Below, one piece after another: positions 1 to 40,000 of a DNA stretch of 40,000 nucleotides. Below the pieces are notes generated by a model. It worked only from the letters and a program-made list of their open reading frames with translations, had not been told where the DNA came from and ran no database searches. A program made the translations under genes and the position numbers. Source of the DNA: an uncultured Solirubrobacterales bacterium (GTDB lineage: Bacteria; Actinomycetota; Thermoleophilia; Solirubrobacterales; Solirubrobacteraceae). Where the stretch lies: positions 24,091-64,090 of the forward strand of contig CAWBCU010000029.1 in NCBI GenBank assembly GCA_963787335.1, in the 5' to 3' direction. Numbering within the stretch: position 1 is the first letter of the stretch; each line of letters starts with the position of its first letter.

Positions 1-73
1 CACCGGACCCGGCCTGCGCGCGGTCGACTGACAGCGAACCTATCCCTGGGCTGGCGCGTACCCGCTAGCACCG

Positions 74-1052
74 ATGCCGTACGAACCCGAGGCAGACACC
101 GTGCACGACGCGCAGGCGTACTGGCTGCGCGCGCCCGGGCGCGGTGAGATCCGGCCGGTGTCGCTGGCCGAGCCGGGCAGCGGCGATGTGGTGGTCCGCA
201 CGCTGCGCTCCGGCGTCAGCCGCGGCACCGAGACGCTGGTGTTCCGCGGTGGGTCGCCGCCGCGCGCGCCGTTCCAGGAAGGCGAGTTCCCGGGCCCGGT
301 CAAGTACGGCTACCTGAACGTCGGCGCGGTCGAGCAGGGGCCGCCGGAGCTGCGCGGGCGCACGGTCTTCTGCCTCTATCCGCACCAGACCGCGTACGTG
401 GTGCCGGCGAGCGCGGTGACCGTCGTGCCCGACGACGTGCCGCCCGCGCGGGCGGTGCTCGCCGGCACCGTCGAGACCGCCGTGAACGCGTTGTGGGACG
501 CGCCGCCGCTCGTCGGTGACCGCGTCGCCGTCGTGGGCGCCGGGATGGTCGGCTGCTGCGTCGCCCGCCTGCTCGCCCGCTTCCCGGCGGTGGAGGTCAC
601 GCTCGTCGACGTCGACCCGTCGCGCTCCGCAGTCGCGGCCGCGCTGGGCGCGCGGGTTCGCGCTGCCGGACGACGCCGCCGGCGGGTGCGACCTGGTCGT
701 GCACACGAGCGCGACGTCGGCCGGGCTCCAGCGCTCGCTCGAGCTGCTCGCGCCCGCGGGCACGGTGCTCGACCTCAGTTGGTACGGCGACGCCGAGGTG
801 CGGCTCTCGCTGGGCGGCGCGTTCCACTCGGGTCGCCTGCGGCTGCGCGCCAGCCAGGTCGGCACGGTGGCGCATGCGCGCCGCACGACGGCCGACCGCC
901 TGGCGCTCGCGCTCGACCTGCTGCGCGACCCCGCCTTCGACGTGCTCGTCACCGGCGAGTCGCGCTTCAGCGAGCTGCCCGGGGTCATGGCGCGCCTGGC
1001 CGATGGGAGCCTGCCGGCGCTCTGCCACACCATCACCTACGACGAGGTGTAG
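74..1052 (+). CDS. MDR-superfamily (zinc-type alcohol dehydrogenase-like) oxidoreductase; frame interrupted near 654-656
   Basis: The N-half is in the frame of ORF 74.. ([10 protein letters not shown]...[17 protein letters not shown], Rossmann GxGxxG). The C-half is in the frame of ORF 516..1052 (...[21 protein letters not shown]...CHTITYDEV*). Deleting one G of GGG at 654-656 joins them as ...AAALGARFALPDDA.... Span is 979 nt = 3n+1. No GHE zinc motif is visible (SGVSRGTE / YGYLNVG instead). Confidence 0.75.
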
Positions 1053-1055
1053 CCC

Positions 1056-1424
1056 GTGTTCAGCGTCACCGTCCGCGACCACATGATGATCGCCCACAGC
1101 CTGCGCGGCGAGGTGTTCGGGCCGGCGCAGCGCCTGCACGGCGCGACCTACGTCGTCGACGCGACCTTCCGCCGGGCGGAGCTCGACGCCGACGGGATCG
1201 TGATCGACATCGGCCTCGCGGCCGGGGCGCTGCGCGAGGTGCTGGCCGAGCTCGGCTACCGCAACCTCGACGAGGAGCTGGACTTCAACACCACGACCGA
1301 GGCGCTGGCCAAGCTCGTCGCGGACCGGCTCGCGGAGCGCGTGCAGGGGATGGGCCTCGAGGGAATAACCGTGACGCTGCGGGAGTCTCATGTGGCATGG
1401 GCCAGCTACGAGCGGCCGCTGTGA
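1056..1424 (+). CDS. 6-pyruvoyl-tetrahydropterin synthase/QueD (COG0720) homologue with degenerate active site
   Basis: 122-aa [41 protein letters not shown]... has the PTPS fold signature (AHxL ... LHG.xY.v). It contains no Cys and reads HGA instead of HGH. GTG start lies 3 nt after the upstream stop. Confidence 0.8.
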
Positions 1425-2509
1425 GGGAGGTCCACGTCATCGTCCCGGAGGGCGTCGACGACCCGGCCCGGCCGAGCGGCGGCAACACCTACGACCGCCG
1501 GCTCTGCCGCGGGCTCGCGGCGCTCGGCTGGACGGTCCACGAGCGCGCCGTGATCGGCGCGGCCGACCTCGCGCGCGTCGTCGAGCGGATCCCGGACGGC
1601 GCCGTGGTGTTGCTCGACGGCCTGATCGCCTCCCCCGCCCCCGAGGCGCTCGTGCCGCACGCCCGGCGGCTGCGGCAGGTCGTGCTCATGCACATGCCGC
1701 TCGGCGACCGGCGCGAGCGCGAGGTCGTCGCGGCGGCCGCCGCGGTCGTGACGACCAGCGCGTGGGCGCGGCGCCGGCTGATCGAGCTGCACGGGCTGCC
1801 GGCCGACCGCGTGCACGTGGCCGAGCCCGGCGTCGACGCGGCGGAGATCGCGCAGGGAACCGCAACCGGCGGCGCGCTGCTCTGCGTCGCGGCGGTGACG
1901 CGCGCCAAGGGCCACGACGTGCTGCTCGACGGGCTCGCGACCGTGGCGGACCTGTCGTGGCGCTGCGAATGCCTGGGCAGCCTCGACCGGCACGCGGCGT
2001 TCGCCGACCGTGTGCGGCGCCGCGCGCTGGCCGACGGGCTGCGCGACCGGGTGCACTTCGCCGGCCCGCGCACCGGCGCGGAGCTCGAGCGCGCGTACGC
2101 CGCCGCGGACCTGCTCGTGCTCGCCTCCCGCGGCGAGACCTACGGCATGGTCGTCACCGAGGCGCTGGCCCGCGGCGTGCCGGTGCTCGCCACGGACGTC
2201 GGCGGGATCAGCGAGGCGCTCGGGCACGCGGACAACGGAAGCCGGCCGGGACTGCTGGTCCCGCCCGACGACCCGCCGGCCCTCGGCGCCGCGCTGCGGG
2301 CCTGGCTCAGCGACGCCGAGCTGCGCGGGCGCCTGCGGCGGTCCGCGCGCGAGCGGCGCGCTGCGCTGCGCCCGTGGGCGGACACATCGTCCGACATCGC
2401 CCGCGTCCTCGCGGGAGCCGCGAGCGGCGCGGCGGAGGTCGAGCGTTCACGCTTGAGCGGCGCGGTGAGCGAGAGCGGCCTCGCGGTCAGCGCGGGAGCG
2501 GCGCGATGA
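1421..2509 (+). CDS. GT4/GT1-type glycosyltransferase
   Basis: [28 protein letters not shown]... with C-terminal [24 protein letters not shown] (the E-x7-E-type GT4 motif region). GTG 1421 overlaps the upstream TGA (GTGA). Confidence 0.8.
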
Positions 2510-3264
2510 GCGCGCCGGTCATCCGCGCCGGCCGCGAGTGGCTCGATCTGCGCGAGCCCGCCGACGCGGAGGCGCGCTCGGTCGAGCTTGCGGAGCGCCT
2601 CGCGCGCCACCTCCCCGCGGGCCCGCTCGTGATCCACGACCTCGGCGGCGGCCACGGCGCGATGGGGCGCTGGCTCGCGCCGCGGCTGCCCGGGCCGCAG
2701 CACTGGGTGGTGCACGACCGGGACGCGGAGCTGCTGAAGCTCAATGCGGCCGGCGTCGAGACGCGCCGCTCCGACATCACCCGCCTGGCGCCGGGCGAGC
2801 TCGACGGCGCGAGCGCCATCGTCGCCTCGGCGCTGCTGGACATGCTGACCGCGGACGAGCTCACCCGGATGCTCGGCGCGTGCGCCGGCCATCCGCTGCT
2901 GATCGCGATGACCGTGGCCGGACGCGTCGTCCTGAGCCCGGCGGATCCCCTGGACGAGCAGATCGTCGCCGTCTTCAACGACCACCAGCGCCGCGACGGC
3001 CGGCTCGGCCCGGACGCCGTCGACGCCGCGGTCGGGCAGCTGCGCGGCGAGGTGCTCGTCCGGCCGAGCCCCTGGCGGCTCGACGCGGCGACCCACGCCG
3101 GCCTGATGGCCGCGTGGCTCGGCGGGTGGGTCAAGGCCGCCTGCGAGCAGGAGCCCGGGCTGGCCGCCGAGGCCGGCCCCTACCGGGACCGTCGCCTGGC
3201 GCAGGCGGCCGCCGGCGAGCTGACCGTCACCGTCGACCACACCGACCTGCTGGTGCTGCCGTGA
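2506..3264 (+). CDS. SAM-dependent methyltransferase (class I-like)
   Basis: [18 protein letters not shown]...[17 protein letters not shown] (glycine-rich SAM loop), then ...VVHDRD. ATGA overlap with the glycosyltransferase stop. Confidence 0.65.
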
Positions 3265-4223
3265 CGGCCGCCGTCCACGAGGCCGCGACCGCCCATCGCC
3301 CGGGCGCGACGACCGCCGAGCAGCCGCGGGCGCACGCCACGACGATCAGCCGCCGCTCTGTTCGGCAGTGGGCGCGCCTCGCCGCCGCCGCGGGGACGCT
3401 CGCCGTCCTGGTCTGGAGCCTGGGCGCGAGCCCGTTCCTCGACGGCCTGCGCGCGGTCGACGGCGGGGCGCTGGCGGCCGCCTTCGGCCTCGGCGTGCTC
3501 ACGACCGCGTGCTGCGCCTGGCGCTGGCGGATCGTGGCGCGCGGGCTCGGCGTCGAGCTGCCGCTGGGCACCGCGGTGGCCGCGTACTACCGCTCGCTGT
3601 TCCTCAACGTCACGCTGCCGGGCGGCGTGCTGGGCGACATCCACCGCGGGATCAGCCACGGTGGGCTGCGCGCCGTGGCGTGGGAGCGCTCGGCCGGCCA
3701 GGTCGTGCAGGTCGTCCTCACCGTCGCCGTGCTCCTCGTCGTGCCGTCGCCGCTGCGGGCGGCCATGCCGATCGTCGCGCTCGCGCTCCTCGCCGCGGTC
3801 GCCGGCGTCGCGCTGGCCGCACACCTGCGGCCGGCGATCGGCCGGTCCCGCTGGGCGCGGCTGCGGCGCGGCGCGGCGCGCGATCTGCGCGACGGGCTGC
3901 TCGCCGCGCGGGCGTGGCCCGCCGTCGCGCTCGCGTCGGCGCTCGTCGTCGCCGGCCACGCGGTCACGTTCGTGATCGCCGCGCGGACCGCGGGGGCGAC
4001 CGCGTCGCCGTCCCATCTGCTGCCGCTGGCGCTGATCGTGCTGCTGGCCGGGGTGCTCCCCAACGTCGGCGGCTGGGGACCGCGCGAGGGCGTGACGGCG
4101 TGGGCGTTCGCCGCCGCCGGCCTGGGCGCGTCGCTCGGGGTCGCGACCGCGGTCGTCTACGGCGTGATGGTGCTCGCCGCCACGCTGCCGGGCGCCGCCG
4201 TCCTGCTGGTGCGCCGTGGCTGA
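3261..4223 (+). CDS. Multi-pass membrane protein, lysylphosphatidylglycerol-synthase-TM / flippase-like (UPF0104) family
   Basis: Highly hydrophobic 320-aa ORF with RWRIVARGLGVELPLGTAVAAYYRSLFLNVTLPGGVLGDIHRG, typical of this family. GTGA overlap at 3261-3264. Confidence 0.7.
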   Translation: MTAAVHEAATAHRPGATTAEQPRAHATTISRRSVRQWARLAAAAGTLAVLVWSLGASPFLDGLRAVDGGALAAAFGLGVLTTACCAWRWRIVARGLGVELPLGTAVAAYYRSLFLNVTLPGGVLGDIHRGISHGGLRAVAWERSAGQVVQVVLTVAVLLVVPSPLRAAMPIVALALLAAVAGVALAAHLRPAIGRSRWARLRRGAARDLRDGLLAARAWPAVALASALVVAGHAVTFVIAARTAGATASPSHLLPLALIVLLAGVLPNVGGWGPREGVTAWAFAAAGLGASLGVATAVVYGVMVLAATLPGAAVLLVRRG

Positions 4224-4905
4224 GCGCCCGTACACGATGCTCTCCTGCAGCGTGTCGCTCGACGGCTATCTGGGCGACCAGACGCCGCGCCTCGCGCTGT
4301 CCAACGAGGCCGACTTCGACCGCGTCGACGAGGTGCGCGCCTCCTGCGACGCGATCATGGTCGGCGCGGTCACCGTGCGCACCGACAACCCGCGGCTGCT
4401 CGTGCGCTCGCAGGCCCGCCGCGACGAGCGCACCGCCAACGGGCTCGCCGCGTCGCCGATGAAGATCACCGTCACGAACCGCGTCGACCTCGACGCGCGC
4501 TCGAACTTCTTCACCACCGGCGAGACGGAGAAGCTCGTCTACACCTCGAGCCCGCGCGTGGCCGACGCCCGCGCGCGCCTCGGGCCGGTGGCGACGATCG
4601 TGGACGGCGGCCGGCGCGTGCGCATGCGCGGGCTGAGCGAGGACCTCGCCGACCGCGGCGTCGAGCGGCTGATGGTCGAGGGCGGCGGGGTCGTGCACAC
4701 GCAGTTCCTGGCCGACGACCTCGTCGACGAGCTGCAGCTCGTCGTCGCGCCCTTCTTCGTCGGCGACTCGCGCGCCCCGCGCTTCGTGAGCGACGGGCAC
4801 TTCCCCTGGAACGCGGGGCGGCGCGCGAAGCTGGCCGAGACACGCCAGATCGGCGACGTGGTGCTGCTCCGCTACGCGCTCTCACCTCGATTCCGCGACG
4901 TATGA
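4216..4905 (+). CDS. RibD C-terminal domain (DHFR-fold) pyrimidine/pterin reductase family protein
   Basis: MAERPYTMLSCSVSLDGYLGD...DAIMVGAVTVRTDNPRLLVRS...RLMVEGGGVVHTQFLADDLVDELQLVVAPFFVG matches the RibD_C pattern. GTG start, 8-nt overlap with the upstream gene. Confidence 0.75.
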   Translation: MAERPYTMLSCSVSLDGYLGDQTPRLALSNEADFDRVDEVRASCDAIMVGAVTVRTDNPRLLVRSQARRDERTANGLAASPMKITVTNRVDLDARSNFFTTGETEKLVYTSSPRVADARARLGPVATIVDGGRRVRMRGLSEDLADRGVERLMVEGGGVVHTQFLADDLVDELQLVVAPFFVGDSRAPRFVSDGHFPWNAGRRAKLAETRQIGDVVLLRYALSPRFRDV

Positions 4906-7025
4906 GCGAGCGACGCTGGGGGCCGGCGTCGTGGGTGACGCTCGCCCGGGCCACGCTCGCCGCCGGCGTCGCCGCGCTCGCCATGGGCTCGTTCACGCGC
5001 GAGCCGCCGGTCGCGCTGCTCGTGACGCTCGCCGCCGTCGCGCTCGCGCTCGACGCGGCCGACGGATGGGTCGCGCGGCGCACCGGCACGGCGACGGCGC
5101 TGGGCGCGCGCTTCGACGGCGAGGTCGACGCGTTCCTGATCCTCGCGCTGAGCGTCTACGTCGCCCAGAGCGCCGGCGCGTGGGTGCTGGCGATCGGCGC
5201 GGCGCGCTACGTGTTCCTGGCCGGCGAGTGGCTGCTGCCGTGGATGCGCGCGCCGCTCCCGCGGCGGCGCTGGCGCCGGGTCGTCGCCGCGGCGCAGGGG
5301 ATCGTGCTGACGGTCGCGGCCGCCGGCGTCCTGCCGCACGCGCTCACGCAGGCCCTCCTGCTCGCCGCGCTGGTGGCGCTGAGCGCGTCGATGGGCGAGT
5401 GCACGTGGTGGCTGTGGCGCCGCCGGGAAGCCGCGCCGCCCCAACCCACCGCCCTCGCCGTGGCCCTCACCGTCCTCGCCCTGCTGCTCGTCTGGGCCGC
5501 GCTCGTCACCCCGAACCGGACGAGCGACCTCGACCTCGGCGCCTACGCCCGGCTCCCCCTCGAGCTGCTCATCGTGGTCGCGCTGGCCGTGCTGCTGCCC
5601 GCGACCCCGCGCCGCGTGCTGGCCGTCGTGGTGGGCGCGGTGCTGGGCGTGCTGGTGCTCGTGAAGGTCCTCGACATGGGGTTCTTCACCGCCTTCAACC
5701 GGCCCTTCGACCCGGTCTCCGACTCGAGCTACGCGGGCATCGGCATCGAGACCCTGCGCGACGCGATCGGCAGCTCGAGCGCAGACCTCGCCGTCGCGGT
5801 CGCGATCGTGCTGATCACCGCGCTGCTCGCCTTCCCGGTGCTCGCGCTGCTGCGCGTCACACGGGTCGCAGCCGGCCACCGCGGCTGGGCGCTGCGGGCG
5901 GCGGCGGTGCTGGGCGTCGCCTGGGTGGCGCTCCGGATCCTCGGCGCGCCGGTCGCCTCCTCGAGCGCGGCCGCCCTGGCCGTCGACCAGGTGCAGGCGG
6001 TGCGCACGGGCCTGGAGGATCGTGCGCGGCTCACGCGCCAGCTCGCCCACGACCGCTTCCGCACGACCCCGGGGGACCGGCTGCTGACCGGCCTCCGCGG
6101 CAAGGACGTGCTGCTCGTGTTCGTCGAGAGCTACGGGCGGGTCGCGGTCCAGGGCTCGTCGTTCGCGCCCCGCGTCGGCGCCGTGCTCGACCGGGGCACT
6201 GCCCAGCTGCAGGCCGCGGGCTTCTCCTCGCGCAGCGCCTTCCTCACCTCGCCGACCTTCGGCGGCCTCAGCTGGCTGGCGCACTCCACCCTGCAATCGG
6301 GGATCCGCGTCGACGGCCAGCGGCGCTACGACCAGCTCGTCCAGAACGACCGGCTCACGCTCACCCGGGCGTTCAAGCGCGCCGGGTGGCGGACGGTCGC
6401 CGACGTGCCGGCGAACCGCCGGGCGTGGCCGCAGGGGGCGAGCTTCTACGGCTACGACGCGATCTACGACCGCCGCAACCTCGGCTACCGCGGCCCGGGC
6501 TTCGGGCTGCCCCCGATGCCCGACCAGTTCGCGCTGCTCGCCCTGCAGCGCCTCGAGCTCGCCCAGCGCCGGCGACCGCCGCTGTTCGCCGAGGTCGACC
6601 TGATCTCGAGCCACGCGCCGTGGACCAAGATCCCCCGGCTGATCCCGTGGAACCAGGTCGGGGACGGCTCGATCTTCGACCGCATCCCCGCCGAGGAGTC
6701 CACGTTCGGTGACGCCGAGCGCACCCGCGCCGCCTACGGGCGCTCGATCGAGTACTCGCTGCGCACGCTCTTCTCCTTCGTGCGGCGCTACGGCGACGAG
6801 GACACGGTGCTCGTCGTCCTCGGCGACCACCAGCCCGCGACGCTCGTCAGCGGCGAGGGCGCCGGCCACGACGTGCCGATCTCGGTCATCGCCCACGACC
6901 CGAAGGTGATGCGCCGGATCGCCGGCTGGGGCTGGCAGGACGGGCTGCTGCCGAGCCCGCAGGCGCCGGTCTGGCCGATGGCCGCGTTCCGTGACCGCTT
7001 CCTCAGCGCGTTCAGCTCGCCATGA
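4902..7025 (+). CDS. Fusion protein: N-terminal CDP-alcohol phosphatidyltransferase, multi-TM linker, C-terminal alkaline-phosphatase-superfamily (sulfatase/LtaS-like) domain
   Basis: The complete D-x2-D-G-x2-A-R-x8-G-x3-D-x3-D motif is seen as DAADGWVARRTGTATALGARFDGEVD (about nt 5050-5130). Hydrophobic segments follow. The C-terminal part has VLLVFVESYGR...SPTFGGLSWLAHSTLQSG...VLVVLGDHQP, typical of sulfatase-like ectodomains. Single uninterrupted 707-aa frame; ATGA overlaps at both ends. Confidence 0.75.
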   Translation: MSERRWGPASWVTLARATLAAGVAALAMGSFTREPPVALLVTLAAVALALDAADGWVARRTGTATALGARFDGEVDAFLILALSVYVAQSAGAWVLAIGAARYVFLAGEWLLPWMRAPLPRRRWRRVVAAAQGIVLTVAAAGVLPHALTQALLLAALVALSASMGECTWWLWRRREAAPPQPTALAVALTVLALLLVWAALVTPNRTSDLDLGAYARLPLELLIVVALAVLLPATPRRVLAVVVGAVLGVLVLVKVLDMGFFTAFNRPFDPVSDSSYAGIGIETLRDAIGSSSADLAVAVAIVLITALLAFPVLALLRVTRVAAGHRGWALRAAAVLGVAWVALRILGAPVASSSAAALAVDQVQAVRTGLEDRARLTRQLAHDRFRTTPGDRLLTGLRGKDVLLVFVESYGRVAVQGSSFAPRVGAVLDRGTAQLQAAGFSSRSAFLTSPTFGGLSWLAHSTLQSGIRVDGQRRYDQLVQNDRLTLTRAFKRAGWRTVADVPANRRAWPQGASFYGYDAIYDRRNLGYRGPGFGLPPMPDQFALLALQRLELAQRRRPPLFAEVDLISSHAPWTKIPRLIPWNQVGDGSIFDRIPAEESTFGDAERTRAAYGRSIEYSLRTLFSFVRRYGDEDTVLVVLGDHQPATLVSGEGAGHDVPISVIAHDPKVMRRIAGWGWQDGLLPSPQAPVWPMAAFRDRFLSAFSSP

Positions 7026-7780
7026 GGCAGGACGGCCGCGCGCCCTTCGACCGGGCCCTGCGGCGCGCGCGGGTGGCGGCCTACGCCCCCGGCGAGTTCG
7101 TCGGGCAGGAGAGCTTCATGACCGCGGGCGAGATCCGGGCGCTGGCGGCGCAGGCCGGCGTCGGCCCCGGGGTCGCGGTGCTCGACCTCTGCTGCGGCGT
7201 CGCCGGGCCCGGGCGCCTGCTCACGCGCGAGCTCGGCTGCGACTACCTCGGCGTCGATGCCAGCGCGAGCGCCCTGGCCATCGCGCGCCAGGGGGAGGAG
7301 CGGTGCCGCTTCGCGCTCGCGCAGGTCCCGTCCCTGCCCGCCGGGTCCTTCGACGTCGTGCTGCTGCTCGAGGCGATGCTCGCCTTCGAGGACAAGGACG
7401 CGCTCGTGCGCGCGGTCGCCACGGCGCTCCGGCTCGGCGGGCGCTTCGCCTTCACGCTCGAGGAAGGGTCGCCGCTCACCAGACAAGAGCGGGCGGCGAT
7501 GCCCGACGCCGACACGGTCTGGCTCACCCCGCTCGCCGACCTCGCCGCGGCCCTGGAGCGCGCCGGGCTCGTCGTCACCAGGCAGGAGGACCACAGCGAC
7601 GCGCACCGCGCGACCGCGCAGGCGCTCACGGCCGCCTTCGCCGCAGACGCCCCGGCCATCGCCGCGCAGATCGGCCGCCGGGCACTGGACGAGCTGCTCG
7701 CCGCCCACCGGCTGTGGATCGAATGGCTCGACCGGGGGCGGGTGCGCAAGCTCGCGCTGGTGGCGGAGCACGCGGTCTAG
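7022..7780 (+). CDS. Class I SAM-dependent methyltransferase
   Basis: GVAVLDLCCGVAGPGRLL (motif I), YLGVDAS (motif II acidic loop) and FDVVLLLEAMLAF. ATGA overlap with the upstream gene. Confidence 0.75.
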   Translation: MRQDGRAPFDRALRRARVAAYAPGEFVGQESFMTAGEIRALAAQAGVGPGVAVLDLCCGVAGPGRLLTRELGCDYLGVDASASALAIARQGEERCRFALAQVPSLPAGSFDVVLLLEAMLAFEDKDALVRAVATALRLGGRFAFTLEEGSPLTRQERAAMPDADTVWLTPLADLAAALERAGLVVTRQEDHSDAHRATAQALTAAFAADAPAIAAQIGRRALDELLAAHRLWIEWLDRGRVRKLALVAEHAV

Positions 7781-7790
7781 CATCGACGCG

Positions 7791-8177
7791 ATGGCCTGGG
7801 TCCTCCGCTGCCTGCTGCTCGCGCTCGCGTGCGCGACCGCAGGCTTCATCCTCGTCGCGCTCGCGGGCGCGGCGGGCCTGCGGGTCGACGGCCAGGACCC
7901 GATCGAGCTCGGCGAGTACGTGTTCACGCTGATGCTGTCGGCGATCTGGGTGTGGCCGCTGTACATGCTCGCGCTCTTCGCGCTCGGCCGCCGCGGGCGC
8001 TTCCGGCTGTGGGCACTGGTTCTCTGCCCCTTCCTCGTGGCGGGCATGTCGATCGCGAACCTCGCGATCAACGTGCCCGAGGTGCAGGCCACCGACCTCG
8101 CCTGCGTGCTGTTCGCGCTCACCGTGCCGGCGCCGGGTCCCGCCCGCAGACAGGACCAGGTCCCGGCCGCAGGTTGA
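7791..8177 (+). CDS. Small hydrophobic membrane protein, unknown function
   Basis: Internal ATG of ORF 7257..8177. MAWVLRCLLLALACATAGFILVALAGAAG... followed by further hydrophobic stretches. I recognise no family. Confidence 0.45.
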   Translation: MAWVLRCLLLALACATAGFILVALAGAAGLRVDGQDPIELGEYVFTLMLSAIWVWPLYMLALFALGRRGRFRLWALVLCPFLVAGMSIANLAINVPEVQATDLACVLFALTVPAPGPARRQDQVPAAG

Positions 8178-8227
8178 GGCCCCGGCCTCTGGGAGGCCAC
8201 GCGCTCGCACGACAGCCTGTGCGATGA

Positions 8228-9478
8228 ATGCGCGACCAGCGAGGACAGACGTCGGCGGAGTACATGGGCGGGCTGCTGCTCGTGGCCGTGATCATCGGCG
8301 CGCTGGTGGCCAGCGGCATCGGCGGGAAGATCGCCGACCACGCCGCGCAGGCGATCTGCGCGATCGCCGGCGAGGGCTGCACCGCCACGGCGAGTGCGTC
8401 GACCACCGAGGAGGGGCTGCGCGACCGGCTGGCCGCGCTGACGCCGCTCGTCAACGGCTCGGGCGGCGCGATCTCGGCGCTTGCGGCGCAGGCCCAGGCC
8501 GCCATCGACCGCGGCGAGCTCGACGAGGCGCGCCGGCTGATCGAGCGGCTCGAGCTCCTCCGCGGGCTGATCGAGGCCGGCCCGCGCGGGGAGACCCTCG
8601 AGGGCCTCGTCGCGCCGACCGACGCGGAGTACGCGGACCTGGTGGCGCAGGGCACGATCCAGGCGGACGACGACGCCACCAACCGCCGCTACTTCCAGAT
8701 CGAGCCCGCGCCGGGCCAGGGCATCCTCGCCATCGACCTCTTCATCCCCGGCGACACCGCCGGCCCGCTCAAGGGCGACGGCCGCGACTTCGCCAACCCG
8801 CTGCGCGACCCGGACCTGGCCGAGGCCGACTCGCGCGTGATGGTGATCATCGATCGCGAGACCGGCCGCGGCGTGATCGTCCAGACCGAGAGCTGCACCG
8901 CGTCGATCGGCGGCCGCAACTTCTGCAACGAGGCGCGCCCGATCTCGCTCAACGGCGACCTCGGGCTGATCGAGAACGACACCGAGAACGACGCCACCGG
9001 CGAGGGCGTCAACCTCGACGTGACCAACAGCTACAACGTGCACGCGGACGGCGACGGCGTGCAGATCGACTACGAGTCGCGCAACAGCGTGTCGCCGTTC
9101 CCGGCCATCAGCGGCGACATCACCCTCCAGCCCGACGGCGACGGCGCGCTCTCGATCACCGAGGACGACCGCGACCAGTTCCCGGCCTATGCGACCTACC
9201 AGTACCGCCCGGGCGAGCCCGACCGCCGGATCGAGCACCGCGACGCGGGCAGCCCGATCCAGCTCATCACCCCGCCCGACCTCCCCGACCTGCCGAACCT
9301 CCCGGACCTGCCCGGGCCGCTGCCGGACCTCCCGAACCTCCCGAACCTCCCGCAGCTGCCGCACCCGCCCAACCCGCCGAACCTGCCCGACCTCCCGGAT
9401 CTGCCCGACCTCCCGGACCTGCCGGGCCGGCTGCCGGACCTCCCGAACCTGCCCAATCTGCCGGACCTGCCTGGATGA
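8228..9478 (+). CDS. Membrane-anchored/secreted protein with Flp/TadE-type pilin-like N-terminus, unknown globular domain and C-terminal [D/N]LP repeat tail
   Basis: MRDQRG-QTSA-EY-MGGLLLVAVIIGALV fits the Flp prepilin G/xxxxEY motif plus a hydrophobic helix. About 290 aa of unrecognised sequence follow. The last 66 aa are tripeptide repeats. Confidence 0.6.
   Translation: MRDQRGQTSAEYMGGLLLVAVIIGALVASGIGGKIADHAAQAICAIAGEGCTATASASTTEEGLRDRLAALTPLVNGSGGAISALAAQAQAAIDRGELDEARRLIERLELLRGLIEAGPRGETLEGLVAPTDAEYADLVAQGTIQADDDATNRRYFQIEPAPGQGILAIDLFIPGDTAGPLKGDGRDFANPLRDPDLAEADSRVMVIIDRETGRGVIVQTESCTASIGGRNFCNEARPISLNGDLGLIENDTENDATGEGVNLDVTNSYNVHADGDGVQIDYESRNSVSPFPAISGDITLQPDGDGALSITEDDRDQFPAYATYQYRPGEPDRRIEHRDAGSPIQLITPPDLPDLPNLPDLPGPLPDLPNLPNLPQLPHPPNPPNLPDLPDLPDLPDLPGRLPDLPNLPNLPDLPG
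9278..9475 (+). repeat. In-frame tandem 9-bp repeat (about 22 units) encoding (D/N/Q)LP tripeptides, with a higher-order duplicated block
   Basis: Units of gacctcccg / aacctgccg type translate to DLPDLPNLPDLPGPLPDLPNLPNLPQLPHPPNPPNLPDLPDLPDLPDLPGRLPDLPNLPNLPDLPG. The block DLPG(P/R)LPDLPNLPNLP occurs twice. Confidence 0.9.
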
Positions 9479-10176
9479 GGGGTATGAACAACACGATGCT
9501 CGCTCGAATCGCCACCGCCGCGGCGCTCGCGGCCGCCCTCGGCGGCTGCGGGGAGACCGACGAGCCGGCGCAGAAGCGCGAGGCCCCGCGCGCTCCGACC
9601 GTCACACCGGCCCCGGCCGCGGGCAGCTTCCCCGCGAAACCGCAGGTCATCGACAAGTTCGACGACGACGGGTCGGGCTGGCCCCGCGACGGCTACCGCG
9701 ACGGTGCCTTCGTGCTTCCCGCGAAGGGCTCCGCCGCGGTCCTCGCGCCCGAGCGGATCGAGCCGGCGACCCGCGGCACGCTGACCGAGGTCATCGCCGA
9801 GCCGGCCCGCGGCGGCGCGGCCGGGCTGCTGTGTCGCGCCTCGGCCGACGGTGGCACGGGCTACGCGCTGCTGCTCGACTCGAATTCGACCGTGCAGCTC
9901 CTGCGCCTCGAGGACGGCAAGGTCGGGGTGCTCAAGAAGCACAAGCTGACCCCCAACGAGCGCAGCGATCCCGGGAAGCCCTCGCTGCTGCGGCTCGGCT
10001 GCGGCACGGCCAAGCCCGGGCAGCCGGTGACGCTGATCTACGCGATCAACGCGACGCCGTTCGGATACGTGACCGACCGCGTGAGCCTCGATCCCGGCGC
10101 CCAGGCCCGCGTGGGGCTGCTGGCGCGCGACGGCACCGCCCGCTTCGACGACTTCGCGCTCTACCTGGCGGGCTGA
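9475..10176 (+). CDS. Lipoprotein (possible LamG/jelly-roll-like domain)
   Basis: MRGMNNTMLARIATAAALAAALGGC carries the lipobox L-G-G-C. ATG 9475 overlaps the upstream TGA (ATGA); an alternative ATG is at 9484. The C-terminus ...GTARFDDFALYLAG resembles concanavalin-like folds (weak). Confidence 0.65.
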   Translation: MRGMNNTMLARIATAAALAAALGGCGETDEPAQKREAPRAPTVTPAPAAGSFPAKPQVIDKFDDDGSGWPRDGYRDGAFVLPAKGSAAVLAPERIEPATRGTLTEVIAEPARGGAAGLLCRASADGGTGYALLLDSNSTVQLLRLEDGKVGVLKKHKLTPNERSDPGKPSLLRLGCGTAKPGQPVTLIYAINATPFGYVTDRVSLDPGAQARVGLLARDGTARFDDFALYLAG

Positions 10177-11075
10177 CTCAGAGCTCGAGCTCGAGCCCGT
10201 CGTAAGCCGACCTCGACGCCGGCCCGCAGCACCGCGTCGCGCTCGGGCGAGTCCTCGAGCAGGACCGGGTTCGTGTTGTTGATGTGGACGAGGATCACCC
10301 GCGGGCGCTCGAGCCCGGCGAAGACCTCCAGCGTCCCGTCCGGGCCGGAGAGCGGCACGTGGCCCATCTGCGCCGCGGTGCGGTCGGAGATGCCGAGCCG
10401 CGCCAGCTCGTCGTCGCGCCAGAACGTCCCGTCGACGAGCACGACGTCGCTCGCCGCGAGCCGGCCGAGCACGTCGTCGTCGAGGCGCGCGAGGCCGGGC
10501 ACGTAGGTCAGCACCCCGCCGGTCGAGCGATCGCGGAAGACGAGCCCGGTCGCCTCGACGTCGGCGCCGGTCCCTTCGAGGTAGCGCGGCGCGTCGCCGC
10601 CCGCCGCGAACGACTCGACCTCGAGCGAGGAGCCGTCGAGGCCGACCCCGTTCGCGGGCTCGAGCGTCCGCCACTCGACGCCGCTGTAGTCGCCGAGCAT
10701 CCGCAGCACGGGATAGCCGTCGGTCAGCGCCTGGCGGACCTGCTCGCTGCCGTACACCCGGATCGGCGTCGACGACTCGCGCAGCAGCAGGAGGCCGGCG
10801 GCGTGGTCGATCTCCGCGTCCGTCAACAGGACCGCGGCCACCGGCGCGGCGCGGACGTCGTTGACGCCCTCCGCGCCGAGCCCCTCGAGTTGCTCGCGCA
10901 GATCCGGCGAGGCGTTGGCGAGGAACCACGGGCCGTCCGCCCCGCGGATCGCGATCGACGACTGCGTCCGCGAGCGCGCGCCGTTGCCGCTGCGAGCGGC
11001 CTCGCAGGTCGGGCAGTGGCAGTTCCACTGCGGGAAGCCGCCGCCGGCGGCAGAGCCGAGAATTCGTGCGCGCAT
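10161..11075 (-). CDS. pqqB: PQQ biosynthesis protein B (metallo-beta-lactamase fold); the 3' end looks frameshifted, with the canonical end at 10178
   Basis: MRARILGSAAGGGFPQWNCHCPTCEAAR...ILVHINNTNPVLLEDSPERDAVLRAGVEV. After GVEV the as-given frame reads GLRRARARALSQPAR*. Skipping one C at 10207-10208 gives AYDGLELEL* (stop 10178-10180), the usual PqqB ending. SD GAAGGAAAC precedes ATG 11075. Confidence 0.9.
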   Translation of the reverse strand: MRARILGSAAGGGFPQWNCHCPTCEAARSGNGARSRTQSSIAIRGADGPWFLANASPDLREQLEGLGAEGVNDVRAAPVAAVLLTDAEIDHAAGLLLLRESSTPIRVYGSEQVRQALTDGYPVLRMLGDYSGVEWRTLEPANGVGLDGSSLEVESFAAGGDAPRYLEGTGADVEATGLVFRDRSTGGVLTYVPGLARLDDDVLGRLAASDVVLVDGTFWRDDELARLGISDRTAAQMGHVPLSGPDGTLEVFAGLERPRVILVHINNTNPVLLEDSPERDAVLRAGVEVGLRRARARALSQPAR

Positions 11076-11110
11076 GTTTCCTTCGGAGCGCGCGATGATA
11101 AAAGGAAGGG

Positions 11111-12628
11111 ATGCAGGTGGAGCTGACCGCAACGAAACCGGCCGAGGTGGAGGCCGACGTGCTTGCGATGGCCGCGGGCGGCCTGGGCGTGCGCAGGCTC
11201 GACGCGCTCTTCGAGGGGCGGCTGGTCCGCGCGGCGGCCAGCGCCGATCCGGTGGCGGTGGTGCCGGTCACGCGCGAGGTGCGTGCGCGCAGCATCGCGC
11301 TGGTCAAGCTCGACGCTGCCGAGCCCGCCGACCTGCAGCTCGCGGCGGCCCGGGCGGTGCGCGCGCACGTCGGCGGCGGGACGCTCGCGTGGGCGCTCGA
11401 CGACACGCTGCCGATCGCGATGCGCCTGCAGGTCCCGCCGATCGTCGAAGGCGCCGTCCTGGGCTCCTACGAGCCCGGCCGCTGGAAGAGCGGCGAGCCC
11501 AAGCCCGGGGTCGACCGCTTCGTCGTGTGCGGGGCGGACGAGGACGAGGAGCGGCTGCGCGACTCCGCGACGCACGCCGAGGTCACCGCGCGCTGGACGA
11601 ACGTCGCGCGCGAGCTCGTCGACGGGCCGCCCAACTTCGTCACCCCCACGAGCCTGGCCGAGCGCGCCGCCGCGCTTCCCGGCGTCAGCGTCGAGGTCAT
11701 CGATCCTGCCGCCGCCGGGCTGACGGCGCTGACCGCGGTGGGCGGGTCGAGCGCGCAGGCGCCGAAGCTCATCGTCCTGCGCAACGAGCCCGCCGGCGCG
11801 CCCGAGCGGCCGCTGCTGGCGCTCGTGGGCAAGGCCGTCACGTTCGACGCCGGCGGCTACTTCCTCAAGCCGCAGTCCGACATCGTGCGCCAGAAGGGCG
11901 ACATGGCCGCGGGGGCGGCGGTGCTCGCCGCGCTCGGCGCCATCGCCGAGCTGGAGCTGCCGGTCAATGTGATCGGCGTCATCCCCGCCTGCGAGAACAT
12001 GATCGGCCCCGACGCGATCCGCCCGTCCGACGTGATCCAGACGGCCTCCGGCCTGACCGTCGAGGTGACGAACCCCGACGCCGAGGGCCGGCTGATCCTC
12101 GCCGACGCGCTCTGGTTCGCGCGCCGCCAGGGCGCGACCCACCTGATCGACCTCGCAACGCTGACGGGCGCGATGCGGGCCGGGATGGGCGACCTCTACG
12201 GCGGCGTCTTCTCCAACGACAAGACCTGGCTCGACGCGGTCGTGGACGCCGGCAACGCGTCCGGCGATCTCGCCTGGCCGTGGCCGCTGCACCCGCGCTA
12301 CAAGCGTCTTCTGGAGTCGCGCGTCGCCGACCTGCGCAACACCTCGGGGCGGCCGTACGGCTATCCGATCACCGCCGCCAGCTTCCTGGAGCACTTCGCG
12401 GGCGACGGCCCGTGGGCGCACGTCGACATGCTCGGGCCGGCGCTGCTCGACGACGATCGCGGCGACGCGATCGGCGAGGGCGCGAGCGGCTACGGCGTGC
12501 GCATGCTCGTCGAGCTCAGCTCGCGCATGGCGGCCGCGCTGCGGCGCGGCGCGCAGGAGGCGGCGCAGCAGGCGGGCGCCCGGGCGATGCGGTCGTTCAG
12601 GCGCAAGCAGGAGGACGACGACGACTGA
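11111..12628 (+). CDS. pepA: M17 leucyl aminopeptidase
   Basis: 505-aa ORF with VGKAVTFDAGGYFLKP, DMAAGAAV and VEVTNPDAEGRLILADAL (the NTDAEGRL motif region). SD AAAGGAAGGG precedes the ATG. Confidence 0.9.
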   Translation: MQVELTATKPAEVEADVLAMAAGGLGVRRLDALFEGRLVRAAASADPVAVVPVTREVRARSIALVKLDAAEPADLQLAAARAVRAHVGGGTLAWALDDTLPIAMRLQVPPIVEGAVLGSYEPGRWKSGEPKPGVDRFVVCGADEDEERLRDSATHAEVTARWTNVARELVDGPPNFVTPTSLAERAAALPGVSVEVIDPAAAGLTALTAVGGSSAQAPKLIVLRNEPAGAPERPLLALVGKAVTFDAGGYFLKPQSDIVRQKGDMAAGAAVLAALGAIAELELPVNVIGVIPACENMIGPDAIRPSDVIQTASGLTVEVTNPDAEGRLILADALWFARRQGATHLIDLATLTGAMRAGMGDLYGGVFSNDKTWLDAVVDAGNASGDLAWPWPLHPRYKRLLESRVADLRNTSGRPYGYPITAASFLEHFAGDGPWAHVDMLGPALLDDDRGDAIGEGASGYGVRMLVELSSRMAAALRRGAQEAAQQAGARAMRSFRRKQEDDDD

Positions 12629-12676
12629 GCCGGCCCTCGACGCCGGGCTCCGATCACCGTAAACTCCGGTTTGCTG

Positions 12677-14071
12677 ATGAGTGAGGCTGGCAAGCGTCAT
12701 CGCCCCAATGACGCGGAGCGGTACCAGGCGGTGAGGGCGGCACGCGAACGCTTCCTCGCCGGCGATGACCGTGTGCGGGGGGTCCGGCCCGAGGTGGCGA
12801 CATCGTGGTACCGCTGCCGCGAGCAGTACCACGTCGACCCGCGGCTGGAGCGCGCGCCGCCCGCCCACGCCGAGCCGTCGGCCGAGCACACGCTCGAGCA
12901 GGCGGTCGTGTTCGCCCACCTCGGCGGCGCCGCGATGTCGATCGCGCCCGAGGTCGAGAGCCTCGGGGGCGTCGTCACGGTCACCGACGGCGCCGCCCAG
13001 ATCCTGAGCGTCCACGGCGACCCGAGCACGCTGCGTCGCGCGCGCGAGAGCAACATGGCGCCGTGGTCGTGCTGGTCGGAGTGGGCGACCGGGACGAACG
13101 GGATGGGCACCGCGCTGGAGGCTCCCGGACCGGTGCTGATCAGCGGGCCCGAGCACTGGTGCGAGGGCCTCGACGAGTGGGTCTGTGGCGGCGTGGCCGT
13201 CCGCGACCCGGTGACGGCCGACCCCCTCGCGGTCCTCGACGTCTCGACGTGGCGCCACAACCTGCCCGCGCAGGCAGCCGGCTGGCTGTCCAACGCGGTG
13301 AGCGGCGCGCGCGCGGTCCTGCGCCAGCGCGCCCGCGACAGCGGCGGCGAGCTGGCCACCGCGTTCGCCCAGGCGAGCGCGCGGTCCGGCCAGGCGCTCG
13401 CGGCGCTGGACGCGAGCGGCAAGGTCGTCATCGCCGACGAAGAGGCCAGCCTCCTGCTCGGCGTCCCCGCGCGCGTGCCGGCGCTCGACCCGACCGTGCG
13501 CTGGCGTCCGGCGCTCGACCTCGGGAGGCTGACCCGTCACGCGACCAAGCAGGCCCGTCTCGACCGCAACTGGGTGGGCTCGACGCAGATCGCGACCGGG
13601 CTGACCACGGAGCCCCTTCGGCTCACCCTGCGCCCGGTGTTCCTCGGCGACCAGCCGATCGGGGCGCTCGCCGTGTTCGGATCCGAGAGCGGGGACCCCG
13701 TCGAGAGCGACGCACCCGAGCGCGTGATGAGCCCGCCGTCCCGGATCGTGGGCGTCAGCGGCGAGCGCATGGTCCTGCTGCACCGGGAGGAGGTGCACTT
13801 CGCCGAGGCCGACGGCAGCGACGTCTGGCTCGACACCGACGAAGGTCGCCTGCAAGCCTCGGTCCATGGCATCGACAAGCTCGAGGACGAGCTGGCGGGC
13901 AGCGAGTTCGTGCGCGTCCACCGGCGCTTCCTCGTCAACCTGAACTGCGTCAGGGCGATCGACCGGGGGAAGCGCGGCGAGTTGATGCTGGTCATCGACA
14001 GCCCGGCGCGCGACGCCGTGCCCGTGTCCCGCCGCAACGTGCCCGCCGTCCGGCGCGCGCTCGGGATCTAG
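12677..14071 (+). CDS. Transcriptional regulator: AcoR-like N-terminal/GAF sensor region fused to a C-terminal LytTR DNA-binding domain
   Basis: N-terminus: RERFLAGDDRVRGVRPEVATSWYRCREQYHVDP (AcoR/GAF-type regulators). C-terminus: VLLHREEVHFAEADGSDVWLDTDEGRLQASVHGIDKLEDELAGSEFVRVHRRFLVNLNCVRAI, the LytTR pattern (i.yieA.g.y....t......r.sl..le..L....F.R.HRsfiVNl..v). First ATG at 12677; the ORF track opens at TTG 12671. Confidence 0.7.
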   Translation: MSEAGKRHRPNDAERYQAVRAARERFLAGDDRVRGVRPEVATSWYRCREQYHVDPRLERAPPAHAEPSAEHTLEQAVVFAHLGGAAMSIAPEVESLGGVVTVTDGAAQILSVHGDPSTLRRARESNMAPWSCWSEWATGTNGMGTALEAPGPVLISGPEHWCEGLDEWVCGGVAVRDPVTADPLAVLDVSTWRHNLPAQAAGWLSNAVSGARAVLRQRARDSGGELATAFAQASARSGQALAALDASGKVVIADEEASLLLGVPARVPALDPTVRWRPALDLGRLTRHATKQARLDRNWVGSTQIATGLTTEPLRLTLRPVFLGDQPIGALAVFGSESGDPVESDAPERVMSPPSRIVGVSGERMVLLHREEVHFAEADGSDVWLDTDEGRLQASVHGIDKLEDELAGSEFVRVHRRFLVNLNCVRAIDRGKRGELMLVIDSPARDAVPVSRRNVPAVRRALGI

Positions 14072-15174
14072 GCGCGCTCGGCGAGCGGCGCGCGCTTCAT
14101 CGTGCGATAGACGAACTCGTCGGTCTGCGCCTGCTCGCGGGCCGCGACGACCTTCTCGTGGTGCGGTGAGTAGCGGCACACGGGATCGGTGGCCGCGGCG
14201 TCGCCGGTGAGGCGGAGCGCCTGGCAGCGGCAGCCGCCCCAGTCCTCCTCCTGCCGGTCGAGCGGGCACGAGCGGCACGGCTCCGGCATCCAGTCCGTGC
14301 CGCGGAAGTGCGTGAACGCGTCCGACTCGTTCCAGATCCACCCGAGCGAGTGGTCCTTCACGTTGGGGAACTCGAGGCCGGGGATCGTCGCCGCGGCCTG
14401 GCACGGGAGCGCCTCGCCGTTGGGCGCGATCACCATCGTCGTCCGCCCCCAGCCGCCCATGCACGGCTTCGGCAGGTCCTCGTAGATGTCCGGCAGCACC
14501 CACAGGACGGTGATGCGCGGGCCGACGCGCTCGCGGAAGCGGCGCACCGCCTCCTCCCCGCGCTCGAGCTGCTCGCGCGTCGGGATCAGCGCCTGCTCGT
14601 TCACGACGGCCCAGCCGTAGTACTGGGTGTTCGCGAGCTCCAGCCGCTGCGCGCCGAGCTCCTCCGTGAGCGCGAGGATCTCCTCGATCCGGTCGAGGTT
14701 CTGGCGGTGCAGGACGCAGTTGACCGTGAGCGGGAAGCCGAGCTCGCGCGCCGCGCGGGCGGCCGCGATCTTCTTCTCGAACGAGCGGATGCCGCCGATG
14801 CGGTCGTTCTCCTCGGGGTCGGGGCTCTGGATCGAGACCTGGACGTGGTCCAGCCCGGCCTCCTTCAGCTCCGCGGCGCGCTCGGGCGTGAAGCGCGTGC
14901 CCGCGGTCACGAGCGTCGAGTACAGGCCGGCCGCGCGCCCGGCGGCCACGAGCTCGTCGAGGTCCTTGCGCAGCATCGGCTCGCCGCCGGTCAGCGCGAG
15001 CTGCAGGACGCCGAGCTGCCGCGCCTCGCCGAGGACGCGGGTCCAGTCCTCGGTTTCGAGCTGCGTGCGCCAGCGGGGGCCGCCGATGTCCACCGGGTTC
15101 GAGCAGTACGGGCAGTGCAGCGGGCACTGGTACGTGAGCTCCGCGACGAGCGTGTAGGGCTTAGGCGGCAGCAT
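14068..15174 (-). CDS. pqqE: PQQ biosynthesis radical-SAM/SPASM enzyme PqqE
   Basis: MLPPKPYTLVAELTYQCPLHCPYCSNP (CxxxCxxC) and a C-terminal Cys-rich SPASM region (CRSCPLDRQEEDWGGCRCQA). Intact 368-aa frame. Confidence 0.95.
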   Translation of the reverse strand: MLPPKPYTLVAELTYQCPLHCPYCSNPVDIGGPRWRTQLETEDWTRVLGEARQLGVLQLALTGGEPMLRKDLDELVAAGRAAGLYSTLVTAGTRFTPERAAELKEAGLDHVQVSIQSPDPEENDRIGGIRSFEKKIAAARAARELGFPLTVNCVLHRQNLDRIEEILALTEELGAQRLELANTQYYGWAVVNEQALIPTREQLERGEEAVRRFRERVGPRITVLWVLPDIYEDLPKPCMGGWGRTTMVIAPNGEALPCQAAATIPGLEFPNVKDHSLGWIWNESDAFTHFRGTDWMPEPCRSCPLDRQEEDWGGCRCQALRLTGDAAATDPVCRYSPHHEKVVAAREQAQTDEFVYRTMKRAPLAERA

Positions 15175-15425
15175 CGACCACCAGCCCCCGCGCGCCCATG
15201 CCGCCGATCAGCTCGCGCACGTCGTCGGTCACATCCGCGCCCGCGTAGCGCTCCGAGAGCGTCGCCGCGATGTCGTCCAGCGAGCGCCGGCCGTCGCACA
15301 GCTCGAGCACGTGGACCGCGGTCTGGTTCAGGCGCACGGCGCCCTCCGGGACGAGCAGCAGATGCTCGCCCGCGCACGTCGTCGTACTGGAGGCGGACGC
15401 CGTCGACGAGCCGGGGGCGGTTCAT
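15161..15425 (-). CDS. pqqD: PQQ biosynthesis chaperone PqqD; frame interrupted near 15369-15371
   Basis: ATG 15425 overlaps the pqqC stop. MNRPRLVDGVRLQYDDVRG then goes out of frame. Removing one base of the CCC run at 15369-15371 gives ...VRGEHLLLVPEGAVRLNQTAVHVLELCDGRRSLDDIAATLSERYAGADVTDDVRELIGGMGARGLVVDAAA* (TAA 15161-15163), overlapping the pqqE start. Span is 265 nt = 3n+1. Confidence 0.8.
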
Positions 15426-16132
15426 GGCGCGACCGGCGGTTGCGTGTCGCCGCGCTCGATCGCCTCGAGCTGCGCCCACAGCACCTCCGTCTTGAACTTG
15501 AGCGCCGCGACCGCACGGTCCTGCTGCTCGCGCGTCAGGCAGCGCTCCACCACGAGCCCGAGCGCGTAGTCGGCGTCGCGCGGCGCCTGCTCGAGGCGGT
15601 CGCGGAAGTACTGGAGGCCGGCCGGGTCGATCCACGGATAGTGGCGCTCGAGCGCCGCGAGGCGCACGCGGATCGCGCTCGGGCCGAACAGCTCCGTGAG
15701 CGACGACGCGACGGCCTCGATCCAGGGCCGCTGGCGCGCGAAGTTGATGTACGCGTCGACCGCGTAGCGCACCGCCGGGAGCACGTGCCGCTCCGACGTC
15801 AGCTCGTCGCGCGGGACCCCGAGCGCCTCGCCGAGGCGCAGCCAGGACTCGATCCCACCGGTGCCCTCGGCCGTGCCGTCGTGGTCGATGATCCGCGAGA
15901 TCCACTCGCGGCGCACCGCGACCTCGGGGCAGTTGGACATGATCGCCGCATCCTTGAGCGGGATGGCCTGCTGGTAGCAGAAGCGGTTGGCGACCCATCG
16001 CTGCAGCTCCTCGCGCGTCAGCTCCCCCGCGTCCATCCGGACGTGGAAGGGGTGCAGGTTGTGGTAGCGCGTGCCCTGCGCGCGAAGGCGTTCTACGAAG
16101 CCGGCGTGGTCCCGGTCTGCTCCGGGAGCCAC
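15422..16132 (-). CDS. pqqC: Pyrroloquinoline-quinone synthase PqqC
   Basis: ...YHNLHPFHVRMDAGELTREELQRWVANRFCYQQAIPLKDAAIMSNCP...SRIIDHDG... is the canonical PqqC sequence pattern. GTG start at 16132. Confidence 0.95.
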   Translation of the reverse strand: MAPGADRDHAGFVERLRAQGTRYHNLHPFHVRMDAGELTREELQRWVANRFCYQQAIPLKDAAIMSNCPEVAVRREWISRIIDHDGTAEGTGGIESWLRLGEALGVPRDELTSERHVLPAVRYAVDAYINFARQRPWIEAVASSLTELFGPSAIRVRLAALERHYPWIDPAGLQYFRDRLEQAPRDADYALGLVVERCLTREQQDRAVAALKFKTEVLWAQLEAIERGDTQPPVAP

Positions 16133-16155
16133 GCCTGCTTCCGACGTCTGTCCCT

Positions 16156-16230
16156 CTACCGGGTGTAGAGGTACGACGTGACCTCGGAACAGAGGTCGAT
16201 TACCTCAAACTCTGGCTTGACCCATGTCAT
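16156..16230 (-). CDS. pqqA: PQQ precursor peptide PqqA (24 aa)
   Basis: The reverse complement reads ATG ACA TGG GTC AAG CCA ... = MTWVKPEFEVIDLCSEVTSYLYTR*, with the conserved W-x-K-P and E-V-T-x-Y (Glu/Tyr cross-link pair). SD GAGAGAGG is upstream. In the ORF track it is hidden at the tail of run-on ORF 16156..17265. Confidence 0.9.
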   Translation of the reverse strand: MTWVKPEFEVIDLCSEVTSYLYTR

Positions 16231-16265
16231 ATGGCGCCTCTCTCTTTCGTGTCGGGGGGTCCACA

Positions 16266-16294
16266 CCCTCGGGCACCTGTGCGGTGCCCGAGGG
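16266..16294 (-). promoter_or_regulatory. Intercistronic GC-rich stem-loop (perfect 12-bp stem, 5-nt loop) between xoxF and pqqA
   Basis: ccctcgggcacc (16266-16277) / tgtgc / ggtgcccgaggg (16283-16294) is a perfect inverted repeat. It becomes intergenic once the xoxF 3' frameshift is corrected (xoxF stop at 16314). No U-tract follows on the mRNA strand. Confidence 0.55.
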
Positions 16295-16313
16295 AAGGGT
16301 AATACGTGATGGC

Positions 16314-18007
16314 TCAGTCCGGCAGTGCGAACGCGAACAGCGCGCTGCCGTGCGAGGAGCCGAGCATCTTGGGCAGGAAGCCCTTCGGCCCAGCCGCCCC
16401 AGCCGCTCGGGGCGACGATGTACTGCTTGCCGTCGACGCTGTACGTCGAGGGGCTCGAGTGGTGGCCGCTGCCGCACTGGAACGCCCACAGGTGGTCGCC
16501 GGTCTCCGCGTCGAGCGCGTTGAACTCGCCGCTCGGCTCGCCGGCGAACACGAGGCCGCCGCCCGTGGCGAGGACCGACGAGCACATCGGGAGGTCCCGA
16601 CGCCAGCGCCACTTCTCCGCGCCGGTGCGCGGGTCGAAGGCGCTGATGGAGCCCGCGATGTCGTCGGCGTCCACCGCGACGCCCGCGCCCCAGTACGGGA
16701 TGCTCTCGACGAACTCCCTGCGGCGCCGCGTGGCCGTCGCCCCGACGTCCTGCACCGGGCAGTAGAGGAGCTCCGTCTGCGGGCTGTACGCCGCGTGCGT
16801 CCACTCCTTCGCGCCGGCCGGCCCGGGCCAGAAGTGCACCGGGTCGCCTTCCTTGTCGGGGTAGCGCAACGGCGTCACGTTGCCCTTGTCGTCGACCTCG
16901 CCCCAGTCGATGCGGTCCACGAACGGCACGACCCGGACCGGGTCCATGTTCGTGCGGTCGAGGATGTAGAGGAACCCGTTCTTGTCGAAGTGGGCGGCCA
17001 GCTTCTGCCCATCGAGGTCGAACAGGATGTGCTCCATCGTGGAGTCGTAGTCCCACAGGTCGTGCGGCGTGTACTGGAAATGGTTCTTGATCTCGCCGGT
17101 GTCGGCGTCAACCGCGACGCCGGAGTCGGTGTAGAGGTTGTCGCCCTCGCGGACCGCTCCGTCGAAGTCCGGGCAGGGGTTGCCCGTCCCGTAGTACAGG
17201 AGGTTGAGCTCCGGGTCGTACGTCGGGCGTGACCCAGCAGTTCGCGCCACCGCGCTGCCAGGCATCGCTGTCGGCCGGCCAGGTCTCCGAGCCGGGCTCG
17301 CCCGGCTTGGGGATCATGTAGCAGCGCCACACGCGCTCGCCGGTCGCGAGCTTGAACGCATCGGTGTGGCCACGCGAGCCGAACTCGCCGCCGGAGCTGC
17401 CGACGATGACCATGTCCTTGACGACCAGGGGCGCGACCGTCGCGCTCTCGCCCGCCCGCACGTCGCCGTACGTCTGGTCCCAGACCTTCTTGCCGGTCTC
17501 GGCGTCCAGCGCGATGATGTGCGCGTTCAGCGTGGTCATGAAGACCAGGTTGTCGGCCACGGCGACGCCGCGGTTGACGTTGCCGCAACACAGCGACACG
17601 TCGAACGGGGAGGCGTGCTTGTAGCGCCACAGCTCCTTGCCGTTCGCAGCGTCGATGGCCCACAGCTGGCCGTCCCAGCCGGAGACGTACATGACGCCGT
17701 CGACGATGATCGGGGAGGCTTCCCACGCGTACGTCGACGCGCCGGAGTGCAGGCCCATCGAGCCGGCCTGGAACACCCACTGCGGCGTGAGCTTGCCGAC
17801 GTTCTCCTTGTTGATCTGGTCCAGCGAGCTGTAGCGCTGGCCGTCGTACGTGCCGTAGTAGGTCAGCCAGTTGTTCGGTTCGTCACGGGCGTTGATGATC
17901 CGCTCGTGCGTGAGGCCCTTGGTTACGGGCGGCGCCTTGCCGACCTGGACGCTCAGGGTCGCGTAGGGGACGGCCGCGCCTGCGTCGACGTATTCCTCGG
18001 TTGCCAT
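16314..18007 (-). CDS. xoxF: PQQ-dependent methanol/ethanol-family dehydrogenase, XoxF-like (lanthanide-type DYD signature); two apparent 1-nt insertions
   Basis: N-part is ORF 17108..18007 (…NWLTYYGTYDGQRYSSL…DVSLCCGNVNRGVAV…AWQRGGANCWVTP). Middle is in the frame of ORF 16156..17265 (PTYDPELNLLYYGTGNPCP…TPHDLWDYDSTMEH…SGWGGWAEG). The C-end is in the third frame (FLPKMLGSSHGSALFAFALPD*, stop 16314-16316). Joins need removal of one base in GGG 17225-17227 and one in CCC 16381-16383. Span is 1694 nt = 3n+2. SD AAAGGAG is 8 nt before ATG 18007, with an in-frame stop just upstream. Confidence 0.85.
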
Positions 18008-18038
18008 TCAGTTGCTCCTTTTCAGTCCGGGCGATCGA

Positions 18039-18494
18039 CTAGACGGTCGGGCGAGGTTGCGGCGGGCGATCCAGACGCGCCTCGGCGGGCACGTCCCCGC
18101 CCACGACGATCGCTCCGGTCAGGCCGCGGCCCTCGTCGTTGCCGGTCGTGGAGCCGTACCAGTAGTAGCCCGGCCCGTCGAGCTCGAGCGTGGCCGTCCC
18201 CTTCGAGTGGTTGACAAGCCACAGGAACTGCGTGTCGCCGTTGCTCGGCATGACGGCGCAGTGCGTGTTCTTGTCGTCGTTGATGATCGTGAGCTCGATC
18301 GTGCCCCCGTGGGGCATCACGAGAACACCCGGCTCGTAGACCAGCTCATCCTCCGGGATCCGGATCGTGCCGGTCATCTTCCCGTCGGCACCCTCCTGCG
18401 CCTCTTCGACCTTCCCGCTACCCAGAACCCGACCCAGCGCGATCCCGTTCTGACGATTCAACTTCTCTACGTCAAAAACATCCGTCTCGCCCAC
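18039..18494 (-). CDS. Small soluble beta-sandwich (cupredoxin-like) protein, first gene of the xoxF-pqqACDE operon
   Basis: GTG 18494 is preceded by SD GAGAGGAG. VGETDVFDVEKLN...IRIPEDELVYEPGVLVMPHGGTIELTIINDDKNTHCAVMPSNG...LTGAIVVGGDVP resembles the cupredoxin strand pattern, but no full type-1 copper ligand set is visible. The stop lies 31 nt before the xoxF start. Confidence 0.55.
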   Translation of the reverse strand: MGETDVFDVEKLNRQNGIALGRVLGSGKVEEAQEGADGKMTGTIRIPEDELVYEPGVLVMPHGGTIELTIINDDKNTHCAVMPSNGDTQFLWLVNHSKGTATLELDGPGYYWYGSTTGNDEGRGLTGAIVVGGDVPAEARLDRPPQPRPTV

Positions 18495-18606
18495 GAAAGC
18501 TCCTCTCTCGTGTCGTTTGCTTGCACGCAACGACAGCGGCCCTCACCGCGACCATCCATCCCCCTCCGGGACGGCGATCGTATTACCGCGACGGTGCGTC
18601 CGCACC

Positions 18607-18688
18607 CACCCCGAGGGGTGGTGCCGTTCGCTTGCCGAGGGACACCGTTCGTTCGCGATCAGGTGCCGCTGACGCTGCCGGATAGGAT
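18607..18688 (+). promoter_or_regulatory. Candidate operator/promoter region: 14-bp palindrome, three direct repeats phased at 21 bp, and a TANNNT -10 box 10 nt before ATG 18698
   Basis: CACCCCGAGGGGTG at 18607-18620. ggtgccgttcg at 18620-18630, acaccgttcg at 18642-18651 and ggtgccgct at 18662-18670 (ccgttcg repeats at +21, ggtgccg at +42). TAGGAT at 18683-18688, with no SD before the ATG (a leaderless mptN-like transcript is plausible). Confidence 0.35.
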
Positions 18689-18697
18689 CGCGTCCGC

Positions 18698-19564
18698 ATG
18701 CGCGTCGCCGTCATCGGCTCGACCGGAGGCTGGCACGCCGAGCGACTCGTGCGTGCGCTGAGCGCCCGCGGGCACGAGTGCGATTTCGCTCCCGTGACGC
18801 GGATGGTGGGCCGGGTCGAGGGCGGCCTCTCGGTGCGCTCGCGCGACGTGGCGCTCGACGCGTGCGACGTCGTGATCGTGCGCGCGATCCCGCGCGGCTC
18901 GCTCGAGCAGATCGTCTTCCGCGTCGACACCCTGCACGCGCTGGCCGCGGTCGGCGTGCGCACCGTCAACGGCGCGCTCGCGATCGAGCACACGATCGAC
19001 AAGTACCTCGCCTCCGCGCTGCTGGCGGCCGCGGGTGTGCCGACGCCGCGGACCGTCGCCTGCGAGCGCGCCGAAGACGCGCTCGCGGCGTTCGACGCCC
19101 TCGGGTCCGACGTCATCGTCAAGCCGCTGTTCGGCTCGATGGGCTTCGGGATGGCGCGCATCGAGGACCGCGACGTCGCGCAGCGCGTGTTCCGCTCGCT
19201 CGAGATCAGCCGGTCGGTCTACTACCTCCAGGAGACGCTGCCGCACGACGGCGTCGACGTCCGCGCGTTCGTCATCGGCGACCGCGTGGTCGGCGCGATC
19301 GAGCGCGTCGGGAACGGCTGGCGGGCGAACCTCGCGCTCGGCGCGGAGCCGCGCCCGATCGCGTTGGACGAAGAGCGGGCGCGGATGTGCGTGCAGGCCG
19401 CGGCGACGCTCGGCACCGATTACGCCGGCGTCGACCTGCTGCGCGCCGCCGACGGGCGCGACTACGTGATCGAGGTCAACGGCATCCCCGGCTGGCGCGG
19501 GGTCGAGAGCGCGACGGGCGTCGACATCGCCGCGGCGCTCGTCGAGCACCTCGAGCGCACGTAG
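18698..19564 (+). CDS. mptN: RimK-type ATP-grasp ligase, tetrahydromethanopterin:alpha-L-glutamate ligase-like
   Basis: MRVAVIGSTGGWHAERLVRAL...DKYLASALLAAAGVPTPRT...VIVKPLFGSMGFGM...DVRAFVIGDRVVGAIER...ANLALGA...AGVDLL...YVIEVNGIPGW is the RimK/ATP-grasp pattern, in H4MPT gene context. Confidence 0.75.
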   Translation: MRVAVIGSTGGWHAERLVRALSARGHECDFAPVTRMVGRVEGGLSVRSRDVALDACDVVIVRAIPRGSLEQIVFRVDTLHALAAVGVRTVNGALAIEHTIDKYLASALLAAAGVPTPRTVACERAEDALAAFDALGSDVIVKPLFGSMGFGMARIEDRDVAQRVFRSLEISRSVYYLQETLPHDGVDVRAFVIGDRVVGAIERVGNGWRANLALGAEPRPIALDEERARMCVQAAATLGTDYAGVDLLRAADGRDYVIEVNGIPGWRGVESATGVDIAAALVEHLERT

Positions 19565-19613
19565 CGCGTCGGCTTGATCGCGGCGCCGTCGGAGCACCTA
19601 GAGCGCACGTAGC
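19531..19613 (+). repeat. Imperfect in-frame 48-nt direct duplication of the mptN-like 3' end, including its stop codon
   Basis: gagcacctcgagcgcacgtagc (19544-19565) and gagcacctagagcgcacgtagc (19592-19613) differ at 1 of 22 positions, and the flanks cgcggcgc(t)cgtc also match. In the mptN frame it reads ...IAAALVEHLERT* RVGLIAAPSEHLERT*. Confidence 0.75.
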
Positions 19614-20320
19614 TCGCCGGCCGCGATGGCGCCGCCGTGGAGCGCGGTGGCGACGAGGGCGCCGGACGCACCGGCGGCGGCCAGCGCGCGCAGGTCGGCG
19701 GCGTCGCGCACCCCGCCGCCCGCGAGCAGCTCGACGCCGGGGAAGCGGGCGTGCAGCTCGGCCAGCAGCGTCGCGTCGGGTCCCTCGCCGGAGCCGACGC
19801 GCTTGAGATCGAGCACGATCGCCTCGCGCGCGCCGGCCTCCGCGAAGTGCGCGAGCCCGTCGACCGCGGCGGCGCCGCTCAGCGCGGGGTCGAGCGAGAC
19901 CAGCCGCCCGCCGCGCAGGTCGAGGCTGAGCACGAGCGGGGCGTCGGGCAGCTCGGCCTGGAGCCGCCGGAACGCCTCCGCGCCGGGCAGCGACTCGGTG
20001 CCGATCACGACCCGCGCGACACCCAGCTCGAGGAGCCGTCGGACCGCCGGCGCCGTCGCGGTCCCGGCGTCCACCATCACCCGCGCCTCGCGCGCCAGCG
20101 CGGCGACGACGTCCGCGTGCGGCGGGCCACCGCCGATCGCGTCAAGGTCGGCGACGTAGAGCTCGTCGAGGCCGAAGCGCTCGCGCACCGCGCGCGTCAC
20201 CTCCACCGGGTCCGACCCCTCGGCGATCCCGCTGCGCAGCGGGCGGTAGCGTTCGCGATCCCCGCGGACCGCGTGCACCGCGACGCCGCCCTTGAGATCG
20301 ATGACCGGGATCACTCGCAT
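19598..20320 (-). CDS. HisA/HisF-family TIM-barrel protein (H4MPT-island type)
   Basis: MRVIPVIDLKGGVAVHAVRGDRERY...ELYVADLDAI...VIGTESL...IVLDLKRVGSGEGPD...LLAGGGVRDAADL is the HisA/HisF pattern. Confidence 0.8.
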   Translation of the reverse strand: MRVIPVIDLKGGVAVHAVRGDRERYRPLRSGIAEGSDPVEVTRAVRERFGLDELYVADLDAIGGGPPHADVVAALAREARVMVDAGTATAPAVRRLLELGVARVVIGTESLPGAEAFRRLQAELPDAPLVLSLDLRGGRLVSLDPALSGAAAVDGLAHFAEAGAREAIVLDLKRVGSGEGPDATLLAELHARFPGVELLAGGGVRDAADLRALAAAGASGALVATALHGGAIAAGELRAL

Positions 20321-20338
20321 GATCGGGAAGCTTCACTC

Positions 20339-21386
20339 ATGCCCGGCGTGATCGGCCTCGACATCGGGGGCGTCAACACGAAGGCGGTGTGGCGGGACGG
20401 CGACGCGGTGCGCACGATCCTGCGCCCGTACGACGTCGTGCGCGACCCGGGGTCGTTGACCGCCGTCGTGCGCGACGTCGTGGCCGAGCTGGCGGGGGAG
20501 GGGCCCGAGCTCGTGGCGCTGACGATGACGGCGGAGCTCTCCGACGAGTTCCGGACCAAGCGCGAGGGCGTGGGCTTCGTGCTCGACGCGGTCGAGGCCG
20601 CCGTCGGCGGCGGGCGGGTCCTGGTCTTCACGACCGCGGGCGAGCTCGTCGAGCCTCGAGGCGGCGCGGGCGCGGCCGCTCGACGTCGCCGCGGCCAACT
20701 GGGTGGCGAGCGCCCTCGCGGTCGGTGCCGTGCACCCGGACGCGCTGATGCTCGACGTCGGCAGCACGACCACCGACGTGATCCCGATCGCGGCCGGCCG
20801 CGTCGCCGCCGCGGGTCGCACGGACCTCGACCGGCTCCTGGCGGGCGAGCTCGTCTACACCGGCGCGCTGCGCACGAACCTGGCGGCGATCGCTCCGCGG
20901 GTGCCGGTCCGCGGACGCTGGTGCCCGGTCGCGTCGGAGCTGTTCGCGATCAGCGGCGACGTGCACCTGATCCTCGGACACCTGGCGCCCGAGGCCTACA
21001 CGTGCCCGACGCCGGACGGGCGGGCCGCGAGCGTCGAGTGCGCGCGCGAGCGCGTGGCGCGGCTCGTCTGCGCCGATGTCGAGCAGCTCGATGTCGCCGA
21101 GATCGACGCCATCGCCGCGTTCCTGCACGCCGAGCAGGTCCGCCAGATCGAGGTGGCGGTGCGACAGGTCGGCACGGACTCCGCGGAGCACGTCGGCCCC
21201 CTCGGGGCGGCCGCTGGGCGGGTCGGCACGGATACCGCGGTCGTCCCGCTCGGCGTGGGAGCGTTCCTCGCTCGCGCGGTGGCGGAGCGCCTCGGCCGCC
21301 CGGTGCTCGAGCTGCCGTGGAGCGCGGAGCAGCGCGACGCGGCACCCGCGGCGGCGCTCGCCGACCTTGCGGCCGCGGCGTGCTGA
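20339..21386 (+). CDS. Hydantoinase/oxoprolinase-like ASKHA protein of the H4MPT-linked C1 island (MfnF-like); frame interrupted near 20654-20655
   Basis: MPGVIGLDIGGVNTKAVWRDG...LVFTTAGELVE (frame of ORF 19637..) continues as LEAARARPLDVAAANWVASALAVGAVHPDALMLDVGSTTTDVIPI... (frame of ORF 20703..21386) if one C at 20654-20655 is skipped. Span is 1048 nt = 3n+1. Confidence 0.75.
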
Positions 21387-22043
21387 CCGTCGTCAAGGTC
21401 GGCGGCGGGCTCGCACGGGAGGCCGGCGACGACGCGCTGCGCGCGCTCTGCACCGCGCTCGCGGAGGCGGGCACGCGCCACCCGCTGCTCGTCGTGCCGG
21501 GCGGCGCGGAGTTCGCGGACGCGGTCCGCGCCCACGACGACCGGTTCGGCCTGCGGGCGCAGAGCGCGCACCGGATGGCGATCCTCGCGATGGATCAGTT
21601 CGGGTGGGCGCTCGCCGACCTCATCCCGGGCGCGGCGCGCTGCGTTGACCTCGGGCCGCTGCCCGACGGTGTCGTCTCGGTCCTGCTGCCGGCCGCGCTG
21701 CTCGCGGAGCGCGACCCGCTGCCCGAGTCCTGGGACGTCACCTCGGACTCGATCGCCGCGTGGGTGGCCGGCGCCGCCGGCGCCTCGCGCCTCGTGCTGC
21801 TGAAGCCGGTCCCGGGCCTCTACCGCACCTGGCCGCCGTCGGGCGAGCCGATCGCCCGGCTCACCGTCGACGAGCTCGCCGCGCTGGCGCCCGCGGGGGT
21901 CGACGGCTACCTGCCCACCGCGCTGCGGACGGCGCCAGTCGAGACCTGGGTGATCGACGGCGGCGATCCGGCGCGGTTGGTCGAACTGCTCGACACGGGG
22001 CGTGACGGCCGGGACGGTCGTGACCGGGGGTGTGCGGAGTTAA
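21380..22043 (+). CDS. Amino-acid-kinase-family protein (archaeal-type kinase, MfnE-like); frame interrupted near 21997-22000
   Basis: GTG 21380 overlaps the upstream stop. VLTVVKVGGGLAREAGDD...LLVVPGGAEFADAVR...SDSIAAWVAGAAGASRLVLLKPVPG... As given, the frame runs on with no stop until 23257. Removing one G of GGGG 21997-22000 gives ...ELLDTGVTAGTVVTGGVRS* (TAA 22041-22043). Span is 664 nt = 3n+1. Confidence 0.7.
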
Positions 22044-22054
22044 TGCGCAGTTCG

Positions 22055-22780
22055 TCACGAAGCAAGGCGCGGCGTCTCGACCGCGCACACCCCGCGCAGC
22101 TGCGCGATCCGCGCCGGGTCGAGCGCGGCGGTGCGCCGACCGTCAACGCACGCGGCCGAGCGGACACCGGCGATGTCGGCGCCCGTTTCGCGAACAGTCG
22201 GCAGGTCCTCCGCGCGCAGCTCCCCCGCCAGCGCGATCTCGAGCCCGGCGCCATGCGCCTCGGCGACCAACTCAGCCAGCGCGTCGACTCCGAGCCACGA
22301 CAGCAACCCGCGCCCGTCCTTCACGGCGGTGTCGATCAGGCAACCACGAAGGCCCGCCGCCCGCGCCACCGCGACCAGCTCCGAAGGTGCCAGCGGCCGG
22401 CGCGAAACGCGCGCCGCGTCCGCGTAGGCGACCGCGACGACCTCCGCCTCGCCCTCGACCGCGACCCGAGCAGCGCGCAGGACCGCGACGGCGTCGTCCG
22501 CGCGAACGACGCCCCACAGCCCGAGCTTCACGAACGCCGCACCCGAGCGCGCCGCGCCGACCGCGGCGAGCGCGGCCGTGCCCGGGAGGCAGGGCAGGTC
22601 GCCGAGCGCCGCGCTGAGCGGCAGCGGCCCCGGGACCACGTCGCGGACCTGCGCGATCACGCCCGGAGCCGGCGCGCCCAGCGACCCCTCGGACGGGTTC
22701 TTCACGTCGACGATGTCGACCCCGCCGGCCACCGCCAGCTCCGCCTCGACCGCGTCGACCACGCTCACCAGCAGCCTCAC
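22055..22780 (-). CDS. mfnB: (5-formylfuran-3-yl)methyl phosphate synthase (methanofuran biosynthesis)
   Basis: VRLLVSVVDAVEAELAVAGGVDIVDVKNPSEGSLGAPAPGVIAQVRDVV...FVKLGL...CLIDTAVKDGRGLL... is the MfnB (DUF556) pattern. A candidate GTG at 22780 lies inside a GTGA. Confidence 0.8.
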   Translation of the reverse strand: MRLLVSVVDAVEAELAVAGGVDIVDVKNPSEGSLGAPAPGVIAQVRDVVPGPLPLSAALGDLPCLPGTAALAAVGAARSGAAFVKLGLWGVVRADDAVAVLRAARVAVEGEAEVVAVAYADAARVSRRPLAPSELVAVARAAGLRGCLIDTAVKDGRGLLSWLGVDALAELVAEAHGAGLEIALAGELRAEDLPTVRETGADIAGVRSAACVDGRRTAALDPARIAQLRGVCAVETPRLAS

Positions 22781-23765
22781 AGTGACCTCCACCCGCGCGC
22801 CTCCGTTGTCGAAGCGCACGACCTCCGCCCGCCCGCCGGCGCCGAGGTCGAGCCCGCGCACGATCTCCTGCCCCTGCTCCTCGCTGCCGACGATCCCGTA
22901 GACGGCAGGGCCCCACGAGCTCTGGCCGGCGCCGGCCGCCCCGAGCCGCAGCAGCGTGTCGACGAGCGGGCCGGCCTGCGGGTGGAACGTGCCGCCCTGC
23001 ACCGGCGCGAACGAGTCGCCCACCAGCTGCTGGATCTGGGTGAGCGCCGAGCCGAACTCGGCGAGGTCGTGCTCGACGAGCCCCGGGAGCAGCGCGGTCA
23101 GGACGAGCTGGGCGATCTCGGCCGAGCGAGCGGGATCGGGGCGCAGCTCCCCGAACGCCGATGCTTCGGCGCCGCCCGAGAGGCCCGGCTCGGCCGCGGG
23201 GATCACGAGCACGCAGCGCCAGTCGTCGGGCATCGCATGCCGAGTCAGCAGCGGTGAGGGGTCGGCCGACCCGGGGCGCCGACCGCCCTCGACGACGAAG
23301 CCGCCGAGCGCGAACGTCCACAGGCCGACGGCCGAGCGCGCGCCGCGGCCCGCCATCCGCGCCATCGTCGCGGGATCCGGCGACTGCCCCGCCAGCGCGG
23401 ACAGCGCCGCCGCCACGGCGAGCGCCAGCTTCGTCCCGGAGCCGAGGCCGGCATGCGCGGGGATGGCCTCGAGCACTCGCACGTGCGCCCCGGTCGTCAG
23501 GCCGAGCGCGTCGCGGCAACGCTGCGCCACGGCGAGCGCGCGCTCGGCGTCCGGTCCCTCCGCGGTGAGCTCGCCGCTCGCTCTCGGCGCGCGGCGCGCG
23601 TCGGCGCCCAGGTCCTTCGACGTTGATGTCGTCGCTCACCTCGACGACCACGGCCGGCCGGCTGACCGCGACGCCCAGGCCGCCGAAGCGGCGGGTGCCG
23701 TCGCCGGAGACGTCGAGCATGCCCATGTGCAGCCGCGCGGGCGCCTCGACGCGGACGGTGGTCAT
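22777..23765 (-). CDS. mptG: Beta-ribofuranosylaminobenzene 5'-phosphate synthase (GHMP-kinase fold); one clear frameshift (23607-23609) and a possible second (22792-22794)
   Basis: ATG 23765 overlaps the DUF447 stop. MTTVRVEAPARLHMGMLDVSGDGTRRFGGLGVAV...DDINVEGPG continues as ADARRAPRASGELTAEGPDAERALAVAQRCRDALGL...EAIPAHAGLGSGTKLALAV...QSSWGPAVYGIV after removing one base of CCC 23607-23609. The 3' end either reads straight into mfnB (a fusion) or, with one G fewer at 22792-22794, ends ...GGARWRSL* at TGA 22777-22779. Confidence 0.8.
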
Positions 23766-24319
23766 TCGTCGCCGATCGCGGTGCGCACCCGCGCGAGCAC
23801 GCGGTCCATCGCCGCCCGCTCGCGGGGGCCGGCGGTCTTGTCGACCACGACCTCCAGGCGCGCCAGCTCGGCGCGGATCTCGGCGGCCGGGAGCAGCCCG
23901 GTCCGCGAGGCGAGGATCGAGGCCTCGAGGACCGCGTGCGACGCCCGGTTGAAGCCGATGAACTCGCGGCCGGTCCCGCGGGCCACGACGGTCGTCGTCA
24001 CGCGTGCCCGCGGTCCCGTCGCGTCGATCGCGTCGACCCGGACCTCGCGCCACGAGCACGCGTCGGCGAGCACGGCGCCGTCGACCACCGAAGCGGGCCG
24101 GGTCGGCGGGTGCGGGTCCTCCAATGCGGCCTGCGTGAACAGCAGGATGTCGTCGGTGAGGTTGACGACCGCGGCGCCGCGCGCCTCCAGATTCCGCAGC
24201 GTGCGCGTCGCGCGAAACGGCTTGATGACGATCTGCTCGTCGCCCCACTCCACGCCCATCGCGGCGCAGTTGACGGTGCCGTCCGGGTTGATGGTCGTCG
24301 TGACCGTCTCGACGATCAT
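23762..24319 (-). CDS. DUF447-family (split-barrel-like) protein associated with H4MPT gene islands
   Basis: MIVETVTTTINPDGTVNCAAMGVEWGDEQIVIKPFRATRTLRNL...EFIGFNRASHAVLEASILASR. ATGA overlaps at both ends. Family assignment is from memory of the pattern. Confidence 0.6.
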   Translation of the reverse strand: MIVETVTTTINPDGTVNCAAMGVEWGDEQIVIKPFRATRTLRNLEARGAAVVNLTDDILLFTQAALEDPHPPTRPASVVDGAVLADACSWREVRVDAIDATGPRARVTTTVVARGTGREFIGFNRASHAVLEASILASRTGLLPAAEIRAELARLEVVVDKTAGPRERAAMDRVLARVRTAIGDE

Positions 24320-25266
24320 CCCCGGAAGGACTGCTCGAGCACGTCGAGCCGCACTCCCCCGGAGTGGAAGGAGCGTCCGCTCTCGACGCTCACGAGCCGC
24401 ACCTCGGCCGGGCTGAACAGCATCGGATCGATCGCGTAGAAGTCCCAGTCCGCGGCCTCGAGCAGCTTGCCGAACGGCTCGCCGAAGTCGTCCGAGGCGG
24501 AGGAGGGCAGGCGCTCGACCAGCCCTTCCAGCTCGTCGTCGGGCGCGTTGACGGTGAGCTCGACCTGGCCGCCGTAGAGGACCGCGTCGTTGGTGCGCCC
24601 GATCGCCTCCGGATCGGTCTTCGCGACCGGCGGCAGCGGGCAGGTCCCGAAGCCGCTCACCACGCGGCCGATGTCGAACTCGAGCTCGTGCAGCTTGTGC
24701 AGGGCGGTCTCGACGACGCGGGCGGCGACCTGGACGCCGCCGGCGAGGCTCGCCGTCGGCGCGTAGAGCAGCGTGAGGTCCCCCGGCGCCACGCCGGCGC
24801 GGTCGGCCACGTACGCGGCCAGCTCCTCGGGCGGCTCGTCGCCGGTCTCGAGGGTGAGGACCGCGGTGCTCGAGCGCTCGTCGACGTCGAGGTCGTCGTA
24901 GAGGTCCTCGGCGCGGATCAGCGCGCGGCCCGGCCCGCTGGCCATCGCGAAGTAGCCGTCGCGGTCGATCTTCCAGCCCGCGTACTGGGACGCGAGGCAG
25001 GCGAGCGCGGGATGGTCGGTGACGACGGTGAGCGCCGGCAGCCACGTGCCTTCCAACACGAGCGGCGCGAAGCTGACCGAGCCCAGGCAGCCCATCGTGA
25101 TCTCGGCGAACCGGCGGCCCGCCTCGAGCCCGCCCGGGACGTCGCTGCCGCAGTCGATCACCCGCGTCCCGCCGTCGAGCGTGCGCGCCGCGACGCGCAA
25201 CGCGTCGGCGTCGGCGGCGATCAGGTCCGCGAAGTCGTGGGCGCGCTGGTTCAGGGAGAGGGTCAT
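24316..25266 (-). CDS. mch: Methenyl-tetrahydromethanopterin cyclohydrolase
   Basis: MTLSLNQRAHDFADLIAADADALRV...VIDCG...GGLEAGRRFAEITMGCLG...LACLASQYAGW...FAMASGPGRAL...GRTNDAVLYGG is the Mch pattern. ATG 25266 shares its A with the fhcC stop. Confidence 0.9.
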   Translation of the reverse strand: MTLSLNQRAHDFADLIAADADALRVAARTLDGGTRVIDCGSDVPGGLEAGRRFAEITMGCLGSVSFAPLVLEGTWLPALTVVTDHPALACLASQYAGWKIDRDGYFAMASGPGRALIRAEDLYDDLDVDERSSTAVLTLETGDEPPEELAAYVADRAGVAPGDLTLLYAPTASLAGGVQVAARVVETALHKLHELEFDIGRVVSGFGTCPLPPVAKTDPEAIGRTNDAVLYGGQVELTVNAPDDELEGLVERLPSSASDDFGEPFGKLLEAADWDFYAIDPMLFSPAEVRLVSVESGRSFHSGGVRLDVLEQSFRG

Positions 25267-26074
25267 CAAGGCTCCAGGATCAGGATCTCAGCACGCCTGA
25301 GCTCGGCGCTGTCGCCCGACCAGCGCGTGTAGAGCCCCTCGAGCTGCTCGTCGGTGACGGGCAGGCCGAGCGCGCGCAGCCGGCGCAGGCACAGGCGCAG
25401 GAACGGCGGGCGGTACGCGCAGGCCGGCGCGTAGGTCGGGAGGAGCGTGGGCGCGGTCATGGCGACGATGCTGGCGCGACGCATACCCGCGCCCGGGTGG
25501 GCGCCAACCGTCCCGAAGGCGACGATCGTGCCGGCCAGCGCGTTCAGGCCCGCCGCCGCCCCGACGCGCCCGGCGACCGCGATCAGGCCCCGTCGCAGCC
25601 CGGCGCCCGCCTGCTCGCCGGCGTCGCCGTGGACGAGGATCTCGCCGCCGTCCATCCCGGCGCGCGTCCCCGCGTAGGCGCCGCCGAGGCTGCGGCCGGC
25701 GGAGCCGCGCACGACCAGCCGCCCGCCGTGCATCTCGGCGCCGGCCCAGTCGCCCGCGTCGCCCTCGACCACGAGCTCGCCGCCCGACATCCCCGCCCCG
25801 ACGTGCGGCCCCGCGCTGCCCGCGACCGTCAGGCGCCCGCCCGGTCATGCCCGCTCCCAGCGTCCGCGACGCGCGCCAGGTCACCGACGACACGGACGTC
25901 CTCCTCACCAGCGCCGGAGACGTCGAACAGCTCGCCCACCGTCGCGCGCTGGTTGCCGTACAACACCTCGAGCCCCTCGATCTCGGCCTGGCTCAACCCC
26001 GCGAGCCGGTCGGGGCGAAGCGGAGCGCTCAGCGGCGCCGACGGCGCCTCGCGCAAGGTCAACTCCAGCGTCAC
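25266..26074 (-). CDS. fhcC: Formyltransferase/hydrolase complex subunit C (formylmethanofuran dehydrogenase subunit C homologue); two apparent 1-nt insertions 10 nt apart
   Basis: GTG 26074 (GTGA with the fhcD stop). VTLELTLREAPSAPLSAPLRPDRLAGLSQAEIEGLEVLYGNQRATVGELFDVSG...DLARVADAGSG, then out of frame. Skipping one base in each of CCC 25850-25852 and CCC 25840-25842 gives GSGMTGGRLTVAGSAGPHVGAGMSGGELVVEGDAGDWAGAEMHGGRLVV..., restoring the G-x-x-M-x-G-G-x-L-x-V beta-helix repeat. Span is 809 nt = 3n+2. Confidence 0.8.
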
Positions 26075-26958
26075 GGCACGAGCTCCTTCAGCGGGAAGTG
26101 ATGCTCGCCGAGGCTGCCGCCGTAGTTGCCGGCCGTGATCTTCACCGCGCCCGCGCGCGCCGCCGCGTCGAGCCCGACCCGCATCGCCTCGCGCACCGGC
26201 TCGGGCGCGAGCCCGTCGATCACGATCTCGAACACCGACCCCACGCCCTCCGGGACCTTGCTCTCGTCGACCTGGGCGCGCAGCGTCGGGCACAGCTCGT
26301 GGTTCGTCGACGCCATCTGGCCCGAGTAGCGCGACCCGACCTTGCTGCCGCTGCGCGCGATGCCGCCCGGGAACGGCAGGATCGCGCCCTCCACCGACCG
26401 CATCGCCTCGGCCGCCGCCTCCGCCGCGCCGAGGGCCGTCGCCACGTCCTCGGCCAGGATGATGATGTTGCCGCCGCCGACGCCCTCGACGATCCCGAAG
26501 CGCTCCTCGACCAGGAACTCGCCCTCCATCACCGGGATCCGCCAGTACCGCTTGCCGTCGAGCACCTTGCTCGCCTGCCAGCCGTCGCCGAAGTAGCGCA
26601 GCTTGCCGCCGACGTCGGTGTCGTCCTCGGCCTCGAGGCCGTTGAAGCACGACGTCGTCGGGCAGGTGAGCACGGTCATGCCGATGCGCTCGACGAGCCG
26701 CTTGCCCAGCCCCTCCTCGTCGGGCGCGAACAGCAGCACGGCGACGCCGGGGCGCCCGTCGGGCGTCTCCCCCGCGTCGAGCACGCGCTCGATCCCCGCC
26801 TCGCACTTGCACCCGATCACCGACGTGGCGAAGCCGGTGAGCGAGCGCGCCGCGTGCTCCGCCCAGCCCGGCGTGCCGGCGGTGACGACGATCCGCGCGC
26901 CCCACATCCCGAACGCCTCGGCGAACGTGTCCTCGACCTCGACGCCGTGGAGTTGCAT
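26071..26958 (-). CDS. fhcD: Formylmethanofuran:tetrahydromethanopterin N-formyltransferase (Fhc subunit D)
   Basis: MQLHGVEVEDTFAEAFGMWGARIVVTA...GFATSVIGCKCEAGIE...TCPTTSCFNG...RIPVMEGEFL...GGGNIIILA...ILPFPGGIARSGSKVGS is the Ftr pattern. It is the last 295 aa of run-on ORF 26071..28698. Confidence 0.9.
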   Translation of the reverse strand: MQLHGVEVEDTFAEAFGMWGARIVVTAGTPGWAEHAARSLTGFATSVIGCKCEAGIERVLDAGETPDGRPGVAVLLFAPDEEGLGKRLVERIGMTVLTCPTTSCFNGLEAEDDTDVGGKLRYFGDGWQASKVLDGKRYWRIPVMEGEFLVEERFGIVEGVGGGNIIILAEDVATALGAAEAAAEAMRSVEGAILPFPGGIARSGSKVGSRYSGQMASTNHELCPTLRAQVDESKVPEGVGSVFEIVIDGLAPEPVREAMRVGLDAAARAGAVKITAGNYGGSLGEHHFPLKELVP

Positions 26959-28592
26959 CACGACGACCCCGCCGCGACCCGCCGCGCCGGCTCGAGCAGC
27001 CACGGCTCGGTCACGGGATAGCTGTCGAACTGCACGGTGTAGCGCTCCTCGAAGCGGTCGCGCAGGACGTCCTCGATCGCGGGATCGTGCTCCGTCCCGA
27101 CGCGGTGCAGCTCGCCCGCCAGCGCGTCGACGATCTCCCCGTCGCGCACCACCACGCGGCCGCCCTTGATCACGTAGCGCGGCGCGGCGAACATCTCCTC
27201 GCGGTCGGCGCGGTCGTCGTAGAGCGTCACGTCCGCGTCGGCGCCGACCCCGAGCTGGCCCTTGTCGCGCAGCCCCAGCAGCCGCGCCGGCCCGGCGCGC
27301 GTGATGATCGCGATCTCCTCGAGCGAGTACTCGCGGTCGAGGTCGTCGAGCAGCACCGTGCTCTGGATCGCCTTCTTGTTCGCCTTGCGCAGCTGCTCGT
27401 TGCGGAACTCGCGGTCCATCAGCAGGCGGATCAGCCGCGGGTAGCTGAGGAACGAGCCGCCGTTCGGGTGATCGGTCGAGAGCACCAGCCGCCACGGGTC
27501 GCGGCTGAGCAGGAACAGCTCCAGCCCGATCCCCCACTGCAGCGCGTGGACGTAGTTCTTCTCGCGGTAGGTGAACGGGACGATGCCGCAGCCGGTCTCG
27601 ACCTCGGTGTCGGCGTTCACCCACTTGCCGCCGGTGATGTCCCGCAGCCGCTCGGACACGGGCGCGTCGGCGGTCATCGTCATGGCGTCGCCGAACATCA
27701 CCTGCCCGACGTCGGCGCTGAACTCGGGATGCTCGCCCAGGTACTCGGCCAGCTGCGGCGCGCGCGAGCGCAGCTTCCCGCCGGGCTTGCCGCCGTACGC
27801 GTGGAACTGGAGGTGCGCGAGGTGCGCGCGCCGGCCCTCCATGGTGTCCAGCGTGTCCATCGTGGTCTTCCAGTTGCCGCCGACGCCGAGGTTGTTGCAG
27901 TGCACGTGCACCGGGTGCGGGAGCTCGAGGTCGTGCACCGCGCCGGCGATCGTCGCGAGCACCTCCCTCGGCGTGACGCCGGCGACCACGTCGTCGAGCG
28001 AGCTGACGTTGCCGTCGCCGCGCTTCCAGCGCTCGACCCCGCCCGGGTTGACGAGCTTGACCCCGTAGCCGCCCGTCGCCTCCAGCCACCACGCGACCGC
28101 GTCGCGCACCCGCGCCGGGTCGCTGCGGATCAGGTCGAACAGCGCCTGGTTGTTGCCGAGGAGCACGAGGAAGAGCGAGTCGATCATGGGCGTGTCGCGC
28201 AGCTCGGAGAGGACGTGGCGCGCGGCCAGCGGCGGCGTCGCCGCCTCGACCACCGTGGTGTAGCCGAGCAGCGCGTAGCGGTAGCCGGTCACGAACGTCG
28301 ACGGCACGATGCCGCCGCTGCCCGAGCGCAGGATCTCGGACCGCTCGACCGGATCCCCGCGGTGCTCCTCGGGGGTCAGGCGGCGGGCGGCGTTGACCTT
28401 CGGGCCGGCGATGTGCGCGTGGATGTCGACCCCGCCCGGCATCACGACCATGCCGCGCGCGTCGATCCGCGGCGCGTCCTCCGGCAGGTCCTCGACCACC
28501 TTGCCGTCCTTCAGGCAGACGTCGCGCACGTCGCCGGCGACCCCGTTGGCCGGGTCGTAGACGCGCCCGCCGGCGACGCGGAGCTGGGTCAC
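26958..28592 (-). CDS. fhcA: Fhc subunit A (formylmethanofuran dehydrogenase subunit A homologue, amidohydrolase fold)
   Basis: Intact 544-aa ORF. MTQLRVAGGRVYDPANG...MVVMPGGVDIHAHIAGPKVN...HVHCNNLG...STDHPNGG... are amidohydrolase metal-site motifs. Confidence 0.9.
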   Translation of the reverse strand: MTQLRVAGGRVYDPANGVAGDVRDVCLKDGKVVEDLPEDAPRIDARGMVVMPGGVDIHAHIAGPKVNAARRLTPEEHRGDPVERSEILRSGSGGIVPSTFVTGYRYALLGYTTVVEAATPPLAARHVLSELRDTPMIDSLFLVLLGNNQALFDLIRSDPARVRDAVAWWLEATGGYGVKLVNPGGVERWKRGDGNVSSLDDVVAGVTPREVLATIAGAVHDLELPHPVHVHCNNLGVGGNWKTTMDTLDTMEGRRAHLAHLQFHAYGGKPGGKLRSRAPQLAEYLGEHPEFSADVGQVMFGDAMTMTADAPVSERLRDITGGKWVNADTEVETGCGIVPFTYREKNYVHALQWGIGLELFLLSRDPWRLVLSTDHPNGGSFLSYPRLIRLLMDREFRNEQLRKANKKAIQSTVLLDDLDREYSLEEIAIITRAGPARLLGLRDKGQLGVGADADVTLYDDRADREEMFAAPRYVIKGGRVVVRDGEIVDALAGELHRVGTEHDPAIEDVLRDRFEERYTVQFDSYPVTEPWLLEPARRVAAGSS

Positions 28593-29803
28593 GCGAGCCG
28601 CCCCGCGATCGCCTGGAGCACGTCCTCGTCGCTCGGGCGCGAGGACTCGAGCAGCGCGCGCAGCGGGACCGGCACGCCGTCGAGCCGGTGCACGACACCG
28701 GGGTGGTGCACGCCGGCGGCGGCGGTCGTGAACGCGACGCGCGCCGCGTCGGCGGTCGCCGTGCCGTGGACGTCGACCGACACGAAGGGGATCGCGCGCA
28801 GGTGGTCGGCGGCCCGCTGCGGCAGATGCCCGAGCGGGTCGGAGCCGACGACGAGCGCCGCGTCGGCGTCGCCGCGCCCGAGCACGGCCGCCGCGCTCAG
28901 CTCGCCCGGGTTCGAGCGCGGGGACCCGCTCGCGAAGCTCACGGCCGACGGGTACCCGGTCTGCCAGGCGAGCACGTCCTCGGCGCCGGCGGCGTTGGCT
29001 TCATGGCGGAGCGTCACGGAGACGGCGTGCGTGACCTGGCAGAGGTCGCGGACGAGCGCGTTGAGCCCCAGCGCCTCGACCTGCCCGCCGACGTGGTGCA
29101 GGATCGCGGCGGAGCGGGAGCCGCGCAGCCGGGCGGCGAGGTCGTCGAGCGGCGCGTCGGACGCGACGGGCGCCTCGCGGATGAGCGCGCGCAGCGTCCA
29201 CAGCGCGTCGACGTCGCGGTCGGCCGGCAGCTCGATGAACGTGCCGGCCTGCGCCGCGGTCGCCGTCCGCCGCTCGTCGACCACGATGAAGTCGCGGAGC
29301 CGCAGGCGCTCCAGCAGCCGCGGGTGCGTCGTGACCGGGTCGGCGCGCCAGATCACGACGACGTCGGCGCGGTCGCGCACGTCGCCGAGCGTGGCCGTGC
29401 TCGCTCCCCGGGCCTGGAAGGCGAGCCCGGACGCGCCGTCGAGCAGCGGGCCGGCGGAGTCGATCACCGCGCCGAGCCTCTCGGCGAGCGCCACCGCGAC
29501 GCGCTGCGCCTCGCAGGTCGTCTGGCCCAGCCCGTAGACGAGCGGCACGCGCGCGCCGCCCAGGATCGCCGCCGCCTCGTCGAGCGCGCGGTCCAGCTCG
29601 GCCTCCTCGCCGTCGACGCGGGCGAGCGGCGGCACGTCACCGACGCGCTCGCCGAACCACGCGTCGCCGAGCGGGCACGTGCGCTCCAGGCGCTCGATCC
29701 CGCCGTCGCCGACGACCGCGGTGATGTCGTCGCACACCAGGCCACAGCCTGCGCAGGTCGCGGATCGCTCAGGCACCGACGCCCACTTCGTGCAGCTCGG
29801 CAC
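28589..29803 (-). CDS. fhcB: Fhc subunit B (formylmethanofuran dehydrogenase subunit B homologue)
   Basis: ...TCAGCGLVCDDI...PLVYGLGQTTCEAQRVAVALAERLGAVID... is the FwdB/FhcB pattern. The start is ambiguous: 29803 as in the ORF track, or GTG 29776, which overlaps the upstream stop by 8 nt. Confidence 0.85.
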   Translation of the reverse strand: MPSCTKWASVPERSATCAGCGLVCDDITAVVGDGGIERLERTCPLGDAWFGERVGDVPPLARVDGEEAELDRALDEAAAILGGARVPLVYGLGQTTCEAQRVAVALAERLGAVIDSAGPLLDGASGLAFQARGASTATLGDVRDRADVVVIWRADPVTTHPRLLERLRLRDFIVVDERRTATAAQAGTFIELPADRDVDALWTLRALIREAPVASDAPLDDLAARLRGSRSAAILHHVGGQVEALGLNALVRDLCQVTHAVSVTLRHEANAAGAEDVLAWQTGYPSAVSFASGSPRSNPGELSAAAVLGRGDADAALVVGSDPLGHLPQRAADHLRAIPFVSVDVHGTATADAARVAFTTAAAGVHHPGVVHRLDGVPVPLRALLESSRPSDEDVLQAIAGRLA

Positions 29804-30902
29804 GCAGCGCAGCGGCGCGCGCCTCCAGCTCGGCCAGCACGGCCTCCGGGGAAGGGCCCGTCGCGACGAGCGTGCAGATCGGGCGCCCGGATGCGATCGC
29901 CTCGCCGGGGTGGGGCACGTCGCGGATCCCGCGCGCGGTCCACTCGCTCGTATCCGGCACCCGCAGGTCCTCGGTCGCGAACAGCACCGCCTTGCCGGCC
30001 GCCCCGGACGGGCCGCCCGCGGCCGCCGGCAGGCGTCCCGCGCAGCCCTCCAGATGGGCCGCGAACGAGCGGACGCCGTGCGCGGCGTCGATCGTCTCGA
30101 GCGACGCGACCGGGCGCGGGTTGACCTCCACCACCCACGGCCGCTCCCCGTCCCAGACCAGGTCGACCCCGAACACGCCGCGCAGGCCGAACGCGCCGGC
30201 CAGGTGGGCGCAGATCGCCGCCGCAGCCTCCGCCAGCGCGTCCTGCTCGCGCTCCGGCAGCCGCGGCGGCACGACGTTCCCGCACCACCGCCAGCCGCGG
30301 GCGCCGAGCGCGCGGCGGCCGATCAGCTGCTCGCTCACGCCGAGCAGGACCGCGGTGCGGCCGTCGGCGACCGCCGCCGCCGAGCAGGGGAGCCCGGCGA
30401 TGCGCTCCTGCACGATCACGTCGCCGCGCGGCCGCCCGCCGCGCCACTCGCGCACCCCGCGGCCGCCGCCGCCGCGGACCGGCTTGCGCAGCCAGCGGCG
30501 CGCACGATCCGCCCGCTCCGGCGCCTCCTCCGCAGACAGCGTGCGCGGATAGGCGAAGCCCGCCGCGCGCAGGGACGCGCCGAGCACCGCCGGATCGCGC
30601 ACGCGCCGCAGCGTCTCCGGGCTGCAGCCGAGCAGCGTGCGCCCCGCGGCCAGCCGGCCGACGAGGTCGGGGCGGTTCTCGAGCCCCGCGCCGTAGATGA
30701 CGCTGTCGGCCCGGATCGGTTCCGCTACCTCGACCATCTCCTCCATCCCCCCGTGCCCGCCGAGGTCGCGCATGAGCGACACGCTCGGGCACAGCCGCTG
30801 CAGGTCGAGGTCCCCGAAGCGGTCCACCGCGCAAACGTCATATCCCTCGCGCGTCGCGAGCTCGGCCAGCATGCGCGCGCTGACCGAGACGAGCAGGATC
30901 AC
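29769..30902 (-). CDS. ATP-grasp domain protein of the H4MPT/methanofuran island (MfnD-like candidate ligase)
   Basis: VILLVSVSARMLAELATREGYDVCAVDRFGD...RWLRKPVRGGGGRGV...VIVQERIAG...GVFGVDLVWDGERPWVVEVNPRP is an ATP-grasp core. GTGA overlap with the upstream gene. Confidence 0.7.
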   Translation of the reverse strand: MILLVSVSARMLAELATREGYDVCAVDRFGDLDLQRLCPSVSLMRDLGGHGGMEEMVEVAEPIRADSVIYGAGLENRPDLVGRLAAGRTLLGCSPETLRRVRDPAVLGASLRAAGFAYPRTLSAEEAPERADRARRWLRKPVRGGGGRGVREWRGGRPRGDVIVQERIAGLPCSAAAVADGRTAVLLGVSEQLIGRRALGARGWRWCGNVVPPRLPEREQDALAEAAAAICAHLAGAFGLRGVFGVDLVWDGERPWVVEVNPRPVASLETIDAAHGVRSFAAHLEGCAGRLPAAAGGPSGAAGKAVLFATEDLRVPDTSEWTARGIRDVPHPGEAIASGRPICTLVATGPSPEAVLAELEARAAALRAELHEVGVGA

Positions 30903-31738
30903 AGGCGCCCGTCCAGCAGCGCGACGAACAGGACCGCCGTCACGAGGTCCGCGGTCGTGCCGGGGTTGAGCGCGTTGCCGTCAACCCGCAGCGAGGCGTC
31001 GAACGCCTCGACTGACGTCTCCCCCGCGAGGACCGCGGCCGCGCCGGCGGAGACCTGCTCGGCCGCAGCGCGCCCCCGCTTGCGCGCGATCAGCGTGTCC
31101 GGGACCGCGGCGAGCAGGCCCAGGAAGAGCTCGACCGTCGCGGGGCGCGGGCGGAGCCCGGCGTCGAGCGCACGCGTCAGCGCCGGGAGCCCGACGTCGA
31201 AGGTCAGGGCGAAGCCCGTCGCGTACTCCGAGGCGACCGAATCGCGTTCGGCTGCCGCCGCCATCGCGTCGCGCAGGGCGATCGCCGGCTCGTCGCGAAC
31301 ATCGTGCTCGACGGGCTCGTCGAGGCCGCCCGCCCCCGCCGTGCGGATCGCCTCGTACGCGGCGCGCGCGTCGTCCAGCGTCAGCGCGCCCAGCACCTCG
31401 TCGGCGCGCTCGCGCAGCGGCCCGCCGAGCAGCGCGGCGCGCGCGAGCGGCGCCAGCAGCAGCGCGATGCCGAGGTTGGTGTTGGCGCCGGCGACGCGCT
31501 GCGTCGCGCGCACCGCGGCGAGCACGGTCTCGCCGACGCCGCGCTCGGCCGCGCGTCCCATCTCCGGCCCCAGCGCGATCGCGCTGCGCAGCATGTCCTC
31601 GTAGGAGGTGTCCGCGAAATCGTGGCTCGGCGTGATGTTGCCCGGCTTCTCGGCGCTCACCTCGAGCACGCACGCGAGCTGTGCGGCACCGGCGACCACC
31701 CCCAGGCCCCGAGCCTCCTTGACCTCCATTCGCGGCAT
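30899..31738 (-). CDS. Triphosphoribosyl-dephospho-CoA synthase (CitG/MdcB)-family protein
   Basis: ...ACVLEVSAEKPGNITPSHDFADTSYEDMLRSA...GANTNLGIALLLAPLA...NPGTTADLVTAVLFVALL is the CitG-family pattern. First ATG at 31738 (MPRMEVKE...), alternative at 31729; the ORF track start 31771 is non-ATG. Confidence 0.75.
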   Translation of the reverse strand: MPRMEVKEARGLGVVAGAAQLACVLEVSAEKPGNITPSHDFADTSYEDMLRSAIALGPEMGRAAERGVGETVLAAVRATQRVAGANTNLGIALLLAPLARAALLGGPLRERADEVLGALTLDDARAAYEAIRTAGAGGLDEPVEHDVRDEPAIALRDAMAAAAERDSVASEYATGFALTFDVGLPALTRALDAGLRPRPATVELFLGLLAAVPDTLIARKRGRAAAEQVSAGAAAVLAGETSVEAFDASLRVDGNALNPGTTADLVTAVLFVALLDGRL

Positions 31739-31827
31739 CGTATAGCTTGCCGCCGGGCAAGAGACCGGCACGAGGGCTGCCGAGAGTTGGTGCGGCGCCC
31801 GGTCGAATCGACGGAGGAGAGGCGCGT

Positions 31828-32343
31828 ATGGCAGGTCCTTTTTCAGTGGGCGAGTCCCTGGTCGGCGATGGCAATGAGGTCGCTCACATCGACCTTCTGA
31901 TCGGGTCGAAGGGCGGGCCGGTCGGTGAGGCGTTCGCGTCCTCCCTGACCAATCAGCGGGCGGGGCACACGAACCTCCTCGCGGTCGTCGCGCCGAACCT
32001 TCCGGCGAAGCCCGACACGATCATGTCCAACAAGGTCACGCTCAAGGGCGAGGCGCAGGTCGGCCAGATGTTCGGGCCGGCGCAGGCGGCCGTCGCGCGC
32101 GCCGTCGTCGACTCCGTCCGCGAGGGCGTCATCCCGGAGGCCGACGTCGAGGACCTCTGCATCGTCGTCGGCGTGTTCATCCACTGGGAGGCCGCCGACG
32201 ACAAGGCGATCTTCGACAACAACTACACGGCCACCAAGGAGTCGATCGCCCGCGCGCTCGGCAACCAGCCCAGCCTGCAGGACATCCTCGACGGCGAGGC
32301 CGAGGCCCGGCACCCGTTCGCCGGGGGAACCGACGAGGGCTAG
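31828..32343 (+). CDS. fae: Formaldehyde-activating enzyme
   Basis: MAGPFSVGESLVGDGNEVAHIDLLIGSKGGPVGEAFA...LLAVVAPNLPAKPDTIMSNKVT...MFGPAQAAVARAV...VGVFIHWEAADD is near-canonical Fae. SD GGAGGAGAGG precedes ATG 31828. Confidence 0.95.
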   Translation: MAGPFSVGESLVGDGNEVAHIDLLIGSKGGPVGEAFASSLTNQRAGHTNLLAVVAPNLPAKPDTIMSNKVTLKGEAQVGQMFGPAQAAVARAVVDSVREGVIPEADVEDLCIVVGVFIHWEAADDKAIFDNNYTATKESIARALGNQPSLQDILDGEAEARHPFAGGTDEG

Positions 32344-32402
32344 TCACGCCTGACCCGACGCCGCAGCCGTGCGAGCCCCGTCTCCCCGGGGCCCGCACGG
32401 TC

Positions 32403-33131
32403 GTGACGGGCGCGAGCAGCGGCATCGGGGCGGGGATCGCCGAGGCGTTCGCCGCCGCCGGCGCGACCGTGCTCCTGACGTACCGCCGCAGTGAGGCGGC
32501 GGCGGTCGCGGTCGCCGACGGCATCACCGCACGCGGCGGCAGCGCGCTCGTCGCGCGTGCCGACCTCGGGACCCGCGCGGGCTGCGAGGCGCTCGTCGCG
32601 GAGGCGAACGAGCGGCTGGGCGGCCTCGACGTGTGGGTCAACAACGCCGGTGCCGACGTGCTCACCGGCGACGAGGCCGACTGGGACTGGGAGCGCAAGC
32701 TGGACCTGCTGCTCGCCGTCGACCTCAAGGGCACCATCGCCTGCTCCTACGCAGCCGGCGCCGTCATGCGTGAGCAATCCGCCGGCGGCGCGATCGTGAA
32801 CATGAGCTGGGACCACGTCACCAGCGGCATGGCGGGCGACAACCCCGAGATCTTCAGCGCGGTCAAGGGCGGCGTGCTCGCGTTCAGCAAGAGCCTGGCG
32901 CGGGCGCTCGCGCCGTCCGTGCGGGTCAACGTGGTCAGCCCGGGCTGGATCGAGACCGCCTTCGCGCAGGACGCCGACACGGAGTTCCGCGACGCCGTCG
33001 CCGACTCGACCCCGCTGGGCCGCTGGGGCACGCCGGCCGACGTCGCCGCCGCGGCGCTCTATCTCGCCTCGCCGGGGGCCGCGTTCATCACCGGCCAGGC
33101 GATCAACATCAACGGCGGCCTTGTGATGTAG
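32403..33131 (+). CDS. Short-chain dehydrogenase/reductase (SDR); the true start is probably upstream (GTG 32369) across a homopolymer indel
   Basis: TGASSGIGAGIA (TGxxxGIG), NNAG, S...Y/K region, and a PGWIETAF...LGRWGTPADVAAAALYLASP...ITGQAININGG tail. The ORF as given begins exactly at the TG of the cofactor loop, so beta-strand 1 (ARTVV) is encoded upstream without a start codon. Confidence 0.8.
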   Translation: MTGASSGIGAGIAEAFAAAGATVLLTYRRSEAAAVAVADGITARGGSALVARADLGTRAGCEALVAEANERLGGLDVWVNNAGADVLTGDEADWDWERKLDLLLAVDLKGTIACSYAAGAVMREQSAGGAIVNMSWDHVTSGMAGDNPEIFSAVKGGVLAFSKSLARALAPSVRVNVVSPGWIETAFAQDADTEFRDAVADSTPLGRWGTPADVAAAALYLASPGAAFITGQAININGGLVM

Positions 33132-33156
33132 TCAAGCGTCAAGGAGGCGATCGCCC

Positions 33157-33531
33157 ATGGCCACAGAGGAAAAGCCCAAGCCCTACTCCGACGAGGAGGT
33201 CGAGGCGAAGATCGTCGAGGACGGCCTCGACGGCTGGTATCTCGACGGGGGCTGGCTGCGACGGAAGTACAGCACCGACGGATGGCCGACCACGCTGATG
33301 CTGGTCAACACCGTCGGCTACATCTGCGAGGCGGCGTACCACCACGCCGATCTGGCGGTCACGTGGGGCAAGATCTGGGTGAAGCTGTCCACGCACTCGA
33401 GTGGCGGCATCACCGACAAGGACTTCGCCGTCGCCCGTCAGATCGAGGACACGGTGCTGTGGCGCCCCGGTGACGACAGCGCGCTGGAAGGCACGCCGAA
33501 CAAGTTCGTCTTCGCCAAGGACACGCGCTAA
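33157..33531 (+). CDS. Pterin-4a-carbinolamine dehydratase (PCD/DCoH family)
   Basis: ...LDGWYLDGGWLRRKYSTDGWPTTLMLVNTVGYICEAAYHHADLAVTWGKIWVKLSTHSSGGITDKDFAVARQIE is the PCD pattern (W....L.R.f.f..f..a......a.ae...HHp.....y..v.v.l.TH...G.t..D...A..i). SD AAGGAGG is upstream. Confidence 0.85.
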   Translation: MATEEKPKPYSDEEVEAKIVEDGLDGWYLDGGWLRRKYSTDGWPTTLMLVNTVGYICEAAYHHADLAVTWGKIWVKLSTHSSGGITDKDFAVARQIEDTVLWRPGDDSALEGTPNKFVFAKDTR

Positions 33532-33539
33532 CCCAAGGC

Positions 33540-34925
33540 GTGTCAGAGCGCCTGCTGTTCGTCACCGGCAAGCTCGCCGCGCCCGCGCTGCGGGACACGC
33601 TGGGCAGCGCCGATCTCCCGTTCGACTACGACATCGCCGTGATGAAGATCACGGTGGCCGCGCTGATGACCACGGACTGGATCGCGAAGCGCCTCGACGT
33701 GCCGGAGGCGGTCACGCGGATCATGGTCCCGGGGATGTGCGAGGGCGAGGTCGACGTCATCAGCGAGCGCTTCGGCGTCCCCGCCGACAAGGGCCCCTCG
33801 GACCTCAAGGCGATCCCGAGCTGGTTCGGGCAGGCCGACGCGCGCGCGGGCTACGGGGAGCGCGACATCCGCGTGTTCGCCGAGATCAACCACGTCCCGC
33901 GGCTGAGTCGCGACCAGATCTTCGCGGTGGCCGAGCACTACCGCGAGTCGGGCGCGGACGTGATCGACCTCGGGCTCTCGCTCGGCCGCAACTGGCTCGG
34001 CGAGGGGCCGGCCGTGATCGCCGAGCTGCGGGAGGCCGGCTTCGTCCTGAGCATCGACACGCTCGACCCCGACGAGATCCTGATGGCCGACGAGGCCGGC
34101 GTGGAGTTCGTGCTCAGCCTCAACAGCACCAACCGGCATCTCGCCGAGCGCCTGTCCGCGACGCCGGTGCTGATCCCCGACACGCCCGACGACCTCGACA
34201 GCCTCGACGCGACCATCGCCCACCTCGACGGGCTCGGCAAGCCCTACCTCGTCGACCCGATCATCGAGCCGATCGGCATGGGGTTCGCGGCCAGCCTCGG
34301 CCGCTACCTCGAGGTCCGCCGGCGCCACCCGGACGCGGAGATGTTCATGGGGATCGGCAACCTCACCGAGCTGACCGAGGCCGACACCACCGGCGTGAAC
34401 GCGGTGCTGATCGGGTTCTGCCAGGAGCTCGGGATCCGCAACGTCCTCACCACCGAGGTCATCGAGTGGGCGCGCGGCGCCGTGCACGAGACCGTCCTCG
34501 CGGCGCAGCTCATGCACTTCGCACACGCGCGCGGCGCGCCGCCGAAGCACGTCGACAACCGGCTGGTGACCGTCAAGGACGACGAGTTCCGCCCGTACGA
34601 CGAGGCCGAGCTGCGGGAGCAGTACGAGCAGGTCACGGACCCGAACTACCGGATCTTCGCGGACGCCGACTGGATCTACGTCTTCAACGCCGACCGCTTC
34701 GTCAAGGGCACCGACTTCAACGAGATCTTCGACCAGCTCGGGGTGGACGAGGCGACGCACGCCTTCTATCTGGGTAAGGAGCTGATGAAGGCCACGATCG
34801 CGCGGTCCCTGCACAAGAACTACCGCCAGGAGTCCCCGCTCGATTGGGGTTACATGACGTTCGCCGAGCCGCGCCGCGAGCGCGTGCGGCTCACCGGGCA
34901 GCGCACCCGACGGGAGGAAACGTGA
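33540..34925 (+). CDS. Dihydropteroate-synthase-like protein of H4MPT biosynthesis (N-terminal extra domain + pterin-binding TIM barrel)
   Basis: 461-aa ORF. ...ADVIDLG...LSIDT...VLSLNS...YLVDPIIEPIGMGF...MGIGNLTELTEADTTGVNAVL... are DHPS-like pterin-binding motifs, in archaeal-type H4MPT context. GTG start at 33540. Confidence 0.8.
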   Translation: MSERLLFVTGKLAAPALRDTLGSADLPFDYDIAVMKITVAALMTTDWIAKRLDVPEAVTRIMVPGMCEGEVDVISERFGVPADKGPSDLKAIPSWFGQADARAGYGERDIRVFAEINHVPRLSRDQIFAVAEHYRESGADVIDLGLSLGRNWLGEGPAVIAELREAGFVLSIDTLDPDEILMADEAGVEFVLSLNSTNRHLAERLSATPVLIPDTPDDLDSLDATIAHLDGLGKPYLVDPIIEPIGMGFAASLGRYLEVRRRHPDAEMFMGIGNLTELTEADTTGVNAVLIGFCQELGIRNVLTTEVIEWARGAVHETVLAAQLMHFAHARGAPPKHVDNRLVTVKDDEFRPYDEAELREQYEQVTDPNYRIFADADWIYVFNADRFVKGTDFNEIFDQLGVDEATHAFYLGKELMKATIARSLHKNYRQESPLDWGYMTFAEPRRERVRLTGQRTRREET

Positions 34926-35791
34926 AGAAGATCCTGATCCAGCTCGACACCGACGAGCATCCGAGCACGTTCGACGCGATCGTCGCCCACGACGCCGACG
35001 TCGACGTGCTGCTCCAGTACGGGGGCGTCGAGCCGGACGTGGTCAAGGGCCTCGTGCAGTCCGCGTTCTTCACCCGCGGCCCCAAGGACCTGGCCAACAT
35101 GGCGGTCTGGGTCGGCGGCTCGAGCGTCGGCGCCGGCGAGGAGGTGCTGGCCGCGGTCCAGGAGGCGTTCTTCGGCCCGTTCAAGGTGTCCGCGATGCTC
35201 GACTCCAACGGCTGCAACACGACCGCGGCGACGACGGTCGCGCGGCTCGCCGCCGAGATCGACCTGAAGGGCCGCACCGTCGTGATCGTGGGCGCGGGCG
35301 CCGTCGGCCTGCGCGCGGCCAAGCTGCTCGCCGACGAGGGCTGCGAGGTCACGGTGTCGGGGATCCCGGCCTCGCGCTTCGGCGACAAGCCGTACCGGCG
35401 CGCGCGCGGCCTCGACGTCGCGGAGAAGCGCGACATGAAGACGATCGAGCCCAAGGACGACGACGAGCTCGCCAAGAGCCTCGACGGCGCCTCGCTCGTC
35501 CTCGCCGCCGGTCCCGCGGGCGTCGAGCTGCTGCCCGAGTCGATCTGGAAGAAGCTCGACTCGATCGAGGTGCTCGCCGACTTCAACGCCGCCGAGCCGC
35601 TCGGGATCGAGGGCACCGACGCGCAGGACGAGCTGGAGGACTACGACGGCAAGCGCGTGCTCGGAGCGCTGGCCATCGGCGGGCCGAAGATGAAGGTCCA
35701 CAAGACGTGCGTGAAGCGGCTGTTCGAGACCAACGAGGCGATCCTCGACGTCGACGGCGTCTACGAGATCGCGAAGGAGCTGCTCGTCTGA
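34922..35791 (+). CDS. mtdB: NAD(P)-dependent methylene-tetrahydromethanopterin dehydrogenase
   Basis: VKKILIQLDTDEHPSTFDAIVAHDADVD...FFGPFKVSAMLDSNGCNTTAATTVA...VVIVGAGAVGLRAAKLLADEG...ADFNAAEPLGIEG...ALAIGGPKMKVHKTCVKRLFE is the MtdA/MtdB pattern. I cannot discriminate A from B by eye. GTGA overlap; SD GGGAGGAAAC. Confidence 0.85.
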   Translation: MKKILIQLDTDEHPSTFDAIVAHDADVDVLLQYGGVEPDVVKGLVQSAFFTRGPKDLANMAVWVGGSSVGAGEEVLAAVQEAFFGPFKVSAMLDSNGCNTTAATTVARLAAEIDLKGRTVVIVGAGAVGLRAAKLLADEGCEVTVSGIPASRFGDKPYRRARGLDVAEKRDMKTIEPKDDDELAKSLDGASLVLAAGPAGVELLPESIWKKLDSIEVLADFNAAEPLGIEGTDAQDELEDYDGKRVLGALAIGGPKMKVHKTCVKRLFETNEAILDVDGVYEIAKELLV

Positions 35792-36870
35792 CCGCGGGCC
35801 CGCGCGTCGCCGGCATCGATCCGGGCACCGTCTCCTTCGGGGTCTGCGCGCTCGACGGCGGGGTGCCGCTGCTCGAGCAGAGCTTCCCGTCGGCGGCGCT
35901 CGGTGCCGACCCGGCGCCGCTGGTCGACGCGCTGCGCGCCCACGCGCCCTTCGATCTCGTGCTCGGCCCCGCCGGCTACGGGCTGCCGCTCGTCCCCGCC
36001 GCGGAGGTCGGCGAGCGCGAGCTCGCGCTGATGGTGCTCAAGCGCGCCGACGAGCCCGAGGCGGGCGCCGGCATCACCGGGATGCGCTCGATCGTCCGGG
36101 CGCTGCTCGCGGCCGACATCCCGCTCGTCTTCGGGCCGGGCGCGATCCACCTCCCGACCATCCCGGACCATCGCAAGTGGAACCGCATCGACCTCGGGAC
36201 CGCCGACAAGGTCGCGAGCGCGGCGCTCGGGATCGTCGACCAGGCCGAGCGCCTCGGGATCCCGTACGAGGAGACGCGGTTCGTGCTGCTCGAGCTCGGC
36301 GGCGGCTTCAGCGCCGCGCTGGCGATCGACGGCGGGCAGATCGTCGACGGCTTCGGCGGCTCGGCCGGCCCGGTCGGCGCGCGCGCGTGCGGAGCGCTCG
36401 ACGCGGAGGTGGCCTACCTGATCGGCGGCGCGCTCTCGAAGCGAACCGTCTTCAGCGGGGGCGCGCTCAACCCGGACGGGGACCGCGACCTCGGCGCGCC
36501 CGGCGCGCTGGAGGAGCTGCGCGCCGATCCGCGCGCCCGCGACGGCTGGCTGGCGCTCGAGGAGGGCGCGGCCAAGGCCGTCCTCGGGCTGACCGCGTCG
36601 GTGCCGGCGCCGCGGGAGGTCCTCGTCGCCGGCCGCCTCGCCGCCGCGCCCGGGCTGCTCGACGCGCTCGCCGAGCGGCTGCGGAGCGTCGCGCCCGTGC
36701 GCGCCGCGCACGCGGTCAAGAGCGCCGCGCGCGGCGCGGCGTTCCTGGCCGACGGCCTCGCGGGCGGGAGCTACGCGCCGCTCGTCGACCGCCTGCGCCT
36801 GCGCGAGGCGCGCGGCGGCGTGCTCGACCACCTGCGCATGTTCGGCGCGGAGCGGATCGAGCTGGGTTAG
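35788..36870 (+). CDS. DUF1464-family ASKHA-fold protein; probable non-canonical CTG start
   Basis: ...RVAGIDPGTVSFGVCALDGG...LGTADKVASAALGIVDQAE...FVLLELGGGFSAALAIDGGQIVDG. There is no ATG/GTG/TTG in frame between the mtdB stop region and GIDPGT. CTG 35788 overlaps the TGA (CTGA) and lies 8 nt after AAGGAG. The alternative is GTG 35707, with an 85-nt overlap. Confidence 0.6.
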   Translation: MTAGPRVAGIDPGTVSFGVCALDGGVPLLEQSFPSAALGADPAPLVDALRAHAPFDLVLGPAGYGLPLVPAAEVGERELALMVLKRADEPEAGAGITGMRSIVRALLAADIPLVFGPGAIHLPTIPDHRKWNRIDLGTADKVASAALGIVDQAERLGIPYEETRFVLLELGGGFSAALAIDGGQIVDGFGGSAGPVGARACGALDAEVAYLIGGALSKRTVFSGGALNPDGDRDLGAPGALEELRADPRARDGWLALEEGAAKAVLGLTASVPAPREVLVAGRLAAAPGLLDALAERLRSVAPVRAAHAVKSAARGAAFLADGLAGGSYAPLVDRLRLREARGGVLDHLRMFGAERIELG

Positions 36871-37730
36871 GCCGCAGCTTCGCGCGCGTCCAGGAGCTTC
36901 GCGATCGCGAACCGGCGGTGGCACATGGGCACGATGGCCTCGCGGATCTCCTTGGGGACGACGTCACCCCAGGCCTCGGATGCCTCCTCGGCCGTGACCA
37001 GCACCTCGTCGATGAGCTCCGCGGAGGGCTTGGCGTCGATCAGGCAGCGCAGGCCGAACCCGATGTGCCAGCGCTCGTCCTTCTCGACGCGGTCCACGCC
37101 CTCGAGCACGCCCGGCAGCGCGTCGTCCTCGAGGTCCGCGAGCAGCGCGCGCTGCCCGGACAGGAGCACGATCCCCTCGAGGATCATGTGGTAGAGGCCG
37201 ATGCCCGCGTCGACGCGCGCGCGGCCCGCCGCGAGCTCGTCCGCCATCGCGGGCAGCCGCTCCTCGAACAGCTCGAGCACGCCGGGCGGGGTGTGCTCAC
37301 GGGCCGCGGCGAGACGCTCGTCCGGGGTGTCGCCGGGGAGCTTGAGCACCTCTTCCGCGATGCGGTCGAACATGACCGAGTGGCGCTGCTCGTCGCGGCG
37401 CTGCAGGTACAGCACCCACGCCACCAGCGAGTTGTTGGCCGCCTCGCCGAACGGCCTGATGTGCTCGGCCACGGCGTCCTCCGCGACGCGGAAGCCGGCG
37501 AGCAGCGTGGTGAGGCGAGCGCGGCGCTCGTCGGCGAGCTCGGGCCACGCGGCGGCGTCGGCGGAGAGGTCGATCGACCGCGCGTCCCATTGCAGGCGGG
37601 CCACGAGCCGCGAGAAGAAGTTGGGCCACTGGGCCGACGGGAGCAGGTTGCTGGGCCCGAGCTGCTCCTCCGTGAGACGGAACCCCGTCGCGGGATCGAA
37701 CGCGAGATCCCACGCCTGCCGATCAGCCAT
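36867..37730 (-). CDS. Ribonucleotide-reductase-R2-like ferritin-fold di-metal carboxylate protein (orphan, no large subunit nearby)
   Basis: 287-aa ORF with two E-x-x-H motifs (RRDEQRH, EKDERWH) and additional helix glutamates (VAEDAVAEH, MILEGIV). Confidence 0.7.
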   Translation of the reverse strand: MADRQAWDLAFDPATGFRLTEEQLGPSNLLPSAQWPNFFSRLVARLQWDARSIDLSADAAAWPELADERRARLTTLLAGFRVAEDAVAEHIRPFGEAANNSLVAWVLYLQRRDEQRHSVMFDRIAEEVLKLPGDTPDERLAAAREHTPPGVLELFEERLPAMADELAAGRARVDAGIGLYHMILEGIVLLSGQRALLADLEDDALPGVLEGVDRVEKDERWHIGFGLRCLIDAKPSAELIDEVLVTAEEASEAWGDVVPKEIREAIVPMCHRRFAIAKLLDAREAAA

Positions 37731-37771
37731 GGCGAAAACGATACCCAGCGTCGTCGTCGAACATCCCCCTT

Positions 37772-38307
37772 GTGCGCATCGCCATCGACATCGATTCGAC
37801 CCTGCACGATCACTGGCCGCTGGTGGCCGCCGCGGCCAAGCGCCGCTTCGGCGTCGATCTGCCCTACGAGCAGCAGTTCGAAGGGGGCGCCGTCCGGCTC
37901 AGCGACGAGCAGCTGCGCGTCTGCGTCGAGGACACGCACACCGACGCCGCGATCGCCGCCGCGCGGCCGTACCCGCACGCGGTCGAAACCGTCAACGGCT
38001 GGCACGACGCGGGGCACTCGATCCATATCCTCAGCCATCGCGCCGAGCGCTCGCTGGCCGCCACGCGGCGCTGGCTGGACGGCATCGGCCTGCGCTACGA
38101 CGGCCTCGGGGCGGCGAGGACAAGGTGGCGCGCTGCCGCGAGCTCGGCGTCGAGCTGCTCATCGACGACAGCCCGGACACCCTGCTGCGCGCGCTCGACG
38201 CCGGCCTCCGCGCGGCCACGCTCCGCCATCCCTGGAACGCGCACCTGTGCGACACGTCGGAGGTCACCTGCGCCGCCGACTGGCGGGAGCTCGCCCGCCT
38301 GGTCTAG
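37772..38307 (+). CDS. HAD-superfamily 5'(3')-nucleotidase-like phosphatase; frame interrupted at 38108-38111
   Basis: VRIAIDIDSTLHDHW (DxD-type HAD motif I) ...WLDGIGLRYDGL in frame 2, then GEDKVARCRELGVELLIDDSPDTLL...ADWRELARLV* in frame 1 (tail of ORF 37201..38307). The junction lies in the GGGG run. Span is 536 nt = 3n+2 (two extra bases or one missing). Confidence 0.65.
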
Positions 38308-38915
38308 GTCCCGGCGAGCACCGCGGGCACCACGCCCGCGACCGATGAGCTGATCAGGATCTCGTCGGCGCGCCGCAGGTCCTCGAGCGTCAGGTCGGCC
38401 TCTGCGGCGGGCGGCAGCGTCGTGCCGGGCAGGATGCGGCCGTCCTCCCGCGGTCGCAGGAGCGTGGCGCCGCGGCGGATCAGCACGTTCGCCCAGCCGG
38501 CCTCCAGCACCGTGCCGTCCTCGTCGAGCAGCAGGGGCGTCTGCGTGAGCGCGTCGACCAAGGTGCGGTCGCGCCACTTGTGCGCGCCGAGGCCGCCCGG
38601 GAGCGTGTAGGGGTGCAGGACGACCGGCAGCGCGTGCTCGCGGGGCGGCGTCATCACCAGCTCGGCGTCGGCGTCCGGTGCAACGTCTATTCGCAGGCGC
38701 GCGCGGCCGCGCCCCGTGCGGGCGAGCGCGCGCACGCGTGTCTCTAAGTCTGCGGGCAGCGCGCGGCCGTAGAGCTCGCTCAGGCTGCCCGCGAGCCGCG
38801 CGAGGTGCGCGTCGAGCCGCTGCGGCTCACCGTCGACCACGAGCAGGGTGCTGAAGACGCCGAGCGCGGGGTCCGGGCGGCGACCGTGGGCGAGCGCCGG
38901 GGGCGCGAGCGTCAT
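38304..38915 (-). CDS. Class IV aminotransferase-fold protein, aminodeoxychorismate-lyase-like (short)
   Basis: MTLAPPALAHGRRPDPALGVFSTLLVVDGEP...VLHPYTLPGGLGAHKWRDR...EAGWANVLIRRG...ILPGTT...LRRADEILISSSVAGVVPA is a PabC/IlvE-like pattern. ATGA overlap with the pabB stop. Confidence 0.6.
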   Translation of the reverse strand: MTLAPPALAHGRRPDPALGVFSTLLVVDGEPQRLDAHLARLAGSLSELYGRALPADLETRVRALARTGRGRARLRIDVAPDADAELVMTPPREHALPVVLHPYTLPGGLGAHKWRDRTLVDALTQTPLLLDEDGTVLEAGWANVLIRRGATLLRPREDGRILPGTTLPPAAEADLTLEDLRRADEILISSSVAGVVPAVLAGT

Positions 38916-40000
38916 CCCCGCCAGGCCACGGCGGACAGCGTGCGCTGCGCCGGCTCGCCCGGCAGCGGCAGGTAGCCCGAGGCGAGGATGGCCTCGATCG
39001 ACGGCGGCGGCGCGACCGCGCTCGCCACCGCCTCGAGCAGCGCGCGCGCCTTCAGCAGCGTCTCGTCGTGCTCCTCCTCGGGGACCGACTGCGCGACGAT
39101 CGCGCCGCCCGTCCCGATCGAACAGCCCGCGTCGTCGGCCACCAGCGTGCGGATGACGACGCTGAGGTCGATCGTGTCGTTGAGCCCCAGGAACCCGATC
39201 GCGCCCGAGTAGACGCCGCGCGGGCGGCCCTCGAGCCGGTCGATGATGTCCATCGTGCGCAGCTTCGGCGCGCCGGTCATCGATCCCGCCGGGAAGGCGG
39301 CGCGGATGCATTCGACGGGCGAGACGTCGGCGCGGCGGCGGCCGCGGATCGTGGAGACCAGCTGGTGGAGCGTCCGGTACGACTCGACGTGCATCAGCTT
39401 CGGCACCGAGACGCTGCCCAGCTCGCTCACGCTGCCGAGGTCGTTGCGCAGCAGATCCACGATCATCAGGTTCTCGGCGCGCGTCTTCTCGTCGGTCGCG
39501 AGCGCCTCGCGGATGCGGCGGTCCTCCGCCGCCGTGGCGCCCCGTGGGGCGGTGCCCTTGATCGGCTTCGCCTCGATCCAGCCGTCGCGGTCGATGCGCA
39601 GGAAGCGCTCGGGCGACGAGCTGAGGATGCTCATGTCGCCGAAGCGCAGGTAGGCGGCGCACGGCGCCGGGTTGCGCCTGCGCAGCTCGCGGTACAGCGG
39701 CAGCGGGTCGACCCGGGTGCCGCTGCGGAGCTCGTTGGTGAGGCAGATCTCGTAGCTCTCCCCGGCCGCGATCTCGCGCTGGCAGGTGGCGATGTCGTCG
39801 AGGTAGCGCTCGCGCTCGCGCGAGGGTGTGAACGCGGCGTCCGCGGCGACCCCGCCGCCCGGGGCGGGCAGCGGCGCGAGCCCGTTCAGCTCGCGCACCG
39901 TCTGCTCCAGCCACGGCCGCGCGTCGGCCTCGTCGTGCGCGAGGCAGACGGCATAGGTGTGGCCCTCGAGGTGGTCGAAGACGATCAGCCGGTCGGACAG
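38912..40000 (-). CDS. pabB: Aminodeoxychorismate synthase component I (chorismate-binding enzyme), 5' end outside the window
   Basis: ...SYEICLTNEL...SSSPERFLRIDRDGWIEAKPIKGTAPRG...ENLMIVDLLRNDLG...PAGSMTGAPKLRTMDIIDRLE...RGVYSGAIGF... is the TrpE/PabB pattern. The frame stays open to position 40000 (...LSDRLIVFDHLEGHTYAVCL). The pabB call rests on the adjacent lyase-like gene and the pABA requirement of MptG. Confidence 0.8.
   Translation of the reverse strand: MSDRLIVFDHLEGHTYAVCLAHDEADARPWLEQTVRELNGLAPLPAPGGGVAADAAFTPSRERERYLDDIATCQREIAAGESYEICLTNELRSGTRVDPLPLYRELRRRNPAPCAAYLRFGDMSILSSSPERFLRIDRDGWIEAKPIKGTAPRGATAAEDRRIREALATDEKTRAENLMIVDLLRNDLGSVSELGSVSVPKLMHVESYRTLHQLVSTIRGRRRADVSPVECIRAAFPAGSMTGAPKLRTMDIIDRLEGRPRGVYSGAIGFLGLNDTIDLSVVIRTLVADDAGCSIGTGGAIVAQSVPEEEHDETLLKARALLEAVASAVAPPPSIEAILASGYLPLPGEPAQRTLSAVAWRG

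Follow-up and report, generated by a model that had tools for sequence, protein, structure and literature searches.

The eight genes that lie between positions 74 and 7780 of the 40,000-nt window (the whole stretch of DNA analysed here) form a real operon, which is the Solirubrobacterales version of a conserved actinobacterial PTPS-IV (SCO6650-type) cluster. As to what the cluster makes, our best model is a tentative one, possible though somewhat short of an even chance, in which a GTP-derived phospholipid head group would be built and flipped, to be transferred thereafter on the outside of the membrane. The link of GTP cyclohydrolase II to the precursor and the LtaS/EptA-like nature of the ectodomain are new in this analysis; the orphan status of the cluster has already been published.

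Results

Coding on the + strand is continuous over 74-7780 in a GC3 frame plot, with the following features.

Gene 1, 74..1052, + strand: MDR-fold (BchC-like / polyol-dehydrogenase-like) NAD(P)-dependent dehydrogenase, frameshifted here
Extra base breaking gene 1, ~646..656, + strand: within GGGCGCGCGGGTTCGC (GGGCGCGCGGG in the feature list)
Gene 2, 1056..1424, + strand: PTPS-IV (COG0720 subfamily), orthologue of S. coelicolor SCO6650
Gene 3, 1421..2509, + strand: GT4 retaining glycosyltransferase
Gene 4, 2506..3264, + strand: class I SAM-dependent methyltransferase-like protein
Gene 5, 3261..4223, + strand: polytopic membrane protein, LPG_synthase_TM family (MprF flippase-domain family)
Gene 6, 4216..4905, + strand: RibD_C-fold pyrimidine (ribosylamino to ribitylamino) reductase, archaeal/fungal type
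Gene 7, N-terminal module, 4902..5450, + strand: CDP-alcohol phosphatidyltransferase
Gene 7, C-terminal module, 5451..7025, + strand: about five transmembrane helices and an LtaS/EptA-like alkaline-phosphatase-superfamily ectodomain
Gene 8, 7022..7780, + strand: class I SAM methyltransferase, accessory member
Junction of genes 1 and 2, 1050-1058: TAG, 3 nt, GTG
Junction of genes 2 and 3, 1421-1424: GTGA
Junction of genes 3 and 4, 2506-2509: ATGA
Junction of genes 4 and 5, 3261-3264: GTGA
Junction of genes 5 and 6, 4216-4223: 8-nt overlap GTGGCTGA
Junction of genes 6 and 7, 4902-4905: ATGA
Junction of genes 7 and 8, 7022-7025: ATGA

An earlier note on this DNA had described eight same-strand genes joined by five overlaps of 4 nt, one of 8 nt and a single gap of 3 nt. 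This tally is what the sequence reads, and the family assignments made there all hold in a profile-HMM check (Pfam) run on the ORFs; seven ORFs out of eight and every one of the seven junctions stand; gene 1, the exception, does not read through as one ORF. A frameshift, due to an assembly error or to a real lesion, interrupts it in this sequence: its range of 979 nt is not divisible by three, its coding signal in the GC3 plot follows the frame of position 74 until about 650 and afterwards that of the stop at 1052, and in blastn all of the closest homologous loci (8/8) show one gap at ~646-656 relative to the window copy. Its match to Pfam ADH_zinc_N falls below the Pfam threshold (E 1e-5 for the repaired protein), as does that of the repaired protein to TIGR01202 BchC below the cut-off of that model (E 6e-13). 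A profile of its orthologues finds MDR dehydrogenases among the PDB entries, and in the alignment SGVSRGTE stands opposite the GiCGSD zinc site. The earlier reading of an MDR dehydrogenase without the GHE motif is correct, and the catalytic Cys is missing as well.

Directly downstream of gene 1, and of its homologue in all 52 full loci, lies the PTPS-IV gene. Gene 2 matches Pfam PTPS (E 3.6e-24) and, with 73% identity, PDB 3D7J, which is SCO6650 of Streptomyces coelicolor (E 9e-49), and it carries FGPAQ, the published signature of PTPS-IV (PMC5445326); the likeness to the SCO6650-type neighbourhood, which the earlier note had pointed out, is right. The protein is indeed free of cysteine and reads RLHGAT. 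Where canonical PTPS has Cys, HGH and Asp-His, gene 2 has Ala, HGA and Gly-Tyr, so that the catalytic Cys, both residues of the Asp-His pair and one of the zinc-binding His residues are gone, which supports the claim that canonical PTPS chemistry is unlikely.

Gene 6 matches Pfam RibD_C (E 1e-38), and among the NCBIfam models it fits TIGR01508 best, the archaeal 2,5-diamino-6-ribosylamino-pyrimidinone 5'-phosphate reductase (140 bits, below the curated cut-off of 186). In the PDB it comes closest to 5XUX, 6P8C and 2AZN, and Rv2671 is matched too (E 4e-13); gene 6 could alternatively be a DHFR-like pterin reductase. It is closest to the archaeal and fungal reductases, whose step precedes deamination, and no deaminase was found in the cluster. 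GTP cyclohydrolase II adjoins RibD_C in 29/52 loci and reaches 257 bits with the RibA subfamily model, which exceeds the cut-off; a neighbourhood of PTPS-IV, RibD_C and GTP cyclohydrolase II (PF00925) has been published (PMC5445326). Since this enzyme stands beside RibD_C in so many loci, the precursor is probably a GTP-derived diaminoribosylaminopyrimidine phosphate, and the evidence points to a ribosylaminopyrimidine rather than neopterin triphosphate as the start compound. The equivalent of Tyr105 of E. coli RibA is Tyr in all 33 loci without a creatininase-fold gene and His or Leu in all four with one, a pattern that would fit a variant which yields a formylaminopyrimidine and works together with a deformylase.

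The N-terminal module of gene 7 matches PF01066 (CDP-OH_P_transf) with E 1e-9, and its motif D51xxD54G55xxA58R59x8G68x3D72x3D76 is complete and (near-)invariant in 25 homologues. The C-terminal module matches Pfam Sulfatase (E 2e-6), and a profile of 16 orthologues finds Listeria LtaP (4UOP) as its sole PDB match (E 2e-5). E409, T452, H571 and D642-H643 are invariant among orthologues, the first three within motifs that align with those of LtaP, and five hydrophobic segments (184-349) precede the ectodomain as in LtaS. Foldseek ranks LtaP, EptC, MCR-1, PbgA and LtaS at the top for an AF2 model of the ectodomain of modest quality (pLDDT 64, TM-scores 0.3-0.4; pLDDT 44 for the full-length model). 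Of these, LtaP, EptC, MCR-1 and LtaS each take a phospho-head group from a phospholipid. The fusion to a CDP-alcohol phosphatidyltransferase described earlier stands, but the generic phosphatase/sulfatase label does not: going by its conserved nucleophile and metal ligands and by the model, the ectodomain is best described as a putative LtaS/EptA-type phospho-head-group transferase.

Gene 3 matches Pfam Glyco_trans_1_4 and Glycos_transf_1 (E 5e-27) and, in the PDB, best of all MshA (3C4Q/3C48), sucrose-phosphate synthase, BshA and PimA. Gene 5 matches PF03706 (LPG_synthase_TM) over the whole protein (E 3e-21) and has several hydrophobic segments; it shares the flippase-domain family with MprF but lacks the MprF synthase domain. 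The window copy of gene 4 matches a Pfam methyltransferase model weakly (E 0.0036); Methyltransf_25 is found in 15/16 of its orthologues (best E 2e-8), among which the DLGxGxG motif does not vary. Gene 8 matches Methyltransf_25/11/23 with E about 1e-10 (8e-11).

The unit is no peculiarity of this genome alone: the cluster is known from hundreds of actinobacterial species, with a relative in at least 591 species genomes. The loci examined were the 80 closest to the query rather than a random sample of the 591 genomes, and the counts that follow come from 52 loci with full 10-kb flanks. Homologues are found of gene 1 in 52/52, GT4 in 51/52, LPG_synthase_TM in 50/52, RibD_C in 47/52, the CDP-alcohol transferase in 47/52 (it was not found within the 10-kb flanks of the other five), the gene 4 methyltransferase in 46/52 and the LtaS-like gene in 41/52. 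A homologue of gene 8 lies nearby in 26/52, mostly in Solirubrobacterales-like genomes; gene 8 is accessory, and the conserved core comprises seven families, namely the MDR-like dehydrogenase, PTPS-IV, GT4, methyltransferase, LPG_synthase_TM, RibD_C and CDP-alcohol phosphatidyltransferase, which are kept together despite rearrangements. That these families travel together over several actinobacterial orders answers in its favour the question of conserved co-occurrence raised in the earlier note. The two modules of gene 7 make up one fused gene in Solirubrobacterales-like genomes, and Micromonospora mostly has them as separate genes; both shift position and strand among lineages, yet stay within 10 kb. 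Loci of Streptomyces, Actinomadura, Nocardiaceae and Pseudonocardiaceae have no LtaS-like gene within 10 kb, which excludes external transfer as a step common to all versions of the cluster. Observed directly are the gene families, their catalytic motifs, the way they stay together in conserved loci and the link to GTP cyclohydrolase II.

Discussion

In the proposed pathway, the sequence of reactions is inferred, as are their substrates, the linkage to a lipid and the acceptor at the end. GTP cyclohydrolase II, which is encoded within the cluster in many genomes and here would presumably be the housekeeping enzyme, would open GTP to give 2,5-diamino-6-ribosylamino-4(3H)-pyrimidinone 5'-phosphate, whose ribosyl moiety gene 6 would reduce to ribityl. 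Genes 1 and 2 (a zinc-less MDR dehydrogenase and a T-fold PTPS-IV, an always-adjacent pair) may then oxidise and rearrange or cyclise the polyol-pyrimidine to a pterin- or pyrimidine-type compound, which would be methylated by genes 4 and 8 and glycosylated by gene 3. The CDP-alcohol phosphatidyltransferase module of gene 7 could next join it by a phosphodiester to diacylglycerol, with CDP-diacylglycerol as the donor, gene 5, being of the MprF-flippase type, could carry the lipid to the outer leaflet, and the LtaS-like ectodomain of gene 7 could release diacylglycerol and hand the phospho-head group to an envelope acceptor.

It is conceivable, if unlikely, that what the soluble enzymes produce stays free, as a small molecule of the pterin or pyrimidine type that is glycosylated and methylated (such as a cofactor, a pigment or a signal, akin to the cyanobacterial pteridine glycosides), and that the membrane proteins only export it or have an unrelated function next to it. 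GT4, the methyltransferases, RibD_C, PTPS-IV and the dehydrogenase all belong to enzyme types that act on small molecules in the cytoplasm, MshA and BshA among the closest solved GT4 relatives are small-molecule glycosyltransferases, and the Streptomyces-type loci do without the LtaS-like gene. However, the CDP-alcohol phosphatidyltransferase has an intact motif and is retained through rearrangements and fusions, LPG_synthase_TM belongs to the syntenic core, and neither family is known as a small-molecule exporter. We regard as improbable a juxtaposition of two separate modules, one an archaeal-style early riboflavin/F420 branch (cyclohydrolase, deformylase, reductase and PTPS-IV) and the other a membrane glycolipid or teichoic-acid-like module (GT4, CDP-alcohol transferase, flippase and LtaS-like protein). 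PTPS-IV is said, with reference to unpublished work, to take part in archaeal F420 synthesis (PMC5041015), a remark which the lipid head-group model leaves unexplained and which counts against it; the cyclohydrolase/creatininase/RibD_C set parallels the archaeal ArfA/ArfB/ArfC steps, and the PgsA-like, GT4 and LtaS-like proteins recall lipoteichoic acid or PIM machinery. Yet the genes of the two would-be modules are interleaved, in an order (dehydrogenase-PTPS-GT4-methyltransferase-flippase-(cyclohydrolase)-reductase) that is kept across orders, they are coupled here by start/stop overlaps, and neither a deaminase nor lumazine synthase, FbiC or CofD-type genes were found in the cluster.

A role in tetrahydromethanopterin (H4MPT) or methanofuran biosynthesis is suggested by the complete H4MPT-linked C1 module that the window holds at 18.7-36.9 kb (Fae, Mch, MtdB-like, Fhc-like subunits, MfnB and pterin-binding DHPS-like genes); methanopterin, too, is a pterin that is reduced, methylated and glycosylated and contains a phosphodiester. 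This role is nonetheless highly improbable, as PQQ/H4MPT-pathway genes lie within 10 kb in 0/83 related loci, the two closest relatives included, non-conserved genes and an opposite-strand PQQ operon stand between the two gene sets in the window, and Micromonospora, Streptomyces and Actinomadura, which are not known to use H4MPT, commonly carry the cluster. Finally, the extra base in gene 1 could mark a decaying pseudogene cluster, which we consider quite improbable, given that the other genes are intact, code strongly in the GC3 plot and have kept their catalytic motifs. The unrelated PQQ dehydrogenase of the window (16159-18007) is likewise spread over two frames, and this second frameshift favours assembly indels as the source of the extra base.

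A literature search found no paper that assigns a product to the cluster, in line with the earlier note, and no metabolite or lipid tied to it in the papers searchable. The observation made there is sound and partly confirmed, and its interpretation is plausible and partly supported: the proposed reduced, methylated and glycosylated head group carried on a lipid is consistent with all of our findings. Should the extra base in gene 1 be real, the pathway may be inactive in this genome.

The operon and its first gene

At a G+C content of about 75%, the window gives raw ORF lists that tell little, and coding frames were found by third-position GC, which showed unbroken plus-strand coding from 74 to 7780, accounted for by eight genes:

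74-1052, plus strand: gene 1, MDR dehydrogenase-like protein
1056-1424, plus strand: gene 2, PTPS-IV
1421-2509, plus strand: gene 3, GT4 glycosyltransferase
2506-3264, plus strand: gene 4, methyltransferase
3261-4223, plus strand: gene 5, LPG_synthase_TM protein
4216-4905, plus strand: gene 6, RibD_C reductase
4902-7025, plus strand: gene 7, CDP-alcohol phosphatidyltransferase module with a predicted LtaS/EptA-like ectodomain
7022-7780, plus strand: gene 8, methyltransferase

The earlier note had proposed eight ORFs in one translationally coupled unit. Seven of these ORFs are exact, and the seven junctions are as it described them, with a gap of 3 nt at 1053-1055, an 8-nt overlap at 4216-4223 and GTGA/ATGA overlaps at 1421, 2506, 3261, 4902 and 7022. 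The exception is gene 1, whose 979 nt contain a frame change near 650; alignment with the eight closest homologous loci places one surplus base within GGGCGCGCGGG, at about 646-656. Elsewhere in the window, a PQQ-dependent alcohol/methanol dehydrogenase (16159-18007, minus strand) is likewise spread over two overlapping ORFs in different frames:

17111-18007, minus strand: N-terminal part, profile positions 1-232
16159-17250, minus strand: C-terminal part, beginning at profile position 235

The presence of this second frameshift in the window suggests assembly indel errors, and the surplus base in gene 1 is thus more likely to be such an indel than the mark of a true pseudogene. Neither a riboswitch nor a tRNA was detected within the operon or next to it, nor any convincing terminator or promoter, and there was no Rfam match in the window or upstream of the cluster in seven related loci.

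Once repaired, the gene 1 protein shows an MDR fold and the Rossmann motif VGAGMVG. Its zinc motifs are replaced, SGVSRGTE standing where GxCGxD is expected and YGYLNVG where GHE is expected, which bears out the earlier description of a dehydrogenase without the GHE motif; of the features that define zinc-dependent medium-chain dehydrogenases (the GxCxxD Cys, GHE), gene 1 has neither and keeps only the Rossmann site. The models that it matches best, BchC and polyol or threonine dehydrogenases, all score under the Pfam and NCBIfam cut-offs.

Gene 2 belongs to the PTPS-IV family

Gene 2 matches PDB entry 3D7J ("uncharacterized protein SCO6650") with 73% identity (E 9e-49), and the PTPS/T-fold domain PF01242 covers residues 4-120 of its 122 (E 3.6e-24). 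It carries FGPAQ, which is invariant across seven aligned members including SCO6650 and which, in place of the Cys-containing motif, is the signature of PTPS-IV (PMC5445326); the likeness to SCO6650-type proteins proposed in the earlier note is therefore right. Aligned with solved PTPS enzymes, gene 2 has Ala for Cys, HGA for HGH and Gly-Tyr for Asp-His (GYRNLD aligning with DHRNLD or DHKNLD), and no Cys is left in the protein. Gene 2 has in common with the canonical COG0720 enzymes (PTPS-II, QueD/PTPS-I and PTPS-III) the T-fold family, the first His and the C-terminal Glu, the latter two being invariant in the seven aligned PTPS-IV members, but it is without any of their motifs CxxxxxHGH, CxxxHGH and ExxHGH, which supply three zinc-binding His, the third His being Ala. 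The loss of PTPS catalytic residues is thus confirmed, as in none of these alignments are all of them retained. Spoonamore and Bandarian are said to have found in 2008 that SCO6650 contains no zinc and has no PTPS activity, and a 2008 paper on SCO6650 reportedly presented its crystal structure, the first year from which a PTPS-IV structure would have been available. The family had its name by 2017 at the latest (PMC5445326), and it is still without a published function.

PTPS-IV neighbourhoods are known to contain RibD_C and GTP cyclohydrolase II (PF00925) (PMC5445326), and one paper, citing unpublished work, gives PTPS-IV a part in archaeal F420 synthesis (PMC5041015). The literature searched yielded neither a product assigned to the actinobacterial PTPS-IV cluster nor a functional study of it, in agreement with the earlier note, which knew of no assigned product. 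The cluster in the window is not new; it is a Solirubrobacterales member of the published, uncharacterised PTPS-IV (SCO6650) neighbourhood, whose orphan status was on record before.

Conservation of the cluster across Actinomycetota

When one genome was scanned for each species, a relative turned up in at least 591 of them, and the best 80 were examined. Exact-sequence look-ups with the window PTPS and its 100%-identical database entry returned no contig, and locus context was taken from an 89%-identical relative and from the scan. The best 80 of at least 591 come from Solirubrobacterales, Thermoleophilia, Micromonospora, Actinomadura, Streptomyces, Cellulomonas, Aeromicrobium, Nocardiaceae and Pseudonocardiaceae; the closest among the matches listed are Solirubrobacteraceae genomes, which fits the composition of the window. 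Families were counted by tblastn with the window proteins in 52 loci with full 10-kb flanks.

Table. Presence of the window's gene families in 52 related loci
Gene 1 (MDR-like dehydrogenase): 52/52
GT4: 51/52
Methyltransferase (gene 4): 46/52
LPG_synthase_TM: 50/52
RibD_C protein: 47/52
CDP-alcohol transferase: 47/52
LtaS-like part: 41/52
Gene 8: 26/52
Three ORFs 3' of gene 8 (7791-10176): 0/52

The families therefore do co-occur in other genomes, and the order dehydrogenase, PTPS, GT4, methyltransferase, flippase, reductase is maintained across lineages. In Solirubrobacterales-like genomes the CDP-alcohol transferase and its LtaS-like partner lie downstream as a fusion; in Micromonospora they are found upstream in divergent orientation, mostly as separate genes. 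A linkage that outlasts both rearrangement and fusion is good evidence of shared function, the loci in question being the 80 nearest to the query. In most Micromonospora the two are separate adjacent genes, and some encode fusion proteins of 808-814 aa (Micromonospora copies P0261 and P0315 versus locus L017:6147-8926), a mixed state which implies that the fusion arose more than once or was split repeatedly. The same Micromonospora locus has a SAM-IV riboswitch at 18680-18790 (minus strand, 103 bits), about 4 kb past the cluster and with no evident link to it.

In the S. coelicolor SCO6650 cluster, which has a GTP cyclohydrolase II paralogue (SCO6655) nearby, the PTPS shares the FGPAQ and HGA motifs with gene 2. 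Two Streptomyces loci (L054 and L035) have the same order as the window from dehydrogenase through PTPS, GT4 and methyltransferase to LPG_synthase_TM, with the CDP-alcohol transferase upstream. Unlike the window, Streptomyces-type loci contain a creatininase-fold gene, a cyclohydrolase II without the Tyr and a RibD_C that is more distant (29% identity), and they have neither the LtaS-like gene nor gene 8 within 10 kb, whereas the window has no cluster cyclohydrolase and has its CDP-alcohol transferase fused to the LtaS-like protein.

A reductase and cyclohydrolase linkage pointing to GTP

Gene 6 is nearest to the archaeal and yeast reductases that turn 2,5-diamino-6-ribosylamino-pyrimidinone 5'-phosphate into the ribityl form. 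TIGR01508 is its best model, yet at 139.9 bits it misses the equivalog cut-off of 186.45; in the PDB, gene 6 is matched best by 5XUX, 6P8C and 2AZN. Although RibD_C lies inside the operon, there is no PF00925 gene anywhere in the 40-kb window, and the organism would consequently use its housekeeping cyclohydrolase. PF00925 is present in 29 of the 52 related loci, where this GTP cyclohydrolase II adjoins RibD_C and scores 257 bits with the RibA subfamily model, over its cut-off.

Five loci, from Streptomyces, Actinomadura and one Actinomycetales genome, have a creatininase-fold gene (PF02633), placed beside the more distant RibD_C in the two Streptomyces loci. The equivalent of E. coli RibA Tyr105 is Tyr in 33/33 cluster cyclohydrolases from loci without this gene, and His or Leu in 4/4 from loci with it. 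The creatininase-fold gene (L054:14233-14961, minus strand; L035, L027, L012, L019) thus occurs only where the Tyr105 equivalent is lost (4/4 versus 0/33); it scores higher with the mycofactocin MftE model (145 bits) than with the ArfB model (35 bits), both under their cut-offs. ArfB, the deformylase of archaea, has the creatininase fold, and SCO6655, which has no such Tyr, reportedly halts at the formylaminopyrimidine in the 2008 work of Spoonamore and Bandarian. If so, the covariation is as expected for a pathway needing a deformylated diaminopyrimidine. Taken with the cyclohydrolase II link itself, the type of reductase and the absence of any deaminase, it points to a GTP-derived 2,5-diamino-6-ribitylamino-pyrimidinone phosphate as the putative entry compound.

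Among the closest known counterparts is the set of early riboflavin/F420 steps in archaea and fungi (ArfA, ArfB, ArfC/Rib7), gene 6 being nearest to their 2,5-diamino-compound reductases, with related loci adding cyclohydrolase II and, where the Tyr105 equivalent is lost, an ArfB-superfamily creatininase-fold hydrolase. The cluster differs from that route in having no deaminase, lumazine synthase or riboflavin synthase, in scores under the equivalog cut-offs and in the placing of its genes among glycosyl-, methyl- and phosphatidyl-transferases. Nor does the operon resemble one for riboflavin, since it also has no DHBP synthase and no FMN riboswitch by Rfam.

Membrane-associated and tailoring proteins

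Pfam confirms the previously named PTPS, GT4, LPG_synthase_TM, RibD_C, CDP-OH_P_transf and Sulfatase domains and the gene 8 methyltransferase. The N-terminal 180 residues of gene 7 contain the full motif D(x)2DG(x)2AR(x)8G(x)3D(x)3D, with D51, D54, G55, A58, R59, G68, D72 and D76 all present (PF01066, E 1e-9); about five hydrophobic segments follow at residues 184-349, and then a "sulfatase" domain at 385-707, which reaches 27.5 bits with Pfam Sulfatase (cut-off 25). Searched against the PDB as a single sequence, this ectodomain gave no match; a profile built from 16 orthologues that span several orders matches one PDB sequence, that of LtaP, the lipoteichoic acid primase of Listeria (E 2e-5). 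E409, T452, H571 and D642-H643 are invariant in these 16. The ESxG, SPTFGG (Thr452) and SSHxPW motifs align with the matching motifs of LtaP and are invariant, as is GDHQP, which falls outside the printed LtaP alignment and whose D642-H643 we take, by motif, to be metal ligands.

A full-length AlphaFold model of gene 7 built with 25 close homologues was unusable (pLDDT 44); a second, confined to residues 184-707 and drawing on Micromonospora sequences as well, had pLDDT 64 and serves as supporting evidence only. With the latter, Foldseek ranked LtaP, EptC, MCR-1, PbgA and LtaS at the top, above true sulfatases and with low TM-scores, all top matches being membrane-anchored enzymes or proteins that handle phospholipid head groups. 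Profile, motifs and fold comparison suggest that the ectodomain is LtaS/EptA-like and a predicted phospho-head-group transferase, which upholds the superfamily named in the earlier note and narrows it. Clear LtaS orthologues have been reported absent from Actinobacteria (PMC3196553), which makes this divergent ectodomain family of some interest in itself.

As in the Firmicutes route from phosphatidylglycerol to lipoteichoic acid (PgsA, LtaS/LtaP), with its related head-group transferases EptA/MCR-1 and GacH, a CDP-alcohol phosphatidyltransferase here adjoins or is fused with a five-TM alkaline-phosphatase-superfamily ectodomain, and the Glu, Thr, His and Asp-His residue set of the LtaS/EptA/GacH type is present. 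Similarity to LtaP is, however, marginal and seen by profile alone, and the donor lipid would bear a specialised head group instead of the glycerol phosphate or ethanolamine phosphate of the known systems. The LPG_synthase_TM model, the flippase portion of MprF (lysyl-phosphatidylglycerol synthase/flippase), is matched by gene 5 over its entire length, but the 320-aa protein ends with the membrane domain and has no C-terminal aminoacyl-phosphatidylglycerol synthase domain.

Among the best solved relatives of gene 3 are MshA and PimA, whose substrates are inositol phosphate or phosphatidylinositol. The actinobacterial phosphatidylinositol/PIM operon (PgsA1, acyltransferase, PimA), together with MshA, resembles the window in bringing a CDP-alcohol transferase and a GT4 enzyme into one cluster; the window cluster nevertheless contains no inositol-phosphate synthase or PIM acyltransferase, the likeness of gene 3 to MshA and PimA lies mostly in the nucleotide-sugar half, and the other genes have no counterpart in PIM synthesis. 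Of the two SAM methyltransferases proposed before, gene 8 is supported by Pfam directly, and gene 4 through its orthologues: its own match is weak, Methyltransf_25 is matched by 15/16 orthologues, and DLGxGxG is invariant.

Other genes in the window

Three plus-strand ORFs begin 11 nt past gene 8:

7791-8177, plus strand: small three-helix membrane protein
8228-9478, plus strand: protein of 416 aa, with a membrane helix at the N terminus and successive PDLPNL-type hexapeptide repeats at the C terminus
9496-10176, plus strand: lipoprotein with an LAAALGGC lipobox

They match no Pfam family and are found near the cluster in none of the 52 other loci; though on the same strand, they are never conserved with the cluster and were excluded from the operon. 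Beyond them lie PQQ biosynthesis genes, interrupted by two others, and a complete tetrahydromethanopterin (H4MPT)/methanofuran-linked C1 module at 18749-36867, which also has CitG-like, DUF447 and ATP-grasp genes and a pterin-binding DUF6513 gene:

10164-11075, minus strand: pqqB
11111-12628, plus strand: M17 aminopeptidase, interrupting the PQQ genes
12731-14071, plus strand: LytTR-domain regulator, interrupting the PQQ genes
14071-15174, minus strand: pqqE
about 15164-15337, minus strand: pqqD
15425-16132, minus strand: pqqC
18042-18461: MSMEG_3727-type PQQ-associated protein
22058-23635: GHMP-kinase/MfnB fusion
24319-25269: Mch
25269-29776: Fhc/Fwd-like subunits
31846-32340: Fae
34922-35788: MtdB-like gene

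An H4MPT-linked C1 pathway in a Solirubrobacterales-like actinobacterium may be worth separate attention.

A possible route from GTP to a membrane lipid

The best-supported reading is a seven-step route from GTP to a lipid, for which gene content, motifs and linkage are observed and every substrate is one that we infer. GTP would be opened by cyclohydrolase II, and the ribosyl group of the product would be converted to ribityl by gene 6. Genes 1 and 2 would then oxidise and either rearrange or cyclise this product; more speculatively, a ribityl hydroxyl might be oxidised and ring closure yield a dihydropterin. After methylation and glycosylation, the compound would receive a phosphatidyl group from CDP-diacylglycerol, the resulting lipid would be flipped, and the LtaS-like domain would transfer the phospho-head group. 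The earlier interpretation of the pathway was reasonable and is corroborated in part. That the cluster makes a new class of membrane lipid, with a glycosylated and methylated GTP-derived ribitylaminopyrimidine or pterin head joined by a phosphodiester to diacylglycerol, and that in many Actinomycetota a divergent LtaS-like enzyme passes this phospho-head group to an envelope acceptor, is a possibility that we hold to be rather doubtful.

Several observations weaken the seven-step model, namely that Streptomyces-type loci have no LtaS-like gene, that several assignments score under their thresholds and that PTPS-IV has been connected with F420 (PMC5041015). Two alternatives are live, a soluble glycosylated pterin to which the membrane genes are unrelated, and two independent modules, both to be weighed against the conserved linkage, which argues for shared function. 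Local pseudogenisation of the cluster is a further rival to the lipid model; the frame change in gene 1 would agree with it, and the indel reading preferred for that base does not. A role for the cluster in H4MPT or methanofuran metabolism is nearly excluded, since none of 83 related loci has a PQQ or H4MPT gene within 10 kb, and a link between the cluster and the window's own H4MPT and PQQ genes was rejected on the same grounds.

Implications

What is new here is the extent of conservation, the covariation of cyclohydrolase II with a deformylase candidate, the LtaS/EptA-like ectodomain and a concrete model. The cluster is widespread and potentially represents a novel lipid chemistry. Its T-fold protein and riboflavin-type reductase are linked both with GTP cyclohydrolase II and with the phosphatidyltransferase, the MprF-type flippase and the LtaS-like ectodomain. 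With at least 591 Actinomycetota species carrying it, Streptomyces and Micromonospora among them, it is found in culturable and genetically tractable organisms. If the lipid model is true, it would provide a first function for PTPS-IV, a counterpart of lipoteichoic acid or of lipid A decoration that bears a pterin or pyrimidine, a new head-group chemistry for bacterial membranes, and LtaS-like enzymes in a phylum reported to be without clear LtaS orthologues (PMC3196553). If it fails, the cluster still probably encodes an undescribed GTP-derived metabolite.

Follow-up and report, generated by a model that had tools for sequence, protein, structure and literature searches.

A lanthanide-type PQQ dehydrogenase without an export signal is encoded next to a small protein of predicted cupredoxin fold and a complete set of PQQ biosynthesis genes in a 40-kb stretch of DNA (here, the window) from an uncultured Solirubrobacterales bacterium. 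From the lost export signals and the genes alongside, we infer, with somewhat more confidence than doubt, that this enzyme is a cytoplasmic lanthanide- and PQQ-dependent methanol dehydrogenase. PQQ dehydrogenases and the biological use of lanthanides are treated as periplasmic, Gram-negative traits, and a 2024 survey did not expect XoxF in Gram-positive genomes (PMC10875860). The cassette described here is widespread in abundant soil Thermoleophilia, where it adjoins a full H4MPT formaldehyde pathway, so that these bacteria may be overlooked users of methanol and lanthanides. Relatives of the small partner protein are present in at least 504 species-level genomes, and nearly all of the 80 loci that were read are labeled Thermoleophilia or unclassified Actinomycetota. 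A further copy is carried on a plasmid of Streptomyces sp. NBC_01483, away from H4MPT genes, as the Mycobacterium smegmatis copy reportedly is too, an observation that speaks against a role in methanol oxidation.

Operon structure and genomic neighborhood

The operon starts on the reverse strand at window positions 16314 to 18494, where the gene for a 151-aa MSMEG_3727-family protein (18039 to 18494; GTG start at 18494, stop at 18039 to 18041, GAGGAG Shine-Dalgarno sequence) precedes that for a 563-aa lanthanide-type member of the methanol/ethanol family of PQQ-dependent dehydrogenases (16314 to 18007, the protein length excluding two 1-nt insertions); pqqA, pqqC, pqqD, and pqqE follow on the same strand. 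The pqqA product (16156 to 16230; MTWVKPEFEVIDLCSEVTSYLYTR) has the Glu-X3-Tyr motif and scores slightly under the cut-offs of both PF08042 (19.9 bits) and TIGR02107 (16.2 bits), and related loci keep its position. The products of pqqC (15422 to 16132; TIGR02111, 318 bits), pqqD (15161 to 15421; TIGR03859, 59 bits), and pqqE (14068 to 15174; TIGR02109, 501 bits) exceed the equivalog cut-offs, as does that of pqqB (10161 to 11075, reverse strand; TIGR02108, 345 bits), located 5 kb off. The initial annotation was right to place pqqACDE in the operon but wrong to see only these four, as pqqA-E is complete in the window.

A LytTR/MimR_N-type regulator gene (12671 to 14071, forward strand; PF04397, with PF26965 matched by the orthologue on a related contig, L001) is convergent to pqqE and accompanies the cassette, as judged by synteny. 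The syntenic M17 leucyl aminopeptidase gene (11102 to 12628, forward strand; NF002073, 358 bits, under its cut-off) encodes a candidate PqqA-processing peptidase. An mptN-like gene for an H4MPT:glutamate ligase (18698 to 19564, forward strand; NF040720, 237 bits; TIGR00768) is divergent from the dehydrogenase operon, and the neighborhood further includes mch and fhcC/A/B for H4MPT-linked formaldehyde oxidation (24316 to 30322, reverse strand; TIGR03120, TIGR03122, TIGR03121, and TIGR03129) and the gene for the formaldehyde-activating enzyme Fae (31828 to 32343, forward strand; TIGR03126, 237 bits). Profile matches thus confirm the Fae and H4MPT genes initially recognized next to the operon. 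In a second locus type, Fae is encoded about 5 kb upstream of the small-protein gene, so that this link to C1 metabolism is seen in two different gene arrangements within Thermoleophilia.

For the comparison of ORF families across loci, only same-strand, positionally consistent clusters were used, since single-linkage sets were polluted by antisense high-GC ORFs. Cation-transporter genes are found downstream of the dehydrogenase gene in 63 of 81 loci, the families represented being MntP (58 loci, in 56 of them directly after the dehydrogenase stop), Na/Ca exchangers (21), and P-type ATPases (9). The 90-nt spacer between the dehydrogenase stop and pqqA holds a GC-rich hairpin with an 11-bp stem (16267 to 16293, reverse strand; -35 kcal/mol and z -2.5 for the spacer), which was dropped as a functional element because its conservation ends at the closest relatives, contigs L001 and L003. 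A promoter and terminator scan yielded nothing useful, and an Rfam search gave no match.

In the window sequence as given, the dehydrogenase frame is broken twice on the reverse strand, by an extra C (CC to CCC) at 17224 to 17225 (ACGCCCGAC in the window, ACGCCGAC in L001) and by an extra base (GA to GAA, at about 16384) at 16380 to 16384 (GCCGAAGGGC in the window, GCCGAGGGC in L001). These breaks would fit a decaying pseudogene, a reading that we consider highly improbable and reject: both are single-base insertions relative to L001, which is 97.6% identical to the window and has an intact dehydrogenase gene; the conserved residues show no premature decay; and comparable 1-nt indels are scattered over coding and noncoding DNA of both contigs (38 indel sites with 49 gap positions across 13.3 kb), including a break in mptN that is peculiar to L001. 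The indel pattern points to errors of long-read assembly, and, given the intact gene on L001, both frameshifts are assembly errors and the dehydrogenase operon is intact. The repaired protein is the same as database protein P0001 across 563 aa, save V13I.

Active site and phylogenetic position of the dehydrogenase

P0001 scores 607.2 bits against TIGR03075 (cut-off 480), and the two fragments read from the unrepaired window sequence reach 269 and 324 bits. In alignment with the SolV XoxF structure 4MAE, the enzyme keeps the vicinal Cys140-Cys141 (DVSLCCGNVN; 17573 to 17602, reverse strand), the metal ligands E208 and N276, the catalytic Asp319, and the lanthanide-type Asp321, the two aspartates (TPHDLWDYDS; 17041 to 17070, reverse strand) being equivalent to D299 and D301 of 4MAE. 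Both motifs named in the initial annotation are therefore present, but the DYD stretch spans 17070 to 17041, not 17041 to 17067 as given there. Judged by its sequence, the enzyme is a lanthanide-type PQQ alcohol dehydrogenase. Both vicinal cysteines are 100% conserved among 117 clade members, and the leaderless clade has a raised cysteine content, with a median of 9 per enzyme versus 4 in exported relatives. The column of D321 contains Ala in MxaF and Thr in quinohaemoprotein ADH, and Asp is found in 47 of 50 family representatives; thus, this residue is a mark of lanthanide-type PQQ dehydrogenases in general and does not serve as the XoxF marker for which it was initially taken.

The XoxF label itself also has to be abandoned. 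In a simple neighbor-joining tree (50 sequences, 200 bootstraps), MxaF and XoxF are monophyletic without the window enzyme in 200/200 replicates, and it joins them in 0/200. XoxF (4MAE, 6DAM, and 6OC5) shares with it the eight-bladed PQQ propeller, the Cys-Cys pair, the Glu/Asn/Asp ligands, the extra Asp (D-Y-D) and, probably, methanol as the substrate; however, the window enzyme matches XoxF at 293 to 301 bits, whereas XoxF and MxaF match each other at 540 to 835 bits. Furthermore, XoxF has a signal peptide, a periplasmic location, and adjacent xoxG and xoxJ genes, whereas the window enzyme has no signal peptide, no CxxCH motif is present in six-frame ORFs of at least 40 aa across the whole 40-kb window (which upholds the reported lack of a cytochrome cL gene there) or in the conserved gene clusters of the 81 loci, and a nonexhaustive look at the annotated window ORFs revealed no xoxJ. 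The best solved match is PedH (ExaF type; 6ZCW, 362 bits), a periplasmic enzyme that uses cytochrome c550, carries its lanthanide Asp in D-F-D, and has a long loop before the GGG motif that is absent from the window enzyme. Phylogenetic placement, proposed initially as a check, did not put the window enzyme with this ethanol dehydrogenase, which is its sister in only 2/200 bootstraps.

The sister enzymes, in 200/200 bootstraps, come from Gemmatimonadota (58% identity) and form with the window enzyme a clade of its own that, on the sequence evidence, is distinct from both XoxF/MxaF and PedH/ExaA. A 2026 preprint names a "PQQ-ADH type 8," with which this clade may or may not be identical; a literature search on PQQ enzymes of Thermoleophilia, Solirubrobacter, and Conexibacter returned nothing specific. 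The Gemmatimonadota loci (P0242/L082, L084, and L085) resemble the window in the order of the small gene and the dehydrogenase gene and in the active-site residues, including a Lys that replaces a PQQ-contacting Arg. They differ in having lipoprotein signals on both proteins, a blue-copper small partner, and genes for a DUF2231 membrane protein and TonB-dependent receptors alongside, all of which are absent from the window locus. Gemmatimonadetes relatives have been reported as abundant methanol dehydrogenases encoded beside H4MPT genes (Butterfield et al. 2016, PMC5103831).

Export signals and the small partner protein

The dehydrogenase start is as well defined as initially described, with ATG at 18007, directly preceded by an in-frame TGA, and AAAGGAG 8 nt upstream. 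Signal peptides and membrane segments are lacking from the dehydrogenase and the small protein alike. In the first 32 aa of the dehydrogenase, the maximum 10-residue Kyte-Doolittle mean is 1.35, whereas 71 of 92 representative homologues reach at least 2.0; residues 1 to 12 have a charge of -3, and neither an RR motif nor a transmembrane segment was found in the N-terminus. The absence of a signal peptide, initially noted for the window enzyme, extends across the lineage: all 81 Thermoleophilia loci share the N-terminus MAT(E/D)..YVDAG with no signal peptide in any, and the Streptomyces sp. NBC_01483 enzyme lacks one as well. No upstream in-frame start with a signal peptide emerged after sequence correction. 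Only 1 to 43 nt separate the small-gene stop from the dehydrogenase start in the 81 loci, which leaves no room for a hidden leader; the hydrophobicity and charge agree with this, and the possibility of a concealed signal peptide upstream of either gene was discarded. Conversely, all three Gemmatimonadota enzymes examined (P0242, L084, and L085) carry lipoprotein signals, with the lipoboxes LVAGC, AALGC, and VAAC, followed by the same N-terminal extension as in the window enzyme, so that the conserved stretch is part of the mature protein.

The small gene is located directly upstream of the PQQ dehydrogenase gene in 81/81 loci and in L082 to L085. Its product belongs to the MSMEG_3727 family, as initially suspected (TIGR04339, 247.9 bits, cut-off 75; PF23509, 249 bits, cut-off 27). 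An AF2 model built with Gemmatimonadota homologues in the alignment reached a pLDDT of 81 (an earlier run on 15 near-identical sequences, pLDDT 53, was discarded), and Foldseek matched this model to auracyanin (E value of 1e-6), cupredoxin_1, CuA, and pseudoazurin; a profile search against PDB sequences gave a weak pseudoazurin match (E value of 0.5), a lead only. The fold modeled for the small protein is that of a cupredoxin, in agreement with its initial description as cupredoxin-like. The former copper-ligand positions are His78/Ser115/Asp120/Leu125: His78 is kept, whereas Ser replaces Cys, Asp replaces His, and Leu replaces Met in 119 to 120 of 120 actinobacterial homologues. The split between these and 120 Gemmatimonadota homologues is complete in signal peptide, length, and copper ligands, the former having no signal and invariant His/Ser/Asp/Leu, and the latter a signal peptide and the His/Cys/His/Met ligands. 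Since the type-1 copper ligands are gone, electron transfer by the small protein cannot be assumed; of the non-cytochrome partner initially envisaged, the partner stands, but the electron-carrying role does not follow.

The invariant residues of the small protein are His78, Cys79, His96, Asp120, Glu121, and His62, which probably form a remodeled site in what would be an obligatory subunit. Methylamine dehydrogenase, which passes electrons to amicyanin, is a precedent for a quinoprotein with a cupredoxin acceptor and fits the Gemmatimonadota version, and MxaI of MxaFI is a precedent for a small non-redox subunit, a possible role for the window protein; both systems are periplasmic, and neither is homologous to the dehydrogenase-partner pair. 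The family takes its name from the MSMEG_3721-3727 cassette of M. smegmatis, comprising one PQQ dehydrogenase, PQQ biosynthesis genes, and the small protein (Haft 2011, PMC3023750). The window small protein is far above the cut-offs of this same family; compared by description, that cassette is not reported beside H4MPT genes, unlike the window operon, and the literature searched contained no characterization of its function or location.

Cellular location, substrate, and electron outlet

The loss of export signals from both proteins and of the copper site from the partner suggests that the system probably resides inside the cell. A cytoplasmic location had been raised initially and has gained support from the finding that in Gemmatimonadota, home to the closest relatives, both proteins bear lipoprotein signals; it is nonetheless something that we infer. 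In such a system, the dehydrogenase and the small protein would have moved into the cytoplasm in Actinomycetota, where PQQ, made in place, and Ln3+ would be inserted into the enzyme. Methanol, the probable substrate to judge by the gene neighborhood, would be oxidized there to formaldehyde, which Fae and the H4MPT pathway specified by the neighboring genes would take up within that compartment, and the small protein would no longer carry electrons via type-1 copper. More tentatively, and with slightly less than even confidence, we propose that this is the first cytoplasmic quinoprotein and lanthanoenzyme, working while tightly bound to a cupredoxin whose blue-copper site has been rebuilt into another, likewise invariant one (His78/His96/Asp120/Glu121/Cys79).

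Several points count against the cytoplasmic reading. The vicinal Cys-Cys pair, invariant here, forms a disulfide in known enzymes, which work in an oxidizing compartment; the free PQQ/PQQH2 couple (about +90 mV) has a higher potential than menaquinone, which actinobacteria usually employ as their quinone; and no cytoplasmic electron acceptor is evident. Leaderless export routes also occur in Actinobacteria, for example, for SecA2 substrates. The pair might be exported without a leader, possibly by a SecA2-like pathway, by hitch-hiking on a Tat substrate, or by an unknown lineage-specific route, and work on the external side of the membrane like other quinoproteins. The invariant cysteine pair would fit this, every characterized PQQ dehydrogenase is extracytoplasmic (PMC10875860), and the strongly conserved MAT-E-YVDAG N-terminus might conceivably be recognized as a motif. 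However, this same stretch follows the lipobox in Gemmatimonadota, as part of the mature protein; monoderm bacteria normally hold such proteins as lipoproteins, yet here both lipoprotein signals of the sister clade are lost, along with the copper ligands; the 81 loci contain no conserved signal-bearing partner; and the cysteine content is raised. We therefore regard leaderless export as unlikely.

Another alternative keeps the enzyme in the cytoplasm but has the small protein serve mainly in Ln3+/Ca2+ delivery or MxaI-like support, the enzyme perhaps being a broad alcohol/aldehyde dehydrogenase. The Asp/Glu/Asn-rich loops at the former copper site (NDDKN and GNDEG) and the cation-transporter genes after the dehydrogenase gene are compatible with metal handling, and a broad substrate range would suit both the closer match to the ethanol dehydrogenase PedH (362 bits versus 301 for XoxF) and the lack of a link to H4MPT genes in Streptomyces and, reportedly, in M. 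smegmatis. However, the copper-binding Gemmatimonadota proteins also have the acidic N(D/E)D loop, which is thus not specific to the actinobacterial clade, and in Thermoleophilia the Fae/H4MPT link is shown by two gene arrangements that are independent of each other; we consider this alternative quite improbable.

If the system is cytoplasmic, as we favor, the question arises of how Ln3+ enters the cytosol and is handled there, with import possibly via the MntP-like, Na/Ca-exchanger, and P-type ATPase genes of the cassette. It would likewise raise the questions of how PQQH2 is reoxidized through an outlet that is neither cytochrome c nor a blue-copper protein and of what role the rebuilt cupredoxin site plays. 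The exported, copper-containing Gemmatimonadota version and the leaderless, copper-less Actinomycetota version make up a natural experiment, and cultured hosts are available in Streptomyces sp. NBC_01483, "Ca. Solirubrobacter pratensis" URHD0082, and M. smegmatis.

Operon layout and frame repair

The window has a G+C content of ~74%, and its PQQ dehydrogenase operon lies on the minus strand. The first gene encodes a 151-aa MSMEG_3727-family protein (GTG at 18494, with GAGGAG 5' of it; stop at 18039-18041) and is followed after 31 nt by the dehydrogenase gene (ATG at 18007, preceded by AAAGGAG and directly abutted by an in-frame TGA; stop at 16314-16316). Downstream on the same strand are pqqA (16230-16156), pqqC, pqqD, and pqqE; beyond these come, on the plus strand, a LytTR/MimR_N-type regulator (12671-14071) and an M17 leucyl aminopeptidase (11102-12628). 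The initial annotation listed pqqACDE and overlooked pqqB, which is present at the far end of the pqq group (11075-10161, minus strand). In roughly half the loci, the pqq genes are accompanied by the aminopeptidase, a candidate for PqqA trimming, and by the regulator, which also forms part of a Streptomyces cassette described below. H4MPT-related genes, including Fae, mch, fhcA/B/C, and mptN, surround the operon, and no c-type cytochrome was found in the 40-kb window, nor any xoxJ among its annotated ORFs. A GC-rich hairpin with a perfect 11-bp stem (16267-16293, minus strand) separates the dehydrogenase stop from pqqA and, apart from a few base changes, is shared by no relatives other than the closest ones, L001 and L003. 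Elsewhere, an ORF at 8228-9478 (plus strand) combines a Flp-pilin-like hydrophobic N terminus, a large middle domain, and C-terminal PDLPNLP repeats.

The dehydrogenase reading frame is broken at two sites in the window. Deletion of one base at ~17225 and one at ~16384 restores a 563-aa protein ending in FAFALPD, identical to the database protein P0001 except for V13I. Over 13.3 kb, the ENA contig that carries P0001 (L001) shares 97.6% identity with the window, with indels at 38 sites (49 gap positions), nearly all of 1 nt and in coding and noncoding sequence alike; mptN is broken in L001 and intact in the window. Because such indels are scattered over both contigs and the closest genome matches are nanopore-derived Solirubrobacteraceae MAGs, the frameshifts were attributed to assembly errors, and decay of the gene was rejected. 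Indels fragment other window ORFs too: further frame-split genes occur at 33127-35791, 20250-21386, and 4168-7025, and those affected are pterin dehydratase-like, dihydropteroate-synthase-like, MtdB-like, H4MPT-linked hydantoinase-like, and RibD_C-like/membrane genes, consistent with widespread 1-nt errors across the assembly.

Placement of the dehydrogenase

The repaired dehydrogenase matches TIGR03075 with 607 bits (cutoff, 480). Alignment to solved structures shows retention of the Cys-Cys pair (C140-C141), metal ligands E208 and N276, catalytic D319, and D321; the last four correspond to E172, N256, D299, and D301 of 4MAE. The extra Asp at the D321 position is the mark of lanthanide enzymes. 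The PQQ-contacting Arg (R326 in 4MAE) is Lys342 here (~16980, minus strand), and this Lys (FDKNGF) replaces the Arg of XoxF, MxaF, and PedH in Thermoleophilia and Gemmatimonadota enzymes alike. Among solved structures, PedH, a lanthanide ethanol dehydrogenase, is the best match (362 bits), whereas XoxF structures score 293 to 301 bits and MxaF ~250 bits; XoxF and MxaF score 540 to 835 bits against one another.

In a neighbor-joining tree of 50 sequences (200 bootstraps; references transcribed from PDB alignment output), MxaF and XoxF were monophyletic without the dehydrogenase in 200/200 bootstraps. The dehydrogenase joined the Gemmatimonadota enzyme P0242 (58% identity) in all 200, PedH in 2, and XoxF/MxaF in none. 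These results place it in a separate lanthanide-type clade outside XoxF1-5, and the XoxF identity initially assigned to it did not hold. Nor is the DYD motif a XoxF marker, as had been assumed, since the extra Asp occurs in 47 of the 50 sequences. A 2024 paper does not expect XoxF in Gram-positive genomes (PMC10875860).

Export signals and the copper site

The absence of a signal peptide, proposed in the initial annotation, was confirmed. The dehydrogenase N terminus is acidic; its first 32 residues reach a top 10-residue hydropathy of 1.35, compared with at least 2.0 in 71/92 representatives, and contain no hydrophobic core, twin arginine, or transmembrane segment. An N-terminal hydrophobic region is likewise missing from two other long PQQ-dehydrogenase-like representatives, P0352 (872 aa) and P0385 (925 aa). 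Scanning one genome per species revealed relatives of the small protein in at least 504 genomes. Among these, the 80 loci listed are mostly labeled Thermoleophilia or unclassified Actinomycetota, with three carrying other labels (Methylomirabilota, Acidimicrobiia, and Chloroflexia); the isolate 'Ca. Solirubrobacter pratensis' URHD0082 is represented. In all 81 loci (these plus L001), the small gene lies immediately 5' of the dehydrogenase gene with a gap of 1 to 43 nt, the enzyme begins MAT(E/D)..YVDAG, and no signal-like sequence precedes its start. The cultured Streptomyces sp. NBC_01483 has the same cassette on a linear plasmid of 1.56 Mb, and its enzyme (72% identity) begins MTVEYVDAG.

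Conversely, all three Gemmatimonadota enzymes examined (P0242 and those of loci L084 and L085) start with lipoprotein signals, and the sequence that follows the lipobox shares the extension (..PFTAL....G.APPV..) found in the dehydrogenase; this extension therefore belongs to the mature protein, which rules it out as a cryptic export tag. In the Gemmatimonadota loci, a DUF2231 membrane protein gene, possibly encoding a membrane electron sink, follows the dehydrogenase gene (L084:11383-11868, L085:11433-11942), and TonB-dependent receptors flank the pair (L084:6441-8762, L085:12616-14778). DUF2231 was not found in the actinobacterial loci searched. L085 carries the copper-binding small protein in two tandem copies.

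The small protein matches TIGR04339 (248 bits) and PF23509 (249 bits), which name its family. Its structure model was poor with a shallow alignment and reached a pLDDT of 81 once Gemmatimonadota homologs were added; Foldseek matched it to auracyanin, cupredoxin_1, CuA domains, and pseudoazurin (E from ~1e-6). A census of 240 homologs split completely into 120 of each type. The Gemmatimonadota type (median, 189 aa) has signal peptides throughout, with a strict lipobox in 109/120 and variant lipoboxes in the other 11, and His, Cys, His, and Met at the copper-ligand positions in 120/120. The actinobacterial type (median, 151 aa), like the window and Streptomyces proteins in addition to the 120, has no signal peptide and carries His78, Ser115, Asp120, and Leu125 at these positions. 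Cys79, His96, Asp73, and Glu121 are invariant and His62 nearly so, which argues that the former copper site is remodeled under constraint, not decaying.

Haft (2011) noted that the single PQQ dehydrogenase of M. smegmatis, MSMEG_3726, shares a cassette with PQQ genes (PMC3023750), and MSMEG_3721-3727 receive a passing mention in a 2019 paper. The literature searched contains no description of the missing signal peptides, of the copper-site loss, or of how this version differs from that of Gemmatimonadota.

Location, substrate, and cation transport

At the sequence level, the components are established: the lanthanide-type PQQ dehydrogenase and its copper-less cupredoxin subunit, neither with a leader, are encoded together with a PQQ synthesis operon and beside Fae/H4MPT genes. 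The system probably operates in the cytoplasm, because both proteins lost their export signals together with the copper ligands even though lipoprotein anchoring is effective in monoderm bacteria, the membrane partner of the exported version (DUF2231) is absent, the cysteine content of the dehydrogenase is doubled (median per enzyme, 9 in its clade versus 4 in exported relatives), and the cytoplasm is also where PQQ is made and where Fae and the H4MPT pathway act. Points against a cytoplasmic location are that the Cys-Cys pair is invariant, that no cytoplasmic electron acceptor is obvious, and that leaderless export routes are known in Actinobacteria. Candidates for the electron outlet would include oxygen, a quinone at the membrane face, and the rebuilt site of the cupredoxin. 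Methanol is the likely substrate, given that the Fae/H4MPT linkage recurs in two different gene arrangements and that the Gemmatimonadetes sister enzymes are reported as abundant methanol dehydrogenases adjoining H4MPT genes (PMC5103831).

Cation transport genes recur nearby. A gene for an MntP-family membrane protein (PF02659) occurs in 58/81 Thermoleophilia loci, directly 3' of the dehydrogenase stop in 56 (for example, L015:10281-10835 and L060:10244-10816, both plus strand), and adjoins pqqE in the Streptomyces cassette (L083:17474-18064, minus strand). Na/Ca-exchanger genes are found in 21/81 loci, and 9/81 have a P-type ATPase of the Ca type; none of the three was found at this position in the window or its lineage (L001-L003). 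These genes suggest Ln3+/Ca2+ trafficking linked to the dehydrogenase. Directly 5' of the small gene in Streptomyces sp. NBC_01483 lies a gene for a KatG-like catalase-peroxidase (L083:9177-11528, plus strand), a single case that might be a sign of H2O2 formation or a coincidence.
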